NCBI GenBank assembly: GCA_964360965.1 | Contig: CAYHYM010000001.1 | Location: forward strand, 8,878 to 72,877 | DNA from: an uncultured Gammaproteobacteria bacterium | GTDB lineage: Bacteria > Patescibacteriota > Microgenomatia > Daviesbacterales > UBA10151 | Direction of reading: 5' to 3' | DNA: 64,000 nucleotides | Shown: positions 1 through 64,000 of the stretch, piece by piece | How the letters are laid out: each line of letters opens with the position of its first letter | Numbering within the stretch: position 1 is the stretch's first letter | The notes under the pieces: generated by a model | Seen by the model: the letters and a program-made list of their open reading frames with translations, nothing else | Database searches by the model: none | Told to the model about the DNA's origin: nothing | Program-made: the position numbers and the translations under genes

Positions 1-740
1 TTGATGAGATGCCAAAAGGCAGACCTCAAATAAAAACTTTTCTGGTCCCGGAGAAAAAAAGAGCGGACGGATACAAATTTATAGAAAAAAAGATCAAGAT
101 GGGTGATCAGGCCTACATCATCACTCCTTTGATTGAGCCGTCGGAGACACTGACCACAGTAAAGGCAGCCAAGATAGAATTCGTGCGGCTAAAAAAGATT
201 TTTCCTACTCTTACTTTGGGCCTTTTACATGGCAGGATGAAAGCCAAAGATAAAGAACAAGTTCTTAAAGACTTCCGATCTGGCCACATCCACATTTTAG
301 TGTCCACCTCAGTTGTTGAGGTTGGCATGGATATCCCCAATGCCACCATTATGGTAATTGAAGGCGCTGAAAGATTTGGTTTGGCTCAACTTCATCAATT
401 AAGAGGCAGAATTGGTAGAGGCACAAAAACCTCTTACTGCCTAGTCTACACATCCGGGGTGTCAACTGATGATAGGCGGCGGCTAAAATATTTGGAAACC
501 ACCTTTGATGGGCTGAAATTGGCTGAGCTAGACTTAAAAATTCGCGGCTCCGGGGAAATTTTTGGCACCAGACAATCCGGCAGGTTTGAATTCAAAATTG
601 CCTCTTTATCCAATTTGATAATGGTAGAAAAAACCAAAGCTGCTGCCCAAAAGTTACTTTCAGACAATCCTTCTCTTGACAAACATCCGCAAATAAAGAG
701 AAAATTGGAACAACTTGCGTCAAATGTGATGCCGGATTGA
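1..740 (+). CDS. recG: ATP-dependent DNA helicase RecG, C-terminal part (5' end outside window)
   Basis: Frame is open from the window start. Helicase C-terminal motifs present: HGRMKAKDKEQV, ILVSTSVVEVGMDIPNATIMVIEGAERFGLAQLHQLRGRIGRG. Confidence 0.8.
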   Translation, partial: DEMPKGRPQIKTFLVPEKKRADGYKFIEKKIKMGDQAYIITPLIEPSETLTTVKAAKIEFVRLKKIFPTLTLGLLHGRMKAKDKEQVLKDFRSGHIHILVSTSVVEVGMDIPNATIMVIEGAERFGLAQLHQLRGRIGRGTKTSYCLVYTSGVSTDDRRRLKYLETTFDGLKLAELDLKIRGSGEIFGTRQSGRFEFKIASLSNLIMVEKTKAAAQKLLSDNPSLDKHPQIKRKLEQLASNVMPD

Positions 741-775
741 CGCTTTGCGTCATCCCGCACTTGACAAAGGAAGCT

Positions 776-976
776 ATGCCTGGAGAACCAAAAAAAAGAC
801 ATTCAAAGAGTCGAAAGAGAATAAGAAGGGCTGCCATAAAACTGGTGGCAGCTTCTTTAATCGTCTGTAAAAATTGCGGCCAAAAAAGTCTGCCTCACAT
901 GGTTTGTAAAGAATGTGGATTTTATGGTGGGAAAGCTGTTATCAAAAAAAAGATATCCGTCACTAAAGTAAAGTAA
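776..976 (+). CDS. rpmF: 50S ribosomal protein L32
   Basis: PKKRHSKSRKRIRR N-terminus and CxxC...CxxC zinc ribbon. AGGAAG RBS lies 6 nt before the internal ATG; the ORF-track start at 737 is likely too early. Confidence 0.8.
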   Translation: MPGEPKKRHSKSRKRIRRAAIKLVAASLIVCKNCGQKSLPHMVCKECGFYGGKAVIKKKISVTKVK

Positions 977-1341
977 TGAAGACAGCCAGGGATCCCAGAC
1001 ATCTAAAACGCATCCATCTGATAAAACAACTTTTTTCCTGGGATTTTAACCAACAGGGGGAAGCTGGAGGACAAATTAAAGATATTACCAGACACTTAAA
1101 AAAAATAGACCACCTCATTTTGGAATCAGCCCCTCAAAGACCGCTAAAACAGATCAATAAAATAGATCTGGCTATCTTGCGTCTGGCTATTTTTGAGTTA
1201 ATAATTAAAAAAAATACCCCCATAAAAGTGGTGGTGGATGAAGCGGTTGAACTGGGAAAACAATTTGGATCAGCTGCCTCCAGCTCATTTGTCAACGGGG
1301 TATTGGGAACTTTAATAGAAAAGGAAGACATAAAAACTTGA
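976..1341 (+). CDS. nusB: transcription antitermination factor NusB
   Basis: NusB-like pattern AILRLAIFELI...VVVDEAVELGKQFG...FVNGVL. ATG overlaps the rpmF stop. Confidence 0.75.
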   Translation: MKTARDPRHLKRIHLIKQLFSWDFNQQGEAGGQIKDITRHLKKIDHLILESAPQRPLKQINKIDLAILRLAIFELIIKKNTPIKVVVDEAVELGKQFGSAASSSFVNGVLGTLIEKEDIKT

Positions 1342-1577
1342 ATCAAATAAACGAGGCTGAAATTATTAAAACTATAGCCGATCATCTGGGTGTGTCTTGG
1401 GAAGACATCAGCCGCAGCACCAATCTTTCGGATGATCTAACCTTGGGACAAATAGAGCTAAATGATCTACTACTGGCTCTTTCTCAAAAATTTAACGTGG
1501 AATTTGATCCGCAAGATCTGGAAGATTTGCAGACTGTTGATGACCTGATAGTTTTGGTGGAGGATAACTTATTGTGA
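1338..1577 (+). CDS. acyl carrier protein-like small acidic protein lacking the canonical DSL serine
   Basis: Helix II aligns to ACP (ELNDLLLALSQKF vs TVELVMALEEEF). The phosphopantetheine serine position reads Q (DLTLGQIE vs DLGADSLD). Position immediately upstream of rnc matches the Firmicutes acpP-rnc synteny. Confidence 0.55.
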   Translation: MNQINEAEIIKTIADHLGVSWEDISRSTNLSDDLTLGQIELNDLLLALSQKFNVEFDPQDLEDLQTVDDLIVLVEDNLL

Positions 1578-2257
1578 GAAATAACAATCTGCAAAATCTG
1601 CAACAACTTTTGGGAATAAATTTTAAAAATTTATATCTTTTACAAACAGCCTTTATTCACCGCTCATTCCTCAATGAAGTTAAGAGTAATCTTTCATCAA
1701 ATGAAAGAATGGAATTTTTGGGGGATGCGGTGTTATCTTTTATCATCTCATCCTATCTTTTTAAAATAAGACCCAAGGATACCGAAGGGGATTTAACAAA
1801 TCTCCGCTCTTTTATTGTCAAAACAGACTCCCTGGCCAAAGCAGCCAGTAAGCTAAACTTGGGAGAGTACCTTAAATTGTCAAAAGGAGAGGAGTCCTCA
1901 GGAGGAAGAGCAAGTATTCAACTTTTGGCCAATACTTATGAGGCCCTGCTGGGAGCAGTTTATTTGGATGGGGGCCTGGAGATGGCCCAAAAAATGGTGG
2001 AAAGAACACTGCTGCCAAATTTTAGGGATGAGCTCAAAATTGGCCCGCCCAAAGATGCCAAATCTGCCCTGCAGGAGATAACCCAGGAGCGTTTTAAAAA
2101 ATCACCATACTATAAAATTTTAAAAACTTCCGGCCCTGACCATGCCAAAACTTTTATGGTGGGAGTTTATATTAATGGAAAAATGATGGGGCAGGGCCAG
2201 GGAACCTCCAAACAAGAGGGGGAGGATAAAGCAGCCCAGAAAGCTTTAAAAAATTAG
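1574..2257 (+). CDS. rnc: ribonuclease III
   Basis: RNase III signature ERMEFLGDAVL plus a C-terminal dsRBD. Non-ATG (GTG) start. Confidence 0.9.
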   Translation: MRNNNLQNLQQLLGINFKNLYLLQTAFIHRSFLNEVKSNLSSNERMEFLGDAVLSFIISSYLFKIRPKDTEGDLTNLRSFIVKTDSLAKAASKLNLGEYLKLSKGEESSGGRASIQLLANTYEALLGAVYLDGGLEMAQKMVERTLLPNFRDELKIGPPKDAKSALQEITQERFKKSPYYKILKTSGPDHAKTFMVGVYINGKMMGQGQGTSKQEGEDKAAQKALKN

Positions 2258-2275
2258 CTAAATAAATTTCCACCG

Positions 2276-2304
2276 TTGACGCATGAGTAACTTTCAGATA
2301 TACT
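2276..2304 (+). promoter_or_regulatory. sigma70-like promoter of rpsP (TTGACG -35, 17-nt spacer, TATACT -10), predicted leaderless transcript
   Basis: TTGACG at 2276-2281 and TATACT at 2299-2304. The ATG at 2312 is 7 nt after the -10 and has no Shine-Dalgarno sequence. Confidence 0.45.
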
Positions 2305-2311
2305 TAATCTC

Positions 2312-2734
2312 ATGCTTAAGATAAGACTAATGAGGATTGGAGCCAAAAAAAGGCCATTTTATAGGATAGTGGTGGTTGATTCACGGGCCAAAAGGACTGG
2401 GGGGTATATTGAGCTTTTGGGAACTTATAATCCATTAACCGAACCCAAAGAGATCAAATTAAAACAGGATCGGATTAACCATTGGCTAAAGCAAGGAGCC
2501 CAACCCTCAGATGGATTTTTAAGAATAACCGGTAAAGCACCTCAAAGACCTCCCAGAAAGCCTAAGAAGGAGAAAAAAGAAGAGTCTTCGGCTGTCAGTC
2601 CTCAGCCATCAGATAAAACAAAGGAAAAGCCACAAGATTCGGAAGAGACGGCGAAGTCAAGTGAGTCAGAAGCAACTGGTGAAGTTGAGAGTGCTCCTGA
2701 GACAAAGGAAAAAGACAATGAAAGACCTTCTTAA
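2312..2734 (+). CDS. rpsP: 30S ribosomal protein S16 with K/E/S-rich C-terminal extension
   Basis: [34 protein letters not shown] is a canonical S16 N-terminus. Confidence 0.85.
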
Positions 2735-3011
2735 TTATATTATTACCAATCTTGTTTCCAAACCTGAAGCTGTTGCTATTGAGGAACAAAAGGATAATGG
2801 CCAGGTTAATTTAAACCTATCAGTTGACCCCTCTGATATGGGCATGGTGATTGGCAAAGGGGGACAGACTATCAGGGCCATCCGCAAACTTTTGGCTGTC
2901 AGGGCCATAGCGGAAAATGTCATGGTAAATCTAAAATTAAATGAGCCTGTAGGAGCCCCACAAGAGATTGCCACCCTTCGAACCGCTCAGGGTAAACTGT
3001 CCTCGCAATGA
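2718..3011 (+). CDS. KH-domain RNA-binding protein (YlqC/UPF0109-like)
   Basis: [21 protein letters not shown] loop. Conserved position between rpsP and trmD. Internal ATG start chosen. Confidence 0.65.
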
Positions 3012-3015
3012 CGTC

Positions 3016-3735
3016 ATGAAAATTTCCATCATCACCCTTTTTTCAGAAGTTTTTGAGCCCATTTTAAACTCTTCCATTTTAAAACGAGCACAAAAAAAGG
3101 GCTTGGTGGAATTTGAACTTATTAACCTCCGTGACTTTGGAGAAGGAAAACACAAAGTGGTTGATGATCGACCATATGGTGGAGGAGCGGGCATGGTACT
3201 CAGAACTGACATTTTGGCTAAAGCTGTAAAATCGTTAGATCGTTTTGTCATTCATTCGTCAAACGAAAATGCGAAAAAGCGATATAAACGACAATTAATT
3301 TTAACTTCAGCATCAGGTAAACCTTATAAGCAGGAAATAGCCAGGAAACTTTCTCAACTCGATCATCTAATCATAGTCTGTGGCCATTATGAAGGAGTGG
3401 ACCAAAGATTTATAGAAAAGTACGTTGATAGGGAAATAAGTATCGGGGATTATATTTTAACAGGAGGTGAGATTCCCGCCATGGTCATTGTGGATTCCAT
3501 AGTCAGACTGATCCCGGGAGTCCTGGAAAAGAAAGAAGCAACAGTTAATGAATCCTTTACAGAAAATATTCTAGAAGGACCCCAATATACAAGACCAGAA
3601 GAGTTTGAAGGATCAAAAGTCCCCAAAATCCTCCTTTCCGGGAATCATCAAGAAATAAAAAAATGGAGACAAGAACAAGCTATTAAAAAAACCAAAAAAA
3701 TAAGACCGGATTTATTACGAGATAAAAGTTCGTAG
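3016..3735 (+). CDS. trmD: tRNA (guanine37-N1)-methyltransferase
   Basis: MKISIITLFSEVFEP...DDRPYGGGAGMVL and LTGGEIPAMVIVDSIVRLIPGVL match TrmD. Confidence 0.85.
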   Translation: MKISIITLFSEVFEPILNSSILKRAQKKGLVEFELINLRDFGEGKHKVVDDRPYGGGAGMVLRTDILAKAVKSLDRFVIHSSNENAKKRYKRQLILTSASGKPYKQEIARKLSQLDHLIIVCGHYEGVDQRFIEKYVDREISIGDYILTGGEIPAMVIVDSIVRLIPGVLEKKEATVNESFTENILEGPQYTRPEEFEGSKVPKILLSGNHQEIKKWRQEQAIKKTKKIRPDLLRDKSS

Positions 3736-3743
3736 TGGACGAT

Positions 3744-4442
3744 TTACTCAAATGGATTAACTTTGCCTTTGGAGACAAAAGATGGTTGAGCGGCCACTGC
3801 CTGAGATGGAAAATTTACTTCCAAGTTGGTCAGAAACTCTTCATCTTTTTCTGTTAATTTTGGCAAAGGAGCATCCAGATCCCCCAAAGATGAAGGCAGT
3901 GGGGCATAAAAAATATCCACACTCAAGGATACTTGAGACACCCCGGAGGCCCTGGCAGTGGTGATCTCAATCCCGGAAACCTTCATCACACGGACAGAAT
4001 CCTCAATACCTGATAAAAGTTGAGGCATCAGCGCGGATGGCCCTGACAGCTCCAGTTTGGTGGTAAAATCAGGCACTGCCTGAGCTGTCTGGGGCAATAT
4101 TGCTACTTGAAAAGAAACCAGCGTAAAACCGTTTTTTAAAACAATATTCTGCAGCGCGCCAATGATTTGCGGCAGTTCTTTATCAACAGGCAGTGACAAT
4201 AGAGATAAACTTACTTTTTTGGACAGCTCATCTTGGTCAAAACCTGAAAGATCTTGCGCCTTAACTTCCAAAAGGTAAGATCCTTGGGAAAGATTGAGAA
4301 TTGTTTTATTATCCAAAAGATAGTTTTTAATTTGAGGGAAGATTACAAAAACTATCAAAATTACAGAAGAGAAAGCCACCAGCAGGGGGAAAACTATCAG
4401 TTTATATTTTTGATAAAAATTTATTAAGGGCAAAATATTCAT
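3744..4442 (-). CDS. pilO: type IV pilus assembly protein PilO-like
   Basis: Single N-terminal TM followed by a periplasmic-type domain. Last gene of the pilM-pilN-pilO run. Confidence 0.55.
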   Translation of the reverse strand: MNILPLINFYQKYKLIVFPLLVAFSSVILIVFVIFPQIKNYLLDNKTILNLSQGSYLLEVKAQDLSGFDQDELSKKVSLSLLSLPVDKELPQIIGALQNIVLKNGFTLVSFQVAILPQTAQAVPDFTTKLELSGPSALMPQLLSGIEDSVRVMKVSGIEITTARASGVSQVSLSVDIFYAPLPSSLGDLDAPLPKLTEKDEEFLTNLEVNFPSQAVAAQPSFVSKGKVNPFE

Positions 4443-4444
4443 TT

Positions 4445-4984
4445 TTATTTAATTTTTAAGTTTGTCCTATATACTCCGTCCCTGCCCCGGGACAGGTTTT
4501 CTATATCAACAGCCCCAATTTTACCTTCGTTTATCTGCGGGTCTACCAGATCTCTCAAAAATAAATCCAGGGATAAATAATCAGCAGTGATGGCGGATAA
4601 ATTGACATTACCGGCCCGATCAGCCCCAAAAGAATTAACAATAATGGAGGGGGGGATAATGGCGGATATTAAATTAAAAAGCTGGGACTGTTTGGAAGGG
4701 TTAGATTTAATCTGTCTAATATTTGTAACCCTTGATTTTAAAACTTGCAGTTTTGCCTCCTGATCTTTAAGCTCAGACACTTTCCCTTGAGCTTGTTCAA
4801 ATTTTTCCCTCGCCAGCGTCAGATTTTGGCTTTGCAGAATCCTTAAAGCAAAAACTGTGGATGACAAAAAAGTTAAAATCACCATGACTGCAATAGACAA
4901 AACGCGGATTTTGTAAAACTTTTGTCCTTGTTTTTGAGCAAGGTTCACCTCCGGGGGTAATAAATTAATAGTGATTTTTTCCAT
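4445..4984 (-). CDS. pilN: type IV pilus assembly protein PilN
   Basis: INLLPPE motif, one TM, coiled coil. Immediately follows pilM. Confidence 0.65.
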   Translation of the reverse strand: MEKITINLLPPEVNLAQKQGQKFYKIRVLSIAVMVILTFLSSTVFALRILQSQNLTLAREKFEQAQGKVSELKDQEAKLQVLKSRVTNIRQIKSNPSKQSQLFNLISAIIPPSIIVNSFGADRAGNVNLSAITADYLSLDLFLRDLVDPQINEGKIGAVDIENLSRGRDGVYRTNLKIK

Positions 4985-6022
4985 TTATTCCTCTCTCAGC
5001 GCCAAACCAACTGCCACAGAGTAGAGCGGAGCCTCCTGGGACAGTTTAGAAACTAAAGATTTATCCTTTTGGATTAAATACCAGGGATCTGCCTCCTGCA
5101 CCTCCAGCCCCAGACTGTGGGCCAGGTAAATTACCAGTCCCGGCATTTTGGCTCCTCCTCCTGAGAGCACCACTCTTTTGAGCCTGTTTTGGGGATGTTT
5201 GACCTCATAAGATTGAATTACTCTTTTGATCTCCTCCAAAATTACATCCACCACAGGTTTTAAGGCTGCAAAAACCTTACCTTCCAACTGATCCTCAACC
5301 AGTCCGTAAACCTTTTTATATTCTTCTGCTTGCAAGAGCTCAAAATTAAAATTTTTGGAAAGGGAACGGGTCAGGGCCAATCCGCCTGTAGAGATGGAAC
5401 GGGTCAGCAGGATCAGCCCTTTTGATATAGCAACCAAATCAGTGGTGGTGGCGCCCATTTGAATAATTAAAGTATTAGGGGAAAAGGGATTATTGCCAAC
5501 CAGGGAGCGGGCTGCCGCAATTACCTCTGTTTCCAAAACTCTGGGAGTAAGTCCTGCCATATTAAGAACTTTAATATATTTTTGGATGACATTTTTGGGT
5601 GAGGCCACCACAAAAACGACAGTTCTCCCTTTTTTATCTTTCTCATCTGCTCGGGAGAGCATCTGCCAGTATAAATTAACCTCTGATGAGGGCATGGGAA
5701 TAAATTCCTCCGAAGCAAAGCGGATGGCAGAAGACAGTTCAGAATCGGAAAGATAGGGCAAATCATCTATCACTCTGGTAAAAACCCGCGACTCAGGAAG
5801 TGCTGCTACCACTTCTCTTTCTTCAATTCTGGCAGCCTCCATCAGCTTTTTAATAGCCACAGCCACTTGCTCAAGCTCTATATCAGAATCAGACAGCATG
5901 CCGGGCGAAGGCGCAGGAATTGCCCCCAAAGACACCAACCTAAACTGGTTATCTTTCTTGGATAAAACCACCACTTTAACTGAAGAGAACCCAATATCCA
6001 GTCCTACAGAAATTTTGGCCAT
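4985..6022 (-). CDS. pilM: type IV pilus assembly ATPase-like protein PilM
   Basis: Actin-like fold with SVGLDIGFSSVKVVVL N-terminus. ATG at 6022 is preferred over the TTG at 6043 used by the ORF track. Confidence 0.8.
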   Translation of the reverse strand: MAKISVGLDIGFSSVKVVVLSKKDNQFRLVSLGAIPAPSPGMLSDSDIELEQVAVAIKKLMEAARIEEREVVAALPESRVFTRVIDDLPYLSDSELSSAIRFASEEFIPMPSSEVNLYWQMLSRADEKDKKGRTVVFVVASPKNVIQKYIKVLNMAGLTPRVLETEVIAAARSLVGNNPFSPNTLIIQMGATTTDLVAISKGLILLTRSISTGGLALTRSLSKNFNFELLQAEEYKKVYGLVEDQLEGKVFAALKPVVDVILEEIKRVIQSYEVKHPQNRLKRVVLSGGGAKMPGLVIYLAHSLGLEVQEADPWYLIQKDKSLVSKLSQEAPLYSVAVGLALREE

Positions 6023-6030
6023 ATCTTCAT

Positions 6031-6058
6031 TGTCAATTGTCAATTGTCAATTGTCAAT
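6031..6058. repeat. perfect tandem heptamer (TGTCAAT)x4 filling the spacer between the upstream stop and the pilM start
   Basis: Four exact head-to-tail copies. On the coding (minus) strand they read ATTGACA x4, giving overlapping TTGACA hexamers. Confidence 0.9.
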
Positions 6059-7860
6059 TATTTGACTTGGTATGTTCCTTTAACCAGAGTATAAGACCCT
6101 CCCGGACCTGATGTAAACAGGATGGAGGATAAACCTGTTTCATAATCTATTATTGACTCATTGGTTATTTTTATTTTCCAGGCTGTTATCTCTTTAAATT
6201 GGTTATTATTACCCGGATCAATAATTCCTTTGTCCGCATAAAATACTCCGCTATTGCCTACATTGCCAATGGTGATGGCACTATTGTTATTGGTTCTTGA
6301 ATCATAAGTAGACAAAAGTACCAGTATACTGTTTCCTTCACCCGTACCCAAGAGTTTATTTTGATTACCCATGATAGCCTTTCCATTAGTTCCATCAGTC
6401 CCTAAAACTATTATCCCGGAACCAGTCCCATAAGAGGAATCTAGTATAAACCTATTCTCATTACCCATGGTAATATCTCCTGCTATCCATATCGGAGTTT
6501 TTACCTTAATGATGCACTGATTGCCCAAAGTCAGGTTGCCGCTAAATTTACCCGGGCCCCAGGCAGTTTGTGAACCGCAAACAGGTTGCGAAAGGGAGCC
6601 TGCAGCTACCGCCTCATTTTTCCATCCTGTTATATTAGCTTCGGATATAGGGAAGGTTTTGGGAGGGGGGTCTTCCGATCCAGGATGACAGTGTGAATTG
6701 GGACAAGCACTACCTGAAACAGTTGAATTAGTAATAGTCTGATAATAAGCATCTTTATCTATAATCAATCTGTCTATTGTATTTGCATGAGCATCACCGT
6801 TAACCCTAGTATTATTTCCTGAAAGCAGGGAATTGGTAGTTCCGCCCATATAAGCCTTAAAGCTTAGGTCTCCGGAAAAGGAATTCCAGCTAGGATTAGC
6901 AGCACTCCAGTTAGGTGACCATTTAGGTTGACCATTGTTGTAGCTTTGAGCCAAGTCATTTTGCCATGACCAGTAATTATTATTATCAGAGGAAGTATCG
7001 ACCATAATCCAATAAGAAATGTCTGCGGAGAGTGTGGGATTTGTGGAAAAGGTCACATCTATCCATCCGTATTCAGTTATCACCAAGCTGCTTGAAAGAG
7101 TTCCTGTAGCAAATACCTCATTTTTTTTAGGCTGTCCGCTATCGTCACCCAAAATTCTGACAGTTACATCCGGAGGATTACCGAATTTTTTTAACTTGAG
7201 AGAGACTTTTCTTATTTTATTTGTCACTTGTGGCCTAAAGCTTTGAGCAATATCCAATCTGTTTTGACTGTCAATTGTTTTCCCAAATAAATAGTCTACA
7301 CAATTTGATCCTTCACAATCTGTCTGCTGATCGGCAGTCGGAGGAACACCTGCTGCCACCCATGCATCACCGGTGATAATATTACCATTACCCATAATGA
7401 TACTGCCGTTTGAATAAATCGAACCTTTAATTGTATTTTCATTACCAAGCTGTAATCCTCCTTCTCCCACCTGTATACCGTAAATAAAGGCCGCCCCAAC
7501 TCCTTTGGAAGTCTCTATCCTTAAGGTCTTTTTAACCTTGGGGGAAGTTTTATTGGGGATGTATCCGGTGGAGGTGATAACTTTGGTGGCTACATCTTTA
7601 GTGGTAATAACAACAGCATATGATCCGTCTGATAAAGCTGTCTCTGTCTCACCTGAATAACTGCCGCCGGTTTTATTAAGTGATACCAAAGCCTTATCCA
7701 CTCCGGCTTCAGCCAGACCAAGGGCTTTTTCCGATCTGGTTGAGTAAACGGCATTTTGCCAATATACTTGAGCCCCTCCTATGATCACCAAGGTCAATAC
7801 CAGCATCACCCCCACCACAATCAGCACTATGGGAAAAATCTGACCCCTTGAACTAATCAT
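6058..7860 (-). CDS. large pilus-associated protein with PilX-N-like N-terminus and beta-helix-like Gly/Asn repeats (putative tip adhesin)
   Basis: N-terminal hydrophobic segment IFPIVLIVVGVMLVLTLVIIGGAQVYW plus ALGLAEAGVDKAL as in the PilX N domain. Repeated IMGNGNIITGD, ITMGNENRF and IMGNQNKLLG motifs. Confidence 0.5.
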   Translation of the reverse strand: MISSRGQIFPIVLIVVGVMLVLTLVIIGGAQVYWQNAVYSTRSEKALGLAEAGVDKALVSLNKTGGSYSGETETALSDGSYAVVITTKDVATKVITSTGYIPNKTSPKVKKTLRIETSKGVGAAFIYGIQVGEGGLQLGNENTIKGSIYSNGSIIMGNGNIITGDAWVAAGVPPTADQQTDCEGSNCVDYLFGKTIDSQNRLDIAQSFRPQVTNKIRKVSLKLKKFGNPPDVTVRILGDDSGQPKKNEVFATGTLSSSLVITEYGWIDVTFSTNPTLSADISYWIMVDTSSDNNNYWSWQNDLAQSYNNGQPKWSPNWSAANPSWNSFSGDLSFKAYMGGTTNSLLSGNNTRVNGDAHANTIDRLIIDKDAYYQTITNSTVSGSACPNSHCHPGSEDPPPKTFPISEANITGWKNEAVAAGSLSQPVCGSQTAWGPGKFSGNLTLGNQCIIKVKTPIWIAGDITMGNENRFILDSSYGTGSGIIVLGTDGTNGKAIMGNQNKLLGTGEGNSILVLLSTYDSRTNNNSAITIGNVGNSGVFYADKGIIDPGNNNQFKEITAWKIKITNESIIDYETGLSSILFTSGPGGSYTLVKGTYQVK

Positions 7861-8413
7861 TTCTCAAATTTGCCTCTGATGTGGCCACATTTGTCTCCTC
7901 TTCTCTGCCTGTTTTTTGTTTTAACCTTAAGGTAATTTTGACTTTGACAGCAGAGGTGGGGGAAACTGCTATCCCCAAGGAGTCAAAATAGGCAAAATTA
8001 ACACTGTCCACATTCAGTGACAATATTTGATCCTGTGATTTTCTGCTACTTAAACTATCGGGGAAAAGCTTAAAAATTAGTTTGTCTGAATCTTTACTAA
8101 AAACCACGAAGTCAAAAGTATTTATTAAAACATTGTCAGAAGAATCAATGGAGGGAATTTTTAAAACCACTGTTGAAGAGGAAGAGGTGTAATCAGGGGA
8201 AATCACAGGATATCCGGATGCCACAGATTGGGCCTCCTTTAAAAACCCCCGGATTTTACTCAGAGTGTCATTGATTGATAAACCTTGAGAAACTTTTTGA
8301 GATTGATTATAGAAAACCCCGCTGCCTTGTACCAAAATCCCAAGCAGTAGCCCTCCCACTAAAACTGCCACCACTGAAGCGATGATGACCTCAGGCAGGG
8401 TAAAACCTCTCAC
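7853..8413 (-). CDS. minor type IV pilin (prepilin-type N-terminal cleavage/methylation)
   Basis: MRGFTLPEVIIASVVAVLVGG class III signal with G-F-T-L-x-E. Confidence 0.7.
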   Translation of the reverse strand: MRGFTLPEVIIASVVAVLVGGLLLGILVQGSGVFYNQSQKVSQGLSINDTLSKIRGFLKEAQSVASGYPVISPDYTSSSSTVVLKIPSIDSSDNVLINTFDFVVFSKDSDKLIFKLFPDSLSSRKSQDQILSLNVDSVNFAYFDSLGIAVSPTSAVKVKITLRLKQKTGREEETNVATSEANLRND

Positions 8414-8832
8414 AATCCTCCTTCTGAGATCAAAGTCTGCAATTTAACTTCTCTATCTTTACCTTCCTCTTTCCATTTCACAGATGCTATAACATTTTTG
8501 GCATTTTCAGAAAGGGTACAAACACTGGCAGGACAATTCTCCACCAGGGTTTTCCCCAAAGAAGAAGGTAGCAGATTTAACCTGGAATCTATAATATTAT
8601 TTTCACCGTCTGCCAAATTAATATAACCTGTGGTCCTTTTATCCTCCAAAGCTTTGCTGGCTATTTCCCGGGCCAAACTTTCATGTCGCGATCTTCCAAT
8701 CAGGTTAACAGAGGGGGGGATATTGGCAATCACCAGAATTAAAAAACCAACTGTGGCTATCACCAAAAGTATCTCCACCAGGGAAACACCTTTACTTTGA
8801 AATTTCTCCTGCTGAAAAAATGGCATAGTCAA
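8410..8832 (-). CDS. minor pilin / pseudopilin
   Basis: KGVSLVEILLVIATVGFLILV prepilin-like N-terminus. Confidence 0.65.
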   Translation of the reverse strand: MTMPFFQQEKFQSKGVSLVEILLVIATVGFLILVIANIPPSVNLIGRSRHESLAREIASKALEDKRTTGYINLADGENNIIDSRLNLLPSSLGKTLVENCPASVCTLSENAKNVIASVKWKEEGKDREVKLQTLISEGGL

Positions 8833-9673
8833 AATAAAGGGGGACTACTTTTTTTAATTCAAATATCTGAACTTTTCTTTGGACCTCACCTGAGACTCCG
8901 GTGGAGGTAAAAATCCTGGCCTGAGGAGGCAGTGAACACCCAGGATTACAGCTCCCCACAGGCGATACAGCCAAAGGTTGAGCGCTACTGTTATATAAAA
9001 ATCTGGTCCTTACCAGAATTAATTTTGGTAAACCACTGGCTGAATTTGGCAGGCTGGATAAGGTGATCTTGCATTTAAAAGGTCTGTCATTGGTACCTGC
9101 GGAAAAACTGGTGGTAATTTGGTAGTTGGTACACCCTCCACCGTAGTCCGCGGGAGCTTTAAAACCATTATCCCCTCTACCTCCAACACCTTCAACCGGG
9201 TCAATAAAAAACTTTTGAGCTTTGTAACCAAGCGCATCTTGATATACCACACTCACCTCCAGGGCTGGTTGTTCTCTGCCGGATGAGGCAGTTGTCCCCC
9301 AATAAAGATCAAGGCTGGTTTGAGTATAGTAATTTTTTAAACTATCCGGATCTGCCAGCCAAACATGAGCAATATCTTCTTTACCCAAGGGGGGATATTC
9401 TAAGGCTTGATTTTGGGCGGGAATGGAATTTTTGACAACTTGTTCGATCTTGGACTGGTTTCCCAATTCAATGGGGGAGGTGATACCAATATCTCCTTGT
9501 AGAGCTTTTTCAATACCCGCTTCTGCCGCAGAAAAGGCCCGGGATGATTGTTCTACTTTGGTGGCGGTTGAAACATCTACCAAACTTTTTTGCACTATTG
9601 AAAGACCGATGGCTAAAGCCATAGTCATAACCAGGATGAGGGTTAGTATTAACTGACCTTTTTGGTTGTTCAT
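8792..9673 (-). CDS. PilX-N-like minor pilin
   Basis: N-terminus QKGQLILTLILVMTMALAIGLSIV...AFSAAEAGIEKAL resembles the PilX N domain. Confidence 0.55.
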   Translation of the reverse strand: MNNQKGQLILTLILVMTMALAIGLSIVQKSLVDVSTATKVEQSSRAFSAAEAGIEKALQGDIGITSPIELGNQSKIEQVVKNSIPAQNQALEYPPLGKEDIAHVWLADPDSLKNYYTQTSLDLYWGTTASSGREQPALEVSVVYQDALGYKAQKFFIDPVEGVGGRGDNGFKAPADYGGGCTNYQITTSFSAGTNDRPFKCKITLSSLPNSASGLPKLILVRTRFLYNSSAQPLAVSPVGSCNPGCSLPPQARIFTSTGVSGEVQRKVQIFELKKVVPLYFDYAIFSAGEISK

Positions 9674-9693
9674 ATATTCACGTTATCATATGG

Positions 9694-10320
9694 TCACCGC
9701 AGTTGTATAGTTGTTTCAAATCTTACAGGATCAATCTGTCCAGCCACAGAGGGAAGAGCATTAACCGCCGGGGAAAGAGTAAAGTTAATTTTTACCCCAT
9801 CCTTAAACCCGGCTGACCGCTCTCTGGCAAAACTACCATTTATGGAAACTCCGCTTTGAGGATTTGTATCAGTTAAAACTAAAGCAGCCGGCATCGGATT
9901 ATCGCTTGTGCAAACTCTGTTAACAAAAACTGTATCTGTTTCTTCTTTACCGGTGGCTGGATCTAATTGTTTGACTGGATTATCTTGTTGGATTAAACCA
10001 TTGCTATTGGGAGCTGAAGGGGTAAAAGGAATAAATCTGTAGCGGGTATAGATGCCTTTACTGACTACTACCAAATTAGGGGAGGAGGCAGTGGTAGCAG
10101 GAGAAATAATCGCCGGACAAACTATATGATCTGCATTTCTAATCACACTGGTCATACTTTCCAAAACTGATTGCCCATTTTGTTTAATGGCAATTAAAAT
10201 TTGTGATTTGTTATTTCCCCGCAAACTGCCGGAGAATATAGCCAGCACTAAAACTCCCGCAATAGATAAAACCCCTATCACCACCAAAACTTCTGCTAAG
10301 GTAAAACCTCCCTTTTTCAT
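9694..10320 (-). CDS. minor type IV pilin
   Basis: MKKGGFTLAEVLVVIGVLSIAGVLV prepilin motif. Confidence 0.7.
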   Translation of the reverse strand: MKKGGFTLAEVLVVIGVLSIAGVLVLAIFSGSLRGNNKSQILIAIKQNGQSVLESMTSVIRNADHIVCPAIISPATTASSPNLVVVSKGIYTRYRFIPFTPSAPNSNGLIQQDNPVKQLDPATGKEETDTVFVNRVCTSDNPMPAALVLTDTNPQSGVSINGSFARERSAGFKDGVKINFTLSPAVNALPSVAGQIDPVRFETTIQLR

Positions 10321-10805
10321 ATTTTCCTCAAGATTGTGGTTAATCTGGACTCATGAGGACCGGAAACATCTGTCCAGGTTACCACCACCGTGATTTTCTT
10401 TTGATCCACTGCTGTATCTTCAATAAAAAACTGTCTTCTGAATCCTGCAGCAATAGTTTCTGAGTTAGCCGCAGTTGCATTTGTTAATACCCCAGATGCG
10501 TTAAAAAAGAAGTAGCAGCTACCTACAGGACAACTGGATTGGGTAGCAGGACAAGTGGGTGGAACGCTGGAACTACAGGCAGTAGAACTGGACCAAATTC
10601 CCGTTCCAGTGGTATCCCTATCTCTTAAACCTCTGACTTTCTCCAATCCCTGTTGTGCCAATTTTGTGGCCTGGGCTTGATTTTGAGAAAAGCTGGCATT
10701 TCGCAACGATGCAATAGTGGCAAAGGTTAAAGCAGCCACTACAATTATAATTACTGCAATCACCACCACCAATTCCATTAAACTCTGACCTTTTTCACTG
10801 AACAT
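10317..10805 (-). CDS. type IV pilin-like protein
   Basis: KGQSLMELVVVIAVIIIVVAAL prepilin-like N-terminus (Q instead of F at +1). Confidence 0.65.
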   Translation of the reverse strand: MFSEKGQSLMELVVVIAVIIIVVAALTFATIASLRNASFSQNQAQATKLAQQGLEKVRGLRDRDTTGTGIWSSSTACSSSVPPTCPATQSSCPVGSCYFFFNASGVLTNATAANSETIAAGFRRQFFIEDTAVDQKKITVVVTWTDVSGPHESRLTTILRKI

Positions 10806-11361
10806 CTATGGCTCCTCCTTGGGATATTGTAAAGCATGCTTTAGCATCATTTTTCTGATTCCTTAGTACTATCATCAAGGTTGAAGCGCTGGTAATACAA
10901 GAATCCCCACCGGCAAAACCCACATTCCCATTCAGAGCAGTAAAGTTCACAGTTAAAGGAGGGGGGAAGGTTGAACCATCCGGAGGGCAACTTGCATTAG
11001 GAACAGGTGAACATTGGATTGAAACTACCTCTGCACCTTCAAGAGTTTGTACTTTTTGTTCAGATTCTAGGGTTCCACAGGTTAATGATAGCTTAAGCTT
11101 ATTCCCATCAAACTTAACTGACCAAGGAACACCGCCTTGATTATTACATAGGACTCCGGCCGTGGCATTGGCTTGAGCCAGCCTTAAATAGGTCTGAATT
11201 TGACCAACAGCTTTGTTTAAAACCTGATCCTGGGTAAAATTCTTAAAGTTGGCAAAAACTACAATTCCCACCAGGGCAGTAATGGTAATCACCACCAAAA
11301 GTTCAACAAGGGTGAACCCGCTTCGACCTCGAAGCGAGGCGAGACCACGGACAGTTTGCAT
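10795..11361 (-). CDS. type IV pilin / pseudopilin (GspG-like)
   Basis: RSGFTLVELLVVITITALVGIVVFANF prepilin motif. Confidence 0.7.
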   Translation of the reverse strand: MQTVRGLASLRGRSGFTLVELLVVITITALVGIVVFANFKNFTQDQVLNKAVGQIQTYLRLAQANATAGVLCNNQGGVPWSVKFDGNKLKLSLTCGTLESEQKVQTLEGAEVVSIQCSPVPNASCPPDGSTFPPPLTVNFTALNGNVGFAGGDSCITSASTLMIVLRNQKNDAKACFTISQGGAIDVQ

Positions 11362-11406
11362 AATTTAAACGTACCATATTTCCTGGGCAACTACCAACTG
11401 GATTAC

Positions 11407-11423
11407 CCACACCCGGTGTGTAC
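11407..11423. repeat. REP-like near-palindrome CCACACCCGGTGTGTAC 3' of the RAYT gene
   Basis: ACACC/GGTGT arms around CGG. The same core recurs at 12138-12151 and 12161-12183. Confidence 0.6.
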
Positions 11424-11441
11424 AAGGTAGACACATCGGGG

Positions 11442-12119
11442 TTATTCTGCAATAAGATGTTTTATTTGATCTAATTTCCTCTGATAATCCATCTGGTCAA
11501 ATGTAAATTTTTTAAACTGATTCAATGAACGAAAATAGGCCAATAAGAACTTTTTATCCACAATGATATTCAATTTTTGTTTACCGAGGTATTCTGAAAA
11601 AGAGCACCATGGATAATTTTCCAACTCTTCAGGCTTTTTAATGATATAAGCAGTTAGGGGATTAAGATGAATGTAACGAGCTACATGAACTAATTGCTCA
11701 TCAGTCTCAATTCTAACTGCCTTAAATCTTGATTGGAAAAGTGACCCATTTCTATCATTTTTAGTATTAAAATATTTTGCATAGCTATTTTGAAAGTTTC
11801 TTGTAAAAGTGGTTATTCCGCCACTATTTATCTCCTTAATTAAAAAATGAATGTGATTTGGCATTAAACAATAAGCTAAAACTTGTATCAATCTTTTGCC
11901 AGTTTGCTCTAAACTTTTTAAAAACTTCGTCTTTTGGTCTTCAGCTAATCGATTAAAATGAGAGTAACGTAAAGTTAGTTTTTCAAATGTGTAAAAATAG
12001 AGTGTTTGAAGTGCTCTCTGATAATCCCTTTCATTGATAAAGATTGGCAGACGTGCCACACTCCGGTTGAAAATATGATAGATTTCACCTTCAACAATCG
12101 GTACTTTGCGGTAGGGCAT
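11442..12119 (-). CDS. REP-associated tyrosine transposase (RAYT, IS200/IS605-like Y1 HuH transposase)
   Basis: HuH motif LMPNHIHFLIK. Catalytic Tyr region ARYIHLNPL...YPWCSFSEY. 225 aa; a paralog lies at 41180-41848. Confidence 0.8.
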   Translation of the reverse strand: MPYRKVPIVEGEIYHIFNRSVARLPIFINERDYQRALQTLYFYTFEKLTLRYSHFNRLAEDQKTKFLKSLEQTGKRLIQVLAYCLMPNHIHFLIKEINSGGITTFTRNFQNSYAKYFNTKNDRNGSLFQSRFKAVRIETDEQLVHVARYIHLNPLTAYIIKKPEELENYPWCSFSEYLGKQKLNIIVDKKFLLAYFRSLNQFKKFTFDQMDYQRKLDQIKHLIAE

Positions 12120-12137
12120 TATTCCAGATTACGCTGT

Positions 12138-12183
12138 ACACCCCGGGGTGTCAAGCTACCACACACCCGGTGTAGATATCTAC
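12138..12183. repeat. REP-like palindromes 5' of the RAYT gene (ACACCCCGGGGTGT perfect 14-bp palindrome; ACACACCCGGTGTAGATATCTAC)
   Basis: Perfect palindrome at 12138-12151. A second ACACC/GGTGT unit follows, with a GTAGATATCTAC palindrome. Confidence 0.65.
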
Positions 12184-12680
12184 GGTCTGGTAAGCCCGTA
12201 GTTGAGGCGATTATCAGGGGGTGAGCTGCAGACTGGATCACTGACCTGACCGGCCCCTTTATTTTCTAATCTGGTGTACAAACAATAACAGATACAACCG
12301 GCAGGGTTAACTGCACTGCAGCTGCCACCTGGTTTACAATCTAATGTGCCAAAAGCCACGTAAGTATAATCCGGCTGGGGAACAGAATCATTAGGCACCC
12401 TGGTTAAATAGACAAACTTTTTACCGGCTGCATTAGTATAAGACAACTCACTGTCTGGTATAACACTAAAAGGGTAAAACTTTTGGTCAGCATGGTATTG
12501 TTGCAAACCGCTTTGGATGAATTTTAAATCTGACAGTCTTTTGCTATCTCTGGAGGCCTTATAAACTGCCTGATAAGTGGAAAAACCAAGCGCAGTTAAA
12601 ATGGCAATAATTGAGATGGCAATCAACAGTTCCACCAAGGTGAAACCTTTTTTAGAATTATCTATCCGGGGATGCTTCAT
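12180..12680 (-). CDS. type IV pilin (PilA-like)
   Basis: KKGFTLVELLIAISIIAILTALGFS prepilin motif. Internal ATG start chosen. Confidence 0.7.
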   Translation of the reverse strand: MKHPRIDNSKKGFTLVELLIAISIIAILTALGFSTYQAVYKASRDSKRLSDLKFIQSGLQQYHADQKFYPFSVIPDSELSYTNAAGKKFVYLTRVPNDSVPQPDYTYVAFGTLDCKPGGSCSAVNPAGCICYCLYTRLENKGAGQVSDPVCSSPPDNRLNYGLTRP

Positions 12681-13287
12681 AAATTTGATTTGAATAAGAG
12701 CCTCCAAAAGCTGCACACCAAATATCTGAAGCAGTAGACCTTAATGATGAATTGTATTTCCAGTTTTTAAGTCCGCATCTTTCAGAATCATTGGTATTTT
12801 CCAGCTGTGCTGTCAGGTCATAAGTTTGACCATCAGCAGTAACATTTCCATAAGTATAGGAATAATTTCCACCAACCCAAGGACCATTGGCATTATTGAT
12901 AGGGTCAATTGGTAGCCTGGGAGTAATACCACCATTGACTAAAGCAGGAATCCAACCCTCTCCTGTAGTACTGTAGACATAACAATTGGATCCGTAAGCA
13001 CAACTACCAGCAGTGGGATACTTACCAGCACCAGCACGATAAGCCTCCAAATAGGTATTGATTTTATTAAGATCAGCTTTTCTTTTAGCATCTCTGGCAT
13101 TTTTTTGAACACCTGAGTAGGCAGCTATACCTATCACAGAAAGAATACCAAGAATGGTAATAACAACCAGCAATTCAACCAGGGTGAAACCCTTCGACTC
13201 ACTATGCTCGCTCAGGGCAAGGCCACGTTTATCCTGAGCAAACCTGTACTGAGCGGAGTCGAAGTAGTCGAAGGAGGCAGATTTCAT
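12658..13287 (-). CDS. type IV pilin (PilA-like) with N-terminal extension derived from a palindromic repeat element
   Basis: SKGFTLVELLVVITILGILSVIGIAAYSGVQKNARDAKRKADL. The 32-aa leader MKSASFDYFDSAQYRFAQ... is encoded by the repeat at 13190-13274. Confidence 0.7.
   Translation of the reverse strand: MKSASFDYFDSAQYRFAQDKRGLALSEHSESKGFTLVELLVVITILGILSVIGIAAYSGVQKNARDAKRKADLNKINTYLEAYRAGAGKYPTAGSCAYGSNCYVYSTTGEGWIPALVNGGITPRLPIDPINNANGPWVGGNYSYTYGNVTADGQTYDLTAQLENTNDSERCGLKNWKYNSSLRSTASDIWCAAFGGSYSNQIYEASPDR
13190..13274. repeat. GTCGAAG/CTCAGTAC-family palindromic element (inverted CCTTCGACT ... AGTCGAAGG arms) embedded in-frame in the pilin 5' end
   Basis: Reverse complement matches 54391-54435 and 62450-62495 (GGTTCGAyTACTTCG...CTCAGTACAGGTAC). 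Confidence 0.6.
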
Positions 13288-13310
13288 ATTCTTGTTTAAT
13301 TATAACATAA

Positions 13311-13874
13311 TTAATCATCACTGGTAATTACATAAGCATTATCCCAGCCTGGTCCGGTTATAGCTGCCCCATTACAATCTTTGACTAATCTTAAGCCGTT
13401 ACGATTAGCATCATTTTTATTTTCCAAAAGAGCCACTAAAATAAAAAATTGTCCTTTTTTCGCAGCACAAAGCGCACTATGGTAACCTCTGTAGCCATAG
13501 TAGTAGCCTGTTTCTAAATTATTCCAGACCGTACCTGGTCCGCTGTTAAGAGGGTCTGTGGGCATCCGGCTGATATAACTACTATCCAAATTTTTCTGGG
13601 TGTCTGTACAACCTGCAAAATCCTCATCAGTAATCCAACTACCACCACTGGCAGAAGATTTCCAGACATTATCACCGGGACAAGGATAGCGGTTATTTTT
13701 TTGATAATACAACTCTAGAGCCACCTTTACAGCTCTTAAATCATCTTTTCTTTTAGCATCCCGGGCATTTTTTTGAACACCGGAGTAGGCAGTCAAACCC
13801 ACCACTGATAAAATAGCCAAAATAGTGATAACAACTAAAAGTTCAACGAGGGTGAAACCGGATCTTGGCCGCAT
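13311..13874 (-). CDS. type IV pilin (PilA-like paralog)
   Basis: RSGFTLVELLVVITILAILSVVGLTAYSGVQKNARDAKRKDDL. Confidence 0.75.
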   Translation of the reverse strand: MRPRSGFTLVELLVVITILAILSVVGLTAYSGVQKNARDAKRKDDLRAVKVALELYYQKNNRYPCPGDNVWKSSASGGSWITDEDFAGCTDTQKNLDSSYISRMPTDPLNSGPGTVWNNLETGYYYGYRGYHSALCAAKKGQFFILVALLENKNDANRNGLRLVKDCNGAAITGPGWDNAYVITSDD

Positions 13875-14275
13875 TATTGTTGGTTAGACTTACAAAAAGT
13901 GCCGGTAGAACTTTCAATGGTGGCGCAAACTTTGTAAGTTGCACCTGACGCACTTTCATTAGCAGCTCCACCGCTATAATCATAAGCAACATTAGTCAGG
14001 GGATCTCTGGGGATTGACTGGTTGCTAAACCATGTTGCCTGAAGTGCCGGATAATTTGGGGTAGTTTGACTGTAATGAACTTCCCAGGCTTTAGAAATGG
14101 CATCTACATCTCCTCTTCTTTGAGCATCTCTGGCATTTTTTTGAACACCAGTGAAGATGGTAATACCAATTACTGACAAAATGGCAATGATAGTAATAAC
14201 AACTAACAGCTCAACCAAAGTGAAACCAGATTTGTTTACACTAAAATTTATTGAAGTGGGCAGATACTTTTTCAC
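13874..14275 (-). CDS. type IV pilin (PilA-like paralog)
   Basis: KSGFTLVELLVVITIIAILSVIGITIFTGVQKNARDAQRRGDV. Confidence 0.75.
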   Translation of the reverse strand: MKKYLPTSINFSVNKSGFTLVELLVVITIIAILSVIGITIFTGVQKNARDAQRRGDVDAISKAWEVHYSQTTPNYPALQATWFSNQSIPRDPLTNVAYDYSGGAANESASGATYKVCATIESSTGTFCKSNQQ

Positions 14276-14309
14276 AATGATTTATCATTGCCATAATCTG
14301 GATTGATTG

Positions 14310-15164
14310 TCAAGGATTTAAGGTTAAATACCAATTCAAAATCAAATTTCCCCAAAAAAGAGCCACCAATGATCCTAAAACCAAAAACGGGCCAAAGGGC
14401 AGATTCTGTCCAAATTTCTTTTTACCCAAAATTATCAAAAATATGGCCACTGCCGCTCCTGTTAAAAATGATAAGAAAGTGGCCAAAACCGCATTGGGAA
14501 AACCCAATCCCAAACCCATAAAAGCCCCCAGCTTGACATCTCCTCCTCCCATGCCTTTACCGCGGGTAATGGTAATAAGGGCCAGGTAAAATCCTGCCAA
14601 AAAAAGTGCTGTCAATATTGAGAAAAAAAACTGCTCCAGCATTATCTGGGTATGTCTTATAAAATAAGGACTGTGAGGGGGAAGCAGCAGCCTTCCCACC
14701 AAAGATTGTGAAAGATAAAAATAAAGATAGCCAATCTTATATAAAGTAAGACTGATCAGCCATATTAGTAAAGTGACCATGGCAGGCCAAATTATCCGGT
14801 CAGGGATCAGCATTTTTTTAAAATCTGTTAAAAAAATTATGGTCAGAACTGTGATAAAGAATACTTTAAAAAAAAGCTCAAGAAGTTGAATTGGGGAGGG
14901 GAGCGAAGTCGAGGGAATGGAAGTTGAGAAAAGATAGGCTATCAAAAGACCTATCACAATCTCCATCCACAAATACTCAGTAGAAATCTTTTTATGGCAA
15001 TACCTGCATTTACCATAGAGAATTAGATAGGAAAAAATAGGAATAAGGTCATACCATCCAAGTTGATGTTTACATTTTGGACAGTACGACCTTCCCCAAA
15101 AAGACCGCTTTTGTAAACTGCGATCAGCCAAGGCTTTAACCAGACTCCCCAGAACAGCCCCCAC
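14310..15164 (-). CDS. pilD: prepilin peptidase (A24 family)
   Basis: N-terminal CPKC...CRYC zinc motif, polytopic membrane protein, GGGDVKLGAFMGLGLG catalytic region. Confidence 0.85.
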   Translation of the reverse strand: MGAVLGSLVKALADRSLQKRSFWGRSYCPKCKHQLGWYDLIPIFSYLILYGKCRYCHKKISTEYLWMEIVIGLLIAYLFSTSIPSTSLPSPIQLLELFFKVFFITVLTIIFLTDFKKMLIPDRIIWPAMVTLLIWLISLTLYKIGYLYFYLSQSLVGRLLLPPHSPYFIRHTQIMLEQFFFSILTALFLAGFYLALITITRGKGMGGGDVKLGAFMGLGLGFPNAVLATFLSFLTGAAVAIFLIILGKKKFGQNLPFGPFLVLGSLVALFWGNLILNWYLTLNP

Positions 15165-15178
15165 TATAAACCCTAAAA

Positions 15179-15727
15179 TTAGTATATACAGCTTCCTACT
15201 GATGCGGCATTGAGTGTCAATCCAGAACCCACCTCAAACTTATCAGTTTCATTACCTCCATCAGTTATCATCTTGCCGGACTGTTGAACTGATTCCAAAA
15301 CCGTATTTATTTCCCAACCAGTACCATTTGAACAGTAGGTGTAATGATAAGCTGTGGAGTTGGTAGGATCAACCGGTAAAGTTGGCACTGACACACTCTG
15401 TTGTGAAGAAAGGTCAACCTTAACCCAACCTGTTCCATTAGATGCTCTTGAACCTGTGCTTACACCACTGCAAGGGACTGTCAGATCCTTACACAAAATA
15501 GCGGCAGATGAAGACGTTGCTTCCTGAACTGCCACATTAATAGCCTGTTGCAAGTTGGCCAGATCTGTCAATCTGGCAGCATCCCGACCCCTTCTTGTTA
15601 ATTCCAAAGGATTAATAATAAGTACCACCACTGCTGCCAATATGGCAATAATGGCAATAACAACTAAAAGTTCCACCAAAGTGAAACCCTTTGATTCACT
15701 TCGTTTACTCAGGGCAGATTTACTCAA
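15179..15727 (-). CDS. type IV pilin (candidate major pilin, adjacent to pilC)
   Basis: MSKSALSKRSESKGFTLVELLVVIAIIAILAAV. The leader SESKGFTLVELL is shared with the 12658 pilin. Confidence 0.75.
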   Translation of the reverse strand: MSKSALSKRSESKGFTLVELLVVIAIIAILAAVVVLIINPLELTRRGRDAARLTDLANLQQAINVAVQEATSSSAAILCKDLTVPCSGVSTGSRASNGTGWVKVDLSSQQSVSVPTLPVDPTNSTAYHYTYCSNGTGWEINTVLESVQQSGKMITDGGNETDKFEVGSGLTLNAASVGSCIY

Positions 15728-15813
15728 ACTCTCTCACCTCCTCTCAAAAATCAAAATTTTACTAACCATATTATTGTATCCATAAAAAATAGTGTTAAGT
15801 CAAGATGGCAAAA

Positions 15814-17013
15814 TCAGAATGAAGTTGTCAGTTTATAAATGGGCAGGATGATGGATAAGACTAAAAAGCCTACGCCAATTCCCAAAACTATTAAGATAAT
15901 AGGTTCAATGGCCACAGTTAAATTTTTCACCAGATGGTCAGATTCTGATTCAAAATACTCTGATAATTTAAAAAAAATCTCATCCACCTTTCCTGTTTCT
16001 TCACCCACCTTAACCATCTGAGAAACAATTTTGGGGAAGATGGAAAGGGAGAGTAGTGAGGAAAATGGCATGCCCCTCTCTACCCCGGCATAGGATGATT
16101 TTAAGGCATTTCTAAAAACCTGATTTTCTGTCACCCCCCCTACAATATTGATAGCCTCAAGCAGAGGGATACCCGCTGAAACCAACAGGCCAAAAGTTCT
16201 GCTAAAGTTGGTCAGGGTGACATTGGTTATCACCTTTCCTATGATGGGAGTTTTAAGAAGCAGTCTGTCAAAGGCCAGTCCTCCGGCAGGGGTTTTCACC
16301 CATCTTTTCAAAACTGCCACAGTAATCCCCAAAATAATAATCATCAGCCACCAGAAATTAACAAACAAATCAGAGGTGGCAATCAGAATTTTGGTGGGAA
16401 GAGGCAAATCCAAAGTTGAATCACGATACAAAGATGTCAGCTTGGGAATCACAAATATCATCATGATGATGATAACCGCCATCATCATGGTAATAACCAC
16501 TATAGGATAAATTATGGCCCCCTTTACCCGGGCCCGAAATTCCCTTTCTTTTTCCAAAGAATCTGCCATCCTAAGGAATACCTCATCTAACTTTCCCGAG
16601 GCCTCGCCACTTTTGACCAGATTGACATATAGAATAGGAAAGACCTCTGTATGGCGACTCATTGCCTCTGCCAAACTCAAACCTCCTTTAATATCATGGG
16701 AAACCTCTGCTAAAACTTGCTTTAGGCCTTTGTTTTCCTGCTGTTCTTCCAAAATATCAATGGCCTCTGACAAAACCAAACCGGCAGAAATCATGGTGGC
16801 GAGCTGCCTGGTGATGGTGACCAGTTCAGAAAAACCGACCTTATTTAAAAACTTATCCAAAAGATAGACGGATTTTTTTTTAACAGTCACATCTGTCACC
16901 ACCAAACCTCTTTTTCTAAGGATCAAAGCAGCCAAACGAACATCACCGGCCTCGATTTCCCCTTTGTGTTCCTGACCATTTAAGTCTTTTGCCTTGTATA
17001 AAAAGTTAGCCAT
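15814..17013 (-). CDS. pilC: type IV pilus inner-membrane platform protein PilC
   Basis: Two GspF/PilC-type repeats, three TM segments, about 400 aa. Confidence 0.85.
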   Translation of the reverse strand: MANFLYKAKDLNGQEHKGEIEAGDVRLAALILRKRGLVVTDVTVKKKSVYLLDKFLNKVGFSELVTITRQLATMISAGLVLSEAIDILEEQQENKGLKQVLAEVSHDIKGGLSLAEAMSRHTEVFPILYVNLVKSGEASGKLDEVFLRMADSLEKEREFRARVKGAIIYPIVVITMMMAVIIIMMIFVIPKLTSLYRDSTLDLPLPTKILIATSDLFVNFWWLMIIILGITVAVLKRWVKTPAGGLAFDRLLLKTPIIGKVITNVTLTNFSRTFGLLVSAGIPLLEAINIVGGVTENQVFRNALKSSYAGVERGMPFSSLLSLSIFPKIVSQMVKVGEETGKVDEIFFKLSEYFESESDHLVKNLTVAIEPIILIVLGIGVGFLVLSIILPIYKLTTSF

Positions 17014-18067
17014 GGGACGTAAGTAATTTAGTCAAAAGCTCAGGTCTGATGGCAAATCGCAGGGCCACATCGGCTGAGATTTTACCAGCCTTAACCAAAG
17101 AGTTAAGCGATGTTTCCAGATTCATCATCCCCAGTTCGGCTGATGTTTGTATTAAATTATCAATCATATGGGTTTTTGCCTCCCTAATCATTGATCTGAC
17201 CGCAGCATTGGCAAAAAGAATCTCTTGAGCCAAAATCCTGCCCGGAGTCAAGGTTGGCACCAGCCGCAAGCATAAAATAGCCTCCAAAGTAGATGCCAGC
17301 TGCATCCTGATCTGTAGCTGCTGAGTTTGAGGAAAAACATCAATGATACGATCCACTGATTGGGCGGCAGAATTGGTATGTAAGGTGGCAAAAACCAGAT
17401 GCCCTGTTTCTGCGATGGTCATGGCAGAGGAAATGGTTTCCAAATCCCTCATCTCGCCAATTAACACCACATCCGGATCCTCTCGCAGAGCCGCGCGAAG
17501 CGCTCCAGCCCAGGACTTGGTATCATTGTACATCTCCCGCTGAGAAATTAGAGATTTGCCCTTTGGATAAACATATTCAATGGGGTCCTCAATAGTAATA
17601 ATGTGGGCAGCCCTATTTTGATTGATGGAATTTATAAAAGAGGCCAGAGCTGTTGATTTGCCATGGCCTGTTGGGCCGGTGATTAAAATAAAACCCTGGC
17701 GCAGCTCCGTCAGTTTTTCCACCACCTGAGGAAATCCCAATTCGGAGATGGCCGGAATTTTAAAAGGGATCAGGCGAAAAGATGCTGCCAGGTTTCCTTT
17801 TTGACGATAGATGTTAACCCGAAATCTGCCTTTTCCTTCAAAATCTATTGAGAAGTCAAGTTCCAGGTTTTGGGAGAAAGTTTGCTTTTGGGTCTCTGAC
17901 AAAATTGGGGTTAAAAAGCTGACCATCTCAGACGGAGCGATTACCTCTTCCCCTGGTATAGGGAAAAGCTCACCATGAACCCTTAAAATAGGAGGAAAAC
18001 CTACGGAAAGATGCAAATCTGAAGCTCCCCTGGCAATGGTTGTTTCCATTAGTTGTTGAATAGTCAT
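17006..18067 (-). CDS. pilT: twitching-motility retraction ATPase PilT
   Basis: Walker A GPTGHGKST. PilT-type HTNSAAQSVDRIIDVF. 353 aa. Confidence 0.85.
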   Translation of the reverse strand: MTIQQLMETTIARGASDLHLSVGFPPILRVHGELFPIPGEEVIAPSEMVSFLTPILSETQKQTFSQNLELDFSIDFEGKGRFRVNIYRQKGNLAASFRLIPFKIPAISELGFPQVVEKLTELRQGFILITGPTGHGKSTALASFINSINQNRAAHIITIEDPIEYVYPKGKSLISQREMYNDTKSWAGALRAALREDPDVVLIGEMRDLETISSAMTIAETGHLVFATLHTNSAAQSVDRIIDVFPQTQQLQIRMQLASTLEAILCLRLVPTLTPGRILAQEILFANAAVRSMIREAKTHMIDNLIQTSAELGMMNLETSLNSLVKAGKISADVALRFAIRPELLTKLLTSHG

Positions 18068-18075
18068 ATTTTTTC

Positions 18076-19788
18076 TTAATCCTGTGCGACTCTTAGCACC
18101 TCTTCCATGGTGGTAATTCCTTCCAAAACCTTTAAATATCCATCCTGTTTCATGGTGACCATGCCATCCTCAACACCCTGGCGTTCAATGTCTTGTGAGG
18201 AGGCATGCTCCAAAATTTTCCGGGAAATTTTTTCTGTTACCAGCAGCACTTCAAAAATACCGATTCTGCCCAGATATCCCATCTGAGCGCAATCTTGACA
18301 GCCTTGCGTTTTATAAAGTTTGATCTGACCATTTTTGGGCAGCAAGTTTCCCAAAACAGCTTTGATATTTTCCCAAACCTCAGGAGGAGCATCATATAAA
18401 ACTTTACATTTGGGACAAAGTTTTCTGACCACTCGTTGCCCCATCACTGCATTTAGGGCTGATGCCAAAAGAAACGGCTCCACCCCCATATCCAACAGCC
18501 TGGGAGCTGCGCCTGAAGAGGAATTGGTATGAACTGTGGAAAAAACCTGATGGCCGGTCAAGGCTGCCTGGATGGCCAGTTCAGCAGTTTCTGTATCTCT
18601 GATCTCACCCACCATCATTATATTGGGATCCTGACGCAAAAATGAACGCAGGGCTGAGGCAAAAGTTAAGCCTATTTGGGGATTGACCTGAACCTGATTA
18701 ACTCCGGGAATTTCATACTCAACCGGATCTTCAATGGTTAGGATATTAACTTTGGTGGTGGAAACTTTGGTCAGGATGGAGTAGAGGGTGGTGGTTTTGC
18801 CTGAACCTGTTGGTCCGCAGATTAAGATGATGCCATGAGGGCGAAGCAGCTGGGACCCTAAATTATTCAAAGACGAACCCCTCAGCCCCAGCTCCAGCAG
18901 GGTGGGGGCGCCTCCTGATTTAGGCAGTAGCCTCATCACCACTTTTTCCCCAAAAATGGTCGGCACTGTGGAGATACGTAGGTCAACTTCCTTCCCTTGA
19001 TAATCAAAAGAGAACCTGCCATCCTGCGGCAGCCTTTTTTCATCAATTTTTAAAACAGCCAGAATTTTAACCCTGGAGATCAGGGCATCATGTACCCCTT
19101 TGGGCAGAATTATTTTTTCCGACAGCACACCGTCAATTCTATAGCGGACCCGGGTTTTGTCTTCCTGTGGTTCAATATGGATGTCGGAAGCGCGGGTTTT
19201 GATGGCATATTCTAAAAGTTGATTGATGATATTGGCCACAGGCGCCTCGCGGATCACCTCAGGCGCCTCTTGAGCTTCCTCTTGCGGTTTAACCGAGGCC
19301 ACCTCTTTTAGGGCAGATGTCACCTCGGTAGTTAAACTTTGGGCATACTGGTTGGAAATGGCCTTTAAAATATCTGAAGTTAAGCCCAAAAAAGGCCTGA
19401 TCCTCATGCCTGATTTTTTCTCAATAAATTGGATCACCTGTATATCTAAAGGGTCTGCCATGGCCACCAGCAGTTGCCCATCTTTTTGGTCAAAAGCGAT
19501 CAGGATATAGCGGCGGGCCACTGCCTCAGGGATTAAATTTAGGATATTGGAAGCAATGGCCTGATCTTCCAGTAAGATATAGGGAACATTTAAAATTTGA
19601 GCTTTGGCCTGGGTTAGTTTATCAACAGGCACAAAATTATGTTCAAGAATTATTTTTTCGCTATTTTGGCCGGTGTTGATGCTTTCCAGCTTAATGGAAG
19701 AGAGTTGATCAGGAGTCAGAAGCCCCTGTTTAAATAGGATGTCCTCAATTAAAACATTATTTGATGAAGACTGGGCAGCCTGATCCAT
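18076..19788 (-). CDS. pilB: type IV pilus assembly ATPase PilB (GspE family)
   Basis: N-terminal GspII-like domain, Walker A GPTGSGKTTT, tetracysteine CPKC...CQDC. Confidence 0.85.
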   Translation of the reverse strand: MDQAAQSSSNNVLIEDILFKQGLLTPDQLSSIKLESINTGQNSEKIILEHNFVPVDKLTQAKAQILNVPYILLEDQAIASNILNLIPEAVARRYILIAFDQKDGQLLVAMADPLDIQVIQFIEKKSGMRIRPFLGLTSDILKAISNQYAQSLTTEVTSALKEVASVKPQEEAQEAPEVIREAPVANIINQLLEYAIKTRASDIHIEPQEDKTRVRYRIDGVLSEKIILPKGVHDALISRVKILAVLKIDEKRLPQDGRFSFDYQGKEVDLRISTVPTIFGEKVVMRLLPKSGGAPTLLELGLRGSSLNNLGSQLLRPHGIILICGPTGSGKTTTLYSILTKVSTTKVNILTIEDPVEYEIPGVNQVQVNPQIGLTFASALRSFLRQDPNIMMVGEIRDTETAELAIQAALTGHQVFSTVHTNSSSGAAPRLLDMGVEPFLLASALNAVMGQRVVRKLCPKCKVLYDAPPEVWENIKAVLGNLLPKNGQIKLYKTQGCQDCAQMGYLGRIGIFEVLLVTEKISRKILEHASSQDIERQGVEDGMVTMKQDGYLKVLEGITTMEEVLRVAQD

Positions 19789-19957
19789 ATATCTTTATTA
19801 TGGGCAAAATAACAGGGTGGTGTCAATCCCGATTAAATCAGGATCAATGCTTCACCCGGGATATTGCTTACATCAGGTTATTTATGTTAAAAATCATCCT
19901 GTGATATCCAAGCTTTTGATATCCCCATCTATTAAGGCAATAAGGGCAGAGGTTGAC

Positions 19958-20572
19958 ACCATGCTGACTCAAGCGGGTCTTAAAAAAACCCATCCAGATG
20001 TTTTATATTTCGAACGCAGTGAGAAGTTAGGCATTGGTGAAGCCAGAAAAATCAAAAACCATTTTTCCCATAAACCATTTCAGGCCAAGGGTAAAGCCGT
20101 AGTTTTGGAAGATGCAGGCATTTTAACTCCTGAGGCCCAAAATGCCCTGTTAAAAACTTTAGAGGAACCACCTGCTGACGCCCTGATAATTTTGGCAGCT
20201 TCATCAGACGCTCAATTTTTACCCACCATTTTATCCCGCTGCCAGATAATTAATCTTGAAGGTAGAAAGTATAACAATTATAACAACTATAAAAATTATA
20301 CTAAAGATCTCGAGGCTTTGTTAAAAGCAGATATCCCAGAAAGGTTTGAATATATTGAAAAACTAAAGGACAGGGGAGAATTTTTAAAATTTTTAATTCA
20401 AGCTTTCCGTCAACAACTACTACAGTCTACGCACGCCAAGTCTGACTTGGCGAGGCTGGAAATACAGAATTTCCTGAAGGAGCTTTTGCAGGCCGAGCAG
20501 TGGGCAAAACAAAATGTCAATATCCGGGCCATTTTGGAATATTTAATGCTGGTTATGCCCCAAAAATTGTGA
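19958..20572 (+). CDS. holB: DNA polymerase III delta-prime subunit-like (short form lacking P-loop region)
   Basis: THPDVLYFE...GKAVVLEDAGILTPEAQNALLKTLEEPPADALIILAASSDAQFLPTILSRCQII. Later ATG chosen because the track start at 19817 is 28 bp from the divergent pilB start. Confidence 0.55.
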   Translation, partial: TMLTQAGLKKTHPDVLYFERSEKLGIGEARKIKNHFSHKPFQAKGKAVVLEDAGILTPEAQNALLKTLEEPPADALIILAASSDAQFLPTILSRCQIINLEGRKYNNYNNYKNYTKDLEALLKADIPERFEYIEKLKDRGEFLKFLIQAFRQQLLQSTHAKSDLARLEIQNFLKELLQAEQWAKQNVNIRAILEYLMLVMPQKL

Positions 20573-20580
20573 TAAAATGA

Positions 20581-22566
<1,986 letters not shown>

Positions 22567-22620
22567 TGGATTTTGCTAACGCGGCACTGAGCGTAGTCGA
22601 AAGGCAATAGAGGTTTATGT

Positions 22621-23259
22621 ATGAAAAATTATTCCCCAATTTTATTTGAGGCCTATGATAAGTTTATGCTCTCCCTGGGGGGCAAAAAGATTCCCACTCC
22701 ATACAGGATAAATATTCCATATCAGAGCGATAGAAAAAAATATGGTAAATCTGATCCTGATACTTTAACAACAGATACCAGAAGGTTGGTCGTAGAGCGG
22801 AATTTTGATTTAAATAAAGCAACTGAGCAAGAAATAAGAAGTTTCATGGAAAAAAATATGCTGGGGATTGACTGTTCCGGATTTGTCTATCATCTGCTGG
22901 ATTATTTATTAAGACATACCAACAAGGGAGGCATGGAAAATATCGGTTTTCCTCCTGCCCAAAGAACCAATGTTTGGCTGTTAACTTCCAAGGAGTTCAC
23001 CATTCCTGTTGATGATCTAACCCATGCTTTGGCAGGGGATTTGATAAAATTAAACAGTGGGCAGGATCTTTTGCACTGCCTGATTGTTTTGGATCACCAA
23101 AATAGTATGATCACCTATACTCACTCTAGTAGATTTAACAAACCCAGTGGTATCCAAATTGGTAAAATAACTGAGGGAAAATTCCCAGATGATTTACAAG
23201 TTTTTTCCTATAATCCCAACAAGGGGGATGGCATTAGAAGGCTCAAAATGCTAAAATAG
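22621..23259 (+). CDS. NlpC/P60 (C40)-like cysteine peptidase domain protein
   Basis: GIDCSGFVYHLL resembles the C40 catalytic Cys motif, with a downstream His region. Confidence 0.45.
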   Translation: MKNYSPILFEAYDKFMLSLGGKKIPTPYRINIPYQSDRKKYGKSDPDTLTTDTRRLVVERNFDLNKATEQEIRSFMEKNMLGIDCSGFVYHLLDYLLRHTNKGGMENIGFPPAQRTNVWLLTSKEFTIPVDDLTHALAGDLIKLNSGQDLLHCLIVLDHQNSMITYTHSSRFNKPSGIQIGKITEGKFPDDLQVFSYNPNKGDGIRRLKMLK

Positions 23260-23263
23260 CTCA

Positions 23264-23902
23264 ATGGTAATTGAAAAAACGCCAGAAACTATGCCTACTT
23301 TGACTGTTCCTTATATCTCACAGAAAGATGATGAAACCAGCAATAGATATGGTAGAAGAGGGTGTGGATTAACGGCTTTGAGAATGGTGCTATCTTATTA
23401 TGGTAAGGATCTGGGCATGGAGGAACTAGACCAGCTAGTAGTAGAGACCCACGCTTATCAGCCAATGGAAGGCAAGGAGGAAATAGGCGGTTGGATTCAT
23501 GCAGGTATGACCAACATAGCTAGAAAAGTAGGACTCAGAGGATATAGAATCCATTATGGGATGCTTACTGAGCAAGATTTAATTAACTCTAAAGCTGTAT
23601 TTGAGGAAGAAGGAATGGGTGAGGAAGAGTTTAAGGACTTTAGTGAGAGCTTTGACCAAGCCAGAACAGAAGGTCCCATGTCTGATCTCTATCGTTTAAT
23701 TGATAAGGGCATTCCAGTGATTGCTTCAATGAAAAAATCTTATGCTAAAACTCTAGCTTCTCATATGATAGTTTTAATGGGCTATGGGGGTGATGAGTTA
23801 GTGGTTAATGACCCTTGGGAATTTGGACCAAATTATAAAGTTTCAGTTGATGAATTTAAGAAGCATTGGACTAATAGGGTAATCGTTATAAGCACTCCGT
23901 AG
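23264..23902 (+). CDS. peptidase C39-like (papain-fold) domain protein
   Basis: RRGCGLTALRMVLSYYG resembles the C39_2 catalytic Cys motif (CGPTSLAMVLSYYG-type). Confidence 0.5.
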   Translation: MVIEKTPETMPTLTVPYISQKDDETSNRYGRRGCGLTALRMVLSYYGKDLGMEELDQLVVETHAYQPMEGKEEIGGWIHAGMTNIARKVGLRGYRIHYGMLTEQDLINSKAVFEEEGMGEEEFKDFSESFDQARTEGPMSDLYRLIDKGIPVIASMKKSYAKTLASHMIVLMGYGGDELVVNDPWEFGPNYKVSVDEFKKHWTNRVIVISTP

Positions 23903-23951
23903 CCCATAGTTTGAATTACTGGACAAGTTGTGATATGATTATTTTAATAAT

Positions 23952-24503
23952 ATGTCAGAAAGAGATAGTGAACCTTTGCCCTCAGGGCAAAGATTTTTAG
24001 ACAACAAATGGACCAGAACAGCTGCAGCTGTTCTGGGTATTCCAACTGCAATATCACCTATAGCTTGTGCACCCCAGGCTGCAGAAGTCAGACCCGCCAG
24101 CGCCAGCGAGTTAGAAAGTGGTCTAAGGATTCCTTATCCTGACTACCAAATAACTTTACCTGAAGGTTGGGTTAAAGGAGATGGATTTTACATTGGTCAT
24201 GGTCATATCTTCTTTACTACGGAAAGACCAGTACCATCAGAAGTTGTTGGAAAAATAACTTTAGGTCGAACTAGCTCTCCAGAAGAAGAAGCCAAAAGAG
24301 TTCGTTCTACCTTAAGTGAACAAGTTCAAGTGGTTAGAGAGGATGAATTAAATATTGAGTACCTAATGGATGGTGATTTAACCTTACTAAGATTTAAAAA
24401 CGATAATAAAGGTCAAGTAATAATTATTGAAGTCTTGATTCCTAATGGTTTGGCAACTGTCTATCAAAAAGAGGCTCTAGAGTTTATAAACGCTATTCAC
24501 TAA
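23952..24503 (+). CDS. hypothetical protein (possible lipoprotein)
   Basis: N-terminal hydrophobic stretch with IAC lipobox-like site. No recognisable domain. Confidence 0.3.
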   Translation: MSERDSEPLPSGQRFLDNKWTRTAAAVLGIPTAISPIACAPQAAEVRPASASELESGLRIPYPDYQITLPEGWVKGDGFYIGHGHIFFTTERPVPSEVVGKITLGRTSSPEEEAKRVRSTLSEQVQVVREDELNIEYLMDGDLTLLRFKNDNKGQVIIIEVLIPNGLATVYQKEALEFINAIH

Positions 24504-24572
24504 CCCCTAAAAGCCTTGCGTTACCACCTTCAAACCAAGTATAATTAGAGTGGCTACAAAGCCATTTTTTTA

Positions 24573-27104
24573 ATGAACATTGGTAAAATTCAACCGGCTC
24601 CCATAATTGAAGAGATGCAGCGGTCCTATTTGGACTATGCTATGTCCGTCATAGTCTCTCGGGCCTTACCTGATGTCAGAGACGGCCTAAAACCGGTGCA
24701 GCGACGCATTATCTATGCTATGCATGAGCAAGGATTGCACCATACCTCAAGATATCAAAAGTCTGCAGCAGTTGTTGGTGAAGTTTTAAAGAATTTTCAT
24801 CCCCACGGAGATACCCCTGTCTATGAAGCCATGGTGAGAATGGCCCAAAATTTTTCCATGAGATATATGCTGGTTGACGGCCAAGGAAATTTTGGCTCCA
24901 TTGATGGAGATTCACCGGCAGCCATGCGATATACTGAGGTAAAATTATCCTCAATATCAGAAGAATTACTGCGTGATATCAACAAAAACACTGTTGATTT
25001 TACGGATAATTATTCAGGAACAACTCAAGAGCCCGTCCTGTTGCCATCCGTTATACCCAATCTGCTGCTTAATGGAGCCTCAGGTATAGCTGTTGGCATG
25101 GCCACCCAAATTCCACCCCATAATTTGGGGGAAGTATGTGATGCCTTGGTCTATATGATAGAACACCCAACCAGAACTGTCATTGCGACCCCGAATGAAA
25201 CAAGGGGGGATAACAATATATTTTCCTCTGATGCCACTGTTGAAAATTTAGTCCAGTTCATCAAAGGTCCGGATTTCCCCACAGGCGCTGCTATTTTTGA
25301 TCAAACAGAAATTATGGCAGCTTATGCAACTGGTAAAGGCAGGATTGTCATGCGCGCCAGAGCAGAAGTTGAGGAGACAGAGGCGGGCTCGCCTCGCTCC
25401 GCGGGCGGAGCGGGAAAAATGCAAATCATAGTCACGGAAATCCCATATCAGGTTAATAAATCCACTCTTATCTCAAGGATGGCCGAGCTGGTCAAAGATA
25501 AAAAAATAGAGGGGATTGCGGATTTGCGCGATGAGTCTGACAGAACACAGATGGTGCGAATTGTGATCGATCTGAAAAGAGACGGGAAACCCCAATCAGT
25601 TCTAAATAATTTATACAAACATACTACTATGCAGTCTGTTTTTAATGTCAATATAGTAGGCCTTCTTGATGGAGTGCCGCATCTTTTAAACCTAAAACAA
25701 ATTCTGCAGGAGTTTGTCAACCACCGCCAGAGGATTGTCAAAAGACGTTCCGAATTTGAACTGGCTGAGGCTAAAGCCAGGGAACACATCCTGCTGGGAC
25801 TGACAATTGCCGTTGATCAAATAGACGATGTCATTGAAACAATTAAAAAGAGCAAAGACGTTGAGATGGCCAAAGTTAATTTAATGGCCAAATTTAAACT
25901 AACAGAGATTCAATCGGTGGCTATTTTGGATATGCAGCTGCGGCGTTTGGCAGCATTGGAAAGGCAAAAAATTGAGGATGAGCTAAAAATGGTTAAAGAA
26001 ACCATCGCCTATCTTGAGAATCTGCTGATCTCGCCTGAAAAAATCTTAAGAGTTATAAAAGATGAGCTGGTAAAAATTAAGCAAAAATATGCAGACCCGC
26101 GACGCACCAAAGTTTACAAACAAAAAGTGGGGGAATTTAATGAGGAAGATCTGGTAGCCAATGAGGTGACAATTGTCACCATTACAGAAGGAGGTTATAT
26201 CAAACGTCAGTCTCCCGCCTCTTTCAGGACTCAGGCCAGGGGAGGAAAAGGGGTTTTGGGCATTTCCACCAAAGAAGAAGATGCGGTTTCCCATATTTTT
26301 TATACCCAGACTCACGATAATATTTTATTTTTTACCAGTATTGGAAAAGTTTATCAGGTTAAAGTTTGGGATATCCCGGAAACACAACGGGCTGCCAGGG
26401 GCCAAGCTGTGGTTAATTTAATAAATATTGAGCAAAGGGAAAAAGTCACTGCTGTTTTAACCAGAAGAGAGAAAGGAGAGGCGGCCAAATACTTCTTTAT
26501 GTGTACCTCCCGTGGTACTGTCAAAAAAACCGCTCTTTCAGAGTATGCCCATATTAGAAAGAACGGGTTGTTGGCCATAAAACTGGGAGCGGGTGATAAC
26601 CTGGGCTGGGTTTACCCAACAACAGGATTAGATGATGTGATAATTGTGTCCCAAAAAGGCAAATCTATCAGATTTTCTGAAAAGGGGGTTAAGCCAACAC
26701 ACAGGGATACTTCAGGCGTCAGGGGTATCAGACTTACAAAAGATGATCAGGTGGTATCTTTAAATATTATTGGGGATGGACAGGGAGAGCTGCTGGTTAT
26801 TATGGAAAACGGTTTGGGTAAAAAGACCAATATTTCATCCTGGAAAAGACAAGGCAGAGGAGGACAGGGAGTGAAGGCTGCCCAGGTTACTGCCAAAACA
26901 GGGAATATTGTCACAGCATCTTTAGTTGATAAAACCATGGATACGCTGATTTTAACATCAACCAAAGGCCAACTGATAAAAATGGACCTTAAACAGGTGC
27001 CAACGCTGCAAAGACAAACTCAGGGAGTAATTTTGATGAGAGCAAAAGACGGGGAAAAAGTGGCAGCAGCCACAGTGGTATCATCCAAGGAGAAGGTAGA
27101 ATGA
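24573..27104 (+). CDS. gyrA: DNA gyrase subunit A
   Basis: [16 protein letters not shown], active-site region AAMRYTE, C-terminal beta-pinwheel repeats. 843 aa. Confidence 0.95.
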
Positions 27105-27310
27105 AAAAAGAAAAGTTTATATCTAATATAGCTATTATTTATTTTTTTGCAGGTTTTGTTTTTGCCATAATTTTTGCCTTTTATTATCATTGGCCGGCTC
27201 TGTCATTTTTATCCCCAGGATTTTTTGTGGTGGCATTTTCCTGGCCCCTGCAGATTGGAGGATTTGGGGGAGACCTGATAAATTATGGCCTGTCAGGTAA
27301 ACCAATTTGA
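27101..27310 (+). CDS. small hypothetical membrane protein
   Basis: Two hydrophobic helices. Start overlaps the gyrA stop. Confidence 0.25.
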
Positions 27311-27332
27311 ATATTGATCAATGACCAACCTC

Positions 27333-27626
27333 CTATTTGCTGCCCAGAAACTTTTGAGCAAAATCATTTAAAAAATTTGATCCCCGGGAAATAACAAATC
27401 CTGACAAAAAAGTATCCACAAAAGGAATACTGCTTTCAATTCCCAAAATAAGGGAGAAAAAATTAATATGATAGGCAAATGCTAAAAACATCCCTGTTCC
27501 CAAACAGAAAAGGGGTAGATAGGGCTTCAAGGTAGTCACATTACCAAAAATATACTCCACGACAGCCTCATTGATGGCAGTAAATATAAAAACCGTGGCC
27601 AAGGGTGATAAATTTAATCCTTCCAA
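27333..27626 (-). CDS. small hypothetical membrane protein (3 predicted TM) downstream of the amidase
   Basis: Hydrophobic 97-aa ORF directly following the amidase gene on the same strand. Confidence 0.3.
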   Translation of the reverse strand: MEGLNLSPLATVFIFTAINEAVVEYIFGNVTTLKPYLPLFCLGTGMFLAFAYHINFFSLILGIESSIPFVDTFLSGFVISRGSNFLNDFAQKFLGSK

Positions 27627-27627
27627 T

Positions 27628-28569
27628 TTAGAAAGTTACCTTCCTGGCAGGAAAAAGCAGTTTATAAATTGAGATTATAACATCAATTAAAGTAAAGGTG
27701 GAATCAGGGTGTTCTTTTTGGGGCAGCGCTACCAGCGGAGGTTCTTTTAAAGAAGCCTTAAAGGCTAAAATCTGGGCCTCCAAGTTTTCTATCTGGCTTT
27801 TTTGGGAATCAATAATGGCCTGCATGCTTGATATTTGATTTTGTAAATTTTGCCCCTCTTTTCCCATTTTTAAAAGGGACTGATGTTCATCTGAGCTTAC
27901 CATGGTTAAAAGTACTTGTTCTAATCTGGCAGGGGAGTTGGTGTGAGCCGAAAGTCCAGCTTGATCCGGCTCTCTGCCTAAAACAGTTCTATAATAGCTC
28001 GCGATTACATCGCGTCGCTCTTGTAGCTGCCTTTCATCCATACCACTCACAATCATCTGTTTCCAGTTTAACCAGCCATCACCCGGACAGGCTGTTGATT
28101 GACCGGGCAGTTCTTTGTGGCCTTTGATACTATCCCAAGAAATAAAGCCCACTAGATCCCCAAAATTATTAATAAAAAAATCACAAAGTTTTCTGGCTGA
28201 GTCAAGCTGATCAGCAGTTGGAATTTTACCTGCCATAAAATTACCAATTAAACAAATGCCAATCACTTGATCATTTAAATTGGCCACATTGGCCCGGGCA
28301 GTTGATAAATCACCCACATAATAAACCGTGCCATCTTTACCGATTAAAAAATGATAGCCAATTCCACCCCAGCCATTTGTTTGGATATGAAAACGGGCAA
28401 TATCCAAAGGAGTTTGACTGTCCAAGGCAGCAGTGTGGTGGATGGCCAGGTATTTAACCTGAGAAGGTGTCCTGGTCCAGCTCCAATTATAGGCATCACC
28501 GGGCAGAGTATCTCTTAAATCTATAAATTTATTACCTAAAGAGGGAATGGTTAAATCAATCCTGGCCAC
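27628..28569 (-). CDS. N-acetylmuramoyl-L-alanine amidase (Amidase_2/PGRP domain) with coiled-coil and hydrophobic C-terminus
   Basis: AIHHTAALDSQTPLDIARFHIQTNGWGGIGYHFLIGKDG...GICLIGNF matches the PGRP amidase_2 signature. Confidence 0.75.
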   Translation of the reverse strand: MARIDLTIPSLGNKFIDLRDTLPGDAYNWSWTRTPSQVKYLAIHHTAALDSQTPLDIARFHIQTNGWGGIGYHFLIGKDGTVYYVGDLSTARANVANLNDQVIGICLIGNFMAGKIPTADQLDSARKLCDFFINNFGDLVGFISWDSIKGHKELPGQSTACPGDGWLNWKQMIVSGMDERQLQERRDVIASYYRTVLGREPDQAGLSAHTNSPARLEQVLLTMVSSDEHQSLLKMGKEGQNLQNQISSMQAIIDSQKSQIENLEAQILAFKASLKEPPLVALPQKEHPDSTFTLIDVIISIYKLLFPARKVTF

Positions 28570-28608
28570 GTTGTGGCTATACTAACAAAGACCAATTTCT
28601 CTTGTCAA

Positions 28609-29529
28609 TCAACGATTATTCCCCGAATGAAATGCCTTATGCACATCCTTTAGATGAGCATTGGTGACATGGGTGTATATTTGGGTGGTTTGGATGTTGG
28701 AGTGACCTAACATTTCCTGCACTGAGCGGATATCGGCTCCATTTATCAGTAAATCCGTGGCAAAAGAATGCCTTAAGGTATGGGGGGTGGCTTTGACAGG
28801 AAGACCTAAAGCTTTAACATATTTTTCCACAATTCGCTCAATTGAGCGGGAAGTAAGCCTCATAGCCTCACCGCTGTTTTGGGCATCTATCTTACCCTGA
28901 TACCTGATAAAAAGAGGCTTGAGGGTATCTTTTCTTGCCATCAAGTATTTTTCCAAAAACTCAACTGCAGAATCAGATAAAAAAACTATCCTTTCTTTTC
29001 CACCTTTACCAACAACTCCAAACTCGCGTCTGTTAAGATTTATGGTGTCCCTGTTTAAAGAAGCCAGTTCAGAAACCCGCAGTCCTGTTGAAAAAAGCGT
29101 CTCCAGAATGGCCCTATCCCTTATGCCATCTTTTCTAGATGTATTCGGAGCATCAAGCAGTTGCTTAAGCGAAGCATCATCCAAAATCTTCAAAGGCCTT
29201 GGTTCTGCCTCTCCCAGTTCCACTTTTTCAGGGGATAAAGTTTGGATATCTTGGCGGGCTAAATATCTTAAAAATGCCCGCAGAGCTATCATAAAATAGT
29301 TTTGGGTGACTCTTTTTAAGGATCTTTTGGTCTTTGGATCCTGAAATCTTGCCAGATACAACCTGTATTTTCTGACCAAATTCAAATCTATATCTTTGGG
29401 ATCAATATCATTCGAAAACTGCAAAAATCGTTTTAGATAATGATCGTAGTTTTTAATGGTTAACTGAGAGGCATTCCTCTCCAGCTCCAGATATTCTAAG
29501 AAATCAGTAATTAAGGCAGATAGGTTCAT
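28609..29529 (-). CDS. xerC: tyrosine site-specific recombinase XerC/XerD-like
   Basis: R..HxxR..Y catalytic region HTLRHSFATDLLINGADIRSVQEMLGHSNIQTTQIYTHV. ATG overlaps the upstream gene stop as ATGA (29527-29531). Confidence 0.8.
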   Translation of the reverse strand: MNLSALITDFLEYLELERNASQLTIKNYDHYLKRFLQFSNDIDPKDIDLNLVRKYRLYLARFQDPKTKRSLKRVTQNYFMIALRAFLRYLARQDIQTLSPEKVELGEAEPRPLKILDDASLKQLLDAPNTSRKDGIRDRAILETLFSTGLRVSELASLNRDTINLNRREFGVVGKGGKERIVFLSDSAVEFLEKYLMARKDTLKPLFIRYQGKIDAQNSGEAMRLTSRSIERIVEKYVKALGLPVKATPHTLRHSFATDLLINGADIRSVQEMLGHSNIQTTQIYTHVTNAHLKDVHKAFHSGNNR

Positions 29530-30236
29530 CACAAAAGTGCCAGGCCTAAAATTCCCAGGATGGTTAAGATTGAACCTACTATGGCCAGGGCAAAGGTAAA
29601 CTGCTCTGTTCCTGCCGGGGGAAGAGCCTTTGGCGGCCCAACATAGGGAGCAGTAGTCCCTGAGGGTGTGGCCACACCAACACCAACTCCTGCTCCGGGC
29701 GCGCCAGCAGCGCAAGTGCCAGTCCCTATAGTATAATTTCCATTAACCACTGAGTTTAACACATCAGCCACTATATCCCCCCTTTGCACCACATTAGAAT
29801 CTGAAGTTTTACTTTTATCATTGGAGTCAAAGTCAAATTTAATCTGACTGGCGCCAGTTGGAGCATCATCTTTAACTTTAAACTTAATGCTGGCCAAAGT
29901 TCCAGAACCCAAAAAACCAGTCGTGACAGAGGCCAAGCCTGAAATGGAAACTTTACCGTTGGACTCATCAATGCTATTTCCCGGGTAATCTGCATAAATT
30001 GATCCCACTGACATGGATGAAGCGCTAAACCTGGAAGTATCATATAAAACTATGGCATCAGTGCCATCAGTTTGAACCCCGCCAGTATTTAAAACAATAT
30101 CCAATGAGAAGGTACAGCTTTTATTAAAGGTACCCGAGGAAGGGGACAAAGACAGGGTGGCAGTCTGGGCAAAGGCAACCGGGCTTAATATAATTGTTAT
30201 AAAAATTATAAAAATTATAATTACTATAGTCTTCAT
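29529..30236 (-). CDS. secreted cohesin-like domain protein with C-terminal LPPAG-TM anchor-like tail
   Basis: Signal peptide. Cohesin-like beta-sandwich segment ...AIVLYDTSRF...GTLASIKFKVKDDAPTG. C-terminus KALPPAGTEQFTFALAIVGSILTILGILGLALL. Confidence 0.5.
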   Translation of the reverse strand: MKTIVIIIFIIFITIILSPVAFAQTATLSLSPSSGTFNKSCTFSLDIVLNTGGVQTDGTDAIVLYDTSRFSASSMSVGSIYADYPGNSIDESNGKVSISGLASVTTGFLGSGTLASIKFKVKDDAPTGASQIKFDFDSNDKSKTSDSNVVQRGDIVADVLNSVVNGNYTIGTGTCAAGAPGAGVGVGVATPSGTTAPYVGPPKALPPAGTEQFTFALAIVGSILTILGILGLALL

Positions 30237-30787
30237 GGCAGAATATTTATCTCCAACTGATTAACTTTTTCCAAAATATCTGCTCCAGTGCCTGTTTCAG
30301 TCACATTAGTGTCCCCGGTTTTACCTGGGGTAAAGTCCAATGAAACTTTGGTTAATCCTACAGCTTTGGCCACAAATGTTACTGCAGCAAACTGACCCTC
30401 CGGTATAACTCCGCCTTGCTGGGTGGTAATACCGGAGACAGATACTCTTCCCAAAGTCGCGTCAACCTTATTTTGCGGATAATCGGAAAAAATGGTCCCC
30501 AATACTGTTGGCTGGGCTGTTAATAGTTTTGGGTCATAGGTAATTATCAAGTCCACCCCATCAACTTTTTTGGCCGAGGCGACATTTATAGTAACCAAAA
30601 TTCTCTCCCTCACCCTAAGCTGACTTTTATCAGCGGAGAGGCTGATGGAGGTTTGACTTGTAACAGGTACGGCAACAGTTGATGGAGGAGTTGGTTTAAC
30701 CAAAGACCATCCGGCCCACAAAACTTCTGCCAAAATTACCATACCCAGCACTATAAAAATGTTTCTTTTCACCAGATATTTTTGCAT
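30233..30787 (-). CDS. secreted cohesin-like domain protein
   Basis: Signal/anchor. Cohesin-like ...VDGVDLIITYDPKLLTA...QFAAVTFVAKAVGLTKVSLDF (compare FRYDPNVLEI and VFAKIRATVKS in clostridial cohesins). Confidence 0.5.
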   Translation of the reverse strand: MQKYLVKRNIFIVLGMVILAEVLWAGWSLVKPTPPSTVAVPVTSQTSISLSADKSQLRVRERILVTINVASAKKVDGVDLIITYDPKLLTAQPTVLGTIFSDYPQNKVDATLGRVSVSGITTQQGGVIPEGQFAAVTFVAKAVGLTKVSLDFTPGKTGDTNVTETGTGADILEKVNQLEINILP

Positions 30788-30806
30788 ACCTTTAGATTAA
30801 ACTTTC

Positions 30807-31109
30807 TCAACTGCCGAAGTCAAGGGCGGGCAGTTGAATTAAAGTCGCACCGGGTGAGGGGGAAGGTGATGGACTAACTTGTGCTGACGGAGAAGAGGAG
30901 GGGGCTGTTTCCTTGGTAATTTTTAATTTTACATTAGAGTTGGTAGTTTCTGTGATGACCTGACCTGTATCATTCACAAATTCCACCTTGGGGATAAAGG
31001 CTGCCCGAGGCCTAAAAATTTGGGTCTGACGTACCAAATACAAAGTAGCCGGAATAGCCACCAAGATAATTACAAAGCCTATTAAAATTAATGTTTGTCT
31101 TTTAGTCAT
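30807..31109 (-). CDS. truncated 5' paralog (100 aa) of the 31143-32411 gene; leader plus Pro-Ser linker only
   Basis: First 67 aa nearly identical to the next gene. Contains a 76-nt tract 100% identical to 32215-32291. Confidence 0.4.
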   Translation of the reverse strand: MTKRQTLILIGFVIILVAIPATLYLVRQTQIFRPRAAFIPKVEFVNDTGQVITETTNSNVKLKITKETAPSSSPSAQVSPSPSPSPGATLIQLPALDFGS

Positions 31110-31142
31110 TAACTTACCCCCTTATAGATTAACCGACTCTTT

Positions 31143-32411
31143 CTACAGTGTCAACCTTTTACTTGTTCTCATCACATTATCAAAGTCTCCATGGATATCC
31201 CACCAATTTCTCAATTTTTTACCCTGATATGTTTTAGTGTTATTTTTTCCCGGCATGTTTTGCAGCATCCAAATTTGATAATTCAGTGCAGAGTTATTAT
31301 TTATCGGATCTATATCCTGACAACCCCAAATTTGACAACTAATATCTGTCAGCTGACCTAAAGTATCCGGATTCCAATCCAGACAATCAGATTTTTGGGG
31401 GGTTGGATTATTCCTGTCATATTCTGATCTGGCATTTGGTGGATTGTGCGCTGAACCGCACCTGCCATTCACCCCCAAAGTCTGCGGGAAATTTGGTCCC
31501 TGGAATTTATCTCTGTATAAACTTTTATCAACAGCATCAATTTCTGCCTCTATTTGATGTCCCCAAGACTCCAAAGCTTCTGCAGTAAACCTTTGATAAT
31601 TAAATGTGTACACACGATAAGTATTTGCACAAATTGGCATATCATTCTCTCCGCCGCTATTTGAGATATCCCCAAACGGCCCTGACATTTTTGATTCATA
31701 AATATCAAGATAGGGGTGACTGTCTGCTTTTGGCGAACCCTGATAACCCCAAAGCCATACCTCTTTTACCCCCTTACTGTCAACATAGTCGCAAATGTTG
31801 TGAGTTTGCATGATGCCCCGGTAGTCAGGGTAGGTTGGTTTATCCAACCGGGCTTTAATCGGTACTGCCTGCAGGTATTCTTTGGTATCAACGATTGTAT
31901 AACGGAGAACCGGTTTTGCATTCGGATCTTTATATCCCAAATATGTGCTGGCTTTCTCCAAAGATATTTTGAGCTGGCTGGTCACATCATCAGTTCTTTT
32001 TTTGATCAGTTCATATGAATCACCAATATCTCCTGTCACAGTAATATCAATACACTGCTGTTGGGGATTTAAGGAACAGGGAACAGAAGGAAAATATTTA
32101 ATCAGCAACACATTTATATTAAAACTTGTATCCAAGCCTGGTTGGAAAGTTGGAGAAGGGGATGGAGATGAAATTTGTGTGGGAGAAGGACTAGGAAAAG
32201 TTGTCACTGCTTCTTTGGTAATTTTTAATTTTACATTAGAGTTGGTAGTTTCTGTGATGACCTGACCTGTATCATTCACAAATTCCACCTTTGGAATAAA
32301 AGCTGCTCTGGGTTTAAAAATCTGAGTCTGCCTGACCAGATACATGGTGGCAGGAATGGAAATAAGAATAATGACGAAGCCTATGAGAATAAGTATTTGT
32401 TTTTTCGTCAC
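31143..32411 (-). CDS. secreted protein: conserved leader, Pro-Ser linker, C-terminal Cys-containing domain of unknown function
   Basis: Leader MTKKQILILIGFVIILISIPATMYLVRQTQIFKPRAA, linker SPSPTQISSPSPSPT, then a 300-aa domain with no assignable family. Confidence 0.5.
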   Translation of the reverse strand: MTKKQILILIGFVIILISIPATMYLVRQTQIFKPRAAFIPKVEFVNDTGQVITETTNSNVKLKITKEAVTTFPSPSPTQISSPSPSPTFQPGLDTSFNINVLLIKYFPSVPCSLNPQQQCIDITVTGDIGDSYELIKKRTDDVTSQLKISLEKASTYLGYKDPNAKPVLRYTIVDTKEYLQAVPIKARLDKPTYPDYRGIMQTHNICDYVDSKGVKEVWLWGYQGSPKADSHPYLDIYESKMSGPFGDISNSGGENDMPICANTYRVYTFNYQRFTAEALESWGHQIEAEIDAVDKSLYRDKFQGPNFPQTLGVNGRCGSAHNPPNARSEYDRNNPTPQKSDCLDWNPDTLGQLTDISCQIWGCQDIDPINNNSALNYQIWMLQNMPGKNNTKTYQGKKLRNWWDIHGDFDNVMRTSKRLTL

Positions 32412-32428
32412 TTTTCACTTTTCCCTTA

Positions 32429-34306
32429 TCACTTTAACAATATGCTGGCCGTTTGAGGAGGTATTGGTCCCCAAGCGCCACTTTCAAAAAACTGCACATA
32501 CGCTGACTTTAATCCTGGTCCACCTGTTAAAGTCAGATCCAAAGTGAAAACTGTTGCTGTACCCATATCACTTTGGGCTAAAACAGTGGCAAAATTAGGA
32601 TCAAAGGAAACCCTGAAAGGCAGCAGGCCTGAAGGCACAGCAGAGGCGGTGGCTGTGGGGGAGGCTGAAGAAGTTGCCACCGGCGAGGCAGATGCAGTTG
32701 CCACAGGTGATGCGGCAGGACCACCTACAGGGGGTTCTTTTGGTAGAGGGGGAGAGAACTGCTCATCAGATTGGTTGATATTCTGCCTCATACAGGCATA
32801 ATCAATGGAATTAATCCTGCCATCCCCATTAAAATCACCTGTTTTGACCACGTCTTTTACCAAACTCCACTGGCGGGTTAATTCTGCCCGATCAAAAGCA
32901 TTTATTTTTCCATCAGCCTTGATGGCTGGAGCAATATCACCAACCAGCAAAGTTACAGCCTCCAAATTCTTGGTACCGGTTTTGGTTTCAAATTCCACTT
33001 TTTTAGAGAGGGTATTGGGTGCTTTAATAACCAGGGCATACTTTTTATTTTTCTCCAGCTTTGGTGTAAAACCTGTCACTTTGCCATCTTTGTCCAGTTT
33101 GACTGTTTGTTCCAGAACCGGCTCCGGGTTTTCCGACTCGGCGCTGACCAGTACATTGGCAAAAATCTTCACTAACACATTATCCACTGCCAAATTCCCG
33201 CCAGCGCTCTTACATTGGGTTAGAGCGGCAAAGGTGACAGTGGTAGTGCCCACCGAACAGTCGGCTCTGGCAGTTTTGCTGTCATCACGGGTCAGCTCCA
33301 CATCATTTTTGCCTTCCAATTTTTTATCCAAAATAGCTGTCACCACCCCTGTTGATTCATTCCAACTCAAAACTTCCGCATCAGTTCCACCCACCTTAAC
33401 TTTGCCTTTACCTTTGGGGCCAATATTGGTACCGGTGATGGTGATGCTGGTACCGGATCCGGAAATGGCATGAGTACAGCTGGCCTCAGAAATAGCAGGA
33501 TTGGGGATAAAGTTGATCATCCGATCTCTTCTTGAAATAACACCAGTATTTGATATAAAGAGGGCATGAATAGTATTTCTGCCAGGTTTGGTTAAGGTAT
33601 GGGGTATCAGCTTGGGATGAGTATCATAAAGTTGAGCGCCTTTATCTGCGCAAGAGGTAGCAGTAATTGGCCCTTTATCAGATATAAAGAAACAGGCAGT
33701 AGAAACAGGTGGAGTTGGGGATGGTGATGGGCTAGGTGATGGACTGGGACTTGGTGAAGGTGAAGGAGACGGTGAAGGAGACGGAGCCTGGTTGACTGTC
33801 AGGGCAGAAGGGGAAACAGACAGGGTTTCCAATGATAAATCTGATTTAACATTTTTCAGCAAGGAGGTATTCAGTATATCAATGCCATACTGATTGGGGG
33901 ATTGGGATGTAAACACAAGTTCTACAAACGAGGTAGTAACTGCCGCAGGCAATGTAAAGCTGGCTGCGGTGTCCAATTCTCCAACCAGTTTAATCTGGCC
34001 GTTTAAATTGATCTGGGCCAGATTTTGGTCTCCATCGCCCTCCAATACATCAGATTTTTTGCCAACTTTGTAGGTAATGCTTTTCAGCTTAGCCTTAACT
34101 GGATCAAATTTAACATTAATTTGATACATCCTTATCTTTAAGGCGGCAGTTGAAGTAAGCTGAGCATTGACTGTGAAATCCTGCCCTGCCGGCGCTACCA
34201 AGGCAGGCGGATTAAATGAGGAAGAAACTGTCTGGCCAAATGCGGCCCTGGGCAAGCCTAGTGTAGCAAGTAACAATAAAATAATAACAGTAAATTTTCT
34301 TTTCAT
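32429..34306 (-). CDS. large secreted protein with cohesin-like modules, (SP)n linker, Ig-like region and dockerin-like repeat
   Basis: Signal peptide ending PRAAFGQ. (SP)x20 linker. Dockerin-like loop DFNGDGRINSIDYACM plus KADGKINAFDRAEL. Confidence 0.55.
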   Translation of the reverse strand: MKRKFTVIILLLLATLGLPRAAFGQTVSSSFNPPALVAPAGQDFTVNAQLTSTAALKIRMYQINVKFDPVKAKLKSITYKVGKKSDVLEGDGDQNLAQINLNGQIKLVGELDTAASFTLPAAVTTSFVELVFTSQSPNQYGIDILNTSLLKNVKSDLSLETLSVSPSALTVNQAPSPSPSPSPSPSPSPSPSPSPSPTPPVSTACFFISDKGPITATSCADKGAQLYDTHPKLIPHTLTKPGRNTIHALFISNTGVISRRDRMINFIPNPAISEASCTHAISGSGTSITITGTNIGPKGKGKVKVGGTDAEVLSWNESTGVVTAILDKKLEGKNDVELTRDDSKTARADCSVGTTTVTFAALTQCKSAGGNLAVDNVLVKIFANVLVSAESENPEPVLEQTVKLDKDGKVTGFTPKLEKNKKYALVIKAPNTLSKKVEFETKTGTKNLEAVTLLVGDIAPAIKADGKINAFDRAELTRQWSLVKDVVKTGDFNGDGRINSIDYACMRQNINQSDEQFSPPLPKEPPVGGPAASPVATASASPVATSSASPTATASAVPSGLLPFRVSFDPNFATVLAQSDMGTATVFTLDLTLTGGPGLKSAYVQFFESGAWGPIPPQTASILLK

Positions 34307-34311
34307 ACTTT

Positions 34312-35238
34312 TTAACGCTTCCAGATATTCAAATCATCAGCGTCTATTTGACCGTCACCGTCAAAATCAGGGTTAACAGAGACAGGTATTTTACCTAAGT
34401 TTACCGCAGTCAGCCAGTAAAGATAATCATTTTCATCTTTCACTCCGTTACCATCAGCATCACCTAGGGTTCTTGATGGTCTGTTGCACCAGCTATTTTT
34501 ATCCTGGGTAGAGGGCACAATGTTGTAGATAGTTGCCGGAAGAGAACATTGTATCGGACCGCTTCCAGGAGGTAGTCCGTAATCTACCCCTGTCAGTTTG
34601 GTAAACTGGCAAGGAGAGGAGCAGCTGTTATCGGCTTGACACCCACATCCTGTCACAGGCGGGAGCGGAGAAGGCGAAGGAGAAACAGCAGGCCCTGTCA
34701 CCATATATCTCCCTTCAATGTTTTCTGCAGTTATTAAAGTTGTTTCCGCTCCGGAGGCCACCAGTTCAAAGGCAGGGGCAAACCTGACAGTTGATACCCC
34801 TCCTGCCCTGGCCTTAAACTTGAGCGTTCCCAAAATCAGAACTCCTGAAGAGATGGGATCTTTCGACTTTCTTACAGCAGTAAAGCGGAACTGGCCCAAG
34901 GGATCATCCACAGTATTTCTTAAAGTGTCAAAACTTGAAAGAGCAGGGTCAAATGTGACAAGCTGTAAGATATTTGTGTTGTAGGCAAGCTGTATGTTTA
35001 CTCCGGTAATATCCTGGTTTCGTGCATTCATCTTCAGCTGCACCTCAAATTCTTCTCCCGTATTTTTGCTGGATTCAGCAGGAGAGAGAGACAGTGTTAC
35101 TGCGCCAGTAGGCACCGCAGCCCTACTTCTTAGGTCCTGAATCTGCCTGACCAGATATAAAGTTACTGGTATGGCCACAATCAGAATAGCCACTACCATA
35201 AACGGTATAATTTTTATCAATTTATCTCTATCTATCAT
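34312..35238 (-). CDS. cohesin-like + Pro-Ser linker + type I dockerin protein
   Basis: Leader ...VTLYLVRQIQDLRSRAA. Cohesin-like core. C-terminal dockerin pair DADGNGVKDENDYLYWL and DFDGDGQIDADDLNIWK, with Ca-loop D/N at positions 1, 3, 5, 9, 12. Confidence 0.6.
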   Translation of the reverse strand: MIDRDKLIKIIPFMVVAILIVAIPVTLYLVRQIQDLRSRAAVPTGAVTLSLSPAESSKNTGEEFEVQLKMNARNQDITGVNIQLAYNTNILQLVTFDPALSSFDTLRNTVDDPLGQFRFTAVRKSKDPISSGVLILGTLKFKARAGGVSTVRFAPAFELVASGAETTLITAENIEGRYMVTGPAVSPSPSPLPPVTGCGCQADNSCSSPCQFTKLTGVDYGLPPGSGPIQCSLPATIYNIVPSTQDKNSWCNRPSRTLGDADGNGVKDENDYLYWLTAVNLGKIPVSVNPDFDGDGQIDADDLNIWKR

Positions 35239-36809
35239 AGGTAACCATTTTTCCAGATACTGAAATCCACGGTATTGATTGAGTCGTCGCAGTTGAAGTC
35301 TGCCTTTTTACTCTTGGTTAAGGAATGTAACTCCCTGAACCAGATGTTAAAGTCTGAAAGATCCACATCACCATCTTTGTCAGCATCACCCTGGGAGGGG
35401 ACACAAACCGCTGGTGTTGGGGAAGGGGAAGGAGAGGGAGAAGGGGAGGGGGAAACTGTAGGTTGAGGAGCTACACAAAAACCTCTATTTGGTTGATTGG
35501 CTTCACAAACAGGTTTTTGGGGGTCAACACAAAAAGAAGCATCTGTTTGACATTGACTGCCATGACATATCAGACAATCCCTAGCCTTGGAGGCTGAGAC
35601 GCATTGGGCATCAATACATTTATCTTTAAATTCCCTAAAATCAATTGACACCTTTCTTCTACATCTGTCATCCTCATCATCTTTGGTGGCTGCAAAATTA
35701 TCACAATTAGGATCTTCTGTCTGTGTTTTGGGGTTATTTCTACAAACTCCACACTGGCCAAAGTTATAGGTATTTAGGATGGGGGTAGTGGTAGTTACAC
35801 AGGCAAAACAAGATTGGCCTGAAACAGCACAAGTCAGCTGGCTGGCTGGAACCCCTTGATAAGCCGGGGTATCAGAAGATGAAAGGCAACCAATAGTACC
35901 GGCTGGTTGGCACTGATATGTCCTTTCAGCTCCAAAAAGATTGCCTGCGGATACTCCCACAGGACAAGTGGGAACACCTAGGGCCCCACCGGGTAGGGTG
36001 GTAAAAACAATCAGACTAAGGTTACACTGCCCACCAAATTCCTGACTTTTATCATTAAACATTCTCCACCTGAAGGGATATGTCCCAGCAGTTGTGGGCC
36101 CAATTGTGACATTAAAGTCCTTTTGATTGCCTGGTTCAATTGTGCTACCTACACTAATATTGGTTTTATCTGGCTTGAATGCCAACTCAGCACCTGAACC
36201 ACCAGTGAATCTTAAGGAATAATTTGATTGCCAGTTGTTAGTAACACCCCCAGTAGGGTCTTGAGTATTTCTTAAAATCATGGTGATGTTATAAGATTTG
36301 TTAATCACAACAATACCAGGGTGTTTATCATAAGGTTGGCCATCAATGGTGACGTCTGTACAGTCTGCCCTGTCTGCACCACCCACACCTACATTGCCAG
36401 ATGAAGGTGAAGGTGGAGGTGGTGGTGGTGAGGCTGCAGCGGGACACTGCTTTGGTTCTGTACAACTGGAAGCATCACACTGCGGTTGATCACCTGGATC
36501 ATTAGGATCGGCCACACCGTCACTATTGATGTCCAGGGTGTTATCCGTATAAGTGGCAAAAGCCGTTAGATAACAACCGTTGGCATCTACAGATCCACAA
36601 CTACCAACCGGCTGACCAACTTGTGGCTGGTTTGGCCTATTACACGGGAAAAGACCATCTGGGGCAGGACTCATAATCTCTGCTGCCTTTGATTTAAGTT
36701 GAGTTTGTTGTTGGACCAGTCTTACTCCCACCAGAAGCCCCACAGCCAAAACCCCCAAAATCAACAGGGCAATGATATTTCTTTTAGATAATAATTTTGT
36801 TGCTTCCAT
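35235..36809 (-). CDS. Cys-rich secreted protein with Pro-Ser linker and C-terminal dockerin
   Basis: Leader ...VRLVQQQTQLKSKAA. PPPPPPSPSS and PSPSPSPSPSPTP linkers. Dockerin pair DADKDGDVDLSDFNIWF and DFNCDDSINTVDFSIWK. Confidence 0.55.
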   Translation of the reverse strand: MEATKLLSKRNIIALLILGVLAVGLLVGVRLVQQQTQLKSKAAEIMSPAPDGLFPCNRPNQPQVGQPVGSCGSVDANGCYLTAFATYTDNTLDINSDGVADPNDPGDQPQCDASSCTEPKQCPAAASPPPPPPSPSSGNVGVGGADRADCTDVTIDGQPYDKHPGIVVINKSYNITMILRNTQDPTGGVTNNWQSNYSLRFTGGSGAELAFKPDKTNISVGSTIEPGNQKDFNVTIGPTTAGTYPFRWRMFNDKSQEFGGQCNLSLIVFTTLPGGALGVPTCPVGVSAGNLFGAERTYQCQPAGTIGCLSSSDTPAYQGVPASQLTCAVSGQSCFACVTTTTPILNTYNFGQCGVCRNNPKTQTEDPNCDNFAATKDDEDDRCRRKVSIDFREFKDKCIDAQCVSASKARDCLICHGSQCQTDASFCVDPQKPVCEANQPNRGFCVAPQPTVSPSPSPSPSPSPTPAVCVPSQGDADKDGDVDLSDFNIWFRELHSLTKSKKADFNCDDSINTVDFSIWKNGYL

Positions 36810-36812
36810 ATT

Positions 36813-37211
36813 TTATATTCCAGGTGATGGTGATGGACTAGGTGATGGACTGGGACTTGGTGAAGGTGAAGGGCTTGGACTGGGGCTGGGAGACAGTGAT
36901 GGAGAGGGGGATGGGGATGGTGGGAGTGGCAAATTAATTCCTTCCTCAGATTTTAAGAAAGGTGAATCCAACACCACATTTATTTCAGAATCTGTAGATG
37001 TACATTCACCAACAGCCGGACAATTAACACCTGATTTTCCTTCTATTGCTCTAAAGGAGATCGGATCACCACCGGCTGCTTTGGATTTTAATTGCTGTTG
37101 GGTTTGGACCAGTTTAATCCCCAAAGGAATGGCCACAATCATAATGGCCAAAATCAAAAATGAAATGATGTTCTTCCTGGAAAAAAGACTGTTGTCTGAA
37201 GAATAATCCAT
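36813..37211 (-). CDS. short leader + (PS)n-only protein (possible truncated paralog)
   Basis: Leader ...GIKLVQTQQQLKSKAA, then (SP)x18 to the stop. The plus-strand ORF 36772-37206 is its antisense image. Confidence 0.4.
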   Translation of the reverse strand: MDYSSDNSLFSRKNIISFLILAIMIVAIPLGIKLVQTQQQLKSKAAGGDPISFRAIEGKSGVNCPAVGECTSTDSEINVVLDSPFLKSEEGINLPLPPSPSPSPSLSPSPSPSPSPSPSPSPSPSPSPSPGI

Positions 37212-37244
37212 TACCCTTACTCTAAAGCAAAAGATTGAAGTTTG

Positions 37245-38720
37245 TCAATCTGTTTTTAACTTGGTCAAATCTACAATCACAAAATCATGGGTCTGATGGA
37301 TAATCTTATATTTTTCCATGACTTGCTTTGTCTGATCATCAAGAGCCACAGACACATAATGGGTGGCCCCCAGCTTAATCAGCTCGGTCACACTCAGGTA
37401 AACAGAAGACCAGCCAGGTCGATCCAGCTGGTATAAAAAAGCGGTATTTCTCTCAAATGGAGCAATCACCCTGGCTTCTTTGGGTAAAATTTCTCTGGCC
37501 ACATCTCCAGCTTTCATAATCTCACCATGATTAATCTGATAAAAACCCCTCACCTGATACCAGCCAAAAGCAAAGGTTAGAGCAATCAAAGCTAAGGTAG
37601 CAGGAATGGTGATCCAGGCAGTCAACCATCTGCCGGAGGCAAAAATTAGAAAATCTACTGAGCGGGCCATAAACACAGCCAAAATCGGCACCAGGGGAAT
37701 CTGATAATAATCATGTTCCACATTGCCGCGAGCCAAAATCAGCACATATAAACTTAAACCCAGCAGCCACCAGTGGAAAAACCAGGTTTGACCTTGTTTC
37801 GGCTTCAAAAATACTCCCAGGGTAGCCAGGAAAAAACCAGCCACAGTTAAAATTTCCCTGCCCAGTCTTTCTGCAATAATCCAATGTAAGAAAGCTCCTT
37901 TGTAGCGGATGTTGTCACCATTAAAAAGCCAGGCGGCAGAAGGGATGCCTTCAGGATATTGCAGCATCCATAAACGCCATGATAACAGAGGTACAGTGGT
38001 CAAAGCAACCAGCAGATACAGCTTAAGGTTAGTCAGGGCCCGCAATCCCCGGTAATGGAAAGATAAATATGCCATCGGCATCAATAGATAAAGCGTGTAT
38101 GGTTTGGTGAGAATGGCCACATTCAAAAACAACACAGTCAAAACAAAAAAAAACCAGGTTTCTTTTTCCAAAAACCTGATAAAAAAATAAAGGGCTGACA
38201 AAGAGGCAAAGATCATCATCGGCTCCGGCATAAACACTCTGGAGAAATAAATATTATACGGTAAAAAGGCCAAAAAGAGAGCTGAGATAAGAGCAACCCT
38301 GATCCCTAAAAATTTTTTGACCAGAAGATAAAGGAGAATAATTGACAAAAGTGAGAAAACAACTGACATTTGCCGGCCATAGATTACCTCCACCTGTCCC
38401 ATGATCAGATATACCACTGCCACCAGACCGCTATAGATGGGAAATTCCACAAAGCGGAAACGCTGCGGGTTGGGACGGGAATCGTGGGTAACAGGAGCCA
38501 TGTCATCATATTTAGGATGCAAAAAATCAAAGCCTTCTTTGATAAAATTTCTGGACACAGCTGCCGTGTCAACCTGCCTCCAGGAATGCCAGTCACCCAG
38601 GGGAATGTTGATCCGGTACTGGCGGATCCAAAAGGCCCCAATTAAAATGATTATCAAAAAGAGCAGGGGACTGGAAAAAACCTTTTTAAGTACCATAAAG
38701 CCATTATAGCAGCAAGACAA
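37245..38720 (-). CDS. GT-C fold glycosyltransferase (PMT_2 / ArnT-like, family 39/83-type), polytopic
   Basis: About 12 TM helices. First extracytoplasmic loop carries acidic YDD...PQRFRFVEFPIYSG. Topology and size typical of protein O-mannosyl/ArnT-like transferases. Confidence 0.55.
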   Translation of the reverse strand: MSCCYNGFMVLKKVFSSPLLFLIIILIGAFWIRQYRINIPLGDWHSWRQVDTAAVSRNFIKEGFDFLHPKYDDMAPVTHDSRPNPQRFRFVEFPIYSGLVAVVYLIMGQVEVIYGRQMSVVFSLLSIILLYLLVKKFLGIRVALISALFLAFLPYNIYFSRVFMPEPMMIFASLSALYFFIRFLEKETWFFFVLTVLFLNVAILTKPYTLYLLMPMAYLSFHYRGLRALTNLKLYLLVALTTVPLLSWRLWMLQYPEGIPSAAWLFNGDNIRYKGAFLHWIIAERLGREILTVAGFFLATLGVFLKPKQGQTWFFHWWLLGLSLYVLILARGNVEHDYYQIPLVPILAVFMARSVDFLIFASGRWLTAWITIPATLALIALTFAFGWYQVRGFYQINHGEIMKAGDVAREILPKEARVIAPFERNTAFLYQLDRPGWSSVYLSVTELIKLGATHYVSVALDDQTKQVMEKYKIIHQTHDFVIVDLTKLKTD

Positions 38721-39788
38721 ATTAGACAGTATCTTGCAAAATCATACATTAAACAAAAACGCCGTAATTAATATTGTCCGACAAGGACCAGTATATCTGT
38801 GAGTCAGTATATCAGTGTTTCAGTGGATTAAAAATATTTGATAATTTGATAATATGGAAGTGTGATAAAAGATGTGAATATAAACTTTTGTCAAAAAGAA
38901 TAAACTCCTTGCACAAATACTGGCGCTTTTAACACCGATACACAGATATACTGAAAGATACACTGAAACTCCGAGCCCCTAGAAGGGCCTAAAAACGGCT
39001 GGTTAGGGGAGGGCCGCTATCTGCCATCATCTAGTTTAGGCTGTCAGGAAGGGCCAAATTGGTAGTTAGTAGTTTGTAGTTGGTAGTTGGTAGAAAACAG
39101 CAAATTTTTGAAGGGAAATATGAGAAATTAGGCACACAAAAATGCTTGATAAAAAACTTATGCCTTTTATAATTAAATTTATCCTGAGCAAGCCTGAAGG
39201 ACTCCTCCCTAATCCCACTTCTCTGACATCGCATAACCATGATTGTCCGACATTATTATATTTGGGGAAGAATGCGGAAAAGAGAGAATAGCCTTGGTCT
39301 TCTGATACGTGAGTAAAGAATCTCTAGATTACTCTCATGATCCTTCGCTAACGCTTGGGATGACAACTAGAAGAGCACCTCTCCTCCAAGAGGCTTCGGG
39401 TATTCTATGTAAGAAAGAATAAGCAATTATATGCACTAACTGACAGATTACTTTTAATCTTCAAGCGTCCATCCTTTTGCCGTAGGCAAAAGTGTACAGA
39501 GCTAATAACGAGAGTAAGATCGTGTGAGTCCTTAGAGTACGGAGTGCTATTGTGACAACGATCACAATAGTAGCGCAGTACTCGGGGGCTCGTAGTGCAC
39601 GAACATCGTGAGAGCACGAAGAGACCCATAGTTTTCCACATTTGAACTTGGCAAATATATAAAACTATATCACCTATAGTTTTCACGAAATATCTCATAA
39701 TTTTTCACAGTTCGACTTCGCTCACTGCAGGCACTCCTCTACTTCCAATTTGTCTTAACAATCCAATTCTCCATTGTCAATTGATTCT

Positions 39789-40598
39789 CTATCCTATCCA
39801 GGAAGTTGTTAAAAATGCTACCATAAAAACAGCCATCCCAATAATCAGGTATTCCCATATTACTCTCCTATTCAACCTGTTTTTTAACCATCCTGTCAAA
39901 AGTCCCAGTAAAACATACATGGAAGAAGAAACAGCCAGGGAAAACATCGGGGCTTTGATCGGCCAAAAGGAAAAAGCTAAAGCCAGCTCCCCCAAAACCA
40001 AACTTAAAATAAATGTCTGTCCCAAAATTGCAGTCCCCATACTATCCTCCATCTCCTGAGCCCAAATAAATTGCATGATCAGGGGAAAGCTGATCACAAA
40101 AACAAATCCTCCATTTGCCCAAAATGGCAAATTAAAAGCAGCCAGTACATTTATGATAAAAAAAGCAGTTATCAGGGTAAATAAAAAATTGGCTGTTGAA
40201 GCAGCGCGGTACAAAGGTATGGTCCTTAATGATGCCACATTAAAGACATTTTGAGAAAGCAGAAGTAAATAAAAAGTCAGACCAAAAAAAAGTCCTACAG
40301 GCAGCCTAGTAAGCCAGCGCACAGGCAGTAAGAAATAAAAGGAGGCCACAGCCAAAGCATAAAGCGTGGGCAAGATCAAAAGTACCACTGCTTTGATGGG
40401 ACTTAGTCCCTCCCAAAGAGCCCACAAAGACAAAAAATAAGCGCTGAGCGCAAGTCCTGCTATAAAGCGAAATCTTAAGTCAAAATCAACCAGTTGGGTG
40501 GAAAAAAGGCCCAAAGTTAAAAGTATGGAAGATATGATAATTTTCTGACGTTTGGTTAAATTTAGATTCATTTTGCTGCCATCTTCAACACATGACAA
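39789..40598 (-). CDS. hypothetical polytopic membrane protein
   Basis: Seven or more hydrophobic helices. No recognisable family. Confidence 0.35.
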   Translation of the reverse strand: MSCVEDGSKMNLNLTKRQKIIISSILLTLGLFSTQLVDFDLRFRFIAGLALSAYFLSLWALWEGLSPIKAVVLLILPTLYALAVASFYFLLPVRWLTRLPVGLFFGLTFYLLLLSQNVFNVASLRTIPLYRAASTANFLFTLITAFFIINVLAAFNLPFWANGGFVFVISFPLIMQFIWAQEMEDSMGTAILGQTFILSLVLGELALAFSFWPIKAPMFSLAVSSSMYVLLGLLTGWLKNRLNRRVIWEYLIIGMAVFMVAFLTTSWIG

Positions 40599-41101
40599 AT
40601 GGCAATGGCCAAGGCATCTGTGGCATCATCCAAATGTCCGCCGCGCCATGTGACTTTTAGCTTCCTTCTCTTTCTTCCGTTACTCCCCAGAAACTTCCTT
40701 ACCCCATCATGGACTTGGGTCTTATCTGCCCTGCCTGATCCTGCCACCATCAGCTTCACCTGAAGTCCGGTATAATCTTGAATGGGAACCCTATGCTCTG
40801 CTGCAGCCAGCATGATCACTCCCCTAGCTTGACCTACCATGATGGCAGTTCTGGTATTGGCCCCAAAAAATAACATCTCGGAAACCATCTGATCCGGCTT
40901 GTATTGTTTTATTATTTTGGTCAGCTCTGAATGAATCATATGCAGTCTATCCTGCATTAATCTTTCTTTGGGGGTGTATATATTGCCATAAGTTATAAGT
41001 TCAATTCCATATTCAAATTCCCTACCCAAAATATCATCAGGAACCTTAATTACCCCATATCCGGTTGTAGCTGTTCCAGGATCAATGCCTAGTATTATCA
41101 T
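40568..41101 (-). CDS. ruvC: crossover junction endodeoxyribonuclease RuvC
   Basis: MIILGIDPGTATTGYGVI. RNase H-like fold with conserved D/E/D/D positions. Confidence 0.8.
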   Translation of the reverse strand: MIILGIDPGTATTGYGVIKVPDDILGREFEYGIELITYGNIYTPKERLMQDRLHMIHSELTKIIKQYKPDQMVSEMLFFGANTRTAIMVGQARGVIMLAAAEHRVPIQDYTGLQVKLMVAGSGRADKTQVHDGVRKFLGSNGRKRRKLKVTWRGGHLDDATDALAIAICHVLKMAAK

Positions 41102-41143
41102 AACAGTTTTCCAATTCTAACACAGCCATTCATTAGTAGTTTA

Positions 41144-41159
41144 GACACCTGGGGGGTGG
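41144..41159. repeat. REP-like element GACACCTGGGGGGTGG 3' of RAYT-2 (inverted partner at 41889-41904)
   Basis: The 14-mer ACACCTGGGGGGTG occurs here and as a reverse complement at 41889-41904. The pair brackets only the RAYT gene. Confidence 0.65.
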
Positions 41160-41179
41160 ATTAGGCAGGCATGTAGGGA

Positions 41180-41848
41180 TTATTCCAAAATAAGATGTTC
41201 AATCAGTTTTAATTTTCTTTGATAGTCAGCTTGATCAAATACAAAATGTTTATATTTTTCCCTGCTTCCAAACATATCCAACACTAAATTTGGTTCTAAA
41301 AAACCATCATTACCAGTAAGATAATTTGAAAAGGATGACCACGGATACTTTTCTAATTCACCAACAGTTCTAACTATAAAATTTGTATAAGGATTTAGGT
41401 GTATATATCTTGAAACATGAATAAACTGTTCATCAGTCTCTATCCTCTTGGCTTTAAATTGATCTAAAAATAAGGAGCCGTCCCGTTCATTCCTGGTATT
41501 ATGATAACGAGTATAACTATTTTGGAAATTACCTATAAATTTTGAAATACCATCCTCCATTTTCTGCTTTAACAAGAAATGAAAATGATTGGGCATTAAA
41601 CAAAAACAAATAATATCAACTAATTTTTCTGCCTGGTTCGTAATTTTGGTAATCTCTTTTTGTTTATCTTGTTCCAACTCCAAAAATTTAGATAATCTAA
41701 TAGGTGGGCTTGAAACTCTATAAAATTCAATTGCCAAAATTGCCCTTTGGTATTCTTTTTTTGTGGTAAAGGTGGGTTGCTTATTTATACCTCTGTTGTA
41801 AACATGGTAGATCTCATCCGTTACAAGTGGAATTTTTCTACCTGGCAT
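41180..41848 (-). CDS. REP-associated tyrosine transposase (RAYT) paralog
   Basis: HuH motif LMPNHFHFLLK. Tyr region SRYIHLNPYTNFIV...YPWSSFSNY. About 50% identical to the 11442 copy. Confidence 0.8.
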   Translation of the reverse strand: MPGRKIPLVTDEIYHVYNRGINKQPTFTTKKEYQRAILAIEFYRVSSPPIRLSKFLELEQDKQKEITKITNQAEKLVDIICFCLMPNHFHFLLKQKMEDGISKFIGNFQNSYTRYHNTRNERDGSLFLDQFKAKRIETDEQFIHVSRYIHLNPYTNFIVRTVGELEKYPWSSFSNYLTGNDGFLEPNLVLDMFGSREKYKHFVFDQADYQRKLKLIEHLILE

Positions 41849-41870
41849 AAAGTCATAATAGATTAATTAT

Positions 41871-41930
41871 CCCTGGGTGTCAACCTGAGACACCCCCCAG
41901 GTGTTTATAGGTGTTTATACAGGTGTTTAT
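41871..41930. repeat. REP-like hairpin (GGGTGTC aacctga GACACCC) plus three tandem AGGTGTTTAT decamers 5' of RAYT-2
   Basis: Seen directly: CCCTGGGTGTCAACCTGAGACACCCCCCAGGTGTTTATAGGTGTTTATACAGGTGTTTAT. Confidence 0.7.
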
Positions 41931-42518
41931 ATCCACTGAATGGACACTCTCCGGATTCCCTATAACCATTTTGATATCGGCAGGTAGTTCAATCTCATGA
42001 TGGTAAAATCCATCAACCACGCTTTTACCAATTTTCATACTAATAGGAGTTTTATAGTCTCTAATAATGGGAACCCCCACGTTGTCTCCTTCTCTAAAAA
42101 AGCTTCTCCACTCTGGTTTACCGACGTCAGCAGGATAAAAATATTTGAACCTTGCCTTAGCTGCTTCAACATCTACCTGACAATCTGAATCAAAAGTCAT
42201 ACCATTAACACTTACTCTAAGTTTTAATTCAGATAAACACTGGGTTAACTGCATAAACCATGGTTCAGACACTACAGCTTTTAAATTTATATCAGGCCAA
42301 TCCCAACCGTCTTTATTGTGATCTTCTCCAAATCTTACTGATATCAATGCCTGTCTTGAAGGTAACTCCACCTGTCTCACTTCTCCGTTAAATTCCCCGT
42401 CAAAAATATACTTTTTAAGTTGAAAAGCATGAACAACAGAATCACCTGACTGGTAAACTAATCTTCCATTAGTAAAAGGTTCAAATTGTTGATCAAATTT
42501 TCTAGTTTCAATATCCAT
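41880..42518 (-). CDS. hypothetical protein
   Basis: 212-aa ORF. No recognisable domain. Confidence 0.35.
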   Translation of the reverse strand: MDIETRKFDQQFEPFTNGRLVYQSGDSVVHAFQLKKYIFDGEFNGEVRQVELPSRQALISVRFGEDHNKDGWDWPDINLKAVVSEPWFMQLTQCLSELKLRVSVNGMTFDSDCQVDVEAAKARFKYFYPADVGKPEWRSFFREGDNVGVPIIRDYKTPISMKIGKSVVDGFYHHEIELPADIKMVIGNPESVHSVDINTCINTYKHLGGVSG

Positions 42519-42526
42519 AATTTGCC

Positions 42527-43387
42527 TTAAGTAGCCTCTCTTAAAATTTCCTCAGCTATATCAAAATTTGCGTAAACTTTTTGTACATCATCCAACTCCT
42601 CTATTTTTCGGGCAAAATCCAGTACTTTTTTGGCAGTTTCCTTATCTTTTATTTCCATCAAGGTATTAGGTTTATAAACAATTTCAGCCTGCTCTACCCC
42701 ATACCCTACTTGAGTAATTTTTGTACTCATAGTATTTAACTGGGAGCTTTCTACATATACTAAATATCCTCGCTTTTCTTGAGCGTCAGCGAAATCCCTT
42801 CGGGTCTGAGCTCTTCGAGTCCGAGCCTCAGAGTCGAGGACCTCAGGGTCGAAGACCTGAGCGAAGTCGAAGGATTCCACATCCTCCGCTCCCAAATCTA
42901 TTAACTCCAACATTTCCTGTTCTCTGTCATCCTCCTTTTCGGGGGCCCGCTGTCCCCTAACTTTTATCTCCCCAATTCTATCAAACATATAAGCCACACT
43001 TCCCTGCCCAGCCAAAGAACCACCTGCTCTTTCAAATAAATTCTTCACTTCCTGTAAGGTCCTCAGTTTATTATCTGTCATCCCCTCCACTAAAAAGGCC
43101 ACTTTCCCCGGCCCAAAACCCTCATACGTGACTTCTTCAATACTTTGACCGGGTAATTTACCCAAACCCCTGTCAATGGCCCGTTGCACGTTCTCCTTGG
43201 GCATATTAACAGCTTTTGCCTCATCCATGACTACCCTCAAACGAGGATTAGACTCCGAATCACCGGATCCCCCCATTTTAGCAGCAATAGTGATGGCATT
43301 AGCTACTTTAGTAAAGGTCTGTCCCCTCTTTATATCCGCAGCCCCTTTTTGCCTTTTTATCGTCGACCATTTGGAATGTCCGCTCAT
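42527..43387 (-). CDS. yebC: YebC/PmpR-family DNA-binding regulator with in-frame repeat-derived insertion
   Basis: MSGHSKWSTIKRQKGAADIKRGQ YebC N-terminus. About 100 nt of GTCGAAG/CTCAG repeat encode DVESFDFAQVFDPEVLDSEARTRRAQTRRDFADAQEK. Confidence 0.8.
   Translation of the reverse strand: MSGHSKWSTIKRQKGAADIKRGQTFTKVANAITIAAKMGGSGDSESNPRLRVVMDEAKAVNMPKENVQRAIDRGLGKLPGQSIEEVTYEGFGPGKVAFLVEGMTDNKLRTLQEVKNLFERAGGSLAGQGSVAYMFDRIGEIKVRGQRAPEKEDDREQEMLELIDLGAEDVESFDFAQVFDPEVLDSEARTRRAQTRRDFADAQEKRGYLVYVESSQLNTMSTKITQVGYGVEQAEIVYKPNTLMEIKDKETAKKVLDFARKIEELDDVQKVYANFDIAEEILREAT
42776..42876. repeat. GTCGAAG/CTCAG-family repeat tract inside the yebC coding sequence
   Basis: TTCGACTTCGCTCA 14-mer shared with 39711-39731. 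GTCGAAGACCTG 12-mer shared with 53975-53990. Confidence 0.55.
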
Positions 43388-43619
43388 GCAAGATATTTTA
43401 ACACAGCCTGAGAATATATGTTTTTAAAGTAAGGGTATAGTTTAATGGATAGATCTACCCCACTTGCTACAACTAAACCTTCTCTTGGTGTTTCTGATGC
43501 CATATTTTTATGAGCAGAATAATAAGACGAGTATACAACTACAAACCCATCTTTGCAAATACCAACAAAAATACGAAACATTGACAAGTTTACTTCCCAC
43601 ACCTTATACTTTTTCTTTG

Positions 43620-44318
43620 ATGGATTCACAACTTGCCATTTCAGCTGCTTTGGAAGGCCGTTTTTCCGAGGCTTTAAAATTAAACCAGCATATCTTAAAA
43701 GATGATCCTAAAAATGTAGATGCCCTAAATCGGTTGGCCAGAGCCTATTTTGAACTGGGAAAACTTATCCTTGCCAAAAAATACTACAATCATGTATTAG
43801 AAATTGACTCCTATAACCCTATTGCCCAAAAAAATTTAAAGATTATTAAAGCCTTCAAAGGCAAAAAAGTAAATGGCATACCAGTTATGCAGCGTATTCA
43901 ACCTGCCCTTTTCCTGCAAGAACCAGGTAAAACAAAGGTGGTAGAAGTTATGAAAGTGGCTGAACCCAATAAATTATCCCAACTTTTCCCCGGACAGAGC
44001 GTCAAAATTGTACTTAAAAAAAGAACCATCACTGTGGTTGACCAAAATGATGTTTATTTGGGGGTTTTGCCTGATGATTTAGCCTATCATTTGATCAGAC
44101 TTTGCAGGGGGGGCAACAAATTTCAAGTTTATGTTAAATCTGTCAGAGTTAATGGATTATCACTGATTTTAAAAGAGGTGTTCCGCAGCAAAAGATTTAA
44201 AAACCAACCGTCTTTTTTGCCTGCCAAGGTTTATCATCATCAAGATATCATCAGCCTTCCTGCAAAAGGGGAAAGTATTGATTTAACCTCAGATGATGAA
44301 GAAGAGGGAACTAGTTAA
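43620..44318 (+). CDS. TPR-repeat protein
   Basis: TPR motifs ALKLNQHILKDDPKNVDALNRLARAYFELGKLILAKKYYNHVLEID. Internal ATG start chosen. Confidence 0.5.
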   Translation: MDSQLAISAALEGRFSEALKLNQHILKDDPKNVDALNRLARAYFELGKLILAKKYYNHVLEIDSYNPIAQKNLKIIKAFKGKKVNGIPVMQRIQPALFLQEPGKTKVVEVMKVAEPNKLSQLFPGQSVKIVLKKRTITVVDQNDVYLGVLPDDLAYHLIRLCRGGNKFQVYVKSVRVNGLSLILKEVFRSKRFKNQPSFLPAKVYHHQDIISLPAKGESIDLTSDDEEEGTS

Positions 44319-45225
44319 TTTTTTGGGCAAAGTCTTCTCCTATAAAAATATTAACCTCGGCCCTTGATTCATATTTTTCATCTTTCATTTCAGAGGATGA
44401 GAAAACCTGCATCAGCCTTTTTCGGGTTTGAGAGGGAGGTGCTGATAAAGTGGAGTGTTTTTGTTTAAATGAGGCATTTGAAGAAATTATGACATTTCCT
44501 CCCATATTGGAAATGATCCTGGACACTTTTTGGGCAATGCCCGGGAGATCCGTGGCATTATAAACCCCAATTGTTAAACCCTCAGACAAAATGGCATCTT
44601 CGGAAAAATTCCCTGTCTCAACTATTTTATCCTCTCTTATTCCTATCAACCCTAAGGCAAATCGCCAAAACTCAAACAAGGTGATATTTGTTTTTGAGGA
44701 AAGCAGAAGTGATATCAAATCCAGAGGAGATGAACGCAGCTGCAAGATTAAATCTTTAGCCCTGGTATTTTTAAAAGAACCCCCGGGTTCCCAATATCCA
44801 TCAAGGGGAATCTCCAGATGTGAAGAAAAAGAGTTTACCAAAAATGAGTCTCCTGCTTTAGGATTCTCATTTTCACCCAAATCAAAGATTGACCTTGCCT
44901 GCCATTCTCCAAATCCTCCCGGAACATTAATATAAACCTCATCCCCAACTTCTAAAAGGACCAAAGTTTTCTCTTTGGGATTATAGGATAAAACTGATAA
45001 ACCGGCAGATTTAACCACCAGATTAATATTAAATGCTCCGTCCCAAAGATAATTTTTGGAAATGGTGGTTTCTTTATTTAGCGGAGCAGATATGAAATGG
45101 ACAAAACGCACTCCATTACCCACCATAATTACCAAAATAAGTATGACCAGCGCCCACAGGGCAATTTTGACCTTTTGTTTTGTTTTTTTATGTGACTCAA
45201 AAATTTTCCAGCCCATTTTTTTCAT
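44311..45225 (-). CDS. LytR-CpsA-Psr (LCP)-family-like protein
   Basis: N-terminal TM, then an LCP-like core (AFNINLVVKSAGLSVLSYNP...LLEVGDEVYINVPGGFGE). Confidence 0.4.
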   Translation of the reverse strand: MKKMGWKIFESHKKTKQKVKIALWALVILILVIMVGNGVRFVHFISAPLNKETTISKNYLWDGAFNINLVVKSAGLSVLSYNPKEKTLVLLEVGDEVYINVPGGFGEWQARSIFDLGENENPKAGDSFLVNSFSSHLEIPLDGYWEPGGSFKNTRAKDLILQLRSSPLDLISLLLSSKTNITLFEFWRFALGLIGIREDKIVETGNFSEDAILSEGLTIGVYNATDLPGIAQKVSRIISNMGGNVIISSNASFKQKHSTLSAPPSQTRKRLMQVFSSSEMKDEKYESRAEVNIFIGEDFAQKIN

Positions 45226-45298
45226 TGTATAAACAAACCTCTTGACCATGCAAGTTTTTATAGTGTAAACTAACCTTTAAAGGGGGTGATAATAATTT

Positions 45299-45571
45299 AT
45301 GGATGATCAAAATACAGTACCGTCTACTGCGGCGCCAGCGCCAACCTGCACCAGCTGTGGCATGGCCACATCAGGTTATAAATGCGCTGTTTGCGGTGAA
45401 GAATCAGCTGCCCATGATCAAGCTCATGCTTGCGGTGGAGAAAATTGCCAGCCAAAATGTGAGGGCTGTGGACAAGCTGACAGCAAATGTACTTGTCAGC
45501 AACCTCAAACTCCATCATCAGGCCCAACTCCTCCACCTGTGGACACTGGAGCAGCGCCACCTGCAATGTAA
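45299..45571 (+). CDS. small Cys-rich (12 Cys/90 aa) Pro-rich protein, possible metal-binding
   Basis: AGGGGG RBS 11 nt upstream. CTSCG...CAVCGEE...HACGGENCQPKCEGCGQADSKCTCQQ. Confidence 0.4.
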   Translation: MDDQNTVPSTAAPAPTCTSCGMATSGYKCAVCGEESAAHDQAHACGGENCQPKCEGCGQADSKCTCQQPQTPSSGPTPPPVDTGAAPPAM

Positions 45572-45591
45572 AGTTTAAACCTCAATTAAAC

Positions 45592-45636
45592 CACCTTCCA
45601 GGATGGTGTCTGCCGACAGATGATTCCTGGAAGGTG
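45592..45636. terminator. perfect 12-bp-stem hairpin between convergent genes (candidate bidirectional terminator)
   Basis: CACCTTCCAGGA ... TCCTGGAAGGTG, with an inner TCTG-CCGA-CAGA stem. No strong U-tract. Confidence 0.4.
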
Positions 45637-45644
45637 ACATGACA

Positions 45645-47354
45645 TTATTCCCAGGCCAGAGTTTTTCTGGATAGTCTGGCCAGTTCAATTTTGGCCCTGC
45701 CTTTAAAATATCCTCCCTCTTTTAAATGCTGACGCAGTTTTTCCGCCAAAAAATCCCCAGCCAAAATTTCCGGCACAATCACAAAATCAGCTCCCTTTTT
45801 ATACAAAATTTTGGCATCAAGAGGAGTTTCTGCCCGGACAACAACAGGTACCCTGATATGTCTTGAGCGGACCTCTTCCAAAAGAGTAAGATTATCCTCC
45901 ACACCCGGGGCTGTCGATATAATCATCCTGGCCTCTTTTAAAAATAAGGCATCTAAAACTTCAGGATCACTCATGTCCCCATAAATAACTTTCACTCCCA
46001 TCTTTTGTAAATCCTCTATCTGGGTGGGGTTAAAATCCAAAACAATATGCCCTATCCTTTCCTTTTTTAAAAATTTGATAATCTCTCCCCCCACCCGGTG
46101 TCCTCCAATTACCACCACATGACCGCGTAAATTTTCACCAATCCTTACTCTTTCCAAAAAATGATGGTAGTTTTTCCTCTCAAAAAAAGTAAAAAGAGAG
46201 GACAAATGTTTATAAATTACACTTGAGTGTGAGATTAAAATGGATGAGATAATCATCGAGGCCACCCCTGTGAGAGCTATTACTGTCAACGCAGCAGTTG
46301 AAGCAACCCCCATCTTCACCCCCACCAAAATTACAATCAAAGAAAACTCAGACACCTGAGAAAGGTTAATGGAAGTTTGGAATAGAGTATGTTTGCGAAA
46401 TCCAAAAATACCCAAAATCAGCATAAAAAGAACAGGCTTTATCAAAACAGCATAACTTACAAACAACAAAACCGTTGGTAAAACTTCTCTAATTTGAGAA
46501 AAATTAACCTGGGTGCCAAGATAGACAAAAAAGAGGGTGATAAAAAAATCTCTTAAGGGTTTAACTTTGCCTTGAATTTGAAAATGATAAGGCGAGGCAG
46601 CCAAAGCCACTCCTGCCAAAAATGCCCCTATCATCACGGAAAAACCCAAAAAAATAGAAAATGACACAAAAATAAAACACCAGGAAAGAGCTGTTAAAAA
46701 TAGCAGTTCTCCTGATTTGGCCACAGCGGAAAAAACAGCCGTCAGCAGATAACGATTAAGTAAAAATGCCGATCCAAAAAGTAGCAAAACCTTGGCCACA
46801 AAGGTAATTACAGGAATAGTCTGCTGCAATCCCAATCCCAAAAAAGAGGGAGAAACAGTTAAGGCCAAAAGCACCAGCACTGCCAGCAAATCTTCCAAAA
46901 TAAGTATCCCCAAAGCCAGTTTTCCATATAAAGAGGTTAAATCTTTTTTATCAAGCAGCAGTTTGACTACCACGATGGTGGATGAAAAAGACAATCCTAA
47001 CCCCAAATACCAGGATTCAGCATCAGAAAAGCCAAAGTTTTTTGCCAGAGACGATCCTAAAATTGTGGTTATGATAATCTGGAAAAGAGCCGATACAATA
47101 ATGGGCTTGCCTAAATTTTTTACCTCTCTTAAATCAAGCTCCATGCCCACCAGAAAAAGCACAAAAGCTATTCCAATCTCCGGTAAAAAAGATAAAGCTT
47201 GTGAGCCTTGAAAATCAAATAAGGTAGAAGAAGCAAGAATCAATCCTCCAAAAAGATAGGCTACCAAAAGCGGCAGGCTAAATTTATGGGTTACAAAACC
47301 CAAAACTGATGATAAACCTAATATGATAGCCAGTTGTATGAAAATGTTATCCAT
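45645..47354 (-). CDS. monovalent cation:proton antiporter-2 (Kef-type) with C-terminal RCK/TrkA-N domain
   Basis: About 12 TM helices. C-terminal Rossmann GHVVVIGGHRVGGEIIKFLKKERIGHIVLDFNP. Confidence 0.75.
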   Translation of the reverse strand: MDNIFIQLAIILGLSSVLGFVTHKFSLPLLVAYLFGGLILASSTLFDFQGSQALSFLPEIGIAFVLFLVGMELDLREVKNLGKPIIVSALFQIIITTILGSSLAKNFGFSDAESWYLGLGLSFSSTIVVVKLLLDKKDLTSLYGKLALGILILEDLLAVLVLLALTVSPSFLGLGLQQTIPVITFVAKVLLLFGSAFLLNRYLLTAVFSAVAKSGELLFLTALSWCFIFVSFSIFLGFSVMIGAFLAGVALAASPYHFQIQGKVKPLRDFFITLFFVYLGTQVNFSQIREVLPTVLLFVSYAVLIKPVLFMLILGIFGFRKHTLFQTSINLSQVSEFSLIVILVGVKMGVASTAALTVIALTGVASMIISSILISHSSVIYKHLSSLFTFFERKNYHHFLERVRIGENLRGHVVVIGGHRVGGEIIKFLKKERIGHIVLDFNPTQIEDLQKMGVKVIYGDMSDPEVLDALFLKEARMIISTAPGVEDNLTLLEEVRSRHIRVPVVVRAETPLDAKILYKKGADFVIVPEILAGDFLAEKLRQHLKEGGYFKGRAKIELARLSRKTLAWE

Positions 47355-47419
47355 ATTTTTTTGGACTAATTCGGTACATATCTTGACTTGTTAATTTAGT
47401 ATGTCTGCCGAATTGTCCA

Positions 47420-48205
47420 TTACGAACTTTCTTCTTTTAAATAAGTTAACGCAATTTTTAAATCATCTGGCAATGGGCTTTCCACCTCCATCCATTCCCC
47501 ACTCACTGGATGATAAAATCCAATCTTTTTAGCATGTAAAAACTGTCTATGTACCCATCTGTGATCAAGCCTCACCATCTTACGGCCGACATATTTCTCG
47601 TCCGCCACTATTGGGTGTCCCGTATATTTTAAATGTACCCTAATTTGATGTGTCCGTCCAGTTTTTGGTCTTACGACCAAAAAAGTAAACAGGTTATAGT
47701 GAATAGTTGACAGTTTTCTGAATTGTATTTTGTTGAAATCATTAAAAATTGTTTGTAACTTGGTTATTGGTAATTGGTAATTACCTATAGGTTCGTACTC
47801 TGTCACAGCCTGTCGTGCCTCCAGTGCCTCCAGGGGGACGCCTTGGAGGCTTGCAGTGAATTTTTCTCTTTTAAATGGATTCCTGGCAATGGCAGCATCA
47901 ATTACTCCACCCTGTTCAATTCTTCCATGCACCAAGGCTAAATATTCTTTTTTAGTTTTTCTTTCTTTAAATTGGGCTTGTAAATTTTCTAAAGCTTGTT
48001 GAGTTTTAGCTACCAACAAAACTCCCGAGGTATCTTTATCTAATCTATGAACTGCCCCACCTCTCTCAAGGTTAATACCATGCTCTTTCTGTAAAATCTC
48101 TGCAAGTGTCACTTCTTTTTGAGTCTCAGATGGAGTGACAACTAAACCAGGTGGTTTATCTACTACCAGAAGAGAATTATCTTGATATATAATCTTTAAA
48201 GCCAT
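47420..48205 (-). CDS. RluA-family pseudouridine synthase
   Basis: Catalytic HRLDKDTSGVLLVAKT motif. Confidence 0.8.
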   Translation of the reverse strand: MALKIIYQDNSLLVVDKPPGLVVTPSETQKEVTLAEILQKEHGINLERGGAVHRLDKDTSGVLLVAKTQQALENLQAQFKERKTKKEYLALVHGRIEQGGVIDAAIARNPFKREKFTASLQGVPLEALEARQAVTEYEPIGNYQLPITKLQTIFNDFNKIQFRKLSTIHYNLFTFLVVRPKTGRTHQIRVHLKYTGHPIVADEKYVGRKMVRLDHRWVHRQFLHAKKIGFYHPVSGEWMEVESPLPDDLKIALTYLKEESS

Positions 48206-48208
48206 ACC

Positions 48209-48586
48209 TTAAGATTTCTGTAGGTAGGAGTGTATTTCAGATAAAACCTGGTCAGGATTTAGAGCAGATTTGATCAGATATCCTGAGGCTCCCAGGTCAG
48301 AGCACTGCTTTATCACACCATCTTGTCCCAGATTTGTTAAAATGACAATCTGACCATTATTTTGTTTTGGGGGAGTTATTTTTAAATCTCGCAAAATTTG
48401 CAGTCCGTCTTTTTTGGGCAGCATAATATCCAAAAGCACTAGATTATACCCACCCTGGGAAATTTTTTGTAAAGCCACTTCCCCGTCTGCAGCCACATCA
48501 ACCAGATATCCTTCCCCCTGCAGCAGTTCCTGATAAAATTCCCGCAAGAATTGATCATCCTCAACAATTAAAATTTTTTCTTTCAT
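48209..48586 (-). CDS. stand-alone response-regulator receiver domain protein
   Basis: KILIVEDD...VLLDIMLPKKDG...K CheY-like phosphoacceptor fold. Confidence 0.8.
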   Translation of the reverse strand: MKEKILIVEDDQFLREFYQELLQGEGYLVDVAADGEVALQKISQGGYNLVLLDIMLPKKDGLQILRDLKITPPKQNNGQIVILTNLGQDGVIKQCSDLGASGYLIKSALNPDQVLSEIHSYLQKS

Positions 48587-48665
48587 AAATTATAATGATT
48601 ATAACGCATCGCGTTACAAGAAGCGATGCGATGTAATCGCAGAGCGATTATAACAGTTATAAAAA

Positions 48666-50138
48666 TTACAAAGCAACTGGTTCCAATCCTCTAACCTCTT
48701 CTTTGGGCTTGATATGATATTTTTCAGATTGATCAAGCACATCAGCGCTGGCCACAGGCAAAGAAAAAGTAAAAGTGGCGCCCTTACCCAAACCATCTGA
48801 GAAGGCCCAAATCCTGCCATGCATGAGATTTACCAAACTTTTGCAAATATAAAGTCCCAAACCTGTTCCGCCTGATGTTCCCATGGCTACATAGGAGTTA
48901 TCCAACCTGCCAAATTTGGTAAAAAGTTGTCCCAAATCCTCTTTGGCAATGCCTGAGCCTGAGTCTTTAACTGAAGTTTCAATAATCTGCCCGTCACCAA
49001 AAAATGAGATGCTAATTTTGCCTCCTGAGGGGGTAAATTTTAAAGAGTTTCCCAGCAGATTCAAAAGCACCTGATGCACTTTATTACGATCGGCAAATAT
49101 TTTTGGTATTGGGGTGCTCAAAATTTCAATTGTAATATTTCTCTCCTGGGCTCTGGGTTTTACCTCTTCCATCACCTCATTTACTAAAATGACCATATCA
49201 TACTCTTGCGGGTTTATCTCTATCCTACCCGCTTCAATCCTGGAAATGTTTAACATGTCAGAAACCAGATTAATCAATCTTTCTGTTGAAATCAAGGTCC
49301 TCTGAAGGTATTTTTTTAATTTTTCTGTTAAGGGAATATCAGGTCTGTTTAAGGCCATCCAGATATAGGAACGAATCGCTGTCATGGGTGTTCTTAGCTC
49401 GTGAGAAGTAACAGAAACAAAATCATCTTTTAGTTGATCTAACTGTTGAAGTCTGGTATTTGCAGTAACCAGTTGTCGACTAGTATCTTTTAGATTCTGA
49501 TAAAGAAAGGCGTTATCAAGTGCTCTAGAGACTTCCGCAGTAAACTCTTCCATAATAAGAATTTCTAAAGCTGACAGTTTTTCTTTCTCTTTGGTAGATG
49601 AGTATTCTAAGATTCCTACCACCTCACCTCTTATTAATATTGGGTAAAGAAAAATGCTTTTTAGTCTCCATAATCTTTGAATTTTAGCTGATATTTCTGA
49701 AGGCAAAACTCCTTTTTGAATATCATATAAATTTCTAGTATGTAGAGGCGTTTTATCTAGGACTACTTTGGTGAATAAGTTCTCTGTATTGGAAAGTGGA
49801 ACGATCTGTTCTTTAAATTTTACTGGCAACATATCATGTAAAGTCTGGGTCGAGTCTGAATCTAGAGATATAGCAATTCGTTTTATTATTTGAGCTTCCT
49901 TATCAACTAGCGCAAGGATAGCAAAAGTAAATCCCAGCTCTTTGTGAATTACTTCTACTATACCTTGGTATAAAGATTCAATTTCCGGGCTAGAAATTAC
50001 TAACTTATCTAAGCTTCTTAAAGCTTTTAAAAGCCTATTCTGAGAAGATAATTGAGAATATTTTGAAGCAATAATTCTTATACCCACTAGAGCGGAAATG
50101 ATGATTGTTATAATGATGAACAGAGCAGGTATTACCAC
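48666..50138 (-). CDS. sensor histidine kinase (TM, GAF-like, HisKA, HATPase_c)
   Basis: H-box HELRTPMTAIRSY. N, G1, G2 boxes LGNSLKFT and GTGLGLYICKSLV. Confidence 0.8.
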   Translation of the reverse strand: MVIPALFIIITIIISALVGIRIIASKYSQLSSQNRLLKALRSLDKLVISSPEIESLYQGIVEVIHKELGFTFAILALVDKEAQIIKRIAISLDSDSTQTLHDMLPVKFKEQIVPLSNTENLFTKVVLDKTPLHTRNLYDIQKGVLPSEISAKIQRLWRLKSIFLYPILIRGEVVGILEYSSTKEKEKLSALEILIMEEFTAEVSRALDNAFLYQNLKDTSRQLVTANTRLQQLDQLKDDFVSVTSHELRTPMTAIRSYIWMALNRPDIPLTEKLKKYLQRTLISTERLINLVSDMLNISRIEAGRIEINPQEYDMVILVNEVMEEVKPRAQERNITIEILSTPIPKIFADRNKVHQVLLNLLGNSLKFTPSGGKISISFFGDGQIIETSVKDSGSGIAKEDLGQLFTKFGRLDNSYVAMGTSGGTGLGLYICKSLVNLMHGRIWAFSDGLGKGATFTFSLPVASADVLDQSEKYHIKPKEEVRGLEPVAL

Positions 50139-50152
50139 ACAATTAGTATAAC

Positions 50153-51076
50153 CTATTTTGTTAAGCGTCTTTTTATAAAACCAACTATGTTTTCAGCATG
50201 AGCTTCTTTATTTACATGATTAGGTTTATTTAAGTCAGGAAAAAACCTCCTAAAACTTAAAGGGTGTTGATTTCCCCATCGCATTAATTTTGGCTGTTCT
50301 CCTGTTAAATCAATTACGGTCGAAGAAGCTGCTGCATCAATTTTAGGAGATTTTGGGGGAATTTTGTTAAATACCACAAAACCATCCACTCTTGATCCTA
50401 TCTCTTCATATAATTGGTGCTGGGCTGCTACAGAATAAACATTTTTCCCCGTAGGATTGGCTGAAGTTCCCGCTACGACTTTACCATATCTTGTGGATAG
50501 CTCCCATAAAGTATTATTATAGCTATCATTAGGATCCTGCCAATCACTTGCTCCTAAAACAAGTACAGTCCTACCAAATGGTTTGGCATCTGTTACCTGA
50601 ATAGGTAAAGAATCTTGAGCCATTAGAAGTAGCCCTACTGAATTATTTTCAAAAAGTAATCCTATTACTTGATTTAAATGGTCTTTGGTAGGATTACTAA
50701 TATCTAATAATCTTCTTGCTGCTTCAACTAGCGGTTTTGATTCTTCCGTTTTAGCCACATAATGAGTTGACTCTGGCAAACACCCAATACCTAATACTTG
50801 GCGTTGAGGTCTACCTTTAATTTCATTGAGTGCAGCTGTTGCTAAGGGATTATCAAAAACACCTACCAAAATCATAATCCTCCTACTTTCTGCCCCCCAA
50901 GGCATAACCACTACTCCCCCTGCAGCAATTAAAGCTGCAACCTCTTTTGCATCTTCTTGCCCAGGATGAAAGATTTTACCTCGTCTGCCATCTTTTCTCC
51001 TTTGAGCAATGTATTCTTTGTTTACCTCTAAACTAGCTAAAGCTGCAGGGGCTAGCTTTCGACCAATTTGAACCAT
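50153..51076 (-). CDS. L-threonylcarbamoyladenylate synthase-like (Sua5/YrdC/TsaC family)
   Basis: EIKGRPQRQVLGI, VVAGTSANPTGK and STVIDLT match YrdC-domain motifs. Confidence 0.55.
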   Translation of the reverse strand: MVQIGRKLAPAALASLEVNKEYIAQRRKDGRRGKIFHPGQEDAKEVAALIAAGGVVVMPWGAESRRIMILVGVFDNPLATAALNEIKGRPQRQVLGIGCLPESTHYVAKTEESKPLVEAARRLLDISNPTKDHLNQVIGLLFENNSVGLLLMAQDSLPIQVTDAKPFGRTVLVLGASDWQDPNDSYNNTLWELSTRYGKVVAGTSANPTGKNVYSVAAQHQLYEEIGSRVDGFVVFNKIPPKSPKIDAAASSTVIDLTGEQPKLMRWGNQHPLSFRRFFPDLNKPNHVNKEAHAENIVGFIKRRLTK

Positions 51077-51156
51077 AGTTAAATTTTACAACAAAATCTG
51101 TATTTGACAAAATTTGCTATGTATGCCCATTATAGTATTAGAGGGGGTGATAAAAA

Positions 51157-51486
51157 TTGGATTTATTATGGTATTTTCTGGCAGGATTTTTTCATTTCAA
51201 TGCCCTGCCCCATCTTTTTAAAGGCATCACCGGACAGACTCACATGACTCCTTTTGCCAGGGTGTCATCACCGGTGGTAAATGTGATATGGGCCTTTGTC
51301 AGTTTCGGGATGGCAGCTTTTATTTTGGGAATGGTCACAGGTAAAGGAGGTTTGGTGCTACCCTGGGATGCCAATCTGATGGATCTGAATTTGTTGGCCT
51401 ATTTTGGGGGAGCTTTGGTAGTGGCTTTGTATCTGGCCTGGTTTTGGTCTAATCCCAAAGCCAGACTGCCCTGGCAGACTGACTGA
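51157..51486 (+). CDS. small hypothetical membrane protein
   Basis: GGGGGTGATAA RBS-like sequence upstream. Three hydrophobic helices. Confidence 0.3.
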   Translation: MDLLWYFLAGFFHFNALPHLFKGITGQTHMTPFARVSSPVVNVIWAFVSFGMAAFILGMVTGKGGLVLPWDANLMDLNLLAYFGGALVVALYLAWFWSNPKARLPWQTD

Positions 51487-51502
51487 TTGGTGAACAATCC
51501 TT

Positions 51503-51862
51503 CTATTTTGACATTTTCTTAGAACAAGAAAGGCACAAAGTAGCTGTGGGCATGGCCAGCAGCCTGGCTGTTTCAATATGCTTGGGGCATTTTAAACAAT
51601 GGCCATAAGTGCCATTTTTAATCCTGAAAAGTGCCTCTTTTACATCCTGGGCAAAAGTTTTAAGACCTGCTACCAAAGCAATAGTTCTCAAATGAGCCTG
51701 AGCCAAAAAAGACTCTGTCCCCAACTCAGTGGTTTCGGCAACAGAGGGAAGCTTAAGCGGATCCTCTTTTTCCACGGTTTGCAAGTTTTTCCTGACCTCC
51801 TTTTGACGGGCCAACAGCATTCTTTTAATATTATTTAAAGTTTTTTGGGGTAGTTCTAACAT
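51503..51862 (-). CDS. DksA/TraR-family C4 zinc-finger protein
   Basis: C-terminal CLKCPKHIETARLLAMPTATLCLSC four-Cys motif after a coiled-coil region. Confidence 0.55.
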   Translation of the reverse strand: MLELPQKTLNNIKRMLLARQKEVRKNLQTVEKEDPLKLPSVAETTELGTESFLAQAHLRTIALVAGLKTFAQDVKEALFRIKNGTYGHCLKCPKHIETARLLAMPTATLCLSCSKKMSK

Positions 51863-52733
51863 TGAACCTCCTCAATATTTTAGTCAAACTCCTGATATTC
51901 CAAAAAATAGCAACTGTTTGATTATACCATTTTTTCTGCAAACCCTTTAAAAACCGCTGCCTCTTTTCCCGGCTGGTAAAGATTTCTTTTAACAAAGCAG
52001 CCAGATTTTTAACATCTTCTATTGGTGTTTTCCTGGCAATTTTATAAAACAAAAAAATTGCCAACAAAACAAGTACCAAAGATAAAAAATGTCCGCTACT
52101 CTGCCTAAAAAAATCCATGATAAATTTGGTTCCTCCTATAAAAATTAGTACTAAACTGGCAATTTTGCCCGGAGGATGAAATTGGACGGCTTTTGGCCAA
52201 ATCTTTATCAGTATTATTAAAAAAATCACAGCTTCAAAAAGCTGTACCGGCAGCCTTTTGCCTATCAAACCAACCATGGGAGTGGCAAAAAAAAGGTCGC
52301 TTTGAATCCCTGCCCCGCATCCTCCCAAGAAACAGCCTATATTACCCCAAAAAAGCCCACCCAAAAAACCAACAGATGAAATGTCTAAAACTTTCCCAAA
52401 ATCGATCTTGATCATCCTGCATAAAAAAAACAGCGCTCCTGCTCCACCCCCAAAACCTCCCCAAAAAGAAAATCCCGGGTATTTGGTAATCTGGATCATT
52501 TTTAGAAAATCTGCTTGAAAAAAATTTAAGTGTTCTATAATAAAAAATACTCTGGAAATAACAAGTCCTCCAAAAAAAGTCAGGATTAAAACGTCAAGCA
52601 TCTTTTCTTCATCCATATCCCAGGCTCGGGCCAGCCTCCAGATAAGGTAAGTTGAAAATAAAAATGCCACAGCTAAAAATAAGCCAAAAGAAGAAATGGT
52701 AATTGGGCCAATTGAAAAAAGCACCGGTAACAT
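51831..52733 (-). CDS. lgt: prolipoprotein diacylglyceryl transferase
   Basis: PVLFSIGPITISSFGLF N-terminus, GFSFWGGFGGG and FLGGLFWGNIGCFLGG Lgt-like motifs. Confidence 0.75.
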   Translation of the reverse strand: MLPVLFSIGPITISSFGLFLAVAFLFSTYLIWRLARAWDMDEEKMLDVLILTFFGGLVISRVFFIIEHLNFFQADFLKMIQITKYPGFSFWGGFGGGAGALFFLCRMIKIDFGKVLDISSVGFLGGLFWGNIGCFLGGCGAGIQSDLFFATPMVGLIGKRLPVQLFEAVIFLIILIKIWPKAVQFHPPGKIASLVLIFIGGTKFIMDFFRQSSGHFLSLVLVLLAIFLFYKIARKTPIEDVKNLAALLKEIFTSREKRQRFLKGLQKKWYNQTVAIFWNIRSLTKILRRFNVRTTPKNFK

Positions 52734-52820
52734 AAGTATTGTGGTAATAAAAGCCTACCATACAACCTAATTTGACGCAAATTTATCCTTTGTATTGACA
52801 AAGGTTGGTATACTATCTTA

Positions 52821-53264
52821 ATGACCGCTACAGCACATGCTTTAGTGGGAGGAGCAATTGCCGCATCTATTTCTAATCCCGCTGTTGCCCTTCCCTTAGC
52901 TTTCATCTCCCACCCCATTTTGGACATGATTCCTCACTGGGATCTAGGTGTAGGCTGGAGAAAGAAAAATAAAGTAACTCTATTTTTGGAATCTGTCTTG
53001 GATTTAATAATTGGAATAATTTTGGCCTATTTTATATTTGGTAAAAATGTTGATCCAATCTATTTTTTAGCTTGTATATTCTTTTCTGAAGTTTGGGATA
53101 TCCTGATGATGCCATACCTTCTTTTTGGCTGGAAGAACCCACCTTTCTCAACAACCTACAAATGGCAGCATAAAATTCAAACCAATATTAAACTTCCCTG
53201 GGGAATCTTAACTCAAGCAATCACCGTGGGAGGGGTGGTTTTTGCTTTAAGATTTGTCCACTAA
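52821..53264 (+). CDS. hypothetical membrane protein
   Basis: Four hydrophobic helices. No family assignable. Confidence 0.3.
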   Translation: MTATAHALVGGAIAASISNPAVALPLAFISHPILDMIPHWDLGVGWRKKNKVTLFLESVLDLIIGIILAYFIFGKNVDPIYFLACIFFSEVWDILMMPYLLFGWKNPPFSTTYKWQHKIQTNIKLPWGILTQAITVGGVVFALRFVH

Positions 53265-53832
53265 ACCTTTCTACATATTCCCCTGTTCTCGTGTCTATTT
53301 TTACTTTTTCCCCAACCTTAATAAACATGGGAACTTTGACCATCAGTCCATTATCCATGATGGCATCTTTGAAGACATTGGAAACTGTATTTCCCTTCTC
53401 CCCTGGTCCTGTTTCTGCTATTTCATATACCAGGCTCATGGGTAATTCCATTCCCAGAGCCTCTCCTTCTGATATTATTAAAATCACCTCTAGTCCGTCT
53501 TTTAAGTACTTTATCTGCTCACCTAACGCTTGTCCACCTAATGAGAACTGTTCAAAAGATACAGGATCCATGAAGTTAAATCCGCCAGCTGGCGGATCCC
53601 CATCTCTGTACAAAAACTGGGCCTTTTTCTTTTCTACATCAGCTTCATCTACTCTAGCTCCGGTAATAAAGGAGTTTTCTAAAACAGCCCCTGTACGTAT
53701 ATTCCTGACATTAAGCTTAATATTCCCGGATCCCCGCCCGGTTTTCATATGCTCATAGGTTAAAACCAGGAAAATATCTTTTCCCTCTTTAAAAAACGTC
53801 CCATTCCTTAACTCATTTACATTTAAAGCCAT
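53221..53832 (-). CDS. efp: elongation factor P
   Basis: MALNVNELRNGTFFKEGKDIFLVLTYEHMKTGRGSGNIKLNVRNIRTG. Internal ATG start chosen. Confidence 0.9.
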   Translation of the reverse strand: MALNVNELRNGTFFKEGKDIFLVLTYEHMKTGRGSGNIKLNVRNIRTGAVLENSFITGARVDEADVEKKKAQFLYRDGDPPAGGFNFMDPVSFEQFSLGGQALGEQIKYLKDGLEVILIISEGEALGMELPMSLVYEIAETGPGEKGNTVSNVFKDAIMDNGLMVKVPMFIKVGEKVKIDTRTGEYVERFSGQILKQKPPLPR

Positions 53833-54128
53833 ACACCCTCCTGTCATCCTGAACCCGCCACAGGCGGGTGAAGGATCTAATCTTTGGATTTTAGCATAAA
53901 CTTCCTTCCTATGTCATCCCGACGAATGTCGGGATCCATAAATAATGTGTTTAGTTGGATTCTCCTCGAGTCTGAGCGACCTCGGAGTCGAAGACCTGCA
54001 TTTGCAGGAATGACAGAAGAAAATCCTTAATTCCCTCTCTATCTCTTTTTAACCATTCCACATTGGAATGAACAAGTTTTCTCTTTCTTACCACGATCGG
54101 AGGATATTTGGTATAATTATTTTTTAGG

Positions 54129-54174
54129 CCGAGGTGTTTACACCGAGCTTGCCGAGGTGTTTACACCGAGCTTG
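54129..54174 (+). repeat. two tandem 23-bp copies of GCCGAGGTGTTTACACCGAGCTT immediately 5' of tRNA-Leu, duplicating the tRNA 5' nine bases
   Basis: Units at 54129-54151 and 54152-54174, with the tRNA beginning GCCGAGGTG at 54175. Each unit holds a GGTGT-TT-ACACC inverted repeat. Confidence 0.75.
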
Positions 54175-54257
54175 CCGAGGTGCTGGAATGGTAGACAGGC
54201 CAGTCTCAAAAACTGGTGATGGCAACATCATGAGGGTTCGACTCCCTCCCTCGGTAC
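54175..54257 (+). tRNA. tRNA-Leu (anticodon CAA), class II with long variable arm, no encoded CCA
   Basis: Hand-folded. Acceptor GCCGAGG/CCTCGGT, D arm CTGG-AATGGTAGA-CAG, anticodon stem CCAGT/ACTGG with loop CTCAAAA, 15-nt variable arm, T arm GAGGG-TTCGACT-CCCTC. Close to E. coli tRNA-Leu in architecture. Confidence 0.85.
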
Positions 54258-54382
54258 TCTGTGCGACTATATGACTTCGCTCGAACATATTTTACCAAAA
54301 ATTACTAACGCATTACTAGTCGGCGTCAACCTCAATCTCGTTTCCTACCTCATTACAAACTCCTACCTCAATCTTTCCATAC

Positions 54383-54500
54383 TTCGACTGGTTCGACTAC
54401 TTCGGTTACACTCAGTACAGGTACGCTCACCATAAATTCACTCACCACAAGTTCACTCAGGACAAGTCACTATCGCTTCCATGCTCAGGCTCGCACTTGT
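54383..54500. repeat. GTCGAAG/CTCAGTAC-family element downstream of tRNA-Leu
   Basis: TTCGACTGGTTCGACTACTTCGGTTACACTCAGTACAGGTACGCTCACCA is about 87% identical to 62450-62495, and the reverse complement matches 13235-13274. Confidence 0.55.
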
Positions 54501-54725
54501 GGGCCTTCACTCTCCTTACCTTAACTTTAATTTAATTCAAAGAGAAATTTTCGCCAGCATTTTGTCCTAACTATCTATTGTATTTATTTTGAGTAACTAA
54601 TTTACTTTAGAGTAAATATATTGTGCAATAGATATAAGTCTATGGAATTCCAGTCAACTACAGAACATTTTTAGGATCTAGTCCAAATTAGCATAATTTT
54701 TAATAAAATAGGATATAATCGGCAT

Positions 54726-55535
54726 ATGGGAATTGAAAACAGAAGCCATTTTGGCAGAGAAAGACTACGGATGCCAGATCGTGATTATAGCAGTCATGTT
54801 ATTGGTGATCGATGCCCGCTTTTAGGAGGACCTTCTGTTGAAGAAGATGTTGCAACCTTATGGAGAAACTTAAGATATGGTCGTTTTCTCAAAGAAGAAT
54901 TAAGAAAATTAAGGGAATATTTAAGTCTAAATTCGGGTTTGCCAGATAGTAGTGCTGACTTTAAAGCGGGAACTACTTTTGAGCCTGATGTCTACCCTCA
55001 TGGAACCATTATACTTGCAGGAAGAGAAGGAGACATATATATCACAACCAGAACCAGGGTTAGAAGGGAACCGTACAGGTCGCCTCTCCGAGGACCAGAC
55101 ATTGCTTCAGTTCTTTATGGAAGACCTGACTATTCAAAACCGGAATGGCAAGATAAAGGACTATGGTTAGAAAAAGAAGATTATAACGATAGGCGACTTT
55201 TCCGAGGCAACCATTTTGGAATTATTATTAGATTGCCAAATACTCCCCACAATCAAACAGTACTGCTACAAAATAGCTGGGAGGAAATTATGAAAGGCAA
55301 AGCGGACCTTAGATTTATTGAAGGTCAAGTGCCTATTAGTTCATGGAATCACTTAGTAACTTCGTATCTGGGGCCTGGATATAATCCTGATAAGAAAGTG
55401 TATACCCAAGATGATCTTTTCGATCGCTTTACTGGAATACAGATATTAGAGGTGGGAAAAGGTGTTAAAGAAGAAGTCAGAAGGCCCTTAGGAAGATTAT
55501 CTACCGCTATAAGACGGGCTTTGGGTTCTACATAG
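54726..55535 (+). CDS. hypothetical protein
   Basis: 269-aa ORF. No recognisable domain. Confidence 0.35.
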   Translation: MGIENRSHFGRERLRMPDRDYSSHVIGDRCPLLGGPSVEEDVATLWRNLRYGRFLKEELRKLREYLSLNSGLPDSSADFKAGTTFEPDVYPHGTIILAGREGDIYITTRTRVRREPYRSPLRGPDIASVLYGRPDYSKPEWQDKGLWLEKEDYNDRRLFRGNHFGIIIRLPNTPHNQTVLLQNSWEEIMKGKADLRFIEGQVPISSWNHLVTSYLGPGYNPDKKVYTQDDLFDRFTGIQILEVGKGVKEEVRRPLGRLSTAIRRALGST

Positions 55536-55543
55536 TACAATAA

Positions 55544-55882
55544 ATGAAAGAGGCTGGAGAGTTTCGAATATTCTGTCCTAAGGCTGAACAATTTATGCCT
55601 ATAAATGGTTCCTTTGAAGTTGACTTACCAGCTTTAGCCCGTGGAGAACAAATTTTTCTAGACTGTGACTATATGCGAGATGCTCAACCTGTCAGAGAAG
55701 GGAGATTTGGCTGTCTTAAAGTTAGTGCATCAGAAGTAAACCTTAATGATTTAATAACAGTTAATGGCAGTGTTAATGAAGAAAAAGGAACGCTTGATGC
55801 TCAGCTTAACTGTGGACATTGTGGGAATAATGTAGATCTATCATTTCCATATCAGGATGGTAATACCGATAGCCAGCAGTAA
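55544..55882 (+). CDS. hypothetical protein
   Basis: 112-aa ORF, 8 nt after the previous gene. Possible two-gene operon. Confidence 0.3.
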   Translation: MKEAGEFRIFCPKAEQFMPINGSFEVDLPALARGEQIFLDCDYMRDAQPVREGRFGCLKVSASEVNLNDLITVNGSVNEEKGTLDAQLNCGHCGNNVDLSFPYQDGNTDSQQ

Positions 55883-56265
55883 AATAATTATCAGAATCCA
55901 CCAAATATATTTTCTGGATGATTTTCTTTCCTCAATTGAAGAATAACTAAAAGGTTTCTTTTTCTCTTGCATTTTTAAAATCCATAATTTTTAGGTTAAT
56001 TTTAGCAGAAATTTAGATCAGAAGGTAGGGTAATTAGGGAGATTGGGGAGGTAAGGGAGATTGGCCCTCCTGCGCTGAAGCTTCGGTGGGTAAAGGTGAT
56101 TCAGGTTGTTGGGGTTGTTCAGGGAGATCAGGCGGATTAGATGGATCAGAAGGAGTAGAAGGAACAGAGTCTGATGATTGATTAGGGTCATCTGGCATAA
56201 ATTAAGTATACAACAAAACATTTCCTTCTTGACAAATATTATCAAACTAATATAATGATAATAGT

Positions 56266-56562
56266 ATGAACAGCACAATTTTACAAATCCCTGTTAATAA
56301 AAACCTTCGTGACCAAGCTGCTAGCAGAGCAGAAAGGATGGGTTTTTCTTCCCTTCAGGAGGTAGTCAGATTATTCTTAAATAAAATAGCCTTGGGAGAA
56401 ATTGATGTCAGCTTTGAGCCAACTGTGCAGTTATCCCCTAAGGCAATTAAAAGATATAACAAGATGATAGATGAGATTGAAGCTGGTAAAAATATTACTG
56501 GTCCCTTTACAGATGTAGGTGAAATGATGAAATATCTCCATGAAGGTAAAATTCCACGCTAA
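56266..56562 (+). CDS. RelB/DinJ-like antitoxin
   Basis: Small acidic protein with an RHH-like N-terminus. 3' end overlaps the toxin gene by 23 nt. Confidence 0.55.
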   Translation: MNSTILQIPVNKNLRDQAASRAERMGFSSLQEVVRLFLNKIALGEIDVSFEPTVQLSPKAIKRYNKMIDEIEAGKNITGPFTDVGEMMKYLHEGKIPR

Positions 56563-56806
56563 GTTTATTAAAAATTACCGAAAAAGAATTCTCAGTAATA
56601 AAAAACTTGATAATCAGGTCAAAATAAAAATTGAACAGTTTAAAATTAATCCTAATAATCCTATCTTAAAAGATCATAATTTAACTGGGACAAAGAAGGG
56701 ATTAAAAGCATTTTCACTTACTGGAGATATCAGAATAATTTATAGACCTTCTTCCGACAATGAAGTAGTTTTTATGGATATTGGATCACATAATCAAGTG
56801 TATTAA
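56540..56806 (+). CDS. RelE/ParE-family toxin (mRNA interferase)
   Basis: 88 aa: ...LKDHNLTGTKKGLKAFSLTGDIRIIYRPSSDNEVVFMDIGSHNQVY matches the RelE/YoeB family. Confidence 0.7.
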   Translation: MKVKFHAKFIKNYRKRILSNKKLDNQVKIKIEQFKINPNNPILKDHNLTGTKKGLKAFSLTGDIRIIYRPSSDNEVVFMDIGSHNQVY

Positions 56807-56811
56807 ATAAA

Positions 56812-57012
56812 TTATTTACTCCAGATTCCTCTTTTATTTTTCTTTGCTTCATCTTGGGCTACAAGTAATTCTTTCTGATATATCCAGGGTTTTTTGTGTC
56901 CCGCACCATACGGTACAGGACTATTTTGGTAGATAAGGGAGAAAGAAGTATTTTTAACATGAGGTAGGATATCTTCAAGTAAATTCTCTGAAACTGTAAT
57001 TAATTTAGACAT
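56812..57012 (-). pseudogene. chimeric remnant: repeated MSKLITVSENLLEDILPHVK module fused to a staphylococcal-nuclease-like C-terminal tail
   Basis: C-terminus KPWIYQKELLVAQDEAKKNKRGIWS resembles the end of SNase/thermonuclease. Too short for a functional SNase domain. Confidence 0.35.
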
Positions 57013-57063
57013 ATTTATTATATTACTCAATATTTAGTCTGATTTGCACTATTTATTCTCAAG

Positions 57064-57609
57064 TTGTATTATTCCATCATTATGGTAACTGAAGCTAGAC
57101 CATCAATAGAATTTTTTAGACAAAGCTTAACTCAGCAAAAGGATTTAGTGGTTGCGGGAGAGGTTAGCCGTTCAAGTGAGAACTGGGCAGAATGGAGAAT
57201 GGTTTTTGTAGCTCCAAAGAAACCTGCATATAGTCTAAGAGGAATTCAGGTTGTCTATAATAGATTCTTAAAGCAAGGTTTTAAAGTATGTAACAGCACA
57301 TATCAAGGTCAAGATTCTCTGCATTTGGGAGATATTGAATTTGATGAAGGTCAAATACCACAGGCAAGAAGATTACTTATATCTGTTTATCCAGATGAAG
57401 GTTTAGCAAGAGAAGCTTATGAGTGGGAGGCAGCATGGGTGGAAAGAGGATCTACATTTGAGCAGTTACGTGGGAAATATCGTGCAGAAGGAAGACAGGA
57501 GCCCTATGTGGGTTATGTTCCAAATGATGTTTTAAGAGAAAAATGGTTAAAACACCAAGTTAATCAGATTAAATCTGCTCTAACTTTTTGGAAGAGACCT
57601 GCAGCTTAA
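57064..57609 (+). CDS. hypothetical protein
   Basis: 181-aa ORF. No recognisable domain. Confidence 0.3.
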   Translation: MYYSIIMVTEARPSIEFFRQSLTQQKDLVVAGEVSRSSENWAEWRMVFVAPKKPAYSLRGIQVVYNRFLKQGFKVCNSTYQGQDSLHLGDIEFDEGQIPQARRLLISVYPDEGLAREAYEWEAAWVERGSTFEQLRGKYRAEGRQEPYVGYVPNDVLREKWLKHQVNQIKSALTFWKRPAA

Positions 57610-57687
57610 TATTCACTTCTTCAAAATAATCCCATAGTTTGATATATAGCTTCCTCTTGTATATAATCTCATTCAATAGTTAAACTT

Positions 57688-58890
57688 ATGGCCACTGAAC
57701 AAGGAATAATTAATTCTGGACAGGATTTTTTTAATTCACTTAGACTACGACATATTTATGGGGATCTGAATACAATTGAGGCTAAGATTAACAAGCGAAG
57801 CTTCTTGAGGTTAACTAATCCTGACCCAGACATTGTAGCAGCTGAAGCGGAAAGGATAATTCAAGCTGGACCACTCAGAGGCATTTCCTTTATTGAAGCA
57901 AATAAACAAGGTTACTTTGTTTATGAAGGTGCACCAGTTCCACTTGCTTGGTGGGCACCACATAGGTTCGAAAGACAGTTTCTTACCAGATTAGCTCATT
58001 CACTCACTGGTGAATTTCCTTTTATACTAGATGTTGCATGCGGAACTGGATTACTTGCTAAATTACTAGCAGCAGAAACAGATGCAAAAGTAGTTGGTTT
58101 AGATCCAGGAGAAATATTTAATGAGATGTCTGGTATTGATCGTTTACCAGATACTCCTGGCAATATATTGCTTAGAAAGAAAGATGTTTGGAAAGCAGTA
58201 AATACCTATGGTCCAAAGTATCCTTATCAATTAAACCGAGAAAGAAGAGAATTGTTAAAAAGACTAAAAAGGGAACCTGAAAAAGTATCTATTTTCTTAT
58301 CTCCAGAGTATCCTTACTCATCTTCTGCTAAAGAAGGGTTCAATCGACCCAATGAAGGAGTTGAGGAATTATCTGATGAAGTGAAAAGAATCCAGGAAAT
58401 AGCACCTCTTTACAAGGCTCCTTCCCCCATAGATTTAGTAATTTGCAGTTTTATGCCAGTTGGAGCTGATTTAACAGTACCTATCAGAGATGGCATTTAT
58501 CCTAAGGGTATTGTTTATGTTAGACAAATGCGTGGTGGGACCGGAACAGGTGATTATTTCTTATATGAATATCTAAATCCTGAAAGTTCTAAAAGATTAA
58601 GATACTCTCAGATAAGTTTTAATCCAGGTGAACATTACCAAGTAGTTGCCAGATGGCCAACCCCAAGTCAAAATAATTGGCATGCTAGTGAAACTAATAA
58701 ACTGCAAAGTCCTATGACTGCAGAAGTTGTGGTCCAACTGAGAAAGGATGTTGTTTTAGCCAAGACAGATAGGATCACTTGTCCAAGTTACCCTTGGGAT
58801 CAGGATATAGAAGATTTTCTTGGACAAGTATTGAGGAAGGAACTCTTTTTTGCTGGTATTGAACAAGCTACAAATTCCTTATTTGCTTAA
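57688..58890 (+). CDS. hypothetical protein with class I SAM-methyltransferase-like motif
   Basis: Motif I ILDVACGTGLLAKLLA followed by acidic VVGLDPGE. Confidence 0.45.
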   Translation: MATEQGIINSGQDFFNSLRLRHIYGDLNTIEAKINKRSFLRLTNPDPDIVAAEAERIIQAGPLRGISFIEANKQGYFVYEGAPVPLAWWAPHRFERQFLTRLAHSLTGEFPFILDVACGTGLLAKLLAAETDAKVVGLDPGEIFNEMSGIDRLPDTPGNILLRKKDVWKAVNTYGPKYPYQLNRERRELLKRLKREPEKVSIFLSPEYPYSSSAKEGFNRPNEGVEELSDEVKRIQEIAPLYKAPSPIDLVICSFMPVGADLTVPIRDGIYPKGIVYVRQMRGGTGTGDYFLYEYLNPESSKRLRYSQISFNPGEHYQVVARWPTPSQNNWHASETNKLQSPMTAEVVVQLRKDVVLAKTDRITCPSYPWDQDIEDFLGQVLRKELFFAGIEQATNSLFA

Positions 58891-58899
58891 TATTCACAA

Positions 58900-58949
58900 C
58901 TTCCACCCTTCGATACTTCGACAAGCTCAGTACTCAGGGTAAACCTGAA
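58900..58949. repeat. 50-bp deletion derivative of the 108-bp palindromic element at 60725-60832, 10 nt after a stop codon
   Basis: CTTCCACCCTTCGATACTTCGACAAG + CTCAGTACTCAGGGTAAACCTGAA; identical to the ends of the 60725 copy. Confidence 0.65.
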
Positions 58950-58977
58950 TTAGCTATTTTTGTGCTAGAATTGCTTT

Positions 58978-59349
58978 ATGGCTAAGAAAGTCATAAGCTA
59001 TGACCTTTTATTTGAAGTCAAAGATACTCTTGGTAGAAGGATACACACCACAAAAGATTACTGGCAGAAGATTAAAACCTTAAAGCATCGAGAATTAAAA
59101 TATGGTATTAATGAAGTTAAGACTACACTGACAAAACCAGATGAGATAAGAAGAAGTGTGACTGATTCTACTATTTTACTCTATGCACAAAGACAGCAAA
59201 ATTATGATATACTTATTGTGGCAGTTAAGGTTTTAAATGGTGAGGGTTTCTTAGTGACAGTTTATCAGACTAAGGATTATAAAAAGAAAGGAGAACTTAT
59301 ATGGCCAAAGCAAAAACAGAGGCTCGCCCTGAGCGAAGCCGAAGGGTAA
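58978..59349 (+). CDS. DUF4258-like putative toxin
   Basis: About 120 aa: HTTKDYWQKIKTLKHRELKY...ILLYAQRQQNYDILIVAVKV. Paired with a DUF2283-like gene. Confidence 0.45.
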   Translation: MAKKVISYDLLFEVKDTLGRRIHTTKDYWQKIKTLKHRELKYGINEVKTTLTKPDEIRRSVTDSTILLYAQRQQNYDILIVAVKVLNGEGFLVTVYQTKDYKKKGELIWPKQKQRLALSEAEG

Positions 59350-59588
59350 AAATTTATCTTGATCCTGTAGCAAATACCTTTAATATTTGGTGGGATGATC
59401 CTAAAAAGGCTTATTCCTCTGAAGAGGTAGATTCTCCAAACAGGAATGACGTAATTATTAAAGATAAACAAGGCAAACCAATTAGTTTGGAAGTGATTGG
59501 TATATTTCCAAGTGAACTAAATGTGGCAGAGAAGCTTAAAAGGACAATTGGAACTCCCAAAGAACCACTGCTTCTTCAATCAATTTAA
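59301..59588 (+). CDS. DUF2283-like small protein (putative cognate antitoxin)
   Basis: VKIYLDPVANTFNIWWDD...LEVIGIF resembles DUF2283. Overlaps the upstream gene. Confidence 0.5.
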   Translation: MAKAKTEARPERSRRVKIYLDPVANTFNIWWDDPKKAYSSEEVDSPNRNDVIIKDKQGKPISLEVIGIFPSELNVAEKLKRTIGTPKEPLLLQSI

Positions 59589-59746
59589 TCCTTAATCTTT
59601 TTCTCTAAAGGTGTTCCTTTAACATGAGGCAGGATATCTTTTAATAGATTCTCTGAGACTGTAATTAATTTGGGCATGACACAATTTTAGTCTATTAGAT
59701 CTGGACAAAATGATAAAGTTGTGTAAAATAAACTAAAGTTTAATTT

Positions 59747-60715
59747 ATGACTCAAGAAACAAGAGCAGCTTTACTATTCCCAGGTCAAGGATTACCTTCT
59801 AAAGATATTGTTGCATGTTATCAAAGACTCAATAGTATTGATTCTACTCATATACAACAAAGATTAGGACGAGCCCAAGATGCAATAAATAAAGTTCATG
59901 GAAGTGCTGCTTTTGATATTAATATTGCTTTGCAGGATGAAAAATCTCCAAGCTTTACTCAGACTTCTTTTGTACAACCTGTGGTTTATACCCTTAGCGT
60001 CCTTACCTCTGAAATTACTGATGCTCACGGTATTGCCAGAATTGCTCCCAGTTTTGTGGCTGGGCATAGTTTAGGTGAGTACTCTGCTCTAACCAGGGCC
60101 AAAGTCTTTGATTTTGAACAAGGAGTTGATCTTGTTACATACCGAGGTTTGGTAATGGAAGAGGCATGTCAGAAAACCAAAAGCGTTTTACTTAGAATCA
60201 GTGGGTTAGCAGAAGATAGAGTAAGGGAACTTTGTCAACCAGGAGGCACAAGAATTGCTGAAGTTGCTTTGATCAATGCTCCAACATTGATAGTGGTAGG
60301 TTGTGCAGCAGAAGCTGCAACTGAAGTAGATAGATTAGCCAAAGAAGCTGGAGCTAGAGGTGCAACTGATTTAGGAACAGCTGGGGCTTTTCATACCACA
60401 TTTATGGAAGAAGCAGCTGACAAATTGGATAAAAAACTATTTGAATATGACTTTAAACACCCAGAAATTCCAGTTGTAACTAATTTTACAGGAAAACCTA
60501 TATATCATAGTATGCAAGCACAAGATCATCTAATTCAAGGCATGATCAATCCAGTTCAGTGGGCTAAGGTATTAGAAACTTTACAGACATCAGGTGTCAC
60601 GGTTTTTGCTGAAGTTGGCCCTGGAACTTCACTGGCTGCTTTAAATAGGATTAACAATATTCCTGAGGATAGAACAATAAATGTTCTTAACTGGTTTGAA
60701 CCACGAGGTACTTAA
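59747..60715 (+). CDS. fabD: malonyl CoA-acyl carrier protein transacylase
   Basis: FPGQG, active-site GHSLGEYSALT, conserved R (TYRGL) and GAFHTTFMEEAADKL all match FabD. Confidence 0.8.
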   Translation: MTQETRAALLFPGQGLPSKDIVACYQRLNSIDSTHIQQRLGRAQDAINKVHGSAAFDINIALQDEKSPSFTQTSFVQPVVYTLSVLTSEITDAHGIARIAPSFVAGHSLGEYSALTRAKVFDFEQGVDLVTYRGLVMEEACQKTKSVLLRISGLAEDRVRELCQPGGTRIAEVALINAPTLIVVGCAAEAATEVDRLAKEAGARGATDLGTAGAFHTTFMEEAADKLDKKLFEYDFKHPEIPVVTNFTGKPIYHSMQAQDHLIQGMINPVQWAKVLETLQTSGVTVFAEVGPGTSLAALNRINNIPEDRTINVLNWFEPRGT

Positions 60716-60724
60716 TATGTACAG

Positions 60725-60832
60725 CTTCCACCCTTCGATACTTCGACAAGACTTCGACGGTGAGTCTTTCGACCCTGAGCTCAAGACCGAAGGGCTCAGT
60801 CGAACCGCTCAGTACTCAGGGTAAACCTGAAG
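60725..60832. repeat. 108-bp composite palindromic element (GTCGAAG/CTCAGTAC family) 10 nt after the fabD stop
   Basis: Internal inverted pairs TTCGACCCTGAGC/GCTCAGTCGAA and TCTTTCGACC/GACCGAAGGG. The ends are identical to the 58900 copy. Confidence 0.7.
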
Positions 60833-60979
60833 CTGTTATTAAAAAGAGATTAGAACCTACTTCATAATAAGCTGCTTCATTTCCTCCATCAGAATATGCT
60901 TTAGAGCCTAAAAATTTAAGTAGTTTGATATACAAAATATACCTTGTATTTTAACAATTAGGATAATAAGATAGATACC

Positions 60980-61336
60980 ATGGATGAAAGTAAACTTAAA
61001 ACAATAGTTGAAGAAGTGGTAAATAAAGCCGTGGATCCAATCAAAAAACAGCTTGAAGATCCTAAAACTGGTTTAGCAGCAATCAATAGAAGGCTTGATG
61101 GTGTAGGAGGACAGTTGAATGATCCAGATACAGGATTAAAAAGAATTAATGAGAGATTAGATGCTAATACAGCAGCAGTCGTGGAACTTGAGAGTACAAT
61201 AAAAGGCTACGCTGATTCATACCAGACAAATGATGCTAATATTAGGAAAGTGGAAAAAAGATTGGAAACTTTGGAAGAGGATGCAAGAGTAAATGTCCCT
61301 TCTGAGTTACAACTTGCTCCTCAATCTGACCTTTAA
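60980..61336 (+). CDS. hypothetical coiled-coil protein
   Basis: 118-aa ORF with repeated DP(K/D)TGL...IN(R/E)RLD heptad-like units. Confidence 0.3.
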   Translation: MDESKLKTIVEEVVNKAVDPIKKQLEDPKTGLAAINRRLDGVGGQLNDPDTGLKRINERLDANTAAVVELESTIKGYADSYQTNDANIRKVEKRLETLEEDARVNVPSELQLAPQSDL

Positions 61337-61350
61337 TGCAAAACCTTTCA

Positions 61351-62661
61351 TCAGTTGTGTTCAATATATGCTTTGTAGCCAACTAGCTTTTTGTTATCCC
61401 CAGAGCCAGAGTAGATATTTTTAACTCCGAAGGTTAAAAAGAGATCATCTTTGGAATAGGTAATGGTAGTACCAGTATTATCTTGGGAATTTAAAGTCTC
61501 TTTAAAGTTAGAATTGGTAAGTTGATTTGTATAGTAATCCAAAAAGGCTTGAGGAATTGATAATAATTGTTCAGATTCCAGATAAATACCTTCCTCCTCA
61601 ATTCTTCTTTTGCCTGAAGTAAAAAGTAATACCTTCTTTTGGGTTTTCTCCCATTTAATATCTGAGTAGAGTTTAGGGAGTCCCGTACCATTCGGTACAG
61701 GATTAAAAGTAGTAAGTCCGCCTGTTGGAGAAACAGGGCTAGGTGAAGGCGTAGTCTCAAAAGAGATAATCTCGGAGACCTCTATTAAATTAGGGGTGGG
61801 GGTTAAGTTGCCCTTAATTTGAACTTTCATGCCTTCAAAATCTGATAAGTTAACATTTTTTGATGCAGGGTTAAGGGTCCAGAGGGTTTTATTTTTATCA
61901 TTTGCTTGCAGGTAATATCCTGCTGAGGATTTTTGGATTATTCCCTGGGCAGTAATACCTCTGTGTAAGATGGGAGAGAAATTAGGGAATAGTTTACCAA
62001 GACCATAGTTTATACCTGATTTAAAACCTATCCCAAAACCTCCCAACCCCCCGCCCACTCCTGCCATGATAATAATTAAAGCTAAAACAGGGATTCTTAA
62101 GGTAATCATCTGTCTTTTGAGCAGTTTATTTAAAAAAGCTCTTAAATAAGTAACAGGATTAGTTAAGAAAAAACCAAACAAAGGAGGATCTTTTTTAGAA
62201 GAAGGTTGGGTATTTTGATTTATTTCTATAATGGGAGGAAGTCCCGCACCAGACGGTGCAGGATTAGGGGTATTTGGCTCGCCTGGTGGCGAAGCTGGGA
62301 CAGGAGGAGGGGTAGTCTGTTCAACCTTTTCTTCATGTTCAGGGATAAATCTTCCATGTTCATCTCTTTTTTGATGGGAAGCCACAGCAGAATGGACTAA
62401 GTTTTCTGAAACAGGATATTGAGGGTAATCAGGGATATTGGGAGAATTTGGTTCGATTACTTCGACTGTGCTCAGTACAGGTACACTCACCACAGGTGGG
62501 GTATTAGGGGCTGAAGGAGTAGGTGTTTGAGGAAAGGTTGGATTAACAGATTGTTGGTAGGGATTATCGGGATCTACAGGATTAGTATGAGGGTTAAAGT
62601 TTGACCCAAAAGAAGGAGGGGGATTATTTTGATCCGGAGGATCTTTAGGCAGATTATCCAT
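61351..62661 (-). CDS. hypothetical single-pass membrane protein with Pro-rich N-terminus
   Basis: Pro/Asn-rich N-terminal 170 aa, one TM, C-terminal domain. Carries an in-frame GTCGAAG-family repeat (62450-62499) encoding VPVLSTVEVIEPN. Confidence 0.4.
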   Translation of the reverse strand: MDNLPKDPPDQNNPPPSFGSNFNPHTNPVDPDNPYQQSVNPTFPQTPTPSAPNTPPVVSVPVLSTVEVIEPNSPNIPDYPQYPVSENLVHSAVASHQKRDEHGRFIPEHEEKVEQTTPPPVPASPPGEPNTPNPAPSGAGLPPIIEINQNTQPSSKKDPPLFGFFLTNPVTYLRAFLNKLLKRQMITLRIPVLALIIIMAGVGGGLGGFGIGFKSGINYGLGKLFPNFSPILHRGITAQGIIQKSSAGYYLQANDKNKTLWTLNPASKNVNLSDFEGMKVQIKGNLTPTPNLIEVSEIISFETTPSPSPVSPTGGLTTFNPVPNGTGLPKLYSDIKWEKTQKKVLLFTSGKRRIEEEGIYLESEQLLSIPQAFLDYYTNQLTNSNFKETLNSQDNTGTTITYSKDDLFLTFGVKNIYSGSGDNKKLVGYKAYIEHN

Positions 62662-62816
62662 GAAATTAGTATAGAACTAATTTGCAGATTAAAGCAATAA
62701 ATTGATTAGAGGGTGAGTTTAGGTGATGCAACTGTGTATATTGATAGGATATTAGTTTCTCCTAAAATTTTAAGCAGAACGTAAGAACGTAAATTTTAAA
62801 AATTGTACGTGGTCAA

Positions 62817-63353
62817 TTAAGGCTTCATTATGAAAGGCTCAAGGTCTTCTCTTTTTAAAAGAGTAGATTCTGAACAATTTGCTACCATAGCCACACTTGG
62901 CATGTGTGAGAAACCTACATATTCAACAAACTTACCTTTTTCTTTGGCTTTCTTAACTGCCGGAAGAAGATCTGTATCTGATGAAACTAAAGTAATATGG
63001 TCGCAAAGATTTTCATAGGTTGCGACCAAGATATCTACGGCTATATTGACATCTACTCCTTTCTCGTGCATTTTGCCTTTTGATTTTAATAAATATCCCA
63101 ATGAGTATCTGAATTTGTGCTTTTTTAAGTGTGCTAATAGCTTTTGTTGTTTGTCAAACAACCCTTGAACATGTTTTGTGCGATTAGTTCTGACTGCTCC
63201 CACATAATATATACACTCTACTAATTCTCCTTTTTTAGAAAGACTTTTGGCAAAAGAAGAAAAATTAAACGCTAACTCATTATGAAGTTTTAGATCTTTA
63301 AGCTTGAAGTAGAAGTTACTACCATCAATTAACACTATATAACGTTGTTTAGT
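62817..63353 (-). CDS. NYN/LabA-like (PIN-fold) domain protein
   Basis: VLIDGSNFYF...GVDVNIAVDIL...LVSSDTDLLPAV matches the NYN domain. Confidence 0.65.
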   Translation of the reverse strand, partial: TKQRYIVLIDGSNFYFKLKDLKLHNELAFNFSSFAKSLSKKGELVECIYYVGAVRTNRTKHVQGLFDKQQKLLAHLKKHKFRYSLGYLLKSKGKMHEKGVDVNIAVDILVATYENLCDHITLVSSDTDLLPAVKKAKEKGKFVEYVGFSHMPSVAMVANCSESTLLKREDLEPFIMKP

Positions 63354-63569
63354 CATTGAGACCAATTATATAGCAAAGCTTGGGATAAAAAAATCCTGCA
63401 AATGCCTTGCGGCCTTGCAGGAGAGTTAAGTAATTGTATACTAACAAAATATTGGCAATATGTCAAGAAAAAATTGTAGGTGAGCAGTTGGCAGTGAAAA
63501 CTTTATAGCAGAAACAAGAAGATATGTAAAGCAAATTGCATATAGGCTCGTAAATCACTATAATTGCAG

Positions 63570-64000
63570 CATGGCTATTGAAAGATTTATTAAAGGCAGA
63601 ATTATTGGCCCATATTTTGAAAGAGTAAGAAGGCAAAGGGAACAATCACAGCAACAGGTACAAGTGGAAACTGCTCGCGGAGAAATTAATGCTCTTTTAG
63701 AGGATATATTTCCCAATGACACTGTTAAGGAATATACATTCAAAGATCCTGATATAGATTGGCCTCAACAGCTACCTTCATTAGTAAACTTACACCCAGA
63801 AATTACTGATAAGGATTTAATATCAATCTCAGTTGATAGAGAATACTTAGGATGTCCCACTCTGCATATTAGTATGTATTTTGGGTATTTTACAGATCCG
63901 CCTTATTATACAGTAACATCCTTGTTAGACAACAATCTTAGCAGTATTGAGGTTTATTCTGTAGCGACTACTGGAGATGCAATGACCCAAAGGTATAATA
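63570..64000 (+). CDS. hypothetical protein, 5' part (runs off window end)
   Basis: ATG at 63570. Frame is open through position 64000 (about 143 codons). Confidence 0.35.

Follow-up and report, generated by a model that had tools for sequence, protein, structure and literature searches.

Two neighbouring genes of an uncultivated groundwater bacterium, probably one of the Patescibacteria (CPR) and probably Microgenomates-like, encode proteins with similar N-termini and different bodies, and one short tract within the similar part is the same in both genes, letter for letter. We asked how two paralogs that have diverged elsewhere came to share this tract. The DNA analysed, which we call the window, is a stretch of 64 kb, and the two genes, S (short) and L (long), lie in a minus-strand cluster at 29.5–37.2 kb. 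An earlier note on this DNA had taken the tract as a signature of gene conversion and a sign of ongoing cassette-style variation among surface proteins, and S as a 5' fragment left by duplication. We give a probability of about 80% to ordinary gene conversion, as opposed to a programmed system: the sequence comparisons suggest that S and L share an old paralogous unit and that, in this lineage, ectopic gene conversion copied 77–79 nt between the copies.

Table 1. Positions in the window of the two genes, the shared tracts and the surrounding operon.
Feature	Position	Strand	Description
S, 100 aa	30807–31109	-	signal anchor, small beta-hairpin, Pro-Ser linker, short tail; no cargo domain
L, 422 aa	31143–32411	-	S-like N-terminal unit and Pro-Ser linker, then a globular cargo domain of ~330 aa
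Tract 1, copy 1	30913–30989	-	nt 121–197, codons 41–66 of S; encodes KVEFVNDTGQVITETTNSNVKLKITK
Tract 1, copy 2	32215–32291	-	nt 121–197, codons 41–66 of L
S N-terminal homologous block, 204 nt	30905–31108	-	partner 32207–32410
L N-terminal homologous block, 204 nt	32207–32410	-	partner 30905–31108
Tract 2, copy 1	33717–33766	-	in the (Ser-Pro)n linker that joins domains of the 625-aa protein; core 33732–33766
Tract 2, copy 2	36823–36872	-	in the C-terminal (Ser-Pro)n tail of the 132-aa gene; core 36838–36872
Two cohesin-domain membrane-anchored proteins	29529–30787	-	directly downstream of S; conserved context
Cohesin protein, 184 aa	30233–30787	-	Pfam Cohesin
Cohesin protein, 235 aa	29529–30236	-	Pfam Cohesin
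Cohesin/TIG/dockerin protein, 625 aa	32429–34306	-	has a (Ser-Pro)n interdomain linker
Upstream operon members	34312–37211	-	132-aa leader-only gene, 524-aa dockerin protein, 308-aa cohesin/dockerin-like protein
Short leader-only gene, 132 aa	36813–37211	-	C-terminal (Ser-Pro)n tail

S and L in a cohesin-dockerin gene cluster

The genes of the cluster encode Cohesin, Dockerin_1 and TIG domains with Pro-Ser linkers, and all of its proteins carry a leader of the form [TM]-LVxQxQxL(K/R)S(K/R)AA. The two proteins encoded downstream of S match Pfam Cohesin with E-values of 3e-7 and 1e-7. Chromosomal housekeeping genes flank the cluster (gyrB, gyrA, an amidase, an Xer-like tyrosine recombinase, RuvC and type IV pilus genes); since RuvC is encoded in the window, recombination machinery is present. 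A PMT-family transferase is encoded nearby as well. Our search of the literature on cohesin and dockerin in CPR bacteria found nothing specific to such an operon.

S and L have a 66-codon N-terminal unit in common, made up of a signal anchor and a small beta-hairpin and followed by a Pro-Ser linker. In the AlphaFold2 model of L (mean pLDDT 87.7), residues 3–30 form a helix, strands 40–45 and 61–66 form a hairpin at lower confidence, residues 66–88 are disordered, and the domain from about residue 90 to residue 422 is confidently modelled. The fold of this cargo domain is, weakly, metzincin-like. Pfam and NCBIfam scans of S, L and the 132-aa protein returned no family match.

The 77-nt tract within a diverged block

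By direct comparison, we found that the exact identity between S and L extends over 77 nt at an offset of 1302; the repeat is thus as real as had been claimed, although it had been given as 76 nt with the first interval one base short. The tract is the longest exact repeat in a scan of the 64-kb window. No third copy was found in the whole window with up to 3 mismatches allowed, and the count in 100 dinucleotide-preserving shuffles was 0. The 204-nt block that contains the tract aligns between S and L with no gap, at 82% identity over its whole length; in the 127 nt beyond the tract, 36 differ (~72% identity), which agrees with the earlier estimate of about 70%. When we permuted these differences across all 204 sites, a run of at least 77 identical sites arose in 0 of 200,000 permutations, and the longest run was 68. 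At the protein level, residues 34 to 67 are identical between S and L.

The two edges of the tract are of different kinds. The 3' boundary is sharp because homology between S and L ends at the linker within 8 nt. Homology continues on both sides of the 5' edge, which on this alignment is a true endpoint of the putative conversion.

Both copies in separate replicate assemblies

The window comes from a metagenome, and a repeat of this kind could be produced by an assembler that collapsed or mis-threaded a single sequence. We found two further contigs that bear on this point. One (L009), the only contig matched when a metagenome scan was made with the exact 77-mer, comes from Hainich well H51 (replicate R1, 0.1-µm fraction) and equals positions 30935–33227 of the window at 100% identity; it holds copy 2 with both L flanks and breaks off in copy 1, of which it includes 55 nt. 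The other (L011), reached via a cluster look-up and derived from replicate R2 of the same well, corresponds to positions 32241–26002; it starts inside copy 2 and holds copy 1 with both S flanks. It differs from the window by only four mismatches, all within its first 53 nt; one of them makes a stop codon and none equals the S base, and we read the four as contig-tip errors.

That both contigs break within the repeat might be held to favour an artefact; however, true repeats are expected to break contigs, and each copy was recovered with its own flanks at 100% identity in separate replicate assemblies, the tip mismatches aside. The default maximum k of metaSPAdes is 55. The 77-nt tract is shorter than two such k-mers, so that real k-mers tie each position of the tract to a copy-specific flank. 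We take the two contigs, both from one well, to have been assembled independently of the window, since each of them breaks at the repeat. In the Hainich dataset, every filter replicate was assembled alone with metaSPAdes (PMC8672522). No variant junction was seen in the window or in the two contigs, and their overlaps agree, all at the level of contigs from one well. Both copies of the tract are, at the contig level, real in the DNA, and an assembly artefact is extremely unlikely.

Flanks group by orthology and the tract by genome

To compare the tract with its surroundings, we measured the divergence between S and L on either side of its 5' edge. The 114 nt upstream of the tract hold 33 differences between S and L; synonymous divergence is saturated there (pS 0.81), and dN is 0.13. 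Within the codons of the tract pS falls to 0.06, against 0.46–0.78 in the same region for S-L pairs from other genomes.

The closest ortholog of L (from the relative L001, of SRR22388322) has 81% amino-acid identity to it. Between these two genes the flanks differ at 15 of 120 and 11 of 90 sites (together 26/210, 12%) and the tract at 18 of 77 (23%; Fisher p 0.026). The divergence of S from the L001 gene is about 28% for the 5' flank and 23% for the tract; the corresponding values between S and L are 29% and 0%. In the comparison of these three sequences, then, the flanks group by orthology and the tract by genome. The 5' 114 nt of L are plainly of the L type, with 15–17 differences from the L001 and L006 sequences and 33 from S; in this 5' part, L and its counterparts in those two relatives lie 12–17 sites apart, and S-type sequences lie about 30–35 sites from L-type sequences.

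This mismatch between tract and flanks in the comparison of L with its L001 ortholog argues for gene conversion. The earlier note had proposed a gene-conversion signature between old paralogs, and the contrast between a saturated flank and a nearly unchanged tract, with the L001 gene following L in the flanks and not in the tract, bears this out. No similar S-L tract was found in the relatives. Because five other genomes share only exact runs of at most 8–24 nt between their tandem unit genes (L003, L006, L008, L012 and L013), the conversion would be specific to this lineage and later than its split from L001. The exact 77-mer has no match in the GTDB representative genomes.

We propose that the old copies of the unit in S and L were kept alike by protein-level selection, and that a short non-reciprocal recombination then overwrote codons 41–66 of one copy, which encode the hairpin, over 77–79 nt. 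With direct repeats that lie 1.3 kb from each other, the route would be either recombination mediated by RecA or a switch of template during replication. If so, homologous recombination acts on surface-protein genes of this host, and the locus would be a well-documented case, reproduced across assemblies, of a recent conversion event in an uncultivated bacterium with a small genome.

Direction of transfer

The comparison with orthologs leans towards S as the donor and L as the recipient. Transfer from S to L is favoured because the tract of L shows an excess of differences from the L001 ortholog (p 0.026) and the tract of S shows none from its closest ortholog, L006_S (16 of 77 sites in the tract, 23 of 114 upstream). 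Moreover, the codon at which the tract begins encodes Val (in PKV), a residue that five of the six S-type sequences under comparison have; L types outside the window have Ile or Leu there. These comparisons use one L ortholog (L001) and one close S ortholog (L006), taken from different genomes, and the L orthologs of these two genomes evolve unevenly in this region, with 12 differences in 114 sites of the 5' part and 26 in 77 sites of the tract. Distances of the tract by themselves favour neither direction, with 16 differences from L006_S and 18 from L001_L. Overall, S seems somewhat more probable as the donor than L.

S as a member of a conserved small-gene family

The claim that S is a 5' duplicate fragment is contradicted by several properties of the gene. 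With S as the query, we retrieved 14 close homologs, every one of them 84–101 aa long. The protein starts with MTK(R/K)Q..LILIGFVIIL..IPAT.YLVRQTQIF.PRAAFIPKVEFVNDTGQVITETTNSNVKLKITKE, which is followed by the Pro-Ser linker and a short tail. The ATG is preceded by its own Shine-Dalgarno sequence, AAGGGGG, and dN/dS against the orthologs is about 0.1. S is present in two relatives that have no L-like gene (L005 and L007). Gene order on the relatives' contigs is fixed as well: a variable gene, the short gene, a cohesin gene (~190 aa), a second cohesin gene (~240 aa), a tyrosine recombinase and an amidase; the order at S in the window is the same. The short gene with the two cohesin genes in this order was found at L002–L005, L008, L011 and L013. 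Judged by these homologs, S belongs to a family of small genes that is conserved and subject to purifying selection. A profile search for the family in GTDB genomes found one distant locus (L010), which carries a Gammaproteobacteria label and is probably mislabelled.

The N-terminal unit itself is widespread. An exhaustive profile search (E ≤0.001) found it at the N-terminus of proteins in at least 292 representative clusters, with lengths from 67 to 1294 aa, and about a quarter of the best 150 of these clusters are of 115 aa or less. What follows the unit, in the gene upstream of S or in the position of S, differs between genomes. The L-type cargo domain was found in the window and in L001; L003 and L006 have an unrelated domain of about 200 aa, L008 a BNR_4-like domain and L013 a CBM_4_9 domain, and the gene of L012, which was left out of the domain scan, reads alike.

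These observations allow a broader reading that we hold only tentatively and think rather unlikely: bare short genes, S and the 132-aa gene among them, would be working components of a modular surface display and no remnants of decay. Bare subunits and subunits with exchangeable cargo (a hydrolase resembling metzincins, a BNR propeller, CBM_4_9 and domains that have no assignment) would have one N-terminal unit in common, and recombination in the unit or the linker would swap the cargo in the course of evolution and, as at S and L, keep co-assembling hairpins matched. The unit, whether it stands alone in conserved small genes or is fused to cargo, offers an annotation handle for many 'hypothetical' proteins of probably CPR lineages.

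A second shared tract in Pro-Ser linkers

A second tract is shared by the linker of the 625-aa protein and the tail of the 132-aa gene, where 48 of 50 nt match at an offset of 3106 around an exact core of 35 nt; the flanks are unrelated between the two copies. We shuffled synonymous codons in all Pro-Ser linkers of the cluster, and the longest shared run had a mean of 15.4 and a maximum of 27, with a run of at least 35 in 0 of 2000 shuffles. The 35-nt core is absent from every relative fetched. This tract had also been described before; it is real and exceeds what the codon-shuffle null yields, although its second coordinate had been off by one. On these comparisons tract 2 is a second, independent recent transfer between low-complexity linkers, putatively by conversion or template switching.

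Alternative explanations

A programmed system of cassette variation would make S and the 132-aa gene donors that are repeatedly recombined into expressed surface genes, and several features of the locus fit such a system: twice in the cluster a cargo-less short gene stands beside a longer gene with the same leader, the hint of direction runs from S to L, the slot upstream of S in the relatives holds varied cargo behind a conserved L-type leader, and two high-identity tracts lie within 6 kb. However, the unit is present in two copies only in the 64-kb window, the event made S and L identical rather than diverse, and S, which has a start codon, a Shine-Dalgarno sequence and the mark of purifying selection, is no silent cassette. 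The contigs of three assemblies agree in their overlaps with no variant junction, and such tracts are lacking in the five related genomes, where only the short runs described above were seen. Pfam found no reverse transcriptase or invertase system among ORFs of at least 150 aa at 15.8–50.1 kb, nor at 27333–27626. The proposal of ongoing cassette-style variation does not stand against these results, and we consider a programmed system very unlikely. Two related mechanisms were considered and rejected: a diversity-generating retroelement, as the scanned ORFs hold no reverse transcriptase and the repeats are 100% identical, adenines included, and site-specific inversion (a shufflon), as the repeats are direct and inverted repeats of at least 30 nt are absent from the window. 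The tyrosine recombinase adjacent to the cluster follows the two cohesin genes in the relatives whose contigs reach that far, and this kept position suggests a housekeeping Xer-type enzyme.

The tract could instead have a mosaic origin, in which a third copy that we do not see, or DNA of another strain, overwrote both genes, or in which a recent duplication of the unit of S gave rise to that of L, whose 5' part was replaced afterwards. Our view of the genome is 64 kb, the family of units is large (292 representative clusters), and L-type leaders diverge mosaically among the relatives, all of which would suit such a history; yet it requires two events where one is enough, and homology between L and its L001 ortholog is continuous over leader, tract, linker and cargo (81%, 1544 nt), so that L would have been whole before the event. 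We judge a mosaic origin quite improbable. Selection at the nucleotide level, for an RNA structure or a protein-binding site, might also hold 77 nt identical, and the tract in the mRNA sense does fold as a hairpin (z = -2.08 against shuffles). However, 7 of 200 shuffles fold equally well, bases of the stem are lost in the L001 ortholog, and 49 of the 77 tract sites vary among relatives, mostly synonymously; such selection is hardly credible. Rfam gave no match at the tract and two chance-level matches elsewhere, and a promoter and terminator scan gave counts near shuffle expectation. Gene conversion between S and L remains our preferred reading.

Comparison with known systems

The mechanism that we propose is already known; the modular architecture of leader, hairpin and linker with cargo-less short genes, together with the organism, is mildly new and descriptive. 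The operon recalls a cellulosome in that it combines Cohesin, Dockerin_1 and TIG domains with Pro-Ser linkers, and in that enzyme-like or carbohydrate-binding domains, BNR_4 and CBM_4_9, occupy the corresponding slot in relatives; in contrast to cellulosomes, its proteins are small and membrane-anchored, and the bacterium is probably of the CPR. We know of no described cellulosome feature that matches a shared leader-hairpin unit with cargo-less short genes.

Neisseria pilE/pilS, Borrelia vlsE and Anaplasma msp2 undergo antigenic variation from silent cassettes. The likeness to S and L lies in a truncated-looking gene beside a full-length gene with common sequence and in a transfer that was likely from the short to the long gene. 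Unlike those systems, S and L have no silent-cassette array, S is translatable and conserved, the event erased differences, and no population heterogeneity was seen at the contig level. Salmonella tufA/tufB are duplicated housekeeping genes in concerted evolution; there, too, RecA-type conversion homogenises paralogs and tracts of identity conflict with the divergence of their flanks. The tuf genes, however, are homogenised over their full length and repeatedly, whereas the flanks of S and L are saturated and the relatives show no homogenisation.

The outer-surface protein paralogs babA/babB and sabA/sabB of Helicobacter pylori are known for ectopic gene conversion. S and L differ from these in having a single putative 77-nt event, placed in a signal-proximal hairpin of tandem genes 1.3 kb apart, with no evidence for phenotype switching or recurrence. 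They resemble these genes in that the paralogs are alike at the 5' end and differ in their bodies, in the short non-reciprocal transfer that renders one segment identical and leaves both loci in place, and in encoding surface or secreted proteins.

Conserved leader and variable cargo beside S

We found that the gene adjacent to S (the 100-aa gene that lacks a C-terminal cargo domain) has a conserved leader of the type found in L, its 422-aa neighbor in the window, with 12-17 differences in 114 nt among the window and two relatives' contigs, L001 and L006. The C-terminal domains of this gene differ by genome and are unrelated (metzincin-like, unknown, BNR_4 or CBM_4_9). A conserved L-type leader joined to unrelated cargo across genomes implies that the cargo of the S-adjacent gene has been replaced through recombination 3' of the leader.

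Short genes without cargo, which consist of a leader, a small unit and a Pro-Ser or Pro-Gly tail, occur repeatedly across operons of this type; their length is kept, and purifying selection acts on those of the S type. The leaders of the 132-aa gene and the 524-aa dockerin gene are alike (55% identity over 38 aa). The stop of the former and the ATG of the latter lie in the same frame with one codon between them (36807-36815).

In S proteins (window 30807-30850; C-termini of P0122-P0134), the Pro-Ser linker is followed by one of two endings, GPIVLLQR or G(I/V)S(I/T). The ending ...SPSPSGVSI also terminates a 990-aa protein of L010 (L010:7231-10203), and SGPIVLLQR is similar to the first residues of the CBM_4_9-type cargo in L012 (SGPANLLLNGGFEN; L012:1748-2488). 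Because of these two resemblances, S may have descended from a truncated gene with a CBM cargo behind the unit, or these tails may be a C-terminal motif. L010 (CAYNFQ010000007.1) is labelled 'uncultured Gammaproteobacteria' and has the same operon type, with leader-unit, cohesin and dockerin genes and Pro-Ser linkers; the contig is probably mis-binned or mislabelled.

Coordinates of short genes, cargo-slot genes and neighboring features
Feature	Locus	Position	Context
Short cargo-less genes (n=2)	window	30807-31109 and 36813-37211	
Short cargo-less genes (n=2)	L010	3872-4439	tandem pair
Cargo-slot gene	window	31143-32411	
Cargo-slot gene	L003	3025-3849	
Cargo-slot gene	L006	22-858	
Cargo-slot gene	L008	3083-4528	
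Cargo-slot gene	L012	388-2488	
Cargo-slot gene	L013	2824-4807	
PMT_2-family membrane glycosyltransferase, protein O-mannosyltransferase-like	window	37245-38720	immediately upstream of Pro-Ser-linker protein operon
Y1 transposase ORF, IS200-like	window	41180-41848	adjoins RuvC
Y1_Tnp gene	L002	7773-8417	near syntenic operon
PilC, PilT, PilB homologs	window	15814-19788	adjoin seven type IV pilin-like genes

Other repeats and neighboring genes

Seven type IV pilin-like paralogs (10248-15688) have a common N-terminal GFTLVELLVV-coding segment with 61-82% nt identity, and no long identical tracts were found among them. Immediately 3' of ORFs 57688-58890 and 59747-60715 there are two short direct repeats (58886-58958 and 60711-60840), of 40 nt at 93% and 41 nt at 83%, which may be a common 3' element or a terminator. 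The PMT_2-family glycosyltransferase is a candidate O-glycosylation enzyme for the Pro-Ser linkers.

Putative metal site in the cargo of L

Within L residues 279-326, we found that G284-H285-Q286-x-E288-x-E290, on the long helix, and a second set, C318-G319-x-x-H322-N323-x-P325-N326, are invariant in the L cargo family. These residues, together with a weakly metzincin-like fold, suggest a putative metal site of non-canonical form, HxxE...H instead of HExxH.

Follow-up and report, generated by a model that had tools for sequence, protein, structure and literature searches.

RAYTs are the standard example of a bacterial transposase that has been domesticated. In REPtrons such as that of E. coli, whose TnpA-REP protein (RayT/YafM) is represented by structure 4ER8, the gene is accompanied by flanking REP/BIME sequences (Ton-Hoang 2012, PMC3333891; Messing 2012, PMC3479197; Corneloup 2021, PMC8266576), and RAYTs are described as low-copy, vertically inherited genes that evolve at a housekeeping-like rate (Bertels 2017). 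The palindromes change together with the protein lineage, which is referred to as RAYT-REP co-evolution (Nunvar et al., PMC2817692), and a RAYT-specific motif, NP(L/V)(R/K)xG, adjoins the catalytic tyrosine (Nunvar 2010, PMC2817692). RAYTs with REPs near the gene only have been described in three marine gammaproteobacteria and in Thauera (Nunvar 2010, PMC2817692), and RAYTs lacking genome-wide REPs, as well as REPtrons of species that have no REP family, have already been reported (PMC2817692, PMC3733652). In TIRtrons, a RAYT-like gene (TIRYT) is bounded by terminal inverted repeats, some of which are doubly palindromic and which often belong to no genomic repeat family or to a moderate one (Di Nocera 2013, PMC3733652); several different TIRYT genes may occur in one genome, each with its own ends (PMC3733652). 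The TIRYTs probably correspond to subclass 2.1 of Quentin 2018 (PMC6006769). Finally, the IS200/IS605 elements carry subterminal hairpins on one strand, show no inverted-repeat symmetry and encode a TnpA of approximately 130-150 aa (PMC6006769, PMC2817692). Non-IS TnpA-Y1 genes are enriched in large genomes according to the 2018 survey, in which a term search found no mention of Parcubacteria or Microgenomates (PMC6006769), and a literature search for RAYTs in Patescibacteria returned no treatment beyond passing KEGG annotation.

Compared with these systems, the region 41145-41904 of the window (the whole 64-kb stretch of DNA that was analysed; G+C content 40.5%) is probably a small cassette of the REPtron/TIRtron kind that resides in the chromosome, and neither a plain insertion sequence nor a REPIN-spreading system. 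It consists of a RAYT-like gene with its own promoter between two inverted ends of approximately 40 nt, and each end combines an outer full palindrome (CACC-loop-GGTG) with an inner half-site. The window also contains, at 11404-12178, a similarly built cassette that diverged from it long ago. The feature is real and non-random. The pattern ACACC-N0-10-GGTGT has 4 matches in the window, all of them flanking the two RAYT-like genes, compared to 0.34 expected by chance, and none of 100 shuffles reached 4. The RAYT-like cassette is vertically inherited and has cognate palindromes as its ends and a built-in promoter, and no repeat population was found in the sampled DNA.

The resemblance to the REPtron lies in the Y1/HUH fold, for which E. 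coli TnpA-REP is the best structural match, in the low-copy, vertically inherited gene, and in the cognate inverted palindromes that co-evolve with the protein. On the other hand, the hairpins of the window have no GT[AG]G head at their base (neither GTAG nor GTGG precedes the palindrome on its 5' side at either end, and in relatives with CCACC/GGTGG arms GTGG occurs only inside the 3' arm), their stems are short (4-5 bp) and perfect, and no amplification of the palindromes was seen in the sampled DNA. The 222-aa protein differs in its helical C-terminal extension, the promoter lies within the cassette end, and the host genome is a small CPR genome of about 1 Mb. With the TIRYTs the cassette shares the terminal inverted repeats, of 43 nt here and 39 nt in the second cassette, each 74% complementary. 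However, most TIRYT repeats share the sequence GGGGWSAS, whereas the ends in the window are CACC/GGTG palindromes that contain TGGGGGGTG and, on direct reading, have no match to GGGGWSAS. Most subclass 2.1 proteins carry a C-terminal HTH (Bac_DnaA_C, HTH_23 or HTH_28), whereas the C-terminal 68 residues (155-222) of the present protein matched no Pfam family, even at E values up to 10. The near-gene RAYTs are similar in that their gene-flanking palindromes are not genome-wide; however, their REPs accumulate over up to ~200 kb around a recently acquired gene (PMC2817692), whereas the gene in the window is old and syntenic, with essentially one palindrome set per end.

The RAYT-like gene, identified by ORF and Pfam analysis, occupies 41180-41848 on the minus strand (669 bp including the stop codon). 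Its 222-aa product matches Pfam Y1_Tnp (PF01797) above the gathering score (E=5.7e-9, 36.6 bits against a cut-off of 23). The HUH motif is H88-F-H90 and the catalytic tyrosine is Y148, within RYIHLNP. When 15 family sequences were aligned, H88, H90, Y148, N152 and P153 did not vary, nor did the H-x-N-P that follows Y148. The match to NCBIfam NF047646 (REP_Tyr_transpos, an equivalog) reaches 50.8 bits for this protein and 58.4 bits for its paralog, both under the cut-off of 80. The tyrosine context reads Y148-IHLNP-YTNF, and after N152-P153 the family shows Y/L/H-T-x-Y/F, compared to (L/V)(R/K)xG in the RAYT type. An AlphaFold2 model of the protein (pLDDT 80.8) has as its top PDB fold match 4ER8, that is, E. 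coli TnpA-REP with a REP hairpin (E=7e-6, target-normalised TM 0.63), with only 13% identity over the structural alignment; weaker matches were found to the ISDra2 and IS608 TnpA proteins (E about 6e-4 to 1e-2), and the fold also matches 2XO6 and 2A6O. PDB searches by sequence were essentially negative: the single 222-aa protein gave no match, and the family profile gave one marginal match, to ISDra2 (E=0.035). The relationship to 4ER8 is read from the predicted fold. By its Y1_Tnp match, invariant HUH and tyrosine residues and 4ER8 fold match, the protein, which the original prediction had called a RAYT, is RAYT-like, and it is predicted to be a single-strand DNA nuclease/transposase of the Y1 (HUH) class that would cut DNA. 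Metagenome contigs from Hainich groundwater encode identical copies of the protein. A homology search with E values up to 1e-5 gave more than 7,400 homologs, and those bearing a source name belong to CPR lineages, among them Daviesbacteria, Levybacteria, Gottesmanbacteria and other Patescibacteria.

At the ends of the cassette, ACACCTGGGGGGTG occurs exactly twice in the window and in inverted orientation, at 41145-41158 (+) and 41891-41904 (-), with no third match in the 64 kb at up to 2 mismatches (0.33 expected). The inverted 14-mer pair and its enclosure of the 669-bp gene at 41180-41848 (-) had been proposed from the sequence alone, and both hold, with a correction of two bases to the start of the second copy, which had been placed at 41889. 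Each copy forms the core of one arm of an imperfect inverted repeat of 43 nt (41142-41184 and 41865-41907, 74% complementary). On the gene strand (minus), the upstream full palindrome, which forms the outer cassette end, reads ACACC-TGGGG-GGTGT (41890-41904), and the downstream full palindrome, inverted with respect to it, reads CCACC-CCCCA-GGTGT (41145-41159). The downstream end mirrors the upstream one, with a half-site (AGGTG), approximately 10 nt and then the full palindrome; its linker and inner half-site span 41160-41179 (-), where the AGGTG of the orthologs has decayed to ACATG (41170-41174). The arrangement that had been likened to terminal inverted repeats is a pair of inverted palindromes that are cognate ends, and the same palindrome is present at the same offsets in orthologs of other genomes.

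The hairpin GGGTGTC-aacctga-GACACCC, previously noted as REP-like, is present at 41875-41895 (unstranded). It represents the inner arm of the palindrome, A', paired with a third arm copy at the -35 box, and is an alternative to the palindrome itself. In the MFE structure it is lengthened to CCTGGGTGTC / GACACCCCCCAGG and includes a bulge of 3 nt. Shuffled sequences fold as well as this hairpin (z = -0.6), and none of the eight end strands tested folded significantly better than shuffles (z from +0.2 to -2.0). The hairpins of the ends are short, and the case for function is built on conservation and not on energy.

The paralogous RAYT-like gene (11442-12119, minus strand) encodes 225 aa with 47.6% identity to the protein of 41180-41848, close to the roughly 50% that had been estimated for the two diverged copies. 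It is bracketed by ACACCCGGTGT at 11409-11419 and 12163-12173. The upstream end (12126-12174, minus strand) carries the outer palindrome ACACC-G-GGTGT at 12162-12174, a -35 box TTGACA (12149-12154) within a second palindrome, ACACCCCGGGGTGT (12138-12151), and a -10 box TAATCT (12126-12131) located 6 nt before the ATG. The downstream end (11404-11442, minus strand) contains a half-site ATGTG, a linker and then the palindrome CACACCGGGTGTG, and it is one arm of a 39-nt imperfect inverted repeat whose other arm is 12140-12178 (74% complementary). Each gene has its own palindrome, as predicted; the arms are common (ACACC/GGTGT), and the loop and spacing differ. Two further candidates in the window were rejected as chance matches, namely a third RAYT copy near the window start (a weak tblastn match at 1081-1125, inside a NusB-like ORF) and a palindrome at 449, inside a RecG-like ORF.

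The upstream end also contains the promoter. On the minus strand, TTGACACC (41876-41883) holds the -35 box TTGACA (41883-41878), which overlaps a third copy of the left arm of the palindrome (ACACC), and the -10 box TATTAT (41855-41860) ends 6 nt before the ATG. A promoter scan found TTGACA-17-TATTAT, in which 11 of 12 positions match the sigma-70 consensus. Since the 5' inner half-site is the -35 box, the promoter is built into the cassette end. With this spacing the transcript would be leaderless or nearly so. Of 27 homologs in which a good promoter match was found, 21 have 6-8 nt between the end of the -10 box and the start codon. The TTGACACC of the window is invariant in the orthologs. 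Closer homologs follow the same build, with a full palindrome (arm A, loop, arm A'), approximately 8 nt often ending in TAGC, then TTGACACC, 17 nt, TAnnnT, 6-8 nt and the ATG. The third arm tracks the palindrome between lineages: AACC arms occur with TTGTAACC or TTGAAACC, CAAAC arms with TTGACAAAC, CACAC arms with TTGACACA, and CCACCTCGG with ACACCTCGG. In a register-free test, the mean longest shared substring was 4.69 with a gene's own region compared to 4.00 +/- 0.14 under shuffled pairing, and 0 of 5000 shuffles, a permutation that ignores relatedness among the loci, reached 4.69. A fixed-register co-variation test was weak (P about 0.04-0.06) because stem/loop boundaries shift between lineages.

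The flanking palindromes are a property of the family. Homologous loci were fetched from species-representative genomes (80) and metagenomes (69), together with 3 orthologs found by exact protein look-up. When the 150 nt upstream and the 150 nt downstream were compared in the first locus set, 65 of 84 homologous genes (mostly from Patescibacteria/CPR) shared a repeat between both flanks above the 99th percentile of controls made of mismatched flanks. The best orientation of the shared repeat was inverted in 24 of the 65 and direct in 41, and it is often ambiguous because many of these repeats are themselves palindromes. The palindrome sequence is lineage-specific (for example CCACCTCTAAGGTGG, CAAACCTGGTTTG, AACCTGGGAGGTT and AAGGTCCGACCTT), which is the pattern of RAYT-REP co-evolution described by Nunvar et al. 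(PMC2817692).

Outside the upstream palindrome, three tandem copies of the outer arm and its flank (ATAAACACCT on the gene strand) were found by tandem-repeat analysis at 41898-41931 (unstranded). They include the three head-to-tail decamers that had been seen at 41899-41930, with copies of AGGTGTTTAT at 41899-41908, 41909-41918 and 41921-41930. Read on the gene strand, ATAAACACCT is the outer arm plus 5 nt of flank, and the innermost copy is the outer arm of the palindrome itself. An upstream ORF of 212 aa now takes its last 16 residues from the array and the palindrome, and its stop codon lies inside the -35 box. The triplet is absent from the orthologs L083, L084 and L087, which carry a single copy. 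Comparable perfect arrays that include a palindrome arm occur in other loci of the family (for example L029, L034, L070, L087, L091, L093-L095, L102, L116 and L117). The density of such arrays in the flanks of RAYT genes is approximately 3 times that in the remaining non-ORF DNA of these loci (25 arrays compared to 8.5 expected; Poisson P=3e-6). A cruder measure, whether the arm 6-mer recurs in the 40 nt further out, showed no excess (12 of 185 flanks compared to 12 in the inverted control); only perfect tandem arrays are enriched. The decamers are a recent, lineage-specific tandem iteration of the outer arm, and such change recurs in other lineages. The arrays may serve as functional half-sites, or they may have arisen through cleavage and rejoining or through slippage induced by the hairpins.

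A separate curiosity of the window is the tandem repeat in front of tRNA-Leu, in which a 23-nt unit, GCCGAGGTGTTTACACCGAGCTT, is repeated 2.4 times perfectly at 54128-54182, with the top Tandem Repeats Finder score in the window. Each unit starts with the first nine bases of the tRNA-Leu itself, and GGTGTTTACACC occurs twice in this leader. The original prediction connected this locus to the RAYT recognition motif through a shared GGTGT core. The connection is not supported: GGTGT has 98 occurrences in the window, the repeat and the decamers share only the 9-mer AGGTGTTTA, and 5% of random 86-nt segments have 9 nt or more in common with the region upstream of the RAYT gene. GGTGTTTACACC was absent from all 155 loci, and no other tRNA among 60 had a similar leader.

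Based on the results presented above, a mechanism for the cassette may be proposed by analogy with the biochemistry of the E. coli, Stenotrophomonas and Marinomonas TnpA-REP proteins and of the IS608/ISDra2 TnpA. Once DNA becomes single-stranded, for example at a replication fork, the palindromes would fold, and the protein would recognise its cognate hairpin and would cut and rejoin DNA nearby via Y148. Because one arm copy is the -35 box, protein binding or hairpin extrusion at this arm would also modulate transcription of the gene itself. The hairpin form recognised may be the palindrome or the alternative. A further-reaching reading would hold that the CPR-wide family is a fully domesticated Y1/HUH enzyme whose ends form a self-contained control module. 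According to this reading, the -35 box is itself a REP arm, so that either the extrusion of the hairpin or the encoded protein would switch the gene; the enzyme, kept beside the recombination gene ruvC in this clade, would process single-strand DNA for the host; and the iterations of the outer arm would be footprints of cutting and rejoining in situ, that is, REP arrays caught at birth. Taken together, these propositions are unlikely.

The dispersal of the palindromes bears on a classical REP/RAYT system, in which they would belong to a REP/REPIN population spread by the enzyme, the window merely happening to hold no other copy. Neither palindrome type was found away from its gene in the 64-kb window. 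Near-matches to looser patterns including CACC-N3-8-GGTG (at 18097, 22300, 30846, 35987, 46090, 53222, 62247 and 62488) were rejected as dispersed REPs, since they lack the end architecture and lie inside long ORFs, except for that at 30846, just outside an ORF, and they are attributed to chance. The window represents only ~6% of a genome of roughly 1 Mb (a size assumed from the contigs of relatives), and a low-copy dispersed family may exist elsewhere; however, an unrelated 15-mer family, TTCGACTYCGCTCAG, is visibly dispersed in the same window (8 matches compared to 1.2 expected), and its detection shows that the dispersal test had power. The related loci searched comprise 1.03 Mb and 63 genes, and in them just 18 copies of the locus-specific repeat lie further than 250 nt from the gene, some of which belong to a second paralog. 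Across all fetched loci, nearly every occurrence of CACCTGGGGGGTG (up to 1 mismatch) is part of an inverted pair that flanks an ortholog. Some relatives do carry extra copies of their own palindrome, solo or paired, in intergenic DNA a few kb from the gene (L012:3763, L008:11301 and L059; also two in L073, and L039, L062 and L074), and in L141 an 8-copy tandem array adjoins the gene. The genuine solo intergenic copies indicate that low-level spread happens in some lineages. In general, in the 64 kb and the 1.03 Mb searched, the palindromes cluster at their genes and high-copy dispersal was not found, so that the dispersed REP families of the original prediction are not supported. We consider a classical REP/RAYT system quite improbable here.

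Ordinary transcription signals would provide another explanation, in which the upstream motif is a promoter operator, the downstream palindrome is a 3' terminator or RNA-stabilising hairpin, and the protein no longer cuts. The overlap of the upstream motif with the -35 box and the start of the downstream palindrome approximately 20 nt after the stop codon would suit such roles, and functions of REPs in termination and mRNA stability have been published (PMC3733652). However, no T-run terminator was found, and the upstream palindrome lies 5' of the predicted transcription start and is therefore absent from the gene's own RNA. The catalytic HUH and tyrosine residues, moreover, are invariant, and the same palindrome stands on both sides, in inverted or direct orientation, and changes in step with the protein lineage, as in RAYT-REP co-evolution (PMC2817692). 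These observations render transcription signals by themselves very improbable.

The cassette has been inherited in place. Orthologs of 79% and 75% identity are located directly upstream of ruvC-DUF5656, and in these 75-79% orthologs the order variable hypothetical gene-RAYT-ruvC-DUF5656 is kept. In the 72% ortholog (L087), ruvC and DUF5656 are directly downstream, and yebC and the variable gene are upstream of the RAYT-like gene in the window, L083 and L087. The genes yebC and ruvC are adjacent in many bacteria. An ortholog of 67% identity lies in the same neighbourhood, two genes away, so that the gene must have moved at some point over long periods. CACCTGGGGGGTG flanks every one of the 72-79% orthologs in inverted orientation, ~55 nt before the ATG and ~20-22 nt after the stop codon. 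The 13-mer core of the upstream palindrome is identical in L084, L083 and L087, the downstream palindrome is invariant in the same three loci, and in the ortholog alignments conservation spans the palindromes from outer edge to outer edge and then stops. Identity to the orthologs is 67-79% for the RAYT-like protein, 66-90% for RuvC, 56-59% for YebC and 59-68% for DUF5656; by this comparison the RAYT-like gene diverges no faster than ruvC, at a housekeeping-like rate. The cassette does not behave as a jumping element in this lineage, where it has stayed beside ruvC and evolves about as its neighbours do. An autonomous IS200/IS605-type or TIR-bounded element moving as a 760-bp unit, the alternative raised in the original prediction as a plain insertion sequence with terminal inverted repeats, might be suggested by a transposase-family gene enclosed by inverted ends between yebC and ruvC, by the relocated 67% ortholog and by the two copies per window, and it would share with IS608 and ISDra2 the catalytic superfamily, hairpin-bearing ends and an element size of ~0.7 kb; however, it is very improbable, since IS200/IS605 elements are multicopy and mobile, with one-strand hairpins and a shorter TnpA of ~130-150 aa, whereas here the ends are inverted, the copies are only 47.6% identical, the 72-79% orthologs hold the same site with the same ends and the divergence of neighbouring housekeeping genes, the fold matches TnpA-REP better than IS608/ISDra2 TnpA, and most homolog clusters occur on one or few contigs.

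These results bear on why RAYTs are kept, for which service to a REPIN population and service to the host are the debated alternatives. The CPR hosts are among the bacteria with the smallest and most streamlined genomes. In the loci examined, the gene is held at housekeeping rates and both hairpin ends are conserved, with almost no REP population to serve. That the gene and both ends are kept in streamlined genomes without such a population argues for selection on the gene and its two ends. The cassette is also a minimal system in which to study the role of a RAYT that does not spread repeats, and its REP-arm promoter provides a concrete, testable route to autoregulation.

On the ruvC side of the RAYT cassette, which comprises the RAYT gene and both of its palindromic ends, an extended -10-like element, TGTGyTAGAAT, is found at 41111-41124 on the minus strand; it is conserved, and both in the window and in orthologs its end lies 12 nt before the ruvC start codon. 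Transcription of ruvC therefore seems to be served by a separate promoter immediately beyond the cassette. In three related loci (L019, L022 and L024), the downstream end of the cassette is a direct copy of the entire upstream end, approximately 42 nt with TTGACACC included. The neighbouring gene on that side is thus faced by a -35 box of its own, the second in the locus, although this box is not followed by any convincing -10 box.

Between yebC and the RAYT gene lies a 212-aa ORF (41880-42518, minus strand), in which the decamer array together with the palindrome makes up the final 16 codons and the TGA stop falls inside the RAYT -35 box. Searches of Pfam and NCBIfam with this ORF returned zero matches, and no homolog of it was found in the orthologous loci, in which the same position is occupied by genes of 193 aa and 120 aa.

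Further repeats were also observed. In the homologous locus L141, the palindrome AGGTC-C-GACCT is part of a 16-nt unit that is repeated eight times in tandem (5747-5877). This BIME-like array lies downstream of a distantly related RAYT homolog, at a distance of approximately 170 nt. In the window, a perfect 23-nt tandem repeat of 2.4 copies (54128-54182), which has the top TRF score of the whole window, lies upstream of tRNA-Leu (54174-54257); every unit begins with the first 9 nt of the tRNA itself (GCCGAGGTG), and the two leader units can form a hairpin by pairing. Across all fetched loci, which contain 60 tRNAs, a comparable leader was found for none. Copies of the 15-mer family TTCGACTYCGCTCAG are scattered over the window, with eight matches compared to 1.2 expected: copies within one mismatch lie at 13249, 22587, 39711, 42857 and 59329, and further family copies at 14899, 53972 and 62461. 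These copies occur both within coding sequence and at gene edges, for example in a pilin-like N-terminus reading FDSAQ..FAQDK and, as iterated copies, within yebC, which is 286 aa long in the window compared to 253 aa in the ortholog of locus L083. The family is unrelated to the RAYT palindromes, and it may be the true dispersed repeat of the source genome.

The first paralog of the RAYT gene is located within a series of type IV pilin-like genes (9694-13874), whose N-termini are of the GFTLVELLVV type. In five loci (the window, L021, L023, L025 and L073), the RAYT-like gene is present as a pair of diverged paralogs separated by 3-30 kb, and each paralog has its own palindrome in the loci checked, namely, the window, L023 and L025. 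Such paired RAYT-like paralogs seem to be common in these small genomes.

Follow-up and report, generated by a model that had tools for sequence, protein, structure and literature searches.

The yebC locus

The window, i.e. the whole stretch of 64,000 nucleotides of DNA that was analysed, carries on its minus strand an intact yebC gene in which a repeat-derived segment is read in frame. The gene and the parts of this segment are as follows.

42527..43387, minus strand: yebC/TACO1-family gene, intact (ORF of 286 aa)
42773..42874, minus strand: whole repeat-derived loop, S172-K205, SFDFAQVFDPEVLDSEARTRRAQTRRDFADAQEK (comparison with Aquifex YebC 1lfp, AF2 model and GC content)
42797..42856, minus strand: organism-specific 60-nt module, codons V178-R197 (VFDPEVLDSEARTRRAQTRR), a gap in L001, L003, L004 and L005
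42857..42874, minus strand: older 18-nt unit (A unit), CTGAGCGAAGTCGAAGGA on the plus strand, encoding SFDFAQ and present in L001-L005
42773..42796, minus strand: older common part of the loop, DFADAQEK, identical or nearly so in P0001-P0005, P0031, P0082 and P0045
42881..42886, minus strand: codons of E168-D169, the conserved pair of the GAEDV motif directly before the loop (structural alignment)

yebC is an intact and constrained gene. Its 286-aa ORF matches Pfam PF20772 with 96.3 bits (cut-off 36) and PF01709 with 153.4 bits (cut-off 27), as well as the NCBIfam YebC equivalog PRK00110 with 260.8 bits (cut-off 243), the latter match being divided into two stretches by the insert. The best homologs are the YebC proteins of Candidatus Daviesbacteria (Microgenomates, CPR), which are mostly 250 aa long and share 64-77% identity with the query. 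All family-invariant YebC residues are retained and the dN/dS ratio against the four nearest relatives is ~ 0.07-0.12. A tblastn search found no second yebC in the window. The AF2 model of the protein (mean pLDDT 80.5, pTM 0.70) was matched by Foldseek to 1lfp, 4f3q, 1kon, 5ekz and 9olf_C with E values from 1e-16 to 1e-24 and a probability of 1.00, and both the model and these matches display the three-domain YebC/TACO1 fold. Hence, the protein is alike to the YebC/TACO1 translation factors in sequence, domain order and predicted fold. The proteins of the YebC family are translation factors and relieve the stalling of ribosomes at polyproline (PMC12234827, PMC11990639, PMC13602936, PMC13284719), and this activity together with ribosome binding is known for YebC2 of S. 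pyogenes and B. subtilis, YebC/YeeN of E. coli and human TACO1 (PMC12234827, PMC11990639, PMC12996406, PMC13284719). By homology, the YebC of the window would share both properties.

Extent and composition of the insert

Residues 173-207 of the query stand where Aquifex YebC (1lfp) has only 4 residues. When the DNA is aligned codon by codon with the four nearest yebC genes (L001, L003, L004 and L005; 74-80% nucleotide identity), one clean gap of 60 nt, or 20 codons, appears in them between TCCTTCGACTTCGCTCAG and GATTTCGCTGACGCTCAAGAA, with the same flanks on both sides; the comparison of filled and empty sites covers one pair. The remaining residues, SFDFAQ and DFADAQEK, are already found in eight close relatives (P0001-P0005, P0031 and P0082, and in a modified form P0045). 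From these alignments, the insert appears to be a recent module of 20 residues within an older loop of ~ 14 residues, itself repeat-derived and common to at least eight relatives.

The segment differs from its surroundings in composition as well. Its GC content is 57% in 42771-42890 compared to 40.5% for the window, Tandem Repeats Finder reports two arrays of period 15 (42798-42826 and 42826-42858), and the repeat motif of the original prediction is matched 4 times in the window for 0.21 expected, a count reached in none of 100 shuffled sequences. Given this GC contrast, the period-15 arrays and the excess of the motif, the observation is real and not due to chance. With regard to charge, the 34-aa loop holds 8 acidic (D/E) and 6 basic (K/R) residues, while the new 20-mer holds 4 D/E and 5 R and has a net charge of +1, its first half being acidic and its second half basic. 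The predicted tryptic peptides of the loop are ...GAEDVESFDFAQVFDPEVLDSEAR and DFADAQEK.

The original prediction was made from the letters of the sequence and had described an acidic insertion of 35-40 residues, encoded by reiterated repeat units, in an otherwise canonical YebC/PmpR regulator. The ORF and the Pfam and NCBIfam matches bear out an otherwise canonical and intact YebC with a repeat-encoded extra segment in frame, and the translation that had been quoted is correct. The length has to be revised since GAEDVE is canonical and ~ 14 residues are common to the nearest Daviesbacteria, so that 20 are organism-specific. The term acidic is inaccurate because an acidic first half is joined to a basic second half. 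The 15-nt units themselves were recovered by Tandem Repeats Finder and by the motif count but not all of them are direct, two being direct, two inverted and one a related unit of 18 nt. Moreover, the label of regulator is outdated, as YebC is now established as a translation factor acting on polyproline stalling rather than primarily a transcriptional one (PMC12234827, PMC11990639, PMC13602936).

Anatomy of the 60-nt module

On its coding strand the module reads GTCTTCGACCCTGAG GTCCTCGACTCTGAG followed by GCTCGGACTCGAAGA GCTCAGACCCGAAGG, i.e. two direct 15-nt units and then two inverted ones, one inverted doublet being nested within another. The unit takes the form CyTCGrGTCyGAG or, in the other orientation, CTCAGrGTCGArG. 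Each 15-nt unit corresponds to five codons, the forward units encoding the acidic VFDPE and VLDSE and the inverted ones the basic ARTRR and AQTRR, and the module is open in four of the six frames. It is flanked by ...GCGAAATC on one side and by the older repeat unit CTGAGCGAAGTCGAAGG on the other. Many aligned copies show a terminal symmetry of the form ATCC...GGAT, and at the filled/empty junctions no target-site duplication is seen beyond an ambiguity of at most 1-2 nt (G or AG).

The module folds into one long imperfect hairpin of ~ -12 kcal/mol, an energy that shuffled sequence reaches as well (z from -0.8 to -1.4). The dyad symmetry is imperfect, as the central trinucleotide of each unit is non-complementary between the arms, and neither RNA nor DNA folding gave a stability above that of shuffled sequence (z from -0.5 to -1.5). 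The idea of a selected stable structure was dropped for this reason. Furthermore, a search of the whole window with Rfam at gathering thresholds returned one tRNA only, hence the module belongs to no known RNA family.

Related repeats elsewhere in the window

The original prediction had also assumed that the repeat family is dispersed, which holds true: the 17-mer CTGAGCGAAGTCGAAGG occurs at 7 sites of the window with at most 3 mismatches, compared to 0.07 expected. The inverted repeats and the family alignment show dyad symmetry in this family. In the window, its units are found between genes as well as within them.

53962..53998, plus strand: intergenic inverted doublet of the YebC-module unit, CTCCTCGAGTCTGAG-CGA-CCTCGGAGTCGAAGAC, a sub-type also found in L014, L024 and L032
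60765..60793, plus strand: intergenic doublet TCTTTCGACCCTG-AGCTCAAGACCGAAGG, within a larger repeat patch at ~ 60728-60821 (no ORF of 60 aa or more over the doublet)
13190..13277, minus strand: palindrome of the A-unit type in the leader of a type IV pilin-like protein, MKSASFDYFDSAQYRFAQDKRGLALSEHSESKGFTLVELL
11321-11343: related unit in a pilin-like leader peptide
59329..59345, plus strand: A unit (1 mismatch), N-terminal in a small ORF, MAKAKTEARPERSRRV...
22587..22603, plus strand: A unit (2 mismatches) located between the TAA closing a coding stretch (...KLATLDI*) and the ATG that follows
25389..25414, plus strand: different GC-rich palindromic module in frame in GyrA, SPRSAGGAG

At the SPRSAGGAG module, GyrA has 7-9 residues more than the solved GyrA structures. 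In another Daviesbacterium, L043, the insert of the YebC loop consists of these 26 nt without a mismatch (26/26). The GyrA module shows that the process seen in YebC acts on other essential genes of this organism as well.

Copies in other genomes and proteins

One genome per GTDB species (596 Gb) was scanned with the pattern CTCAGRGTCGARGACCTSAG, which gave 35 loci, for ~ 9 chance matches that we estimate from the degeneracy of the pattern. Eight high-GC loci (L011, L013, L015, L017, L019, L020, L036 and L041) were discarded as chance matches since the flanks of the family are absent from them; LRVEDL(S/R) is read in long ORFs at L011, L013, L015, L017, L019 and L036 and not at L020 and L041. 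The low-GC loci have a common element architecture. A three-unit form, ...ATCCCTTCGGGTCTGAG-C-CTCAGGGTCGAAGAC-CTGAGCGAAGTCGAAGGATC, is present at L007, L010, L016 and L033, and a five-unit form in the window and at L028, L030, L034 and L038. The two forms are set apart by a single 30-nt doublet that sits in the middle of another one. Both architectures are met again, with other flanks, at no fewer than 10 CPR loci.

Compared to the module of the window, the copy at L038 is identical over 62/62 nt, followed by those at L028 (60/61), L034 (65/68) and L030 (64/69), and the copies that lie within other proteins display 93-98% identity. Indeed, several copies of the family are read in frame in unrelated proteins: an 869-aa ORF at L028, with the peptide VFDPEVLDSEARTRRTQTRR in the context ...SAEVFDPEVLDSEARTRRTQTRR..., a Mur ligase at L030, between its M and C domains, DnaX (L008), an N-terminal extension of ribosomal protein L1 (L032) and a CHAP-domain protein (L024). 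Among the protein-coding copies all four open frames of the module are used.

These copies bear on the possibility that the 60 nt grew in place, by slippage or hairpin-templated duplication of the resident SFDFAQ unit, instead of coming from a distant copy. The new units do resemble the adjacent 18-nt unit, and a tandem plus inverted arrangement of 15-nt units would fit such growth. However, identities of 62/62 (L038) and 60/61 (L028) in different genes and genomes are unexpected from independent local growth, and so is the recurrence of the same three- and five-unit architectures with different flanks in those CPR loci, which makes this origin quite improbable.

The module is carried by Daviesbacteria, Curtissbacteria, Levyibacteria, Terrybacteria and other Patescibacteria. 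The label Gammaproteobacteria is attached to several of the MAGs. In L032, one of these, ribosomal protein L1 is closest to Daviesbacteria/Patescibacteria; the labels are thus doubtful, and such MAGs were set aside as cross-phylum evidence and counted as CPR. L038, by contrast, comes from a genuinely non-CPR bacterium: its contig encodes Ada/Ogt, an isochorismatase and an SDR protein, and among named organisms the latter has its nearest relative in Zixibacteria. The 20-nt doublet pattern is absent from IMG/VR viral contigs, hence nothing points to a phage as vector of the module; the exact 18-mer A unit (CTGAGCGAAGTCGAAGGA) is found in 101 IMG/VR stretches.

Probable gain of the module and integrity of the assembly

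In a neighbour-joining tree of the protein (245 well-aligned columns of a single protein, unbootstrapped), the query is sister to P0004, which has the short form, with weak support. The module is 98-100% identical to copies elsewhere while its host gene has diverged by 20-26% from its nearest relatives; this difference, and above all the 62/62 identity to L038, suggests that the copy is young. No flanking direct repeats that would favour a precise deletion are found at the module. Considering the position in the tree, the identity of the copies relative to the divergence of the gene and the lack of flanking direct repeats, the 60 nt would represent a recent gain and not a loss in the relatives.

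Given that assemblers can be confused by short GC-rich repeats, a repeat mis-joined into yebC during assembly or binning was considered. A separately assembled groundwater contig from Hainich (L042; ERZ1292623, H51; 4761 nt) is 99.96% identical to positions 41788-46548 of the window and carries the identical insert and flanks, which makes an artefact of a single assembly very unlikely. Furthermore, colinearity with the relatives holds for the reading frame and on either side of the insert. Hence, we hold a mis-join to be hardly conceivable.

The YebC loop as a recurrent recipient

The loop was next measured between the conserved ...AEDV and YLVY anchors in 120 sequences, namely 119 of the 120 best homologs and the query. 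It is 10 aa long in 82 of the 120 and 37 aa in the query; most Daviesbacteria have 10 aa in this hairpin loop of domain III, and Aquifex YebC has 4 aa. A longer loop, of 13-37 aa, is present in 33 of the 120 Daviesbacteria-type YebCs, which display 28 distinct sequences of it. The enlarged loops, three of which were checked as DNA, contain recurring repeat peptides such as EPHSAE...ASRGK; another form is EPHSAEVIDHEVQTELASRGK. The YebC loop has thus been enlarged repeatedly and independently in the relatives. A second variable loop of YebC follows EIKVK.

The original prediction had proposed a comparison with homologs and would have been contradicted by the same insert in unrelated bacteria. 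The 20-aa piece is absent from the best 120 homologs drawn from 5.8 billion clusters. The event itself is not singular: other repeat modules occupy this loop in 32 of the 119 homologs that were scored. In a metagenome scan the sole match of the 20-aa piece was the 99.96%-identical contig of the same organism.

Place in the protein and effect on function

Mapping onto a structure, likewise proposed at the outset, places the insert at the tip of a β-hairpin in domain III of the AF2 model, three residues after E168-D169. It lies between strands 169-174 and 206-213, which are modelled with a pLDDT of 94-95, while the insert itself has a pLDDT of 50-73 and a weakly predicted helix at 192-203. The 20-residue segment is zwitterionic and probably flexible or helical, and projects beside the conserved Glu-Asp patch. 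E168-D169 are aligned with E213-D214 in chain 5ekz of mouse TACO1; with the offset of 3 residues observed for 9olf_C, their human counterparts would be E216-D217. In the mitoribosome complex, E216, D217 and E204 of human TACO1 form an acidic patch that contacts the C-terminal domain of bL12m (PMC12996406).

We infer that the effect of the insert on YebC function is neutral or mild. Neutrality is an assumption here, because in other YebC/TACO1 proteins the surface beside this site matters for function. Indeed, the insert could be an adaptive extension of the loop, kept because it changes the contact of domain III with the ribosome, for instance with the bL12 C-terminal domain, and it would then tune YebC in a CPR bacterium with an unusual ribosome. 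Its start three residues after a pair aligned with the bL12m-contacting E216-D217 of TACO1 is in line with this, as is the repeated variation of the loop in the clade. However, the inserts of the relatives are mutually unrelated except that all of them are genomic repeat modules, and the same 60 nt are also found in intergenic DNA and in unrelated proteins. The insert is moreover known from one lineage only and the confidence of the model is low at this place. Both the adaptive retention and the tuning of YebC that it would bring about are, in our judgement, unlikely. We consider it probable instead that the extra segment is selfish palindromic repeat DNA, similar to the Rickettsia palindromic elements (RPEs), which is tolerated in a permissive loop and is not an evolved domain.

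Origin and candidate mobiliser

If the segment is tolerated selfish DNA, a 60-nt copy of the dispersed GC-rich palindromic module would have entered beside an older unit already resident at the hairpin tip. The gene would have survived this event because the length of the module is a multiple of 3, four of its six frames are free of stop codons and the hairpin tip is exposed to solvent. The nested architecture, together with the adjacency of the resident unit, suggests as the likely route either an insertion directed by a hairpin or by the centre of a palindrome, or gene conversion from another copy.

A transposase encoded nearby was considered as mobiliser, the window holding two Y1/RAYT-like genes.

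41180-41848: Y1/RAYT-like gene, two genes from yebC
11445-12119: Y1/RAYT-like gene

Their NCBIfam REP_Tyr_transpos score is 50.8, under the equivalog cut-off of 80. At the flanks of both genes another palindrome is found, ACACC(n)GGTGT, instead of the YebC module; therefore no link between RAYT and module could be made. The two genes are thus a lead only, and no mobilising enzyme linked to the YebC module was found.

Meaning of the module family

Searches of the literature on palindromic repeats of CPR, on RAYT/REPIN of Patescibacteria and on repeat peptides found no description of these modules in the papers covered. A broader reading, which seems possible to us though short of probable, is that the YebC insert is one event of an undescribed cross-phylum family of nested palindromic modules that preferentially enter the centre or edge of resident palindromes and continually remodel surface loops of essential proteins in CPR. 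According to this reading, the modules would always be in frame because they are built from 15-nt units. The proteins named as remodelled are YebC, GyrA, Mur ligase, DnaX, L1 and the pilin leaders. If this is true, lineage-specific tuning of a translation factor could arise from these elements, since the recipient loop of YebC adjoins the patch that contacts bL12 in TACO1.

Selfish palindromic DNA that writes peptide segments into essential proteins is known mainly from Rickettsia and would hereby be extended to the ultra-small bacteria of the CPR. The clean filled/empty pair and the recurrent recipient loop can be used for studying target choice, and the same 60 nt in a non-CPR genome raise the question of how elements this small pass from one phylum to another. 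With regard to annotation, the modules account for unusual patches of high GC and for differing lengths among the conserved proteins of CPR. The hairpin tip of YebC domain III is highly permissive despite its place beside a functionally important acidic surface. The YebC event alone is of moderate interest; the underlying module family is of greater interest.

Comparison with known systems

RPEs were reportedly first described by Ogata et al. in 2000 and by Claverie and Ogata in 2003. The family studied here shares with them a dispersed set of dyad-symmetric repeats and in-frame insertion at tolerated surface sites, in this case in YebC, GyrA, Mur ligase, DnaX, L1 and a CHAP-domain protein. 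RPEs are likewise dispersed palindromic repeats, often in frame in unrelated housekeeping genes at sites compatible with the fold (PMC10969869), and they add a peptide segment without destroying the protein (PMC10969869). However, RPEs form Rickettsia-specific families of ~ 100-150 bp whereas the present modules measure 30-60 nt, are nested, consist of 15-nt units and reside in a Daviesbacteria-type CPR host. The hosts of the modules are CPR bacteria and at least one non-CPR MAG, and the two kinds of element are set apart here by length and host.

The likeness to REP/REPIN-RAYT systems and BIMEs lies in short imperfect palindromes, inverted doublets and mosaics of units, as well as in the Y1/RAYT-like genes of the window. 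REPs are extragenic with a 5' GTAG, though, whereas copies are found here inside genes and no 5' GTAG was seen at the feet of the aligned module copies. The inverted doublets are thus present, but a cognate RAYT flanked by the same repeats is not.

MITEs are similar in being small and non-autonomous, with terminal inverted symmetry and occasional in-frame fusions (PMC10969869). In contrast to them, the present modules are far shorter than is typical, leave no target-site duplication at the filled site, and no parent IS element was found for them. PARCELs resemble the modules as coding repeats with DNA dyad symmetry and a punctate, apparently horizontal distribution, but consist of tandem amphipathic domains of 25 residues in ORFs of unknown function that are often membrane-targeted, compared to the 5-residue units within conserved housekeeping proteins observed here.

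As a kind of element, the modules are close to RPEs, REP/REPIN and BIME mosaics. They are unlike them in their length of 30-60 nt, their 15-nt units, their nesting and their occurrence in CPR and in at least one other phylum.

Repeat modules and units in GyrA, in viral contigs and in a non-CPR MAG

A GC-rich palindromic module lies in frame in the GyrA gene of the window:

25389-25414, plus strand: TCGCCTCGCTCCGCGGGCGGAGCGGG, within GyrA ORF 24549-27101

It is translated as SPRSAGGAG and gives GyrA 7-9 extra residues compared with solved GyrA structures. In L043, another Daviesbacterium, an identical 26-nt stretch forms the insert in the YebC loop.

The SFDFAQ unit, the older 18-nt unit adjoining the YebC module, was found in IMG/VR as the exact 18-mer CCTTCGACTTCGCTCAGG in 101 viral-contig stretches (L046-L125), so that its spread reaches far beyond CPR. 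The median GC of these loci is 0.61 (106 occurrences with enough flank). Many of the occurrences are followed by GCGAACGG, and several have an inverted CTGAGCGAAGTCGAAG copy close by.

A copy identical to the YebC module was found in a non-CPR MAG:

L038, contig CAYNPJ010000003.1, 2080-2141: 62/62 nt identity

It is flanked by Ada-like and Ogt genes, and an SDR protein of this bacterium is closest to Zixibacteria. The complete identity implies either that the 60-nt module moved between phyla or that the L038 contig is chimeric.

As for host labels, ten MAGs (L008, L014, L018, L021, L024, L027, L028, L031, L032 and L039) are labelled 'uncultured Gammaproteobacteria'. Given that ribosomal protein L1 of L032, the one compared, has its best matches, at 59-68% identity, among proteins of Daviesbacteria/Patescibacteria, these labels look wrong.

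Other repeat sites and the second YebC loop

Further sites in the window are as follows:

54128-54182: perfect tandem repeat, 23 nt x 2.4, GCCGAGGTGTTTACACCGAGCTT, overlapping tRNA 54174-54256
13190-13277 and 11321-11343: repeat modules within leader peptides of two type IV pilin-like proteins
42925-42975: second variable YebC loop, VRGQRAPEKEDDREQ, YebC residues ~144-158

The tandem repeat includes the palindrome GGTGTTTACACC and extends into the 5' end of the tRNA gene, a stretch that it also duplicates. The modules in the pilin-like proteins, where one leader reads MKSASFDYFDSAQYRFAQDKRGLALSEHSESK- and the other is a 14-residue stretch, sit immediately ahead of the GFTLVELL processing motif. 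The second YebC loop is longer than that of most relatives and holds a GC-rich patch centred on GGGCCC; an APEGEG version is common to the homologues P0013, P0014 and P0016.

The yebC-ruvC junction and RAYT-like genes

In two near relatives (L003 and L005) ruvC directly neighbours yebC. In the window, where ruvC is at 40568-41101, the interval 41180-42518 between the two genes is occupied by a RAYT-like gene and a 212-aa ORF (41880-42518), which had no match among Pfam and NCBIfam profiles. Other relatives carry different cassettes at this junction: L006 has 23S_rRNA_IVP and DHFR, and L044 has Trans_reg_C.

41180-41848, minus strand: Y1_Tnp/REP-associated-tyrosine-transposase-like gene
11445-12119, minus strand: second such gene
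41142-41184 / 41865-41907: 43-nt inverted repeat of the ACACC(n)GGTGT type, flanking the first

The two genes are paralogues with 47.6% identity, scoring above the Pfam cut-off and below that of the NCBIfam equivalog. ACACC(n)GGTGT palindromes, of which the window holds 7 against 0.5 in shuffles, are present on the flanks of both, and together they look like a REP/RAYT-type arrangement, with a repeat family other than that of the YebC module.

Follow-up and report, generated by a model that had tools for sequence, protein, structure and literature searches.

Why should a transfer RNA gene be preceded by copies of its own beginning? The question is raised by a leucine tRNA gene in the 64,000-nucleotide stretch of DNA analysed here (the window), from an uncultured groundwater bacterium (Candidatus Daviesbacteria). 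The gene lies directly downstream of a short tandem array built in part from the first nine nucleotides of the gene. The initial annotation had hand-folded the gene as tRNA-Leu(CAA), and had offered two readings of the array: a scar of repeated integration or excision, or a REP-like insertion that had copied the 5' end of the tRNA.

The identity of the gene is the simplest point to settle. ARAGORN finds a single tRNA in the window, a tRNA-Leu with anticodon CAA at 54174-54257 on the plus strand, and Rfam agrees, with a full-length match of RF00005 to 54174-54256 (55.1 bits against a gathering score of 29, E = 1.9e-10, model positions 1-71). It is a type II tRNA with a long variable arm (stem-loop GAUGGCAACAUC) and, as seen in alignment and sequence, the anticodon loop CUCAAAA. 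The first pair of its acceptor stem is G1-U72, which is also present in one relative (L003), the discriminator is A73 (the A at 54256), and the terminal CCA is not encoded. A score above the gathering threshold, a long variable arm, A73 and the CAA anticodon together identify a leucine type II member of the family, and the minimum-energy fold is the cloverleaf (z = -3.3). The earlier call of the gene therefore stands.

The array in front of it occupies 54128-54182 and is the highest-scoring tandem repeat of the window (Tandem Repeats Finder: period 23, 2.4 copies, 100% matches, score 110). Its layout is M-X-M-X-M, where M is the 9-bp sequence GCCGAGGTG, identical to nucleotides 1-9 of the tRNA, and X is the 14-bp sequence TTTACACCGAGCTT. 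One M and one X make up the 23-mer GCCGAGGTGTTTACACCGAGCTT, which forms unit 1 at 54128-54150 and, with the same sequence, unit 2 at 54151-54173, both on the plus strand; the third M copy is the start of the tRNA itself. Each unit contains one palindrome GGTGTTTACACC (GGTGT-TT-ACACC), at 54133-54144 and 54156-54167, respectively. The edges of the array are sharp and lie exactly at M, and similarity does not extend into the flank on either side. The original description of two 23-bp tandem units, which prove 100% identical and share GCCGAGGTG with the start of the tRNA, was thus correct, and its placement of the array was near-exact, except that the array begins at 54128 rather than 54129.

Short-read assemblers can miscount tandem repeats, and an array of this kind might be suspected of being an assembly or sequencing artefact. 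However, it is base-for-base identical in two contigs (L018 and L019) from the replicate samples Hain_H51_01um_R1 and R2, which were assembled separately, so that it is not the artefact of a single assembly and can be regarded as real. With the same 55-bp array in the window and in two contigs of separate replicate assemblies, and with a length below that of a typical read (typical length assumed), an artefact is the least credible of all the explanations considered here. No copy-number variants of the array were seen among the three assemblies, all of which represent one population.

The array is also confined to one place. The 23-mer GCCGAGGTGTTTACACCGAGCTT has no other site in the window even when three mismatches are allowed, and none of 100 shuffled controls gave any match. 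The tandem unit was found nowhere in the rest of the window, in a 9-kb extension or in 22 related loci (~300 kb), and further copies of X or of GGTGTTTACACC beyond the array were sought and not found. Two sets of candidate matches were rejected. A match to the unit junction ACACCGAGCTTGCCGAGGTG in IMG/VR viral contigs (L001) is a chance one, located in an apparent coding stretch of a contig that is G+C-rich (by eye) and has no tRNA. Metagenome matches to the 34-nt core of the tRNA (L013-L015) have different acceptor stems and no units, and consequently provide no population data. A search of the literature did not turn up any account of tandem duplication of a tRNA 5' end within a leader.

The neighbourhood of the gene allows the locus to be compared with that of its relatives. 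On the side of the tRNA promoter, synteny is conserved over 45.6-53.8 kb, and the last gene of this block encodes EF-P (53221-53832, minus strand); it lies 326 bp away, on the opposite strand, and its product shares 75-87% identity with EF-P from genomes of Candidatus Daviesbacteria (Microgenomates, CPR). An exact look-up of this EF-P protein gave no record; the proteins of neighbouring genes led to the same population. A tRNA-Leu(CAA) gene is found near EF-P in 8 of 10 related loci, where the gene order is nucleotidyltransferase, two small genes, MBL-fold hydrolase, dnaB, tRNA-Leu, M1 aminopeptidase and EF-P. An upstream copy of the 5' end of tRNA-Leu(CAA) is absent in all eight relatives compared. 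The M1 aminopeptidase lies between tRNA-Leu and EF-P in eight relatives (L002-L005, L007, L008, L010 and L011), and is missing in the window and in L006; the 280-bp spacer left in the window (53848-54127) contains small palindromes, such as gtcatcccgacgaatgtcgggatc.

A TGnTATAAT box is located 9-19 nt upstream of tRNA-Leu(CAA) in 8/8 relatives. The window has a promoter-like site at 54088-54117 on the plus strand, comprising TTACCA, a spacing of 18 nt and a TG-extended TATAAT (10/12 matches, with TG, in a consensus scan). Its -10 box (TGgTATAAT) ends at 54117, 10 nt before the first repeat unit. Part of the promoter region, ccacgatcggaggatatttg, is common to the window and the relative L008, which indicates that the promoter is ancestral. 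The first M, 10 nt past the promoter box, stands where the tRNA starts in the relatives, so that the net change is 46 bp between promoter and tRNA. If the site functions as a promoter, as its resemblance to the consensus suggests, the predicted 5' leader would have grown from a few nucleotides to ~50 nt. The TTTACA of the units was also considered as an alternative -35 box and rejected, there being no -10 box at a suitable spacing, and the site at 54088-54117 is the only upstream promoter in the scan.

The other side of the gene is very different from that of the relatives. A lineage-specific accessory block begins at 54258, runs to the end of the window at 64000 and continues to ~66.8 kb; ten relatives have no homologue of it in their syntenic loci. 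The dnaB gene of relatives ends 5-700 bp from the tRNA, and none of their dnaB-side genes occurs anywhere in the 64-kb window. In a contig of the same population that is identical to the window from 61073 on (L020), the dnaB block appears at window-equivalent 67.5 kb, and ~12.5 kb of unshared genes therefore separate tRNA-Leu and dnaB here. At 35-39%, the GC content of the block is lower than that of the remaining window sequence (about 38-45%). The tRNA accordingly does stand at a boundary of accessory DNA, as claimed, and the comparison with related genomes, which do not share the downstream genes, leaves the island standing.

Genes of the block encode hypothetical proteins, a YafQ-like toxin pair, methyltransferase-like proteins, a FabD-like acyltransferase and an NYN-domain protein, as judged by Pfam; the last of these is located at 62817-63365 of the window. 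Weak Pfam hits resembling PBECR2 (E = 0.006) and DUF2283 (E = 0.004) fall on adjacent, overlapping open reading frames. The toxin–antitoxin-like pair consists of an unannotated 98-aa open reading frame overlapping a YafQ/ParE-like toxin, and the weak hits may represent a second pair; the two regions are 56266-56806 and 58978-59588. Several families of dispersed intergenic repeats (44-71 nt, 82-93% identical, with motifs such as TACTTCGAC and GCTCAGTACAGGTAC) cluster within the block and near it, at 54352-54471, 62449-62497, 13228-13272, 58886-58958, 60711-60840, 56942-57012 and 59607-59677.

Could the array then be a scar left by this block, through its integration or excision, or the footprint of an excised IS with a 9-bp target duplication? 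The tRNA does border the ~12.5-kb lineage-specific block, and a 9-bp direct repeat around a short insert looks like a target-site duplication. Furthermore, a lower-GC lineage-specific block starting 8 nt past a tRNA is reminiscent of tRNA-integrated islands. Such islands, however, are flanked by attL/attR repeats of the tRNA 3' end and carry an integrase, whereas the repeats here copy the 5' end of the tRNA, on the promoter side and away from the block. A second copy of the 23-nt tRNA 3' end is absent from the window with up to three mismatches allowed, and at the far end of the block, where such a direct repeat had been expected, a blastn-short search of the tRNA against the L020 extension gave only chance matches of 8-14 nt. 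No integrase, recombinase or transposase was recognised by Pfam among window open reading frames of at least 70 aa and the L020 gene calls (54.7-67.5 kb), a result that covers Pfam-recognisable enzymes, several open reading frames of the block having no Pfam hit at all.

What brackets the block instead is a 61-bp inverted repeat, found with blastn in the window and L020. Its left copy (54265-54325, plus strand) starts 8 nt past the tRNA, and its right copy (window-equivalent 66746-66806, L020:6432-6492, opposite strand, 93% identical) lies just before a 212-aa gene and dnaB; no target duplication is present at these repeats. The block is not a classical att-flanked island. As to an excised IS, X (TTTACACCGAGCTT) has no terminal inverted repeats, and its sole palindrome borrows bases from M. 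Three cores 14 bp apart are also not a product of site-specific recombination, by established att-site logic. The scar interpretation of the initial annotation is largely refuted by these observations, and we consider any version of it very improbable. Insertion of the block, on the opposite side of the tRNA, would not have involved the array.

The explanation that we favour, with about even confidence, is a duplication of the slippage type, young and lineage-specific, in the leader of a tRNA-Leu(CAA) gene that still works; its effect is probably neutral or slightly costly. M-X-M-X-M is what would result if a pair of 9-bp direct repeats gained one unit, either by slipped-strand mispairing or by unequal exchange, and the GGTG-TTTA-CACC hairpin that each unit can form may have aided the process. 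The outcome would be a body of the tRNA set 46 bases further from the conserved promoter. The layout, the absence from relatives, the reproducibility and the predicted folding were directly seen in this analysis. A duplication is supported by the perfect 2.4 copies, by edges that fall exactly at M, by the restriction to one locus and by the absence of the array from the eight relatives, while the 100% identity between the units indicates that the event was recent.

In its M-X-M-X-M layout, perfect identity, single locus and hairpin-containing unit, the array resembles microhomology-flanked tandem duplications, and it is a new instance of this known event. It is unlike them in that a tRNA gene, with its first 9 nt, supplies the microhomology, and in that the founding M-X-M is unaccounted for. 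A 9-nt copy of the tRNA start located 23 nt upstream is not a matter of chance (4^-9 per site), and slippage consequently requires an earlier founding event that produced M-X-M. A further point against plain slippage is that X is not arbitrary: it completes the GGTGT/ACACC palindrome and creates the 9-mer AGGTGTTTA, both of which are otherwise marks of the ends of the window's Y1 transposase genes. Slippage or unequal exchange is ranked first, at even odds of being right, and the addition of units by a Y1 enzyme second, as less probable.

Two Y1 (HUH) transposase genes are present in the window, both on the minus strand. Gene #1 is located at 11442-12119, within a region with flanking palindromes (11409-12173) that has ACACC/GGTGT at 11409-11419, 12138-12151 and 12163-12173, and its product is 48% identical to that of gene #2. 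Gene #2 (41180-41848) is RAYT-like, with an intact H-F-H motif and the RYIHLNP tyrosine. Indeed, alignment shows that both genes retain the HUH motif (NHIHF/NHFHF) and the catalytic tyrosine (RYIHLNP). They match Pfam Y1_Tnp with 38.1 and 36.6 bits, respectively, against a cut-off of 23. Their sole NCBIfam hit is NF047646, the REP-associated tyrosine transposase, with 58.4 and 50.8 bits for genes #1 and #2; since these scores are below the cut-off of 80, the genes are best described as RAYT-like rather than as confirmed members.

Homologues of these Y1 genes are plentiful in Microgenomates (6925 hits at E <= 1e-20). The closest orthologues adjoin ruvC, a conserved position of the kind expected of a domesticated RAYT-like gene. 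A ruvC-DUF5656 neighbourhood is seen in L023 and L026, and ruvC alone, in a locus that is cut, in L033. The open reading frames adjoining gene #2 in the window resemble the orthologue neighbours in length (177 and 269 aa versus 177 and 260 aa).

The flanks of these genes are conserved as well. Gene #2 is bordered by an inverted-repeat module, CCCTGGGTGTCAACCTGAGACACCCCCCAGGTG, at 41871-41903 on the plus strand (within 41871-41931), with its inverted partner at 41146-41179, and a threefold tandem of (C)AGGTGTTTATA at 41898-41931 directly abuts this module. The inverted module CCCTAGGTGTCAAGCTGAGACACCCCCCAGGTG is found on both Y1 flanks and is conserved in seven orthologues (L023, L026, L027, L030, L033, L034 and L035); conservation ends right after AGGTG. 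The module is composed of GGTGT and ACACC boxes, with CC[C/G]AGGTG as its terminal box. A single Y1 gene, inverted palindromic repeats on its flanks and a conserved chromosomal position amount to the layout of a RAYT locus.

Of 19 module termini, 4 are directly adjoined by short tandem repeats, where the background rate is 1.8% (binomial P = 3e-4, calculated after the pattern had been noticed), and three of these four reiterate the terminal GGTG box. Other short tandem arrays near Y1 orthologues are TAGGTGT x3, CTAAAT x5 and GGTGGTAGGGG x2; they are located at L027:337-380, L035:513-542 and L035:1300-1321. Two relatives (L004:9447-9483 and L010:9920-9956) have orphan copies of the module (..CCCCCCAGGTG) immediately upstream of EF-P, with no full-length Y1 gene nearby within the fetched stretch.

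Several details connect the leader unit with these repeat ends, all of them counted or calculated once the pattern was already in view. Short-range GGTGT..ACACC pairs occur five times in the window where 0.45 are expected, and ACACC..GGTGT pairs six times where 0.54 are expected; the leader and the two Y1 genes account for all of the pairs save two in unrelated sequence (29665 and 36514). The 9-mer AGGTGTTTA occurs in the window only in the leader units and in the threefold tandem that abuts the repeat end of gene #2, and the 11-mer AGGTGTTTATA of that tandem is also present in the flank of the orthologue L033. Another orthologue, L034, has CCGAGGTG as its terminal box, the same sequence as nucleotides 2-9 of the tRNA. 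Finally, when X is replaced by random 14-nt sequences, a palindrome of 5 bp or more and a 9-mer found also in the Y1 flanks arise together in 0.27% of trials (P = 0.0027).

These similarities suggest that a Y1 transposase might have built the units itself, one at a time, by an off-target single-strand nick after AGGTG followed by primer extension and strand transfer. On this view, the CC[C/G]AGGTG terminus would be mimicked by the tRNA-Leu 5' end, GCCGAGGTG, the end of a unit would form a CACC...GGTG hairpin like that of a repeat terminus, and the array would be a REP-like sequence caught at its first locus. Each strand of evidence in the preceding paragraphs can be enlisted: the excess of box pairs and their concentration at Y1 genes and leader, the restricted distribution of AGGTGTTTA, the conservation of CCCTAGGTGTCAAGCTGAGACACCCCCCAGGTG on both flanks of seven orthologues and the box of L034, the tandem repeats at termini, the intact catalytic residues of both window enzymes, and the improbability of a random X with both properties. 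In addition, a route to tandem units by nick, extension and strand transfer has already been proposed by Ton-Hoang et al. for TnpA-REP and the tandem amplification of REP/BIME (PMC3333891, Fig. 7B).

This evidence is nevertheless at the level of motifs and post hoc. AGGTG is part of the tRNA regardless, and hairpins by themselves could favour slippage at repeat ends and leader alike. The unit does not reproduce the module: they have in common the GGTGT/ACACC boxes, the box order and AGGTGTTTA, but do not align over the length of the module, and their box spacings differ (2 and 11 nt in the leader unit, 9 and 5 nt in the Y1 module). The eight relatives, which have related Y1 genes, show no tRNA-Leu array. 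Moreover, the published model needs two cleavage sites, so that the first X is not accounted for in this way either. The specific proposal that the tRNA-Leu 5' end is a natural mimic of the Y1 terminal box, and that off-target nick-and-join built hairpin-bearing units head-to-tail, is rather unlikely.

Similar considerations apply to the REP-like reading put forward initially. Known REP/BIME sequences with their RAYT (TnpA-REP) and the Y1 'TIRtrons' flanked by terminal inverted repeats (Ton-Hoang 2012, PMC3333891; Di Nocera 2013, PMC3733652; Corneloup 2021, PMC8266576) share with the present case a short, extragenic palindromic unit and, here, boxes in common with the flanks of syntenic Y1 genes. 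In contrast to the tens to hundreds of REP loci, and to the many dispersed copies by which REPs are recognised, the unit is found at one locus in the window, the 9-kb extension and the 22 loci. Direct reading of GCCGAGGTGTTTACACCGAGCTT reveals neither a GTAG or CGTC tag nor its complement, a tag at one end that defines most REPs (PMC3733652). The units are arranged head-to-tail instead of in alternating orientation, they incorporate a tRNA 5' end, and the Y1 proteins of the window fall under the RAYT cut-off. A lone unit is predicted to fold at -6.2 kcal/mol (a 4-bp stem plus two outer pairs, z = -2.0), which is much weaker than typical REPs, whose stable stem-loops measure 20-40 nt. The shared boxes and 9-mer thus speak for a relationship with the Y1 inverted repeats, while the single locus, the missing tag and the lack of copying from those repeats speak against it, and the REP-like idea is plausible but unproven. 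One rejected candidate also belongs here: derivation of X from the tRNA 3' end, or by snap-back copying of M, is unconvincing, with the 6-mer ACCGAG as the sole match.

Whichever way the units arose, can the tRNA still be made? Transcription would start a few bases before unit 1, and the resulting leader of ~50 nt is predicted to fold on itself, leaving the nearest copy of GCCGAGG to form the acceptor stem. The predicted fold of such a transcript (54124-54262) has the native cloverleaf together with pairing between the units (-54.1 kcal/mol, z = -2.8), with unit 1 pairing with unit 2 at -17.3 kcal/mol. In the predicted ensemble, the 3' strand of the acceptor pairs with the tRNA-proximal GCCGAGG with a probability of 0.91-0.995 (the native acceptor stem is kept in >99% of the ensemble), and with the two decoy copies of GCCGAGG with probabilities of 0.004 and 0.0006. 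Forcing the decoy pairings is predicted to cost 3.5 and 5.0 kcal/mol. From this modelling we infer that the tRNA is still produced despite the longer leader, and RNase P would remove the leader to give a normal tRNA.

The same folding raises the possibility that the leader is functional, as a decoy-bearing structure that slows or regulates RNase P or the supply of tRNA-Leu(CAA), or that its palindromes are an operator. In the minimum-energy fold, there is direct stacking of the leader hairpin onto the acceptor stem, and A73 is paired with base -1. Inhibition of bacterial RNase P by leader structure, in a synthetic riboswitch (PMC7897497), and by pairing of the leader with the 3' end (3'RCCA; PMC9433436) is known, and by analogy a hairpin that abuts the acceptor stem could slow the enzyme here. 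The two GGTGT-TT-ACACC palindromes are also operator-like, being 23 bp apart (~two helical turns) just past the putative transcription start. Unlike the leaders of those reports, the present array is a natural one that is unconserved and has no ligand, and the likeness is one of mechanistic analogy only. The array is absent from 8/8 relatives, the perfect identity of its units favours youth over maintained function, and no Rfam family besides tRNA matches and no candidate regulator was found. A regulatory role is thus improbable, and under the favoured slippage account the array would probably be neutral or slightly costly.

What the locus means depends on which of the two leading accounts is correct. 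If plain slippage produced the array, it is an ordinary young microduplication, from which two practical points can be taken: a repeated tRNA 5' end does not count as evidence of integration, and a leader of 50 nt with decoy copies can be tolerated by a tRNA. Of greater use, as a by-product, is a Y1 family with conserved double-palindromic inverted repeats in CPR, the ends of which attract tandem repeats (P = 3e-4, post hoc as noted above). If, on the other hand, the array were a Y1 product, repeat end and tRNA leader would form a concrete substrate pair for the origin and amplification of REP-type repeats, which are still unresolved (PMC3333891, PMC8266576). It would show a REP-like repeat at the moment of its origin, still at the first locus, in a bacterium of the candidate phyla radiation, and would provide in-genome evidence for the Y1 model of tandem amplification.

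A different arrangement of tRNA-Leu sequence was encountered in an unrelated metagenome contig, represented by L013 and L015 (JGI Ga0075620_115 and Ga0075764_101). At ~L015:2940-3330, an intact tRNA-Leu(CAA) lies between tRNA-Leu-like pieces: a 5' piece, GCCGAGGTGGCGGAAC, ~70 nt upstream, and a matching 3' piece, ..CCCTCCCTCGGCAC, ~200 nt downstream, with a further CTCAAAA loop between them. ARAGORN and Rfam call the inner tRNA only, as one intact gene, and the surrounding pieces may represent a disrupted or nested tRNA-Leu gene.
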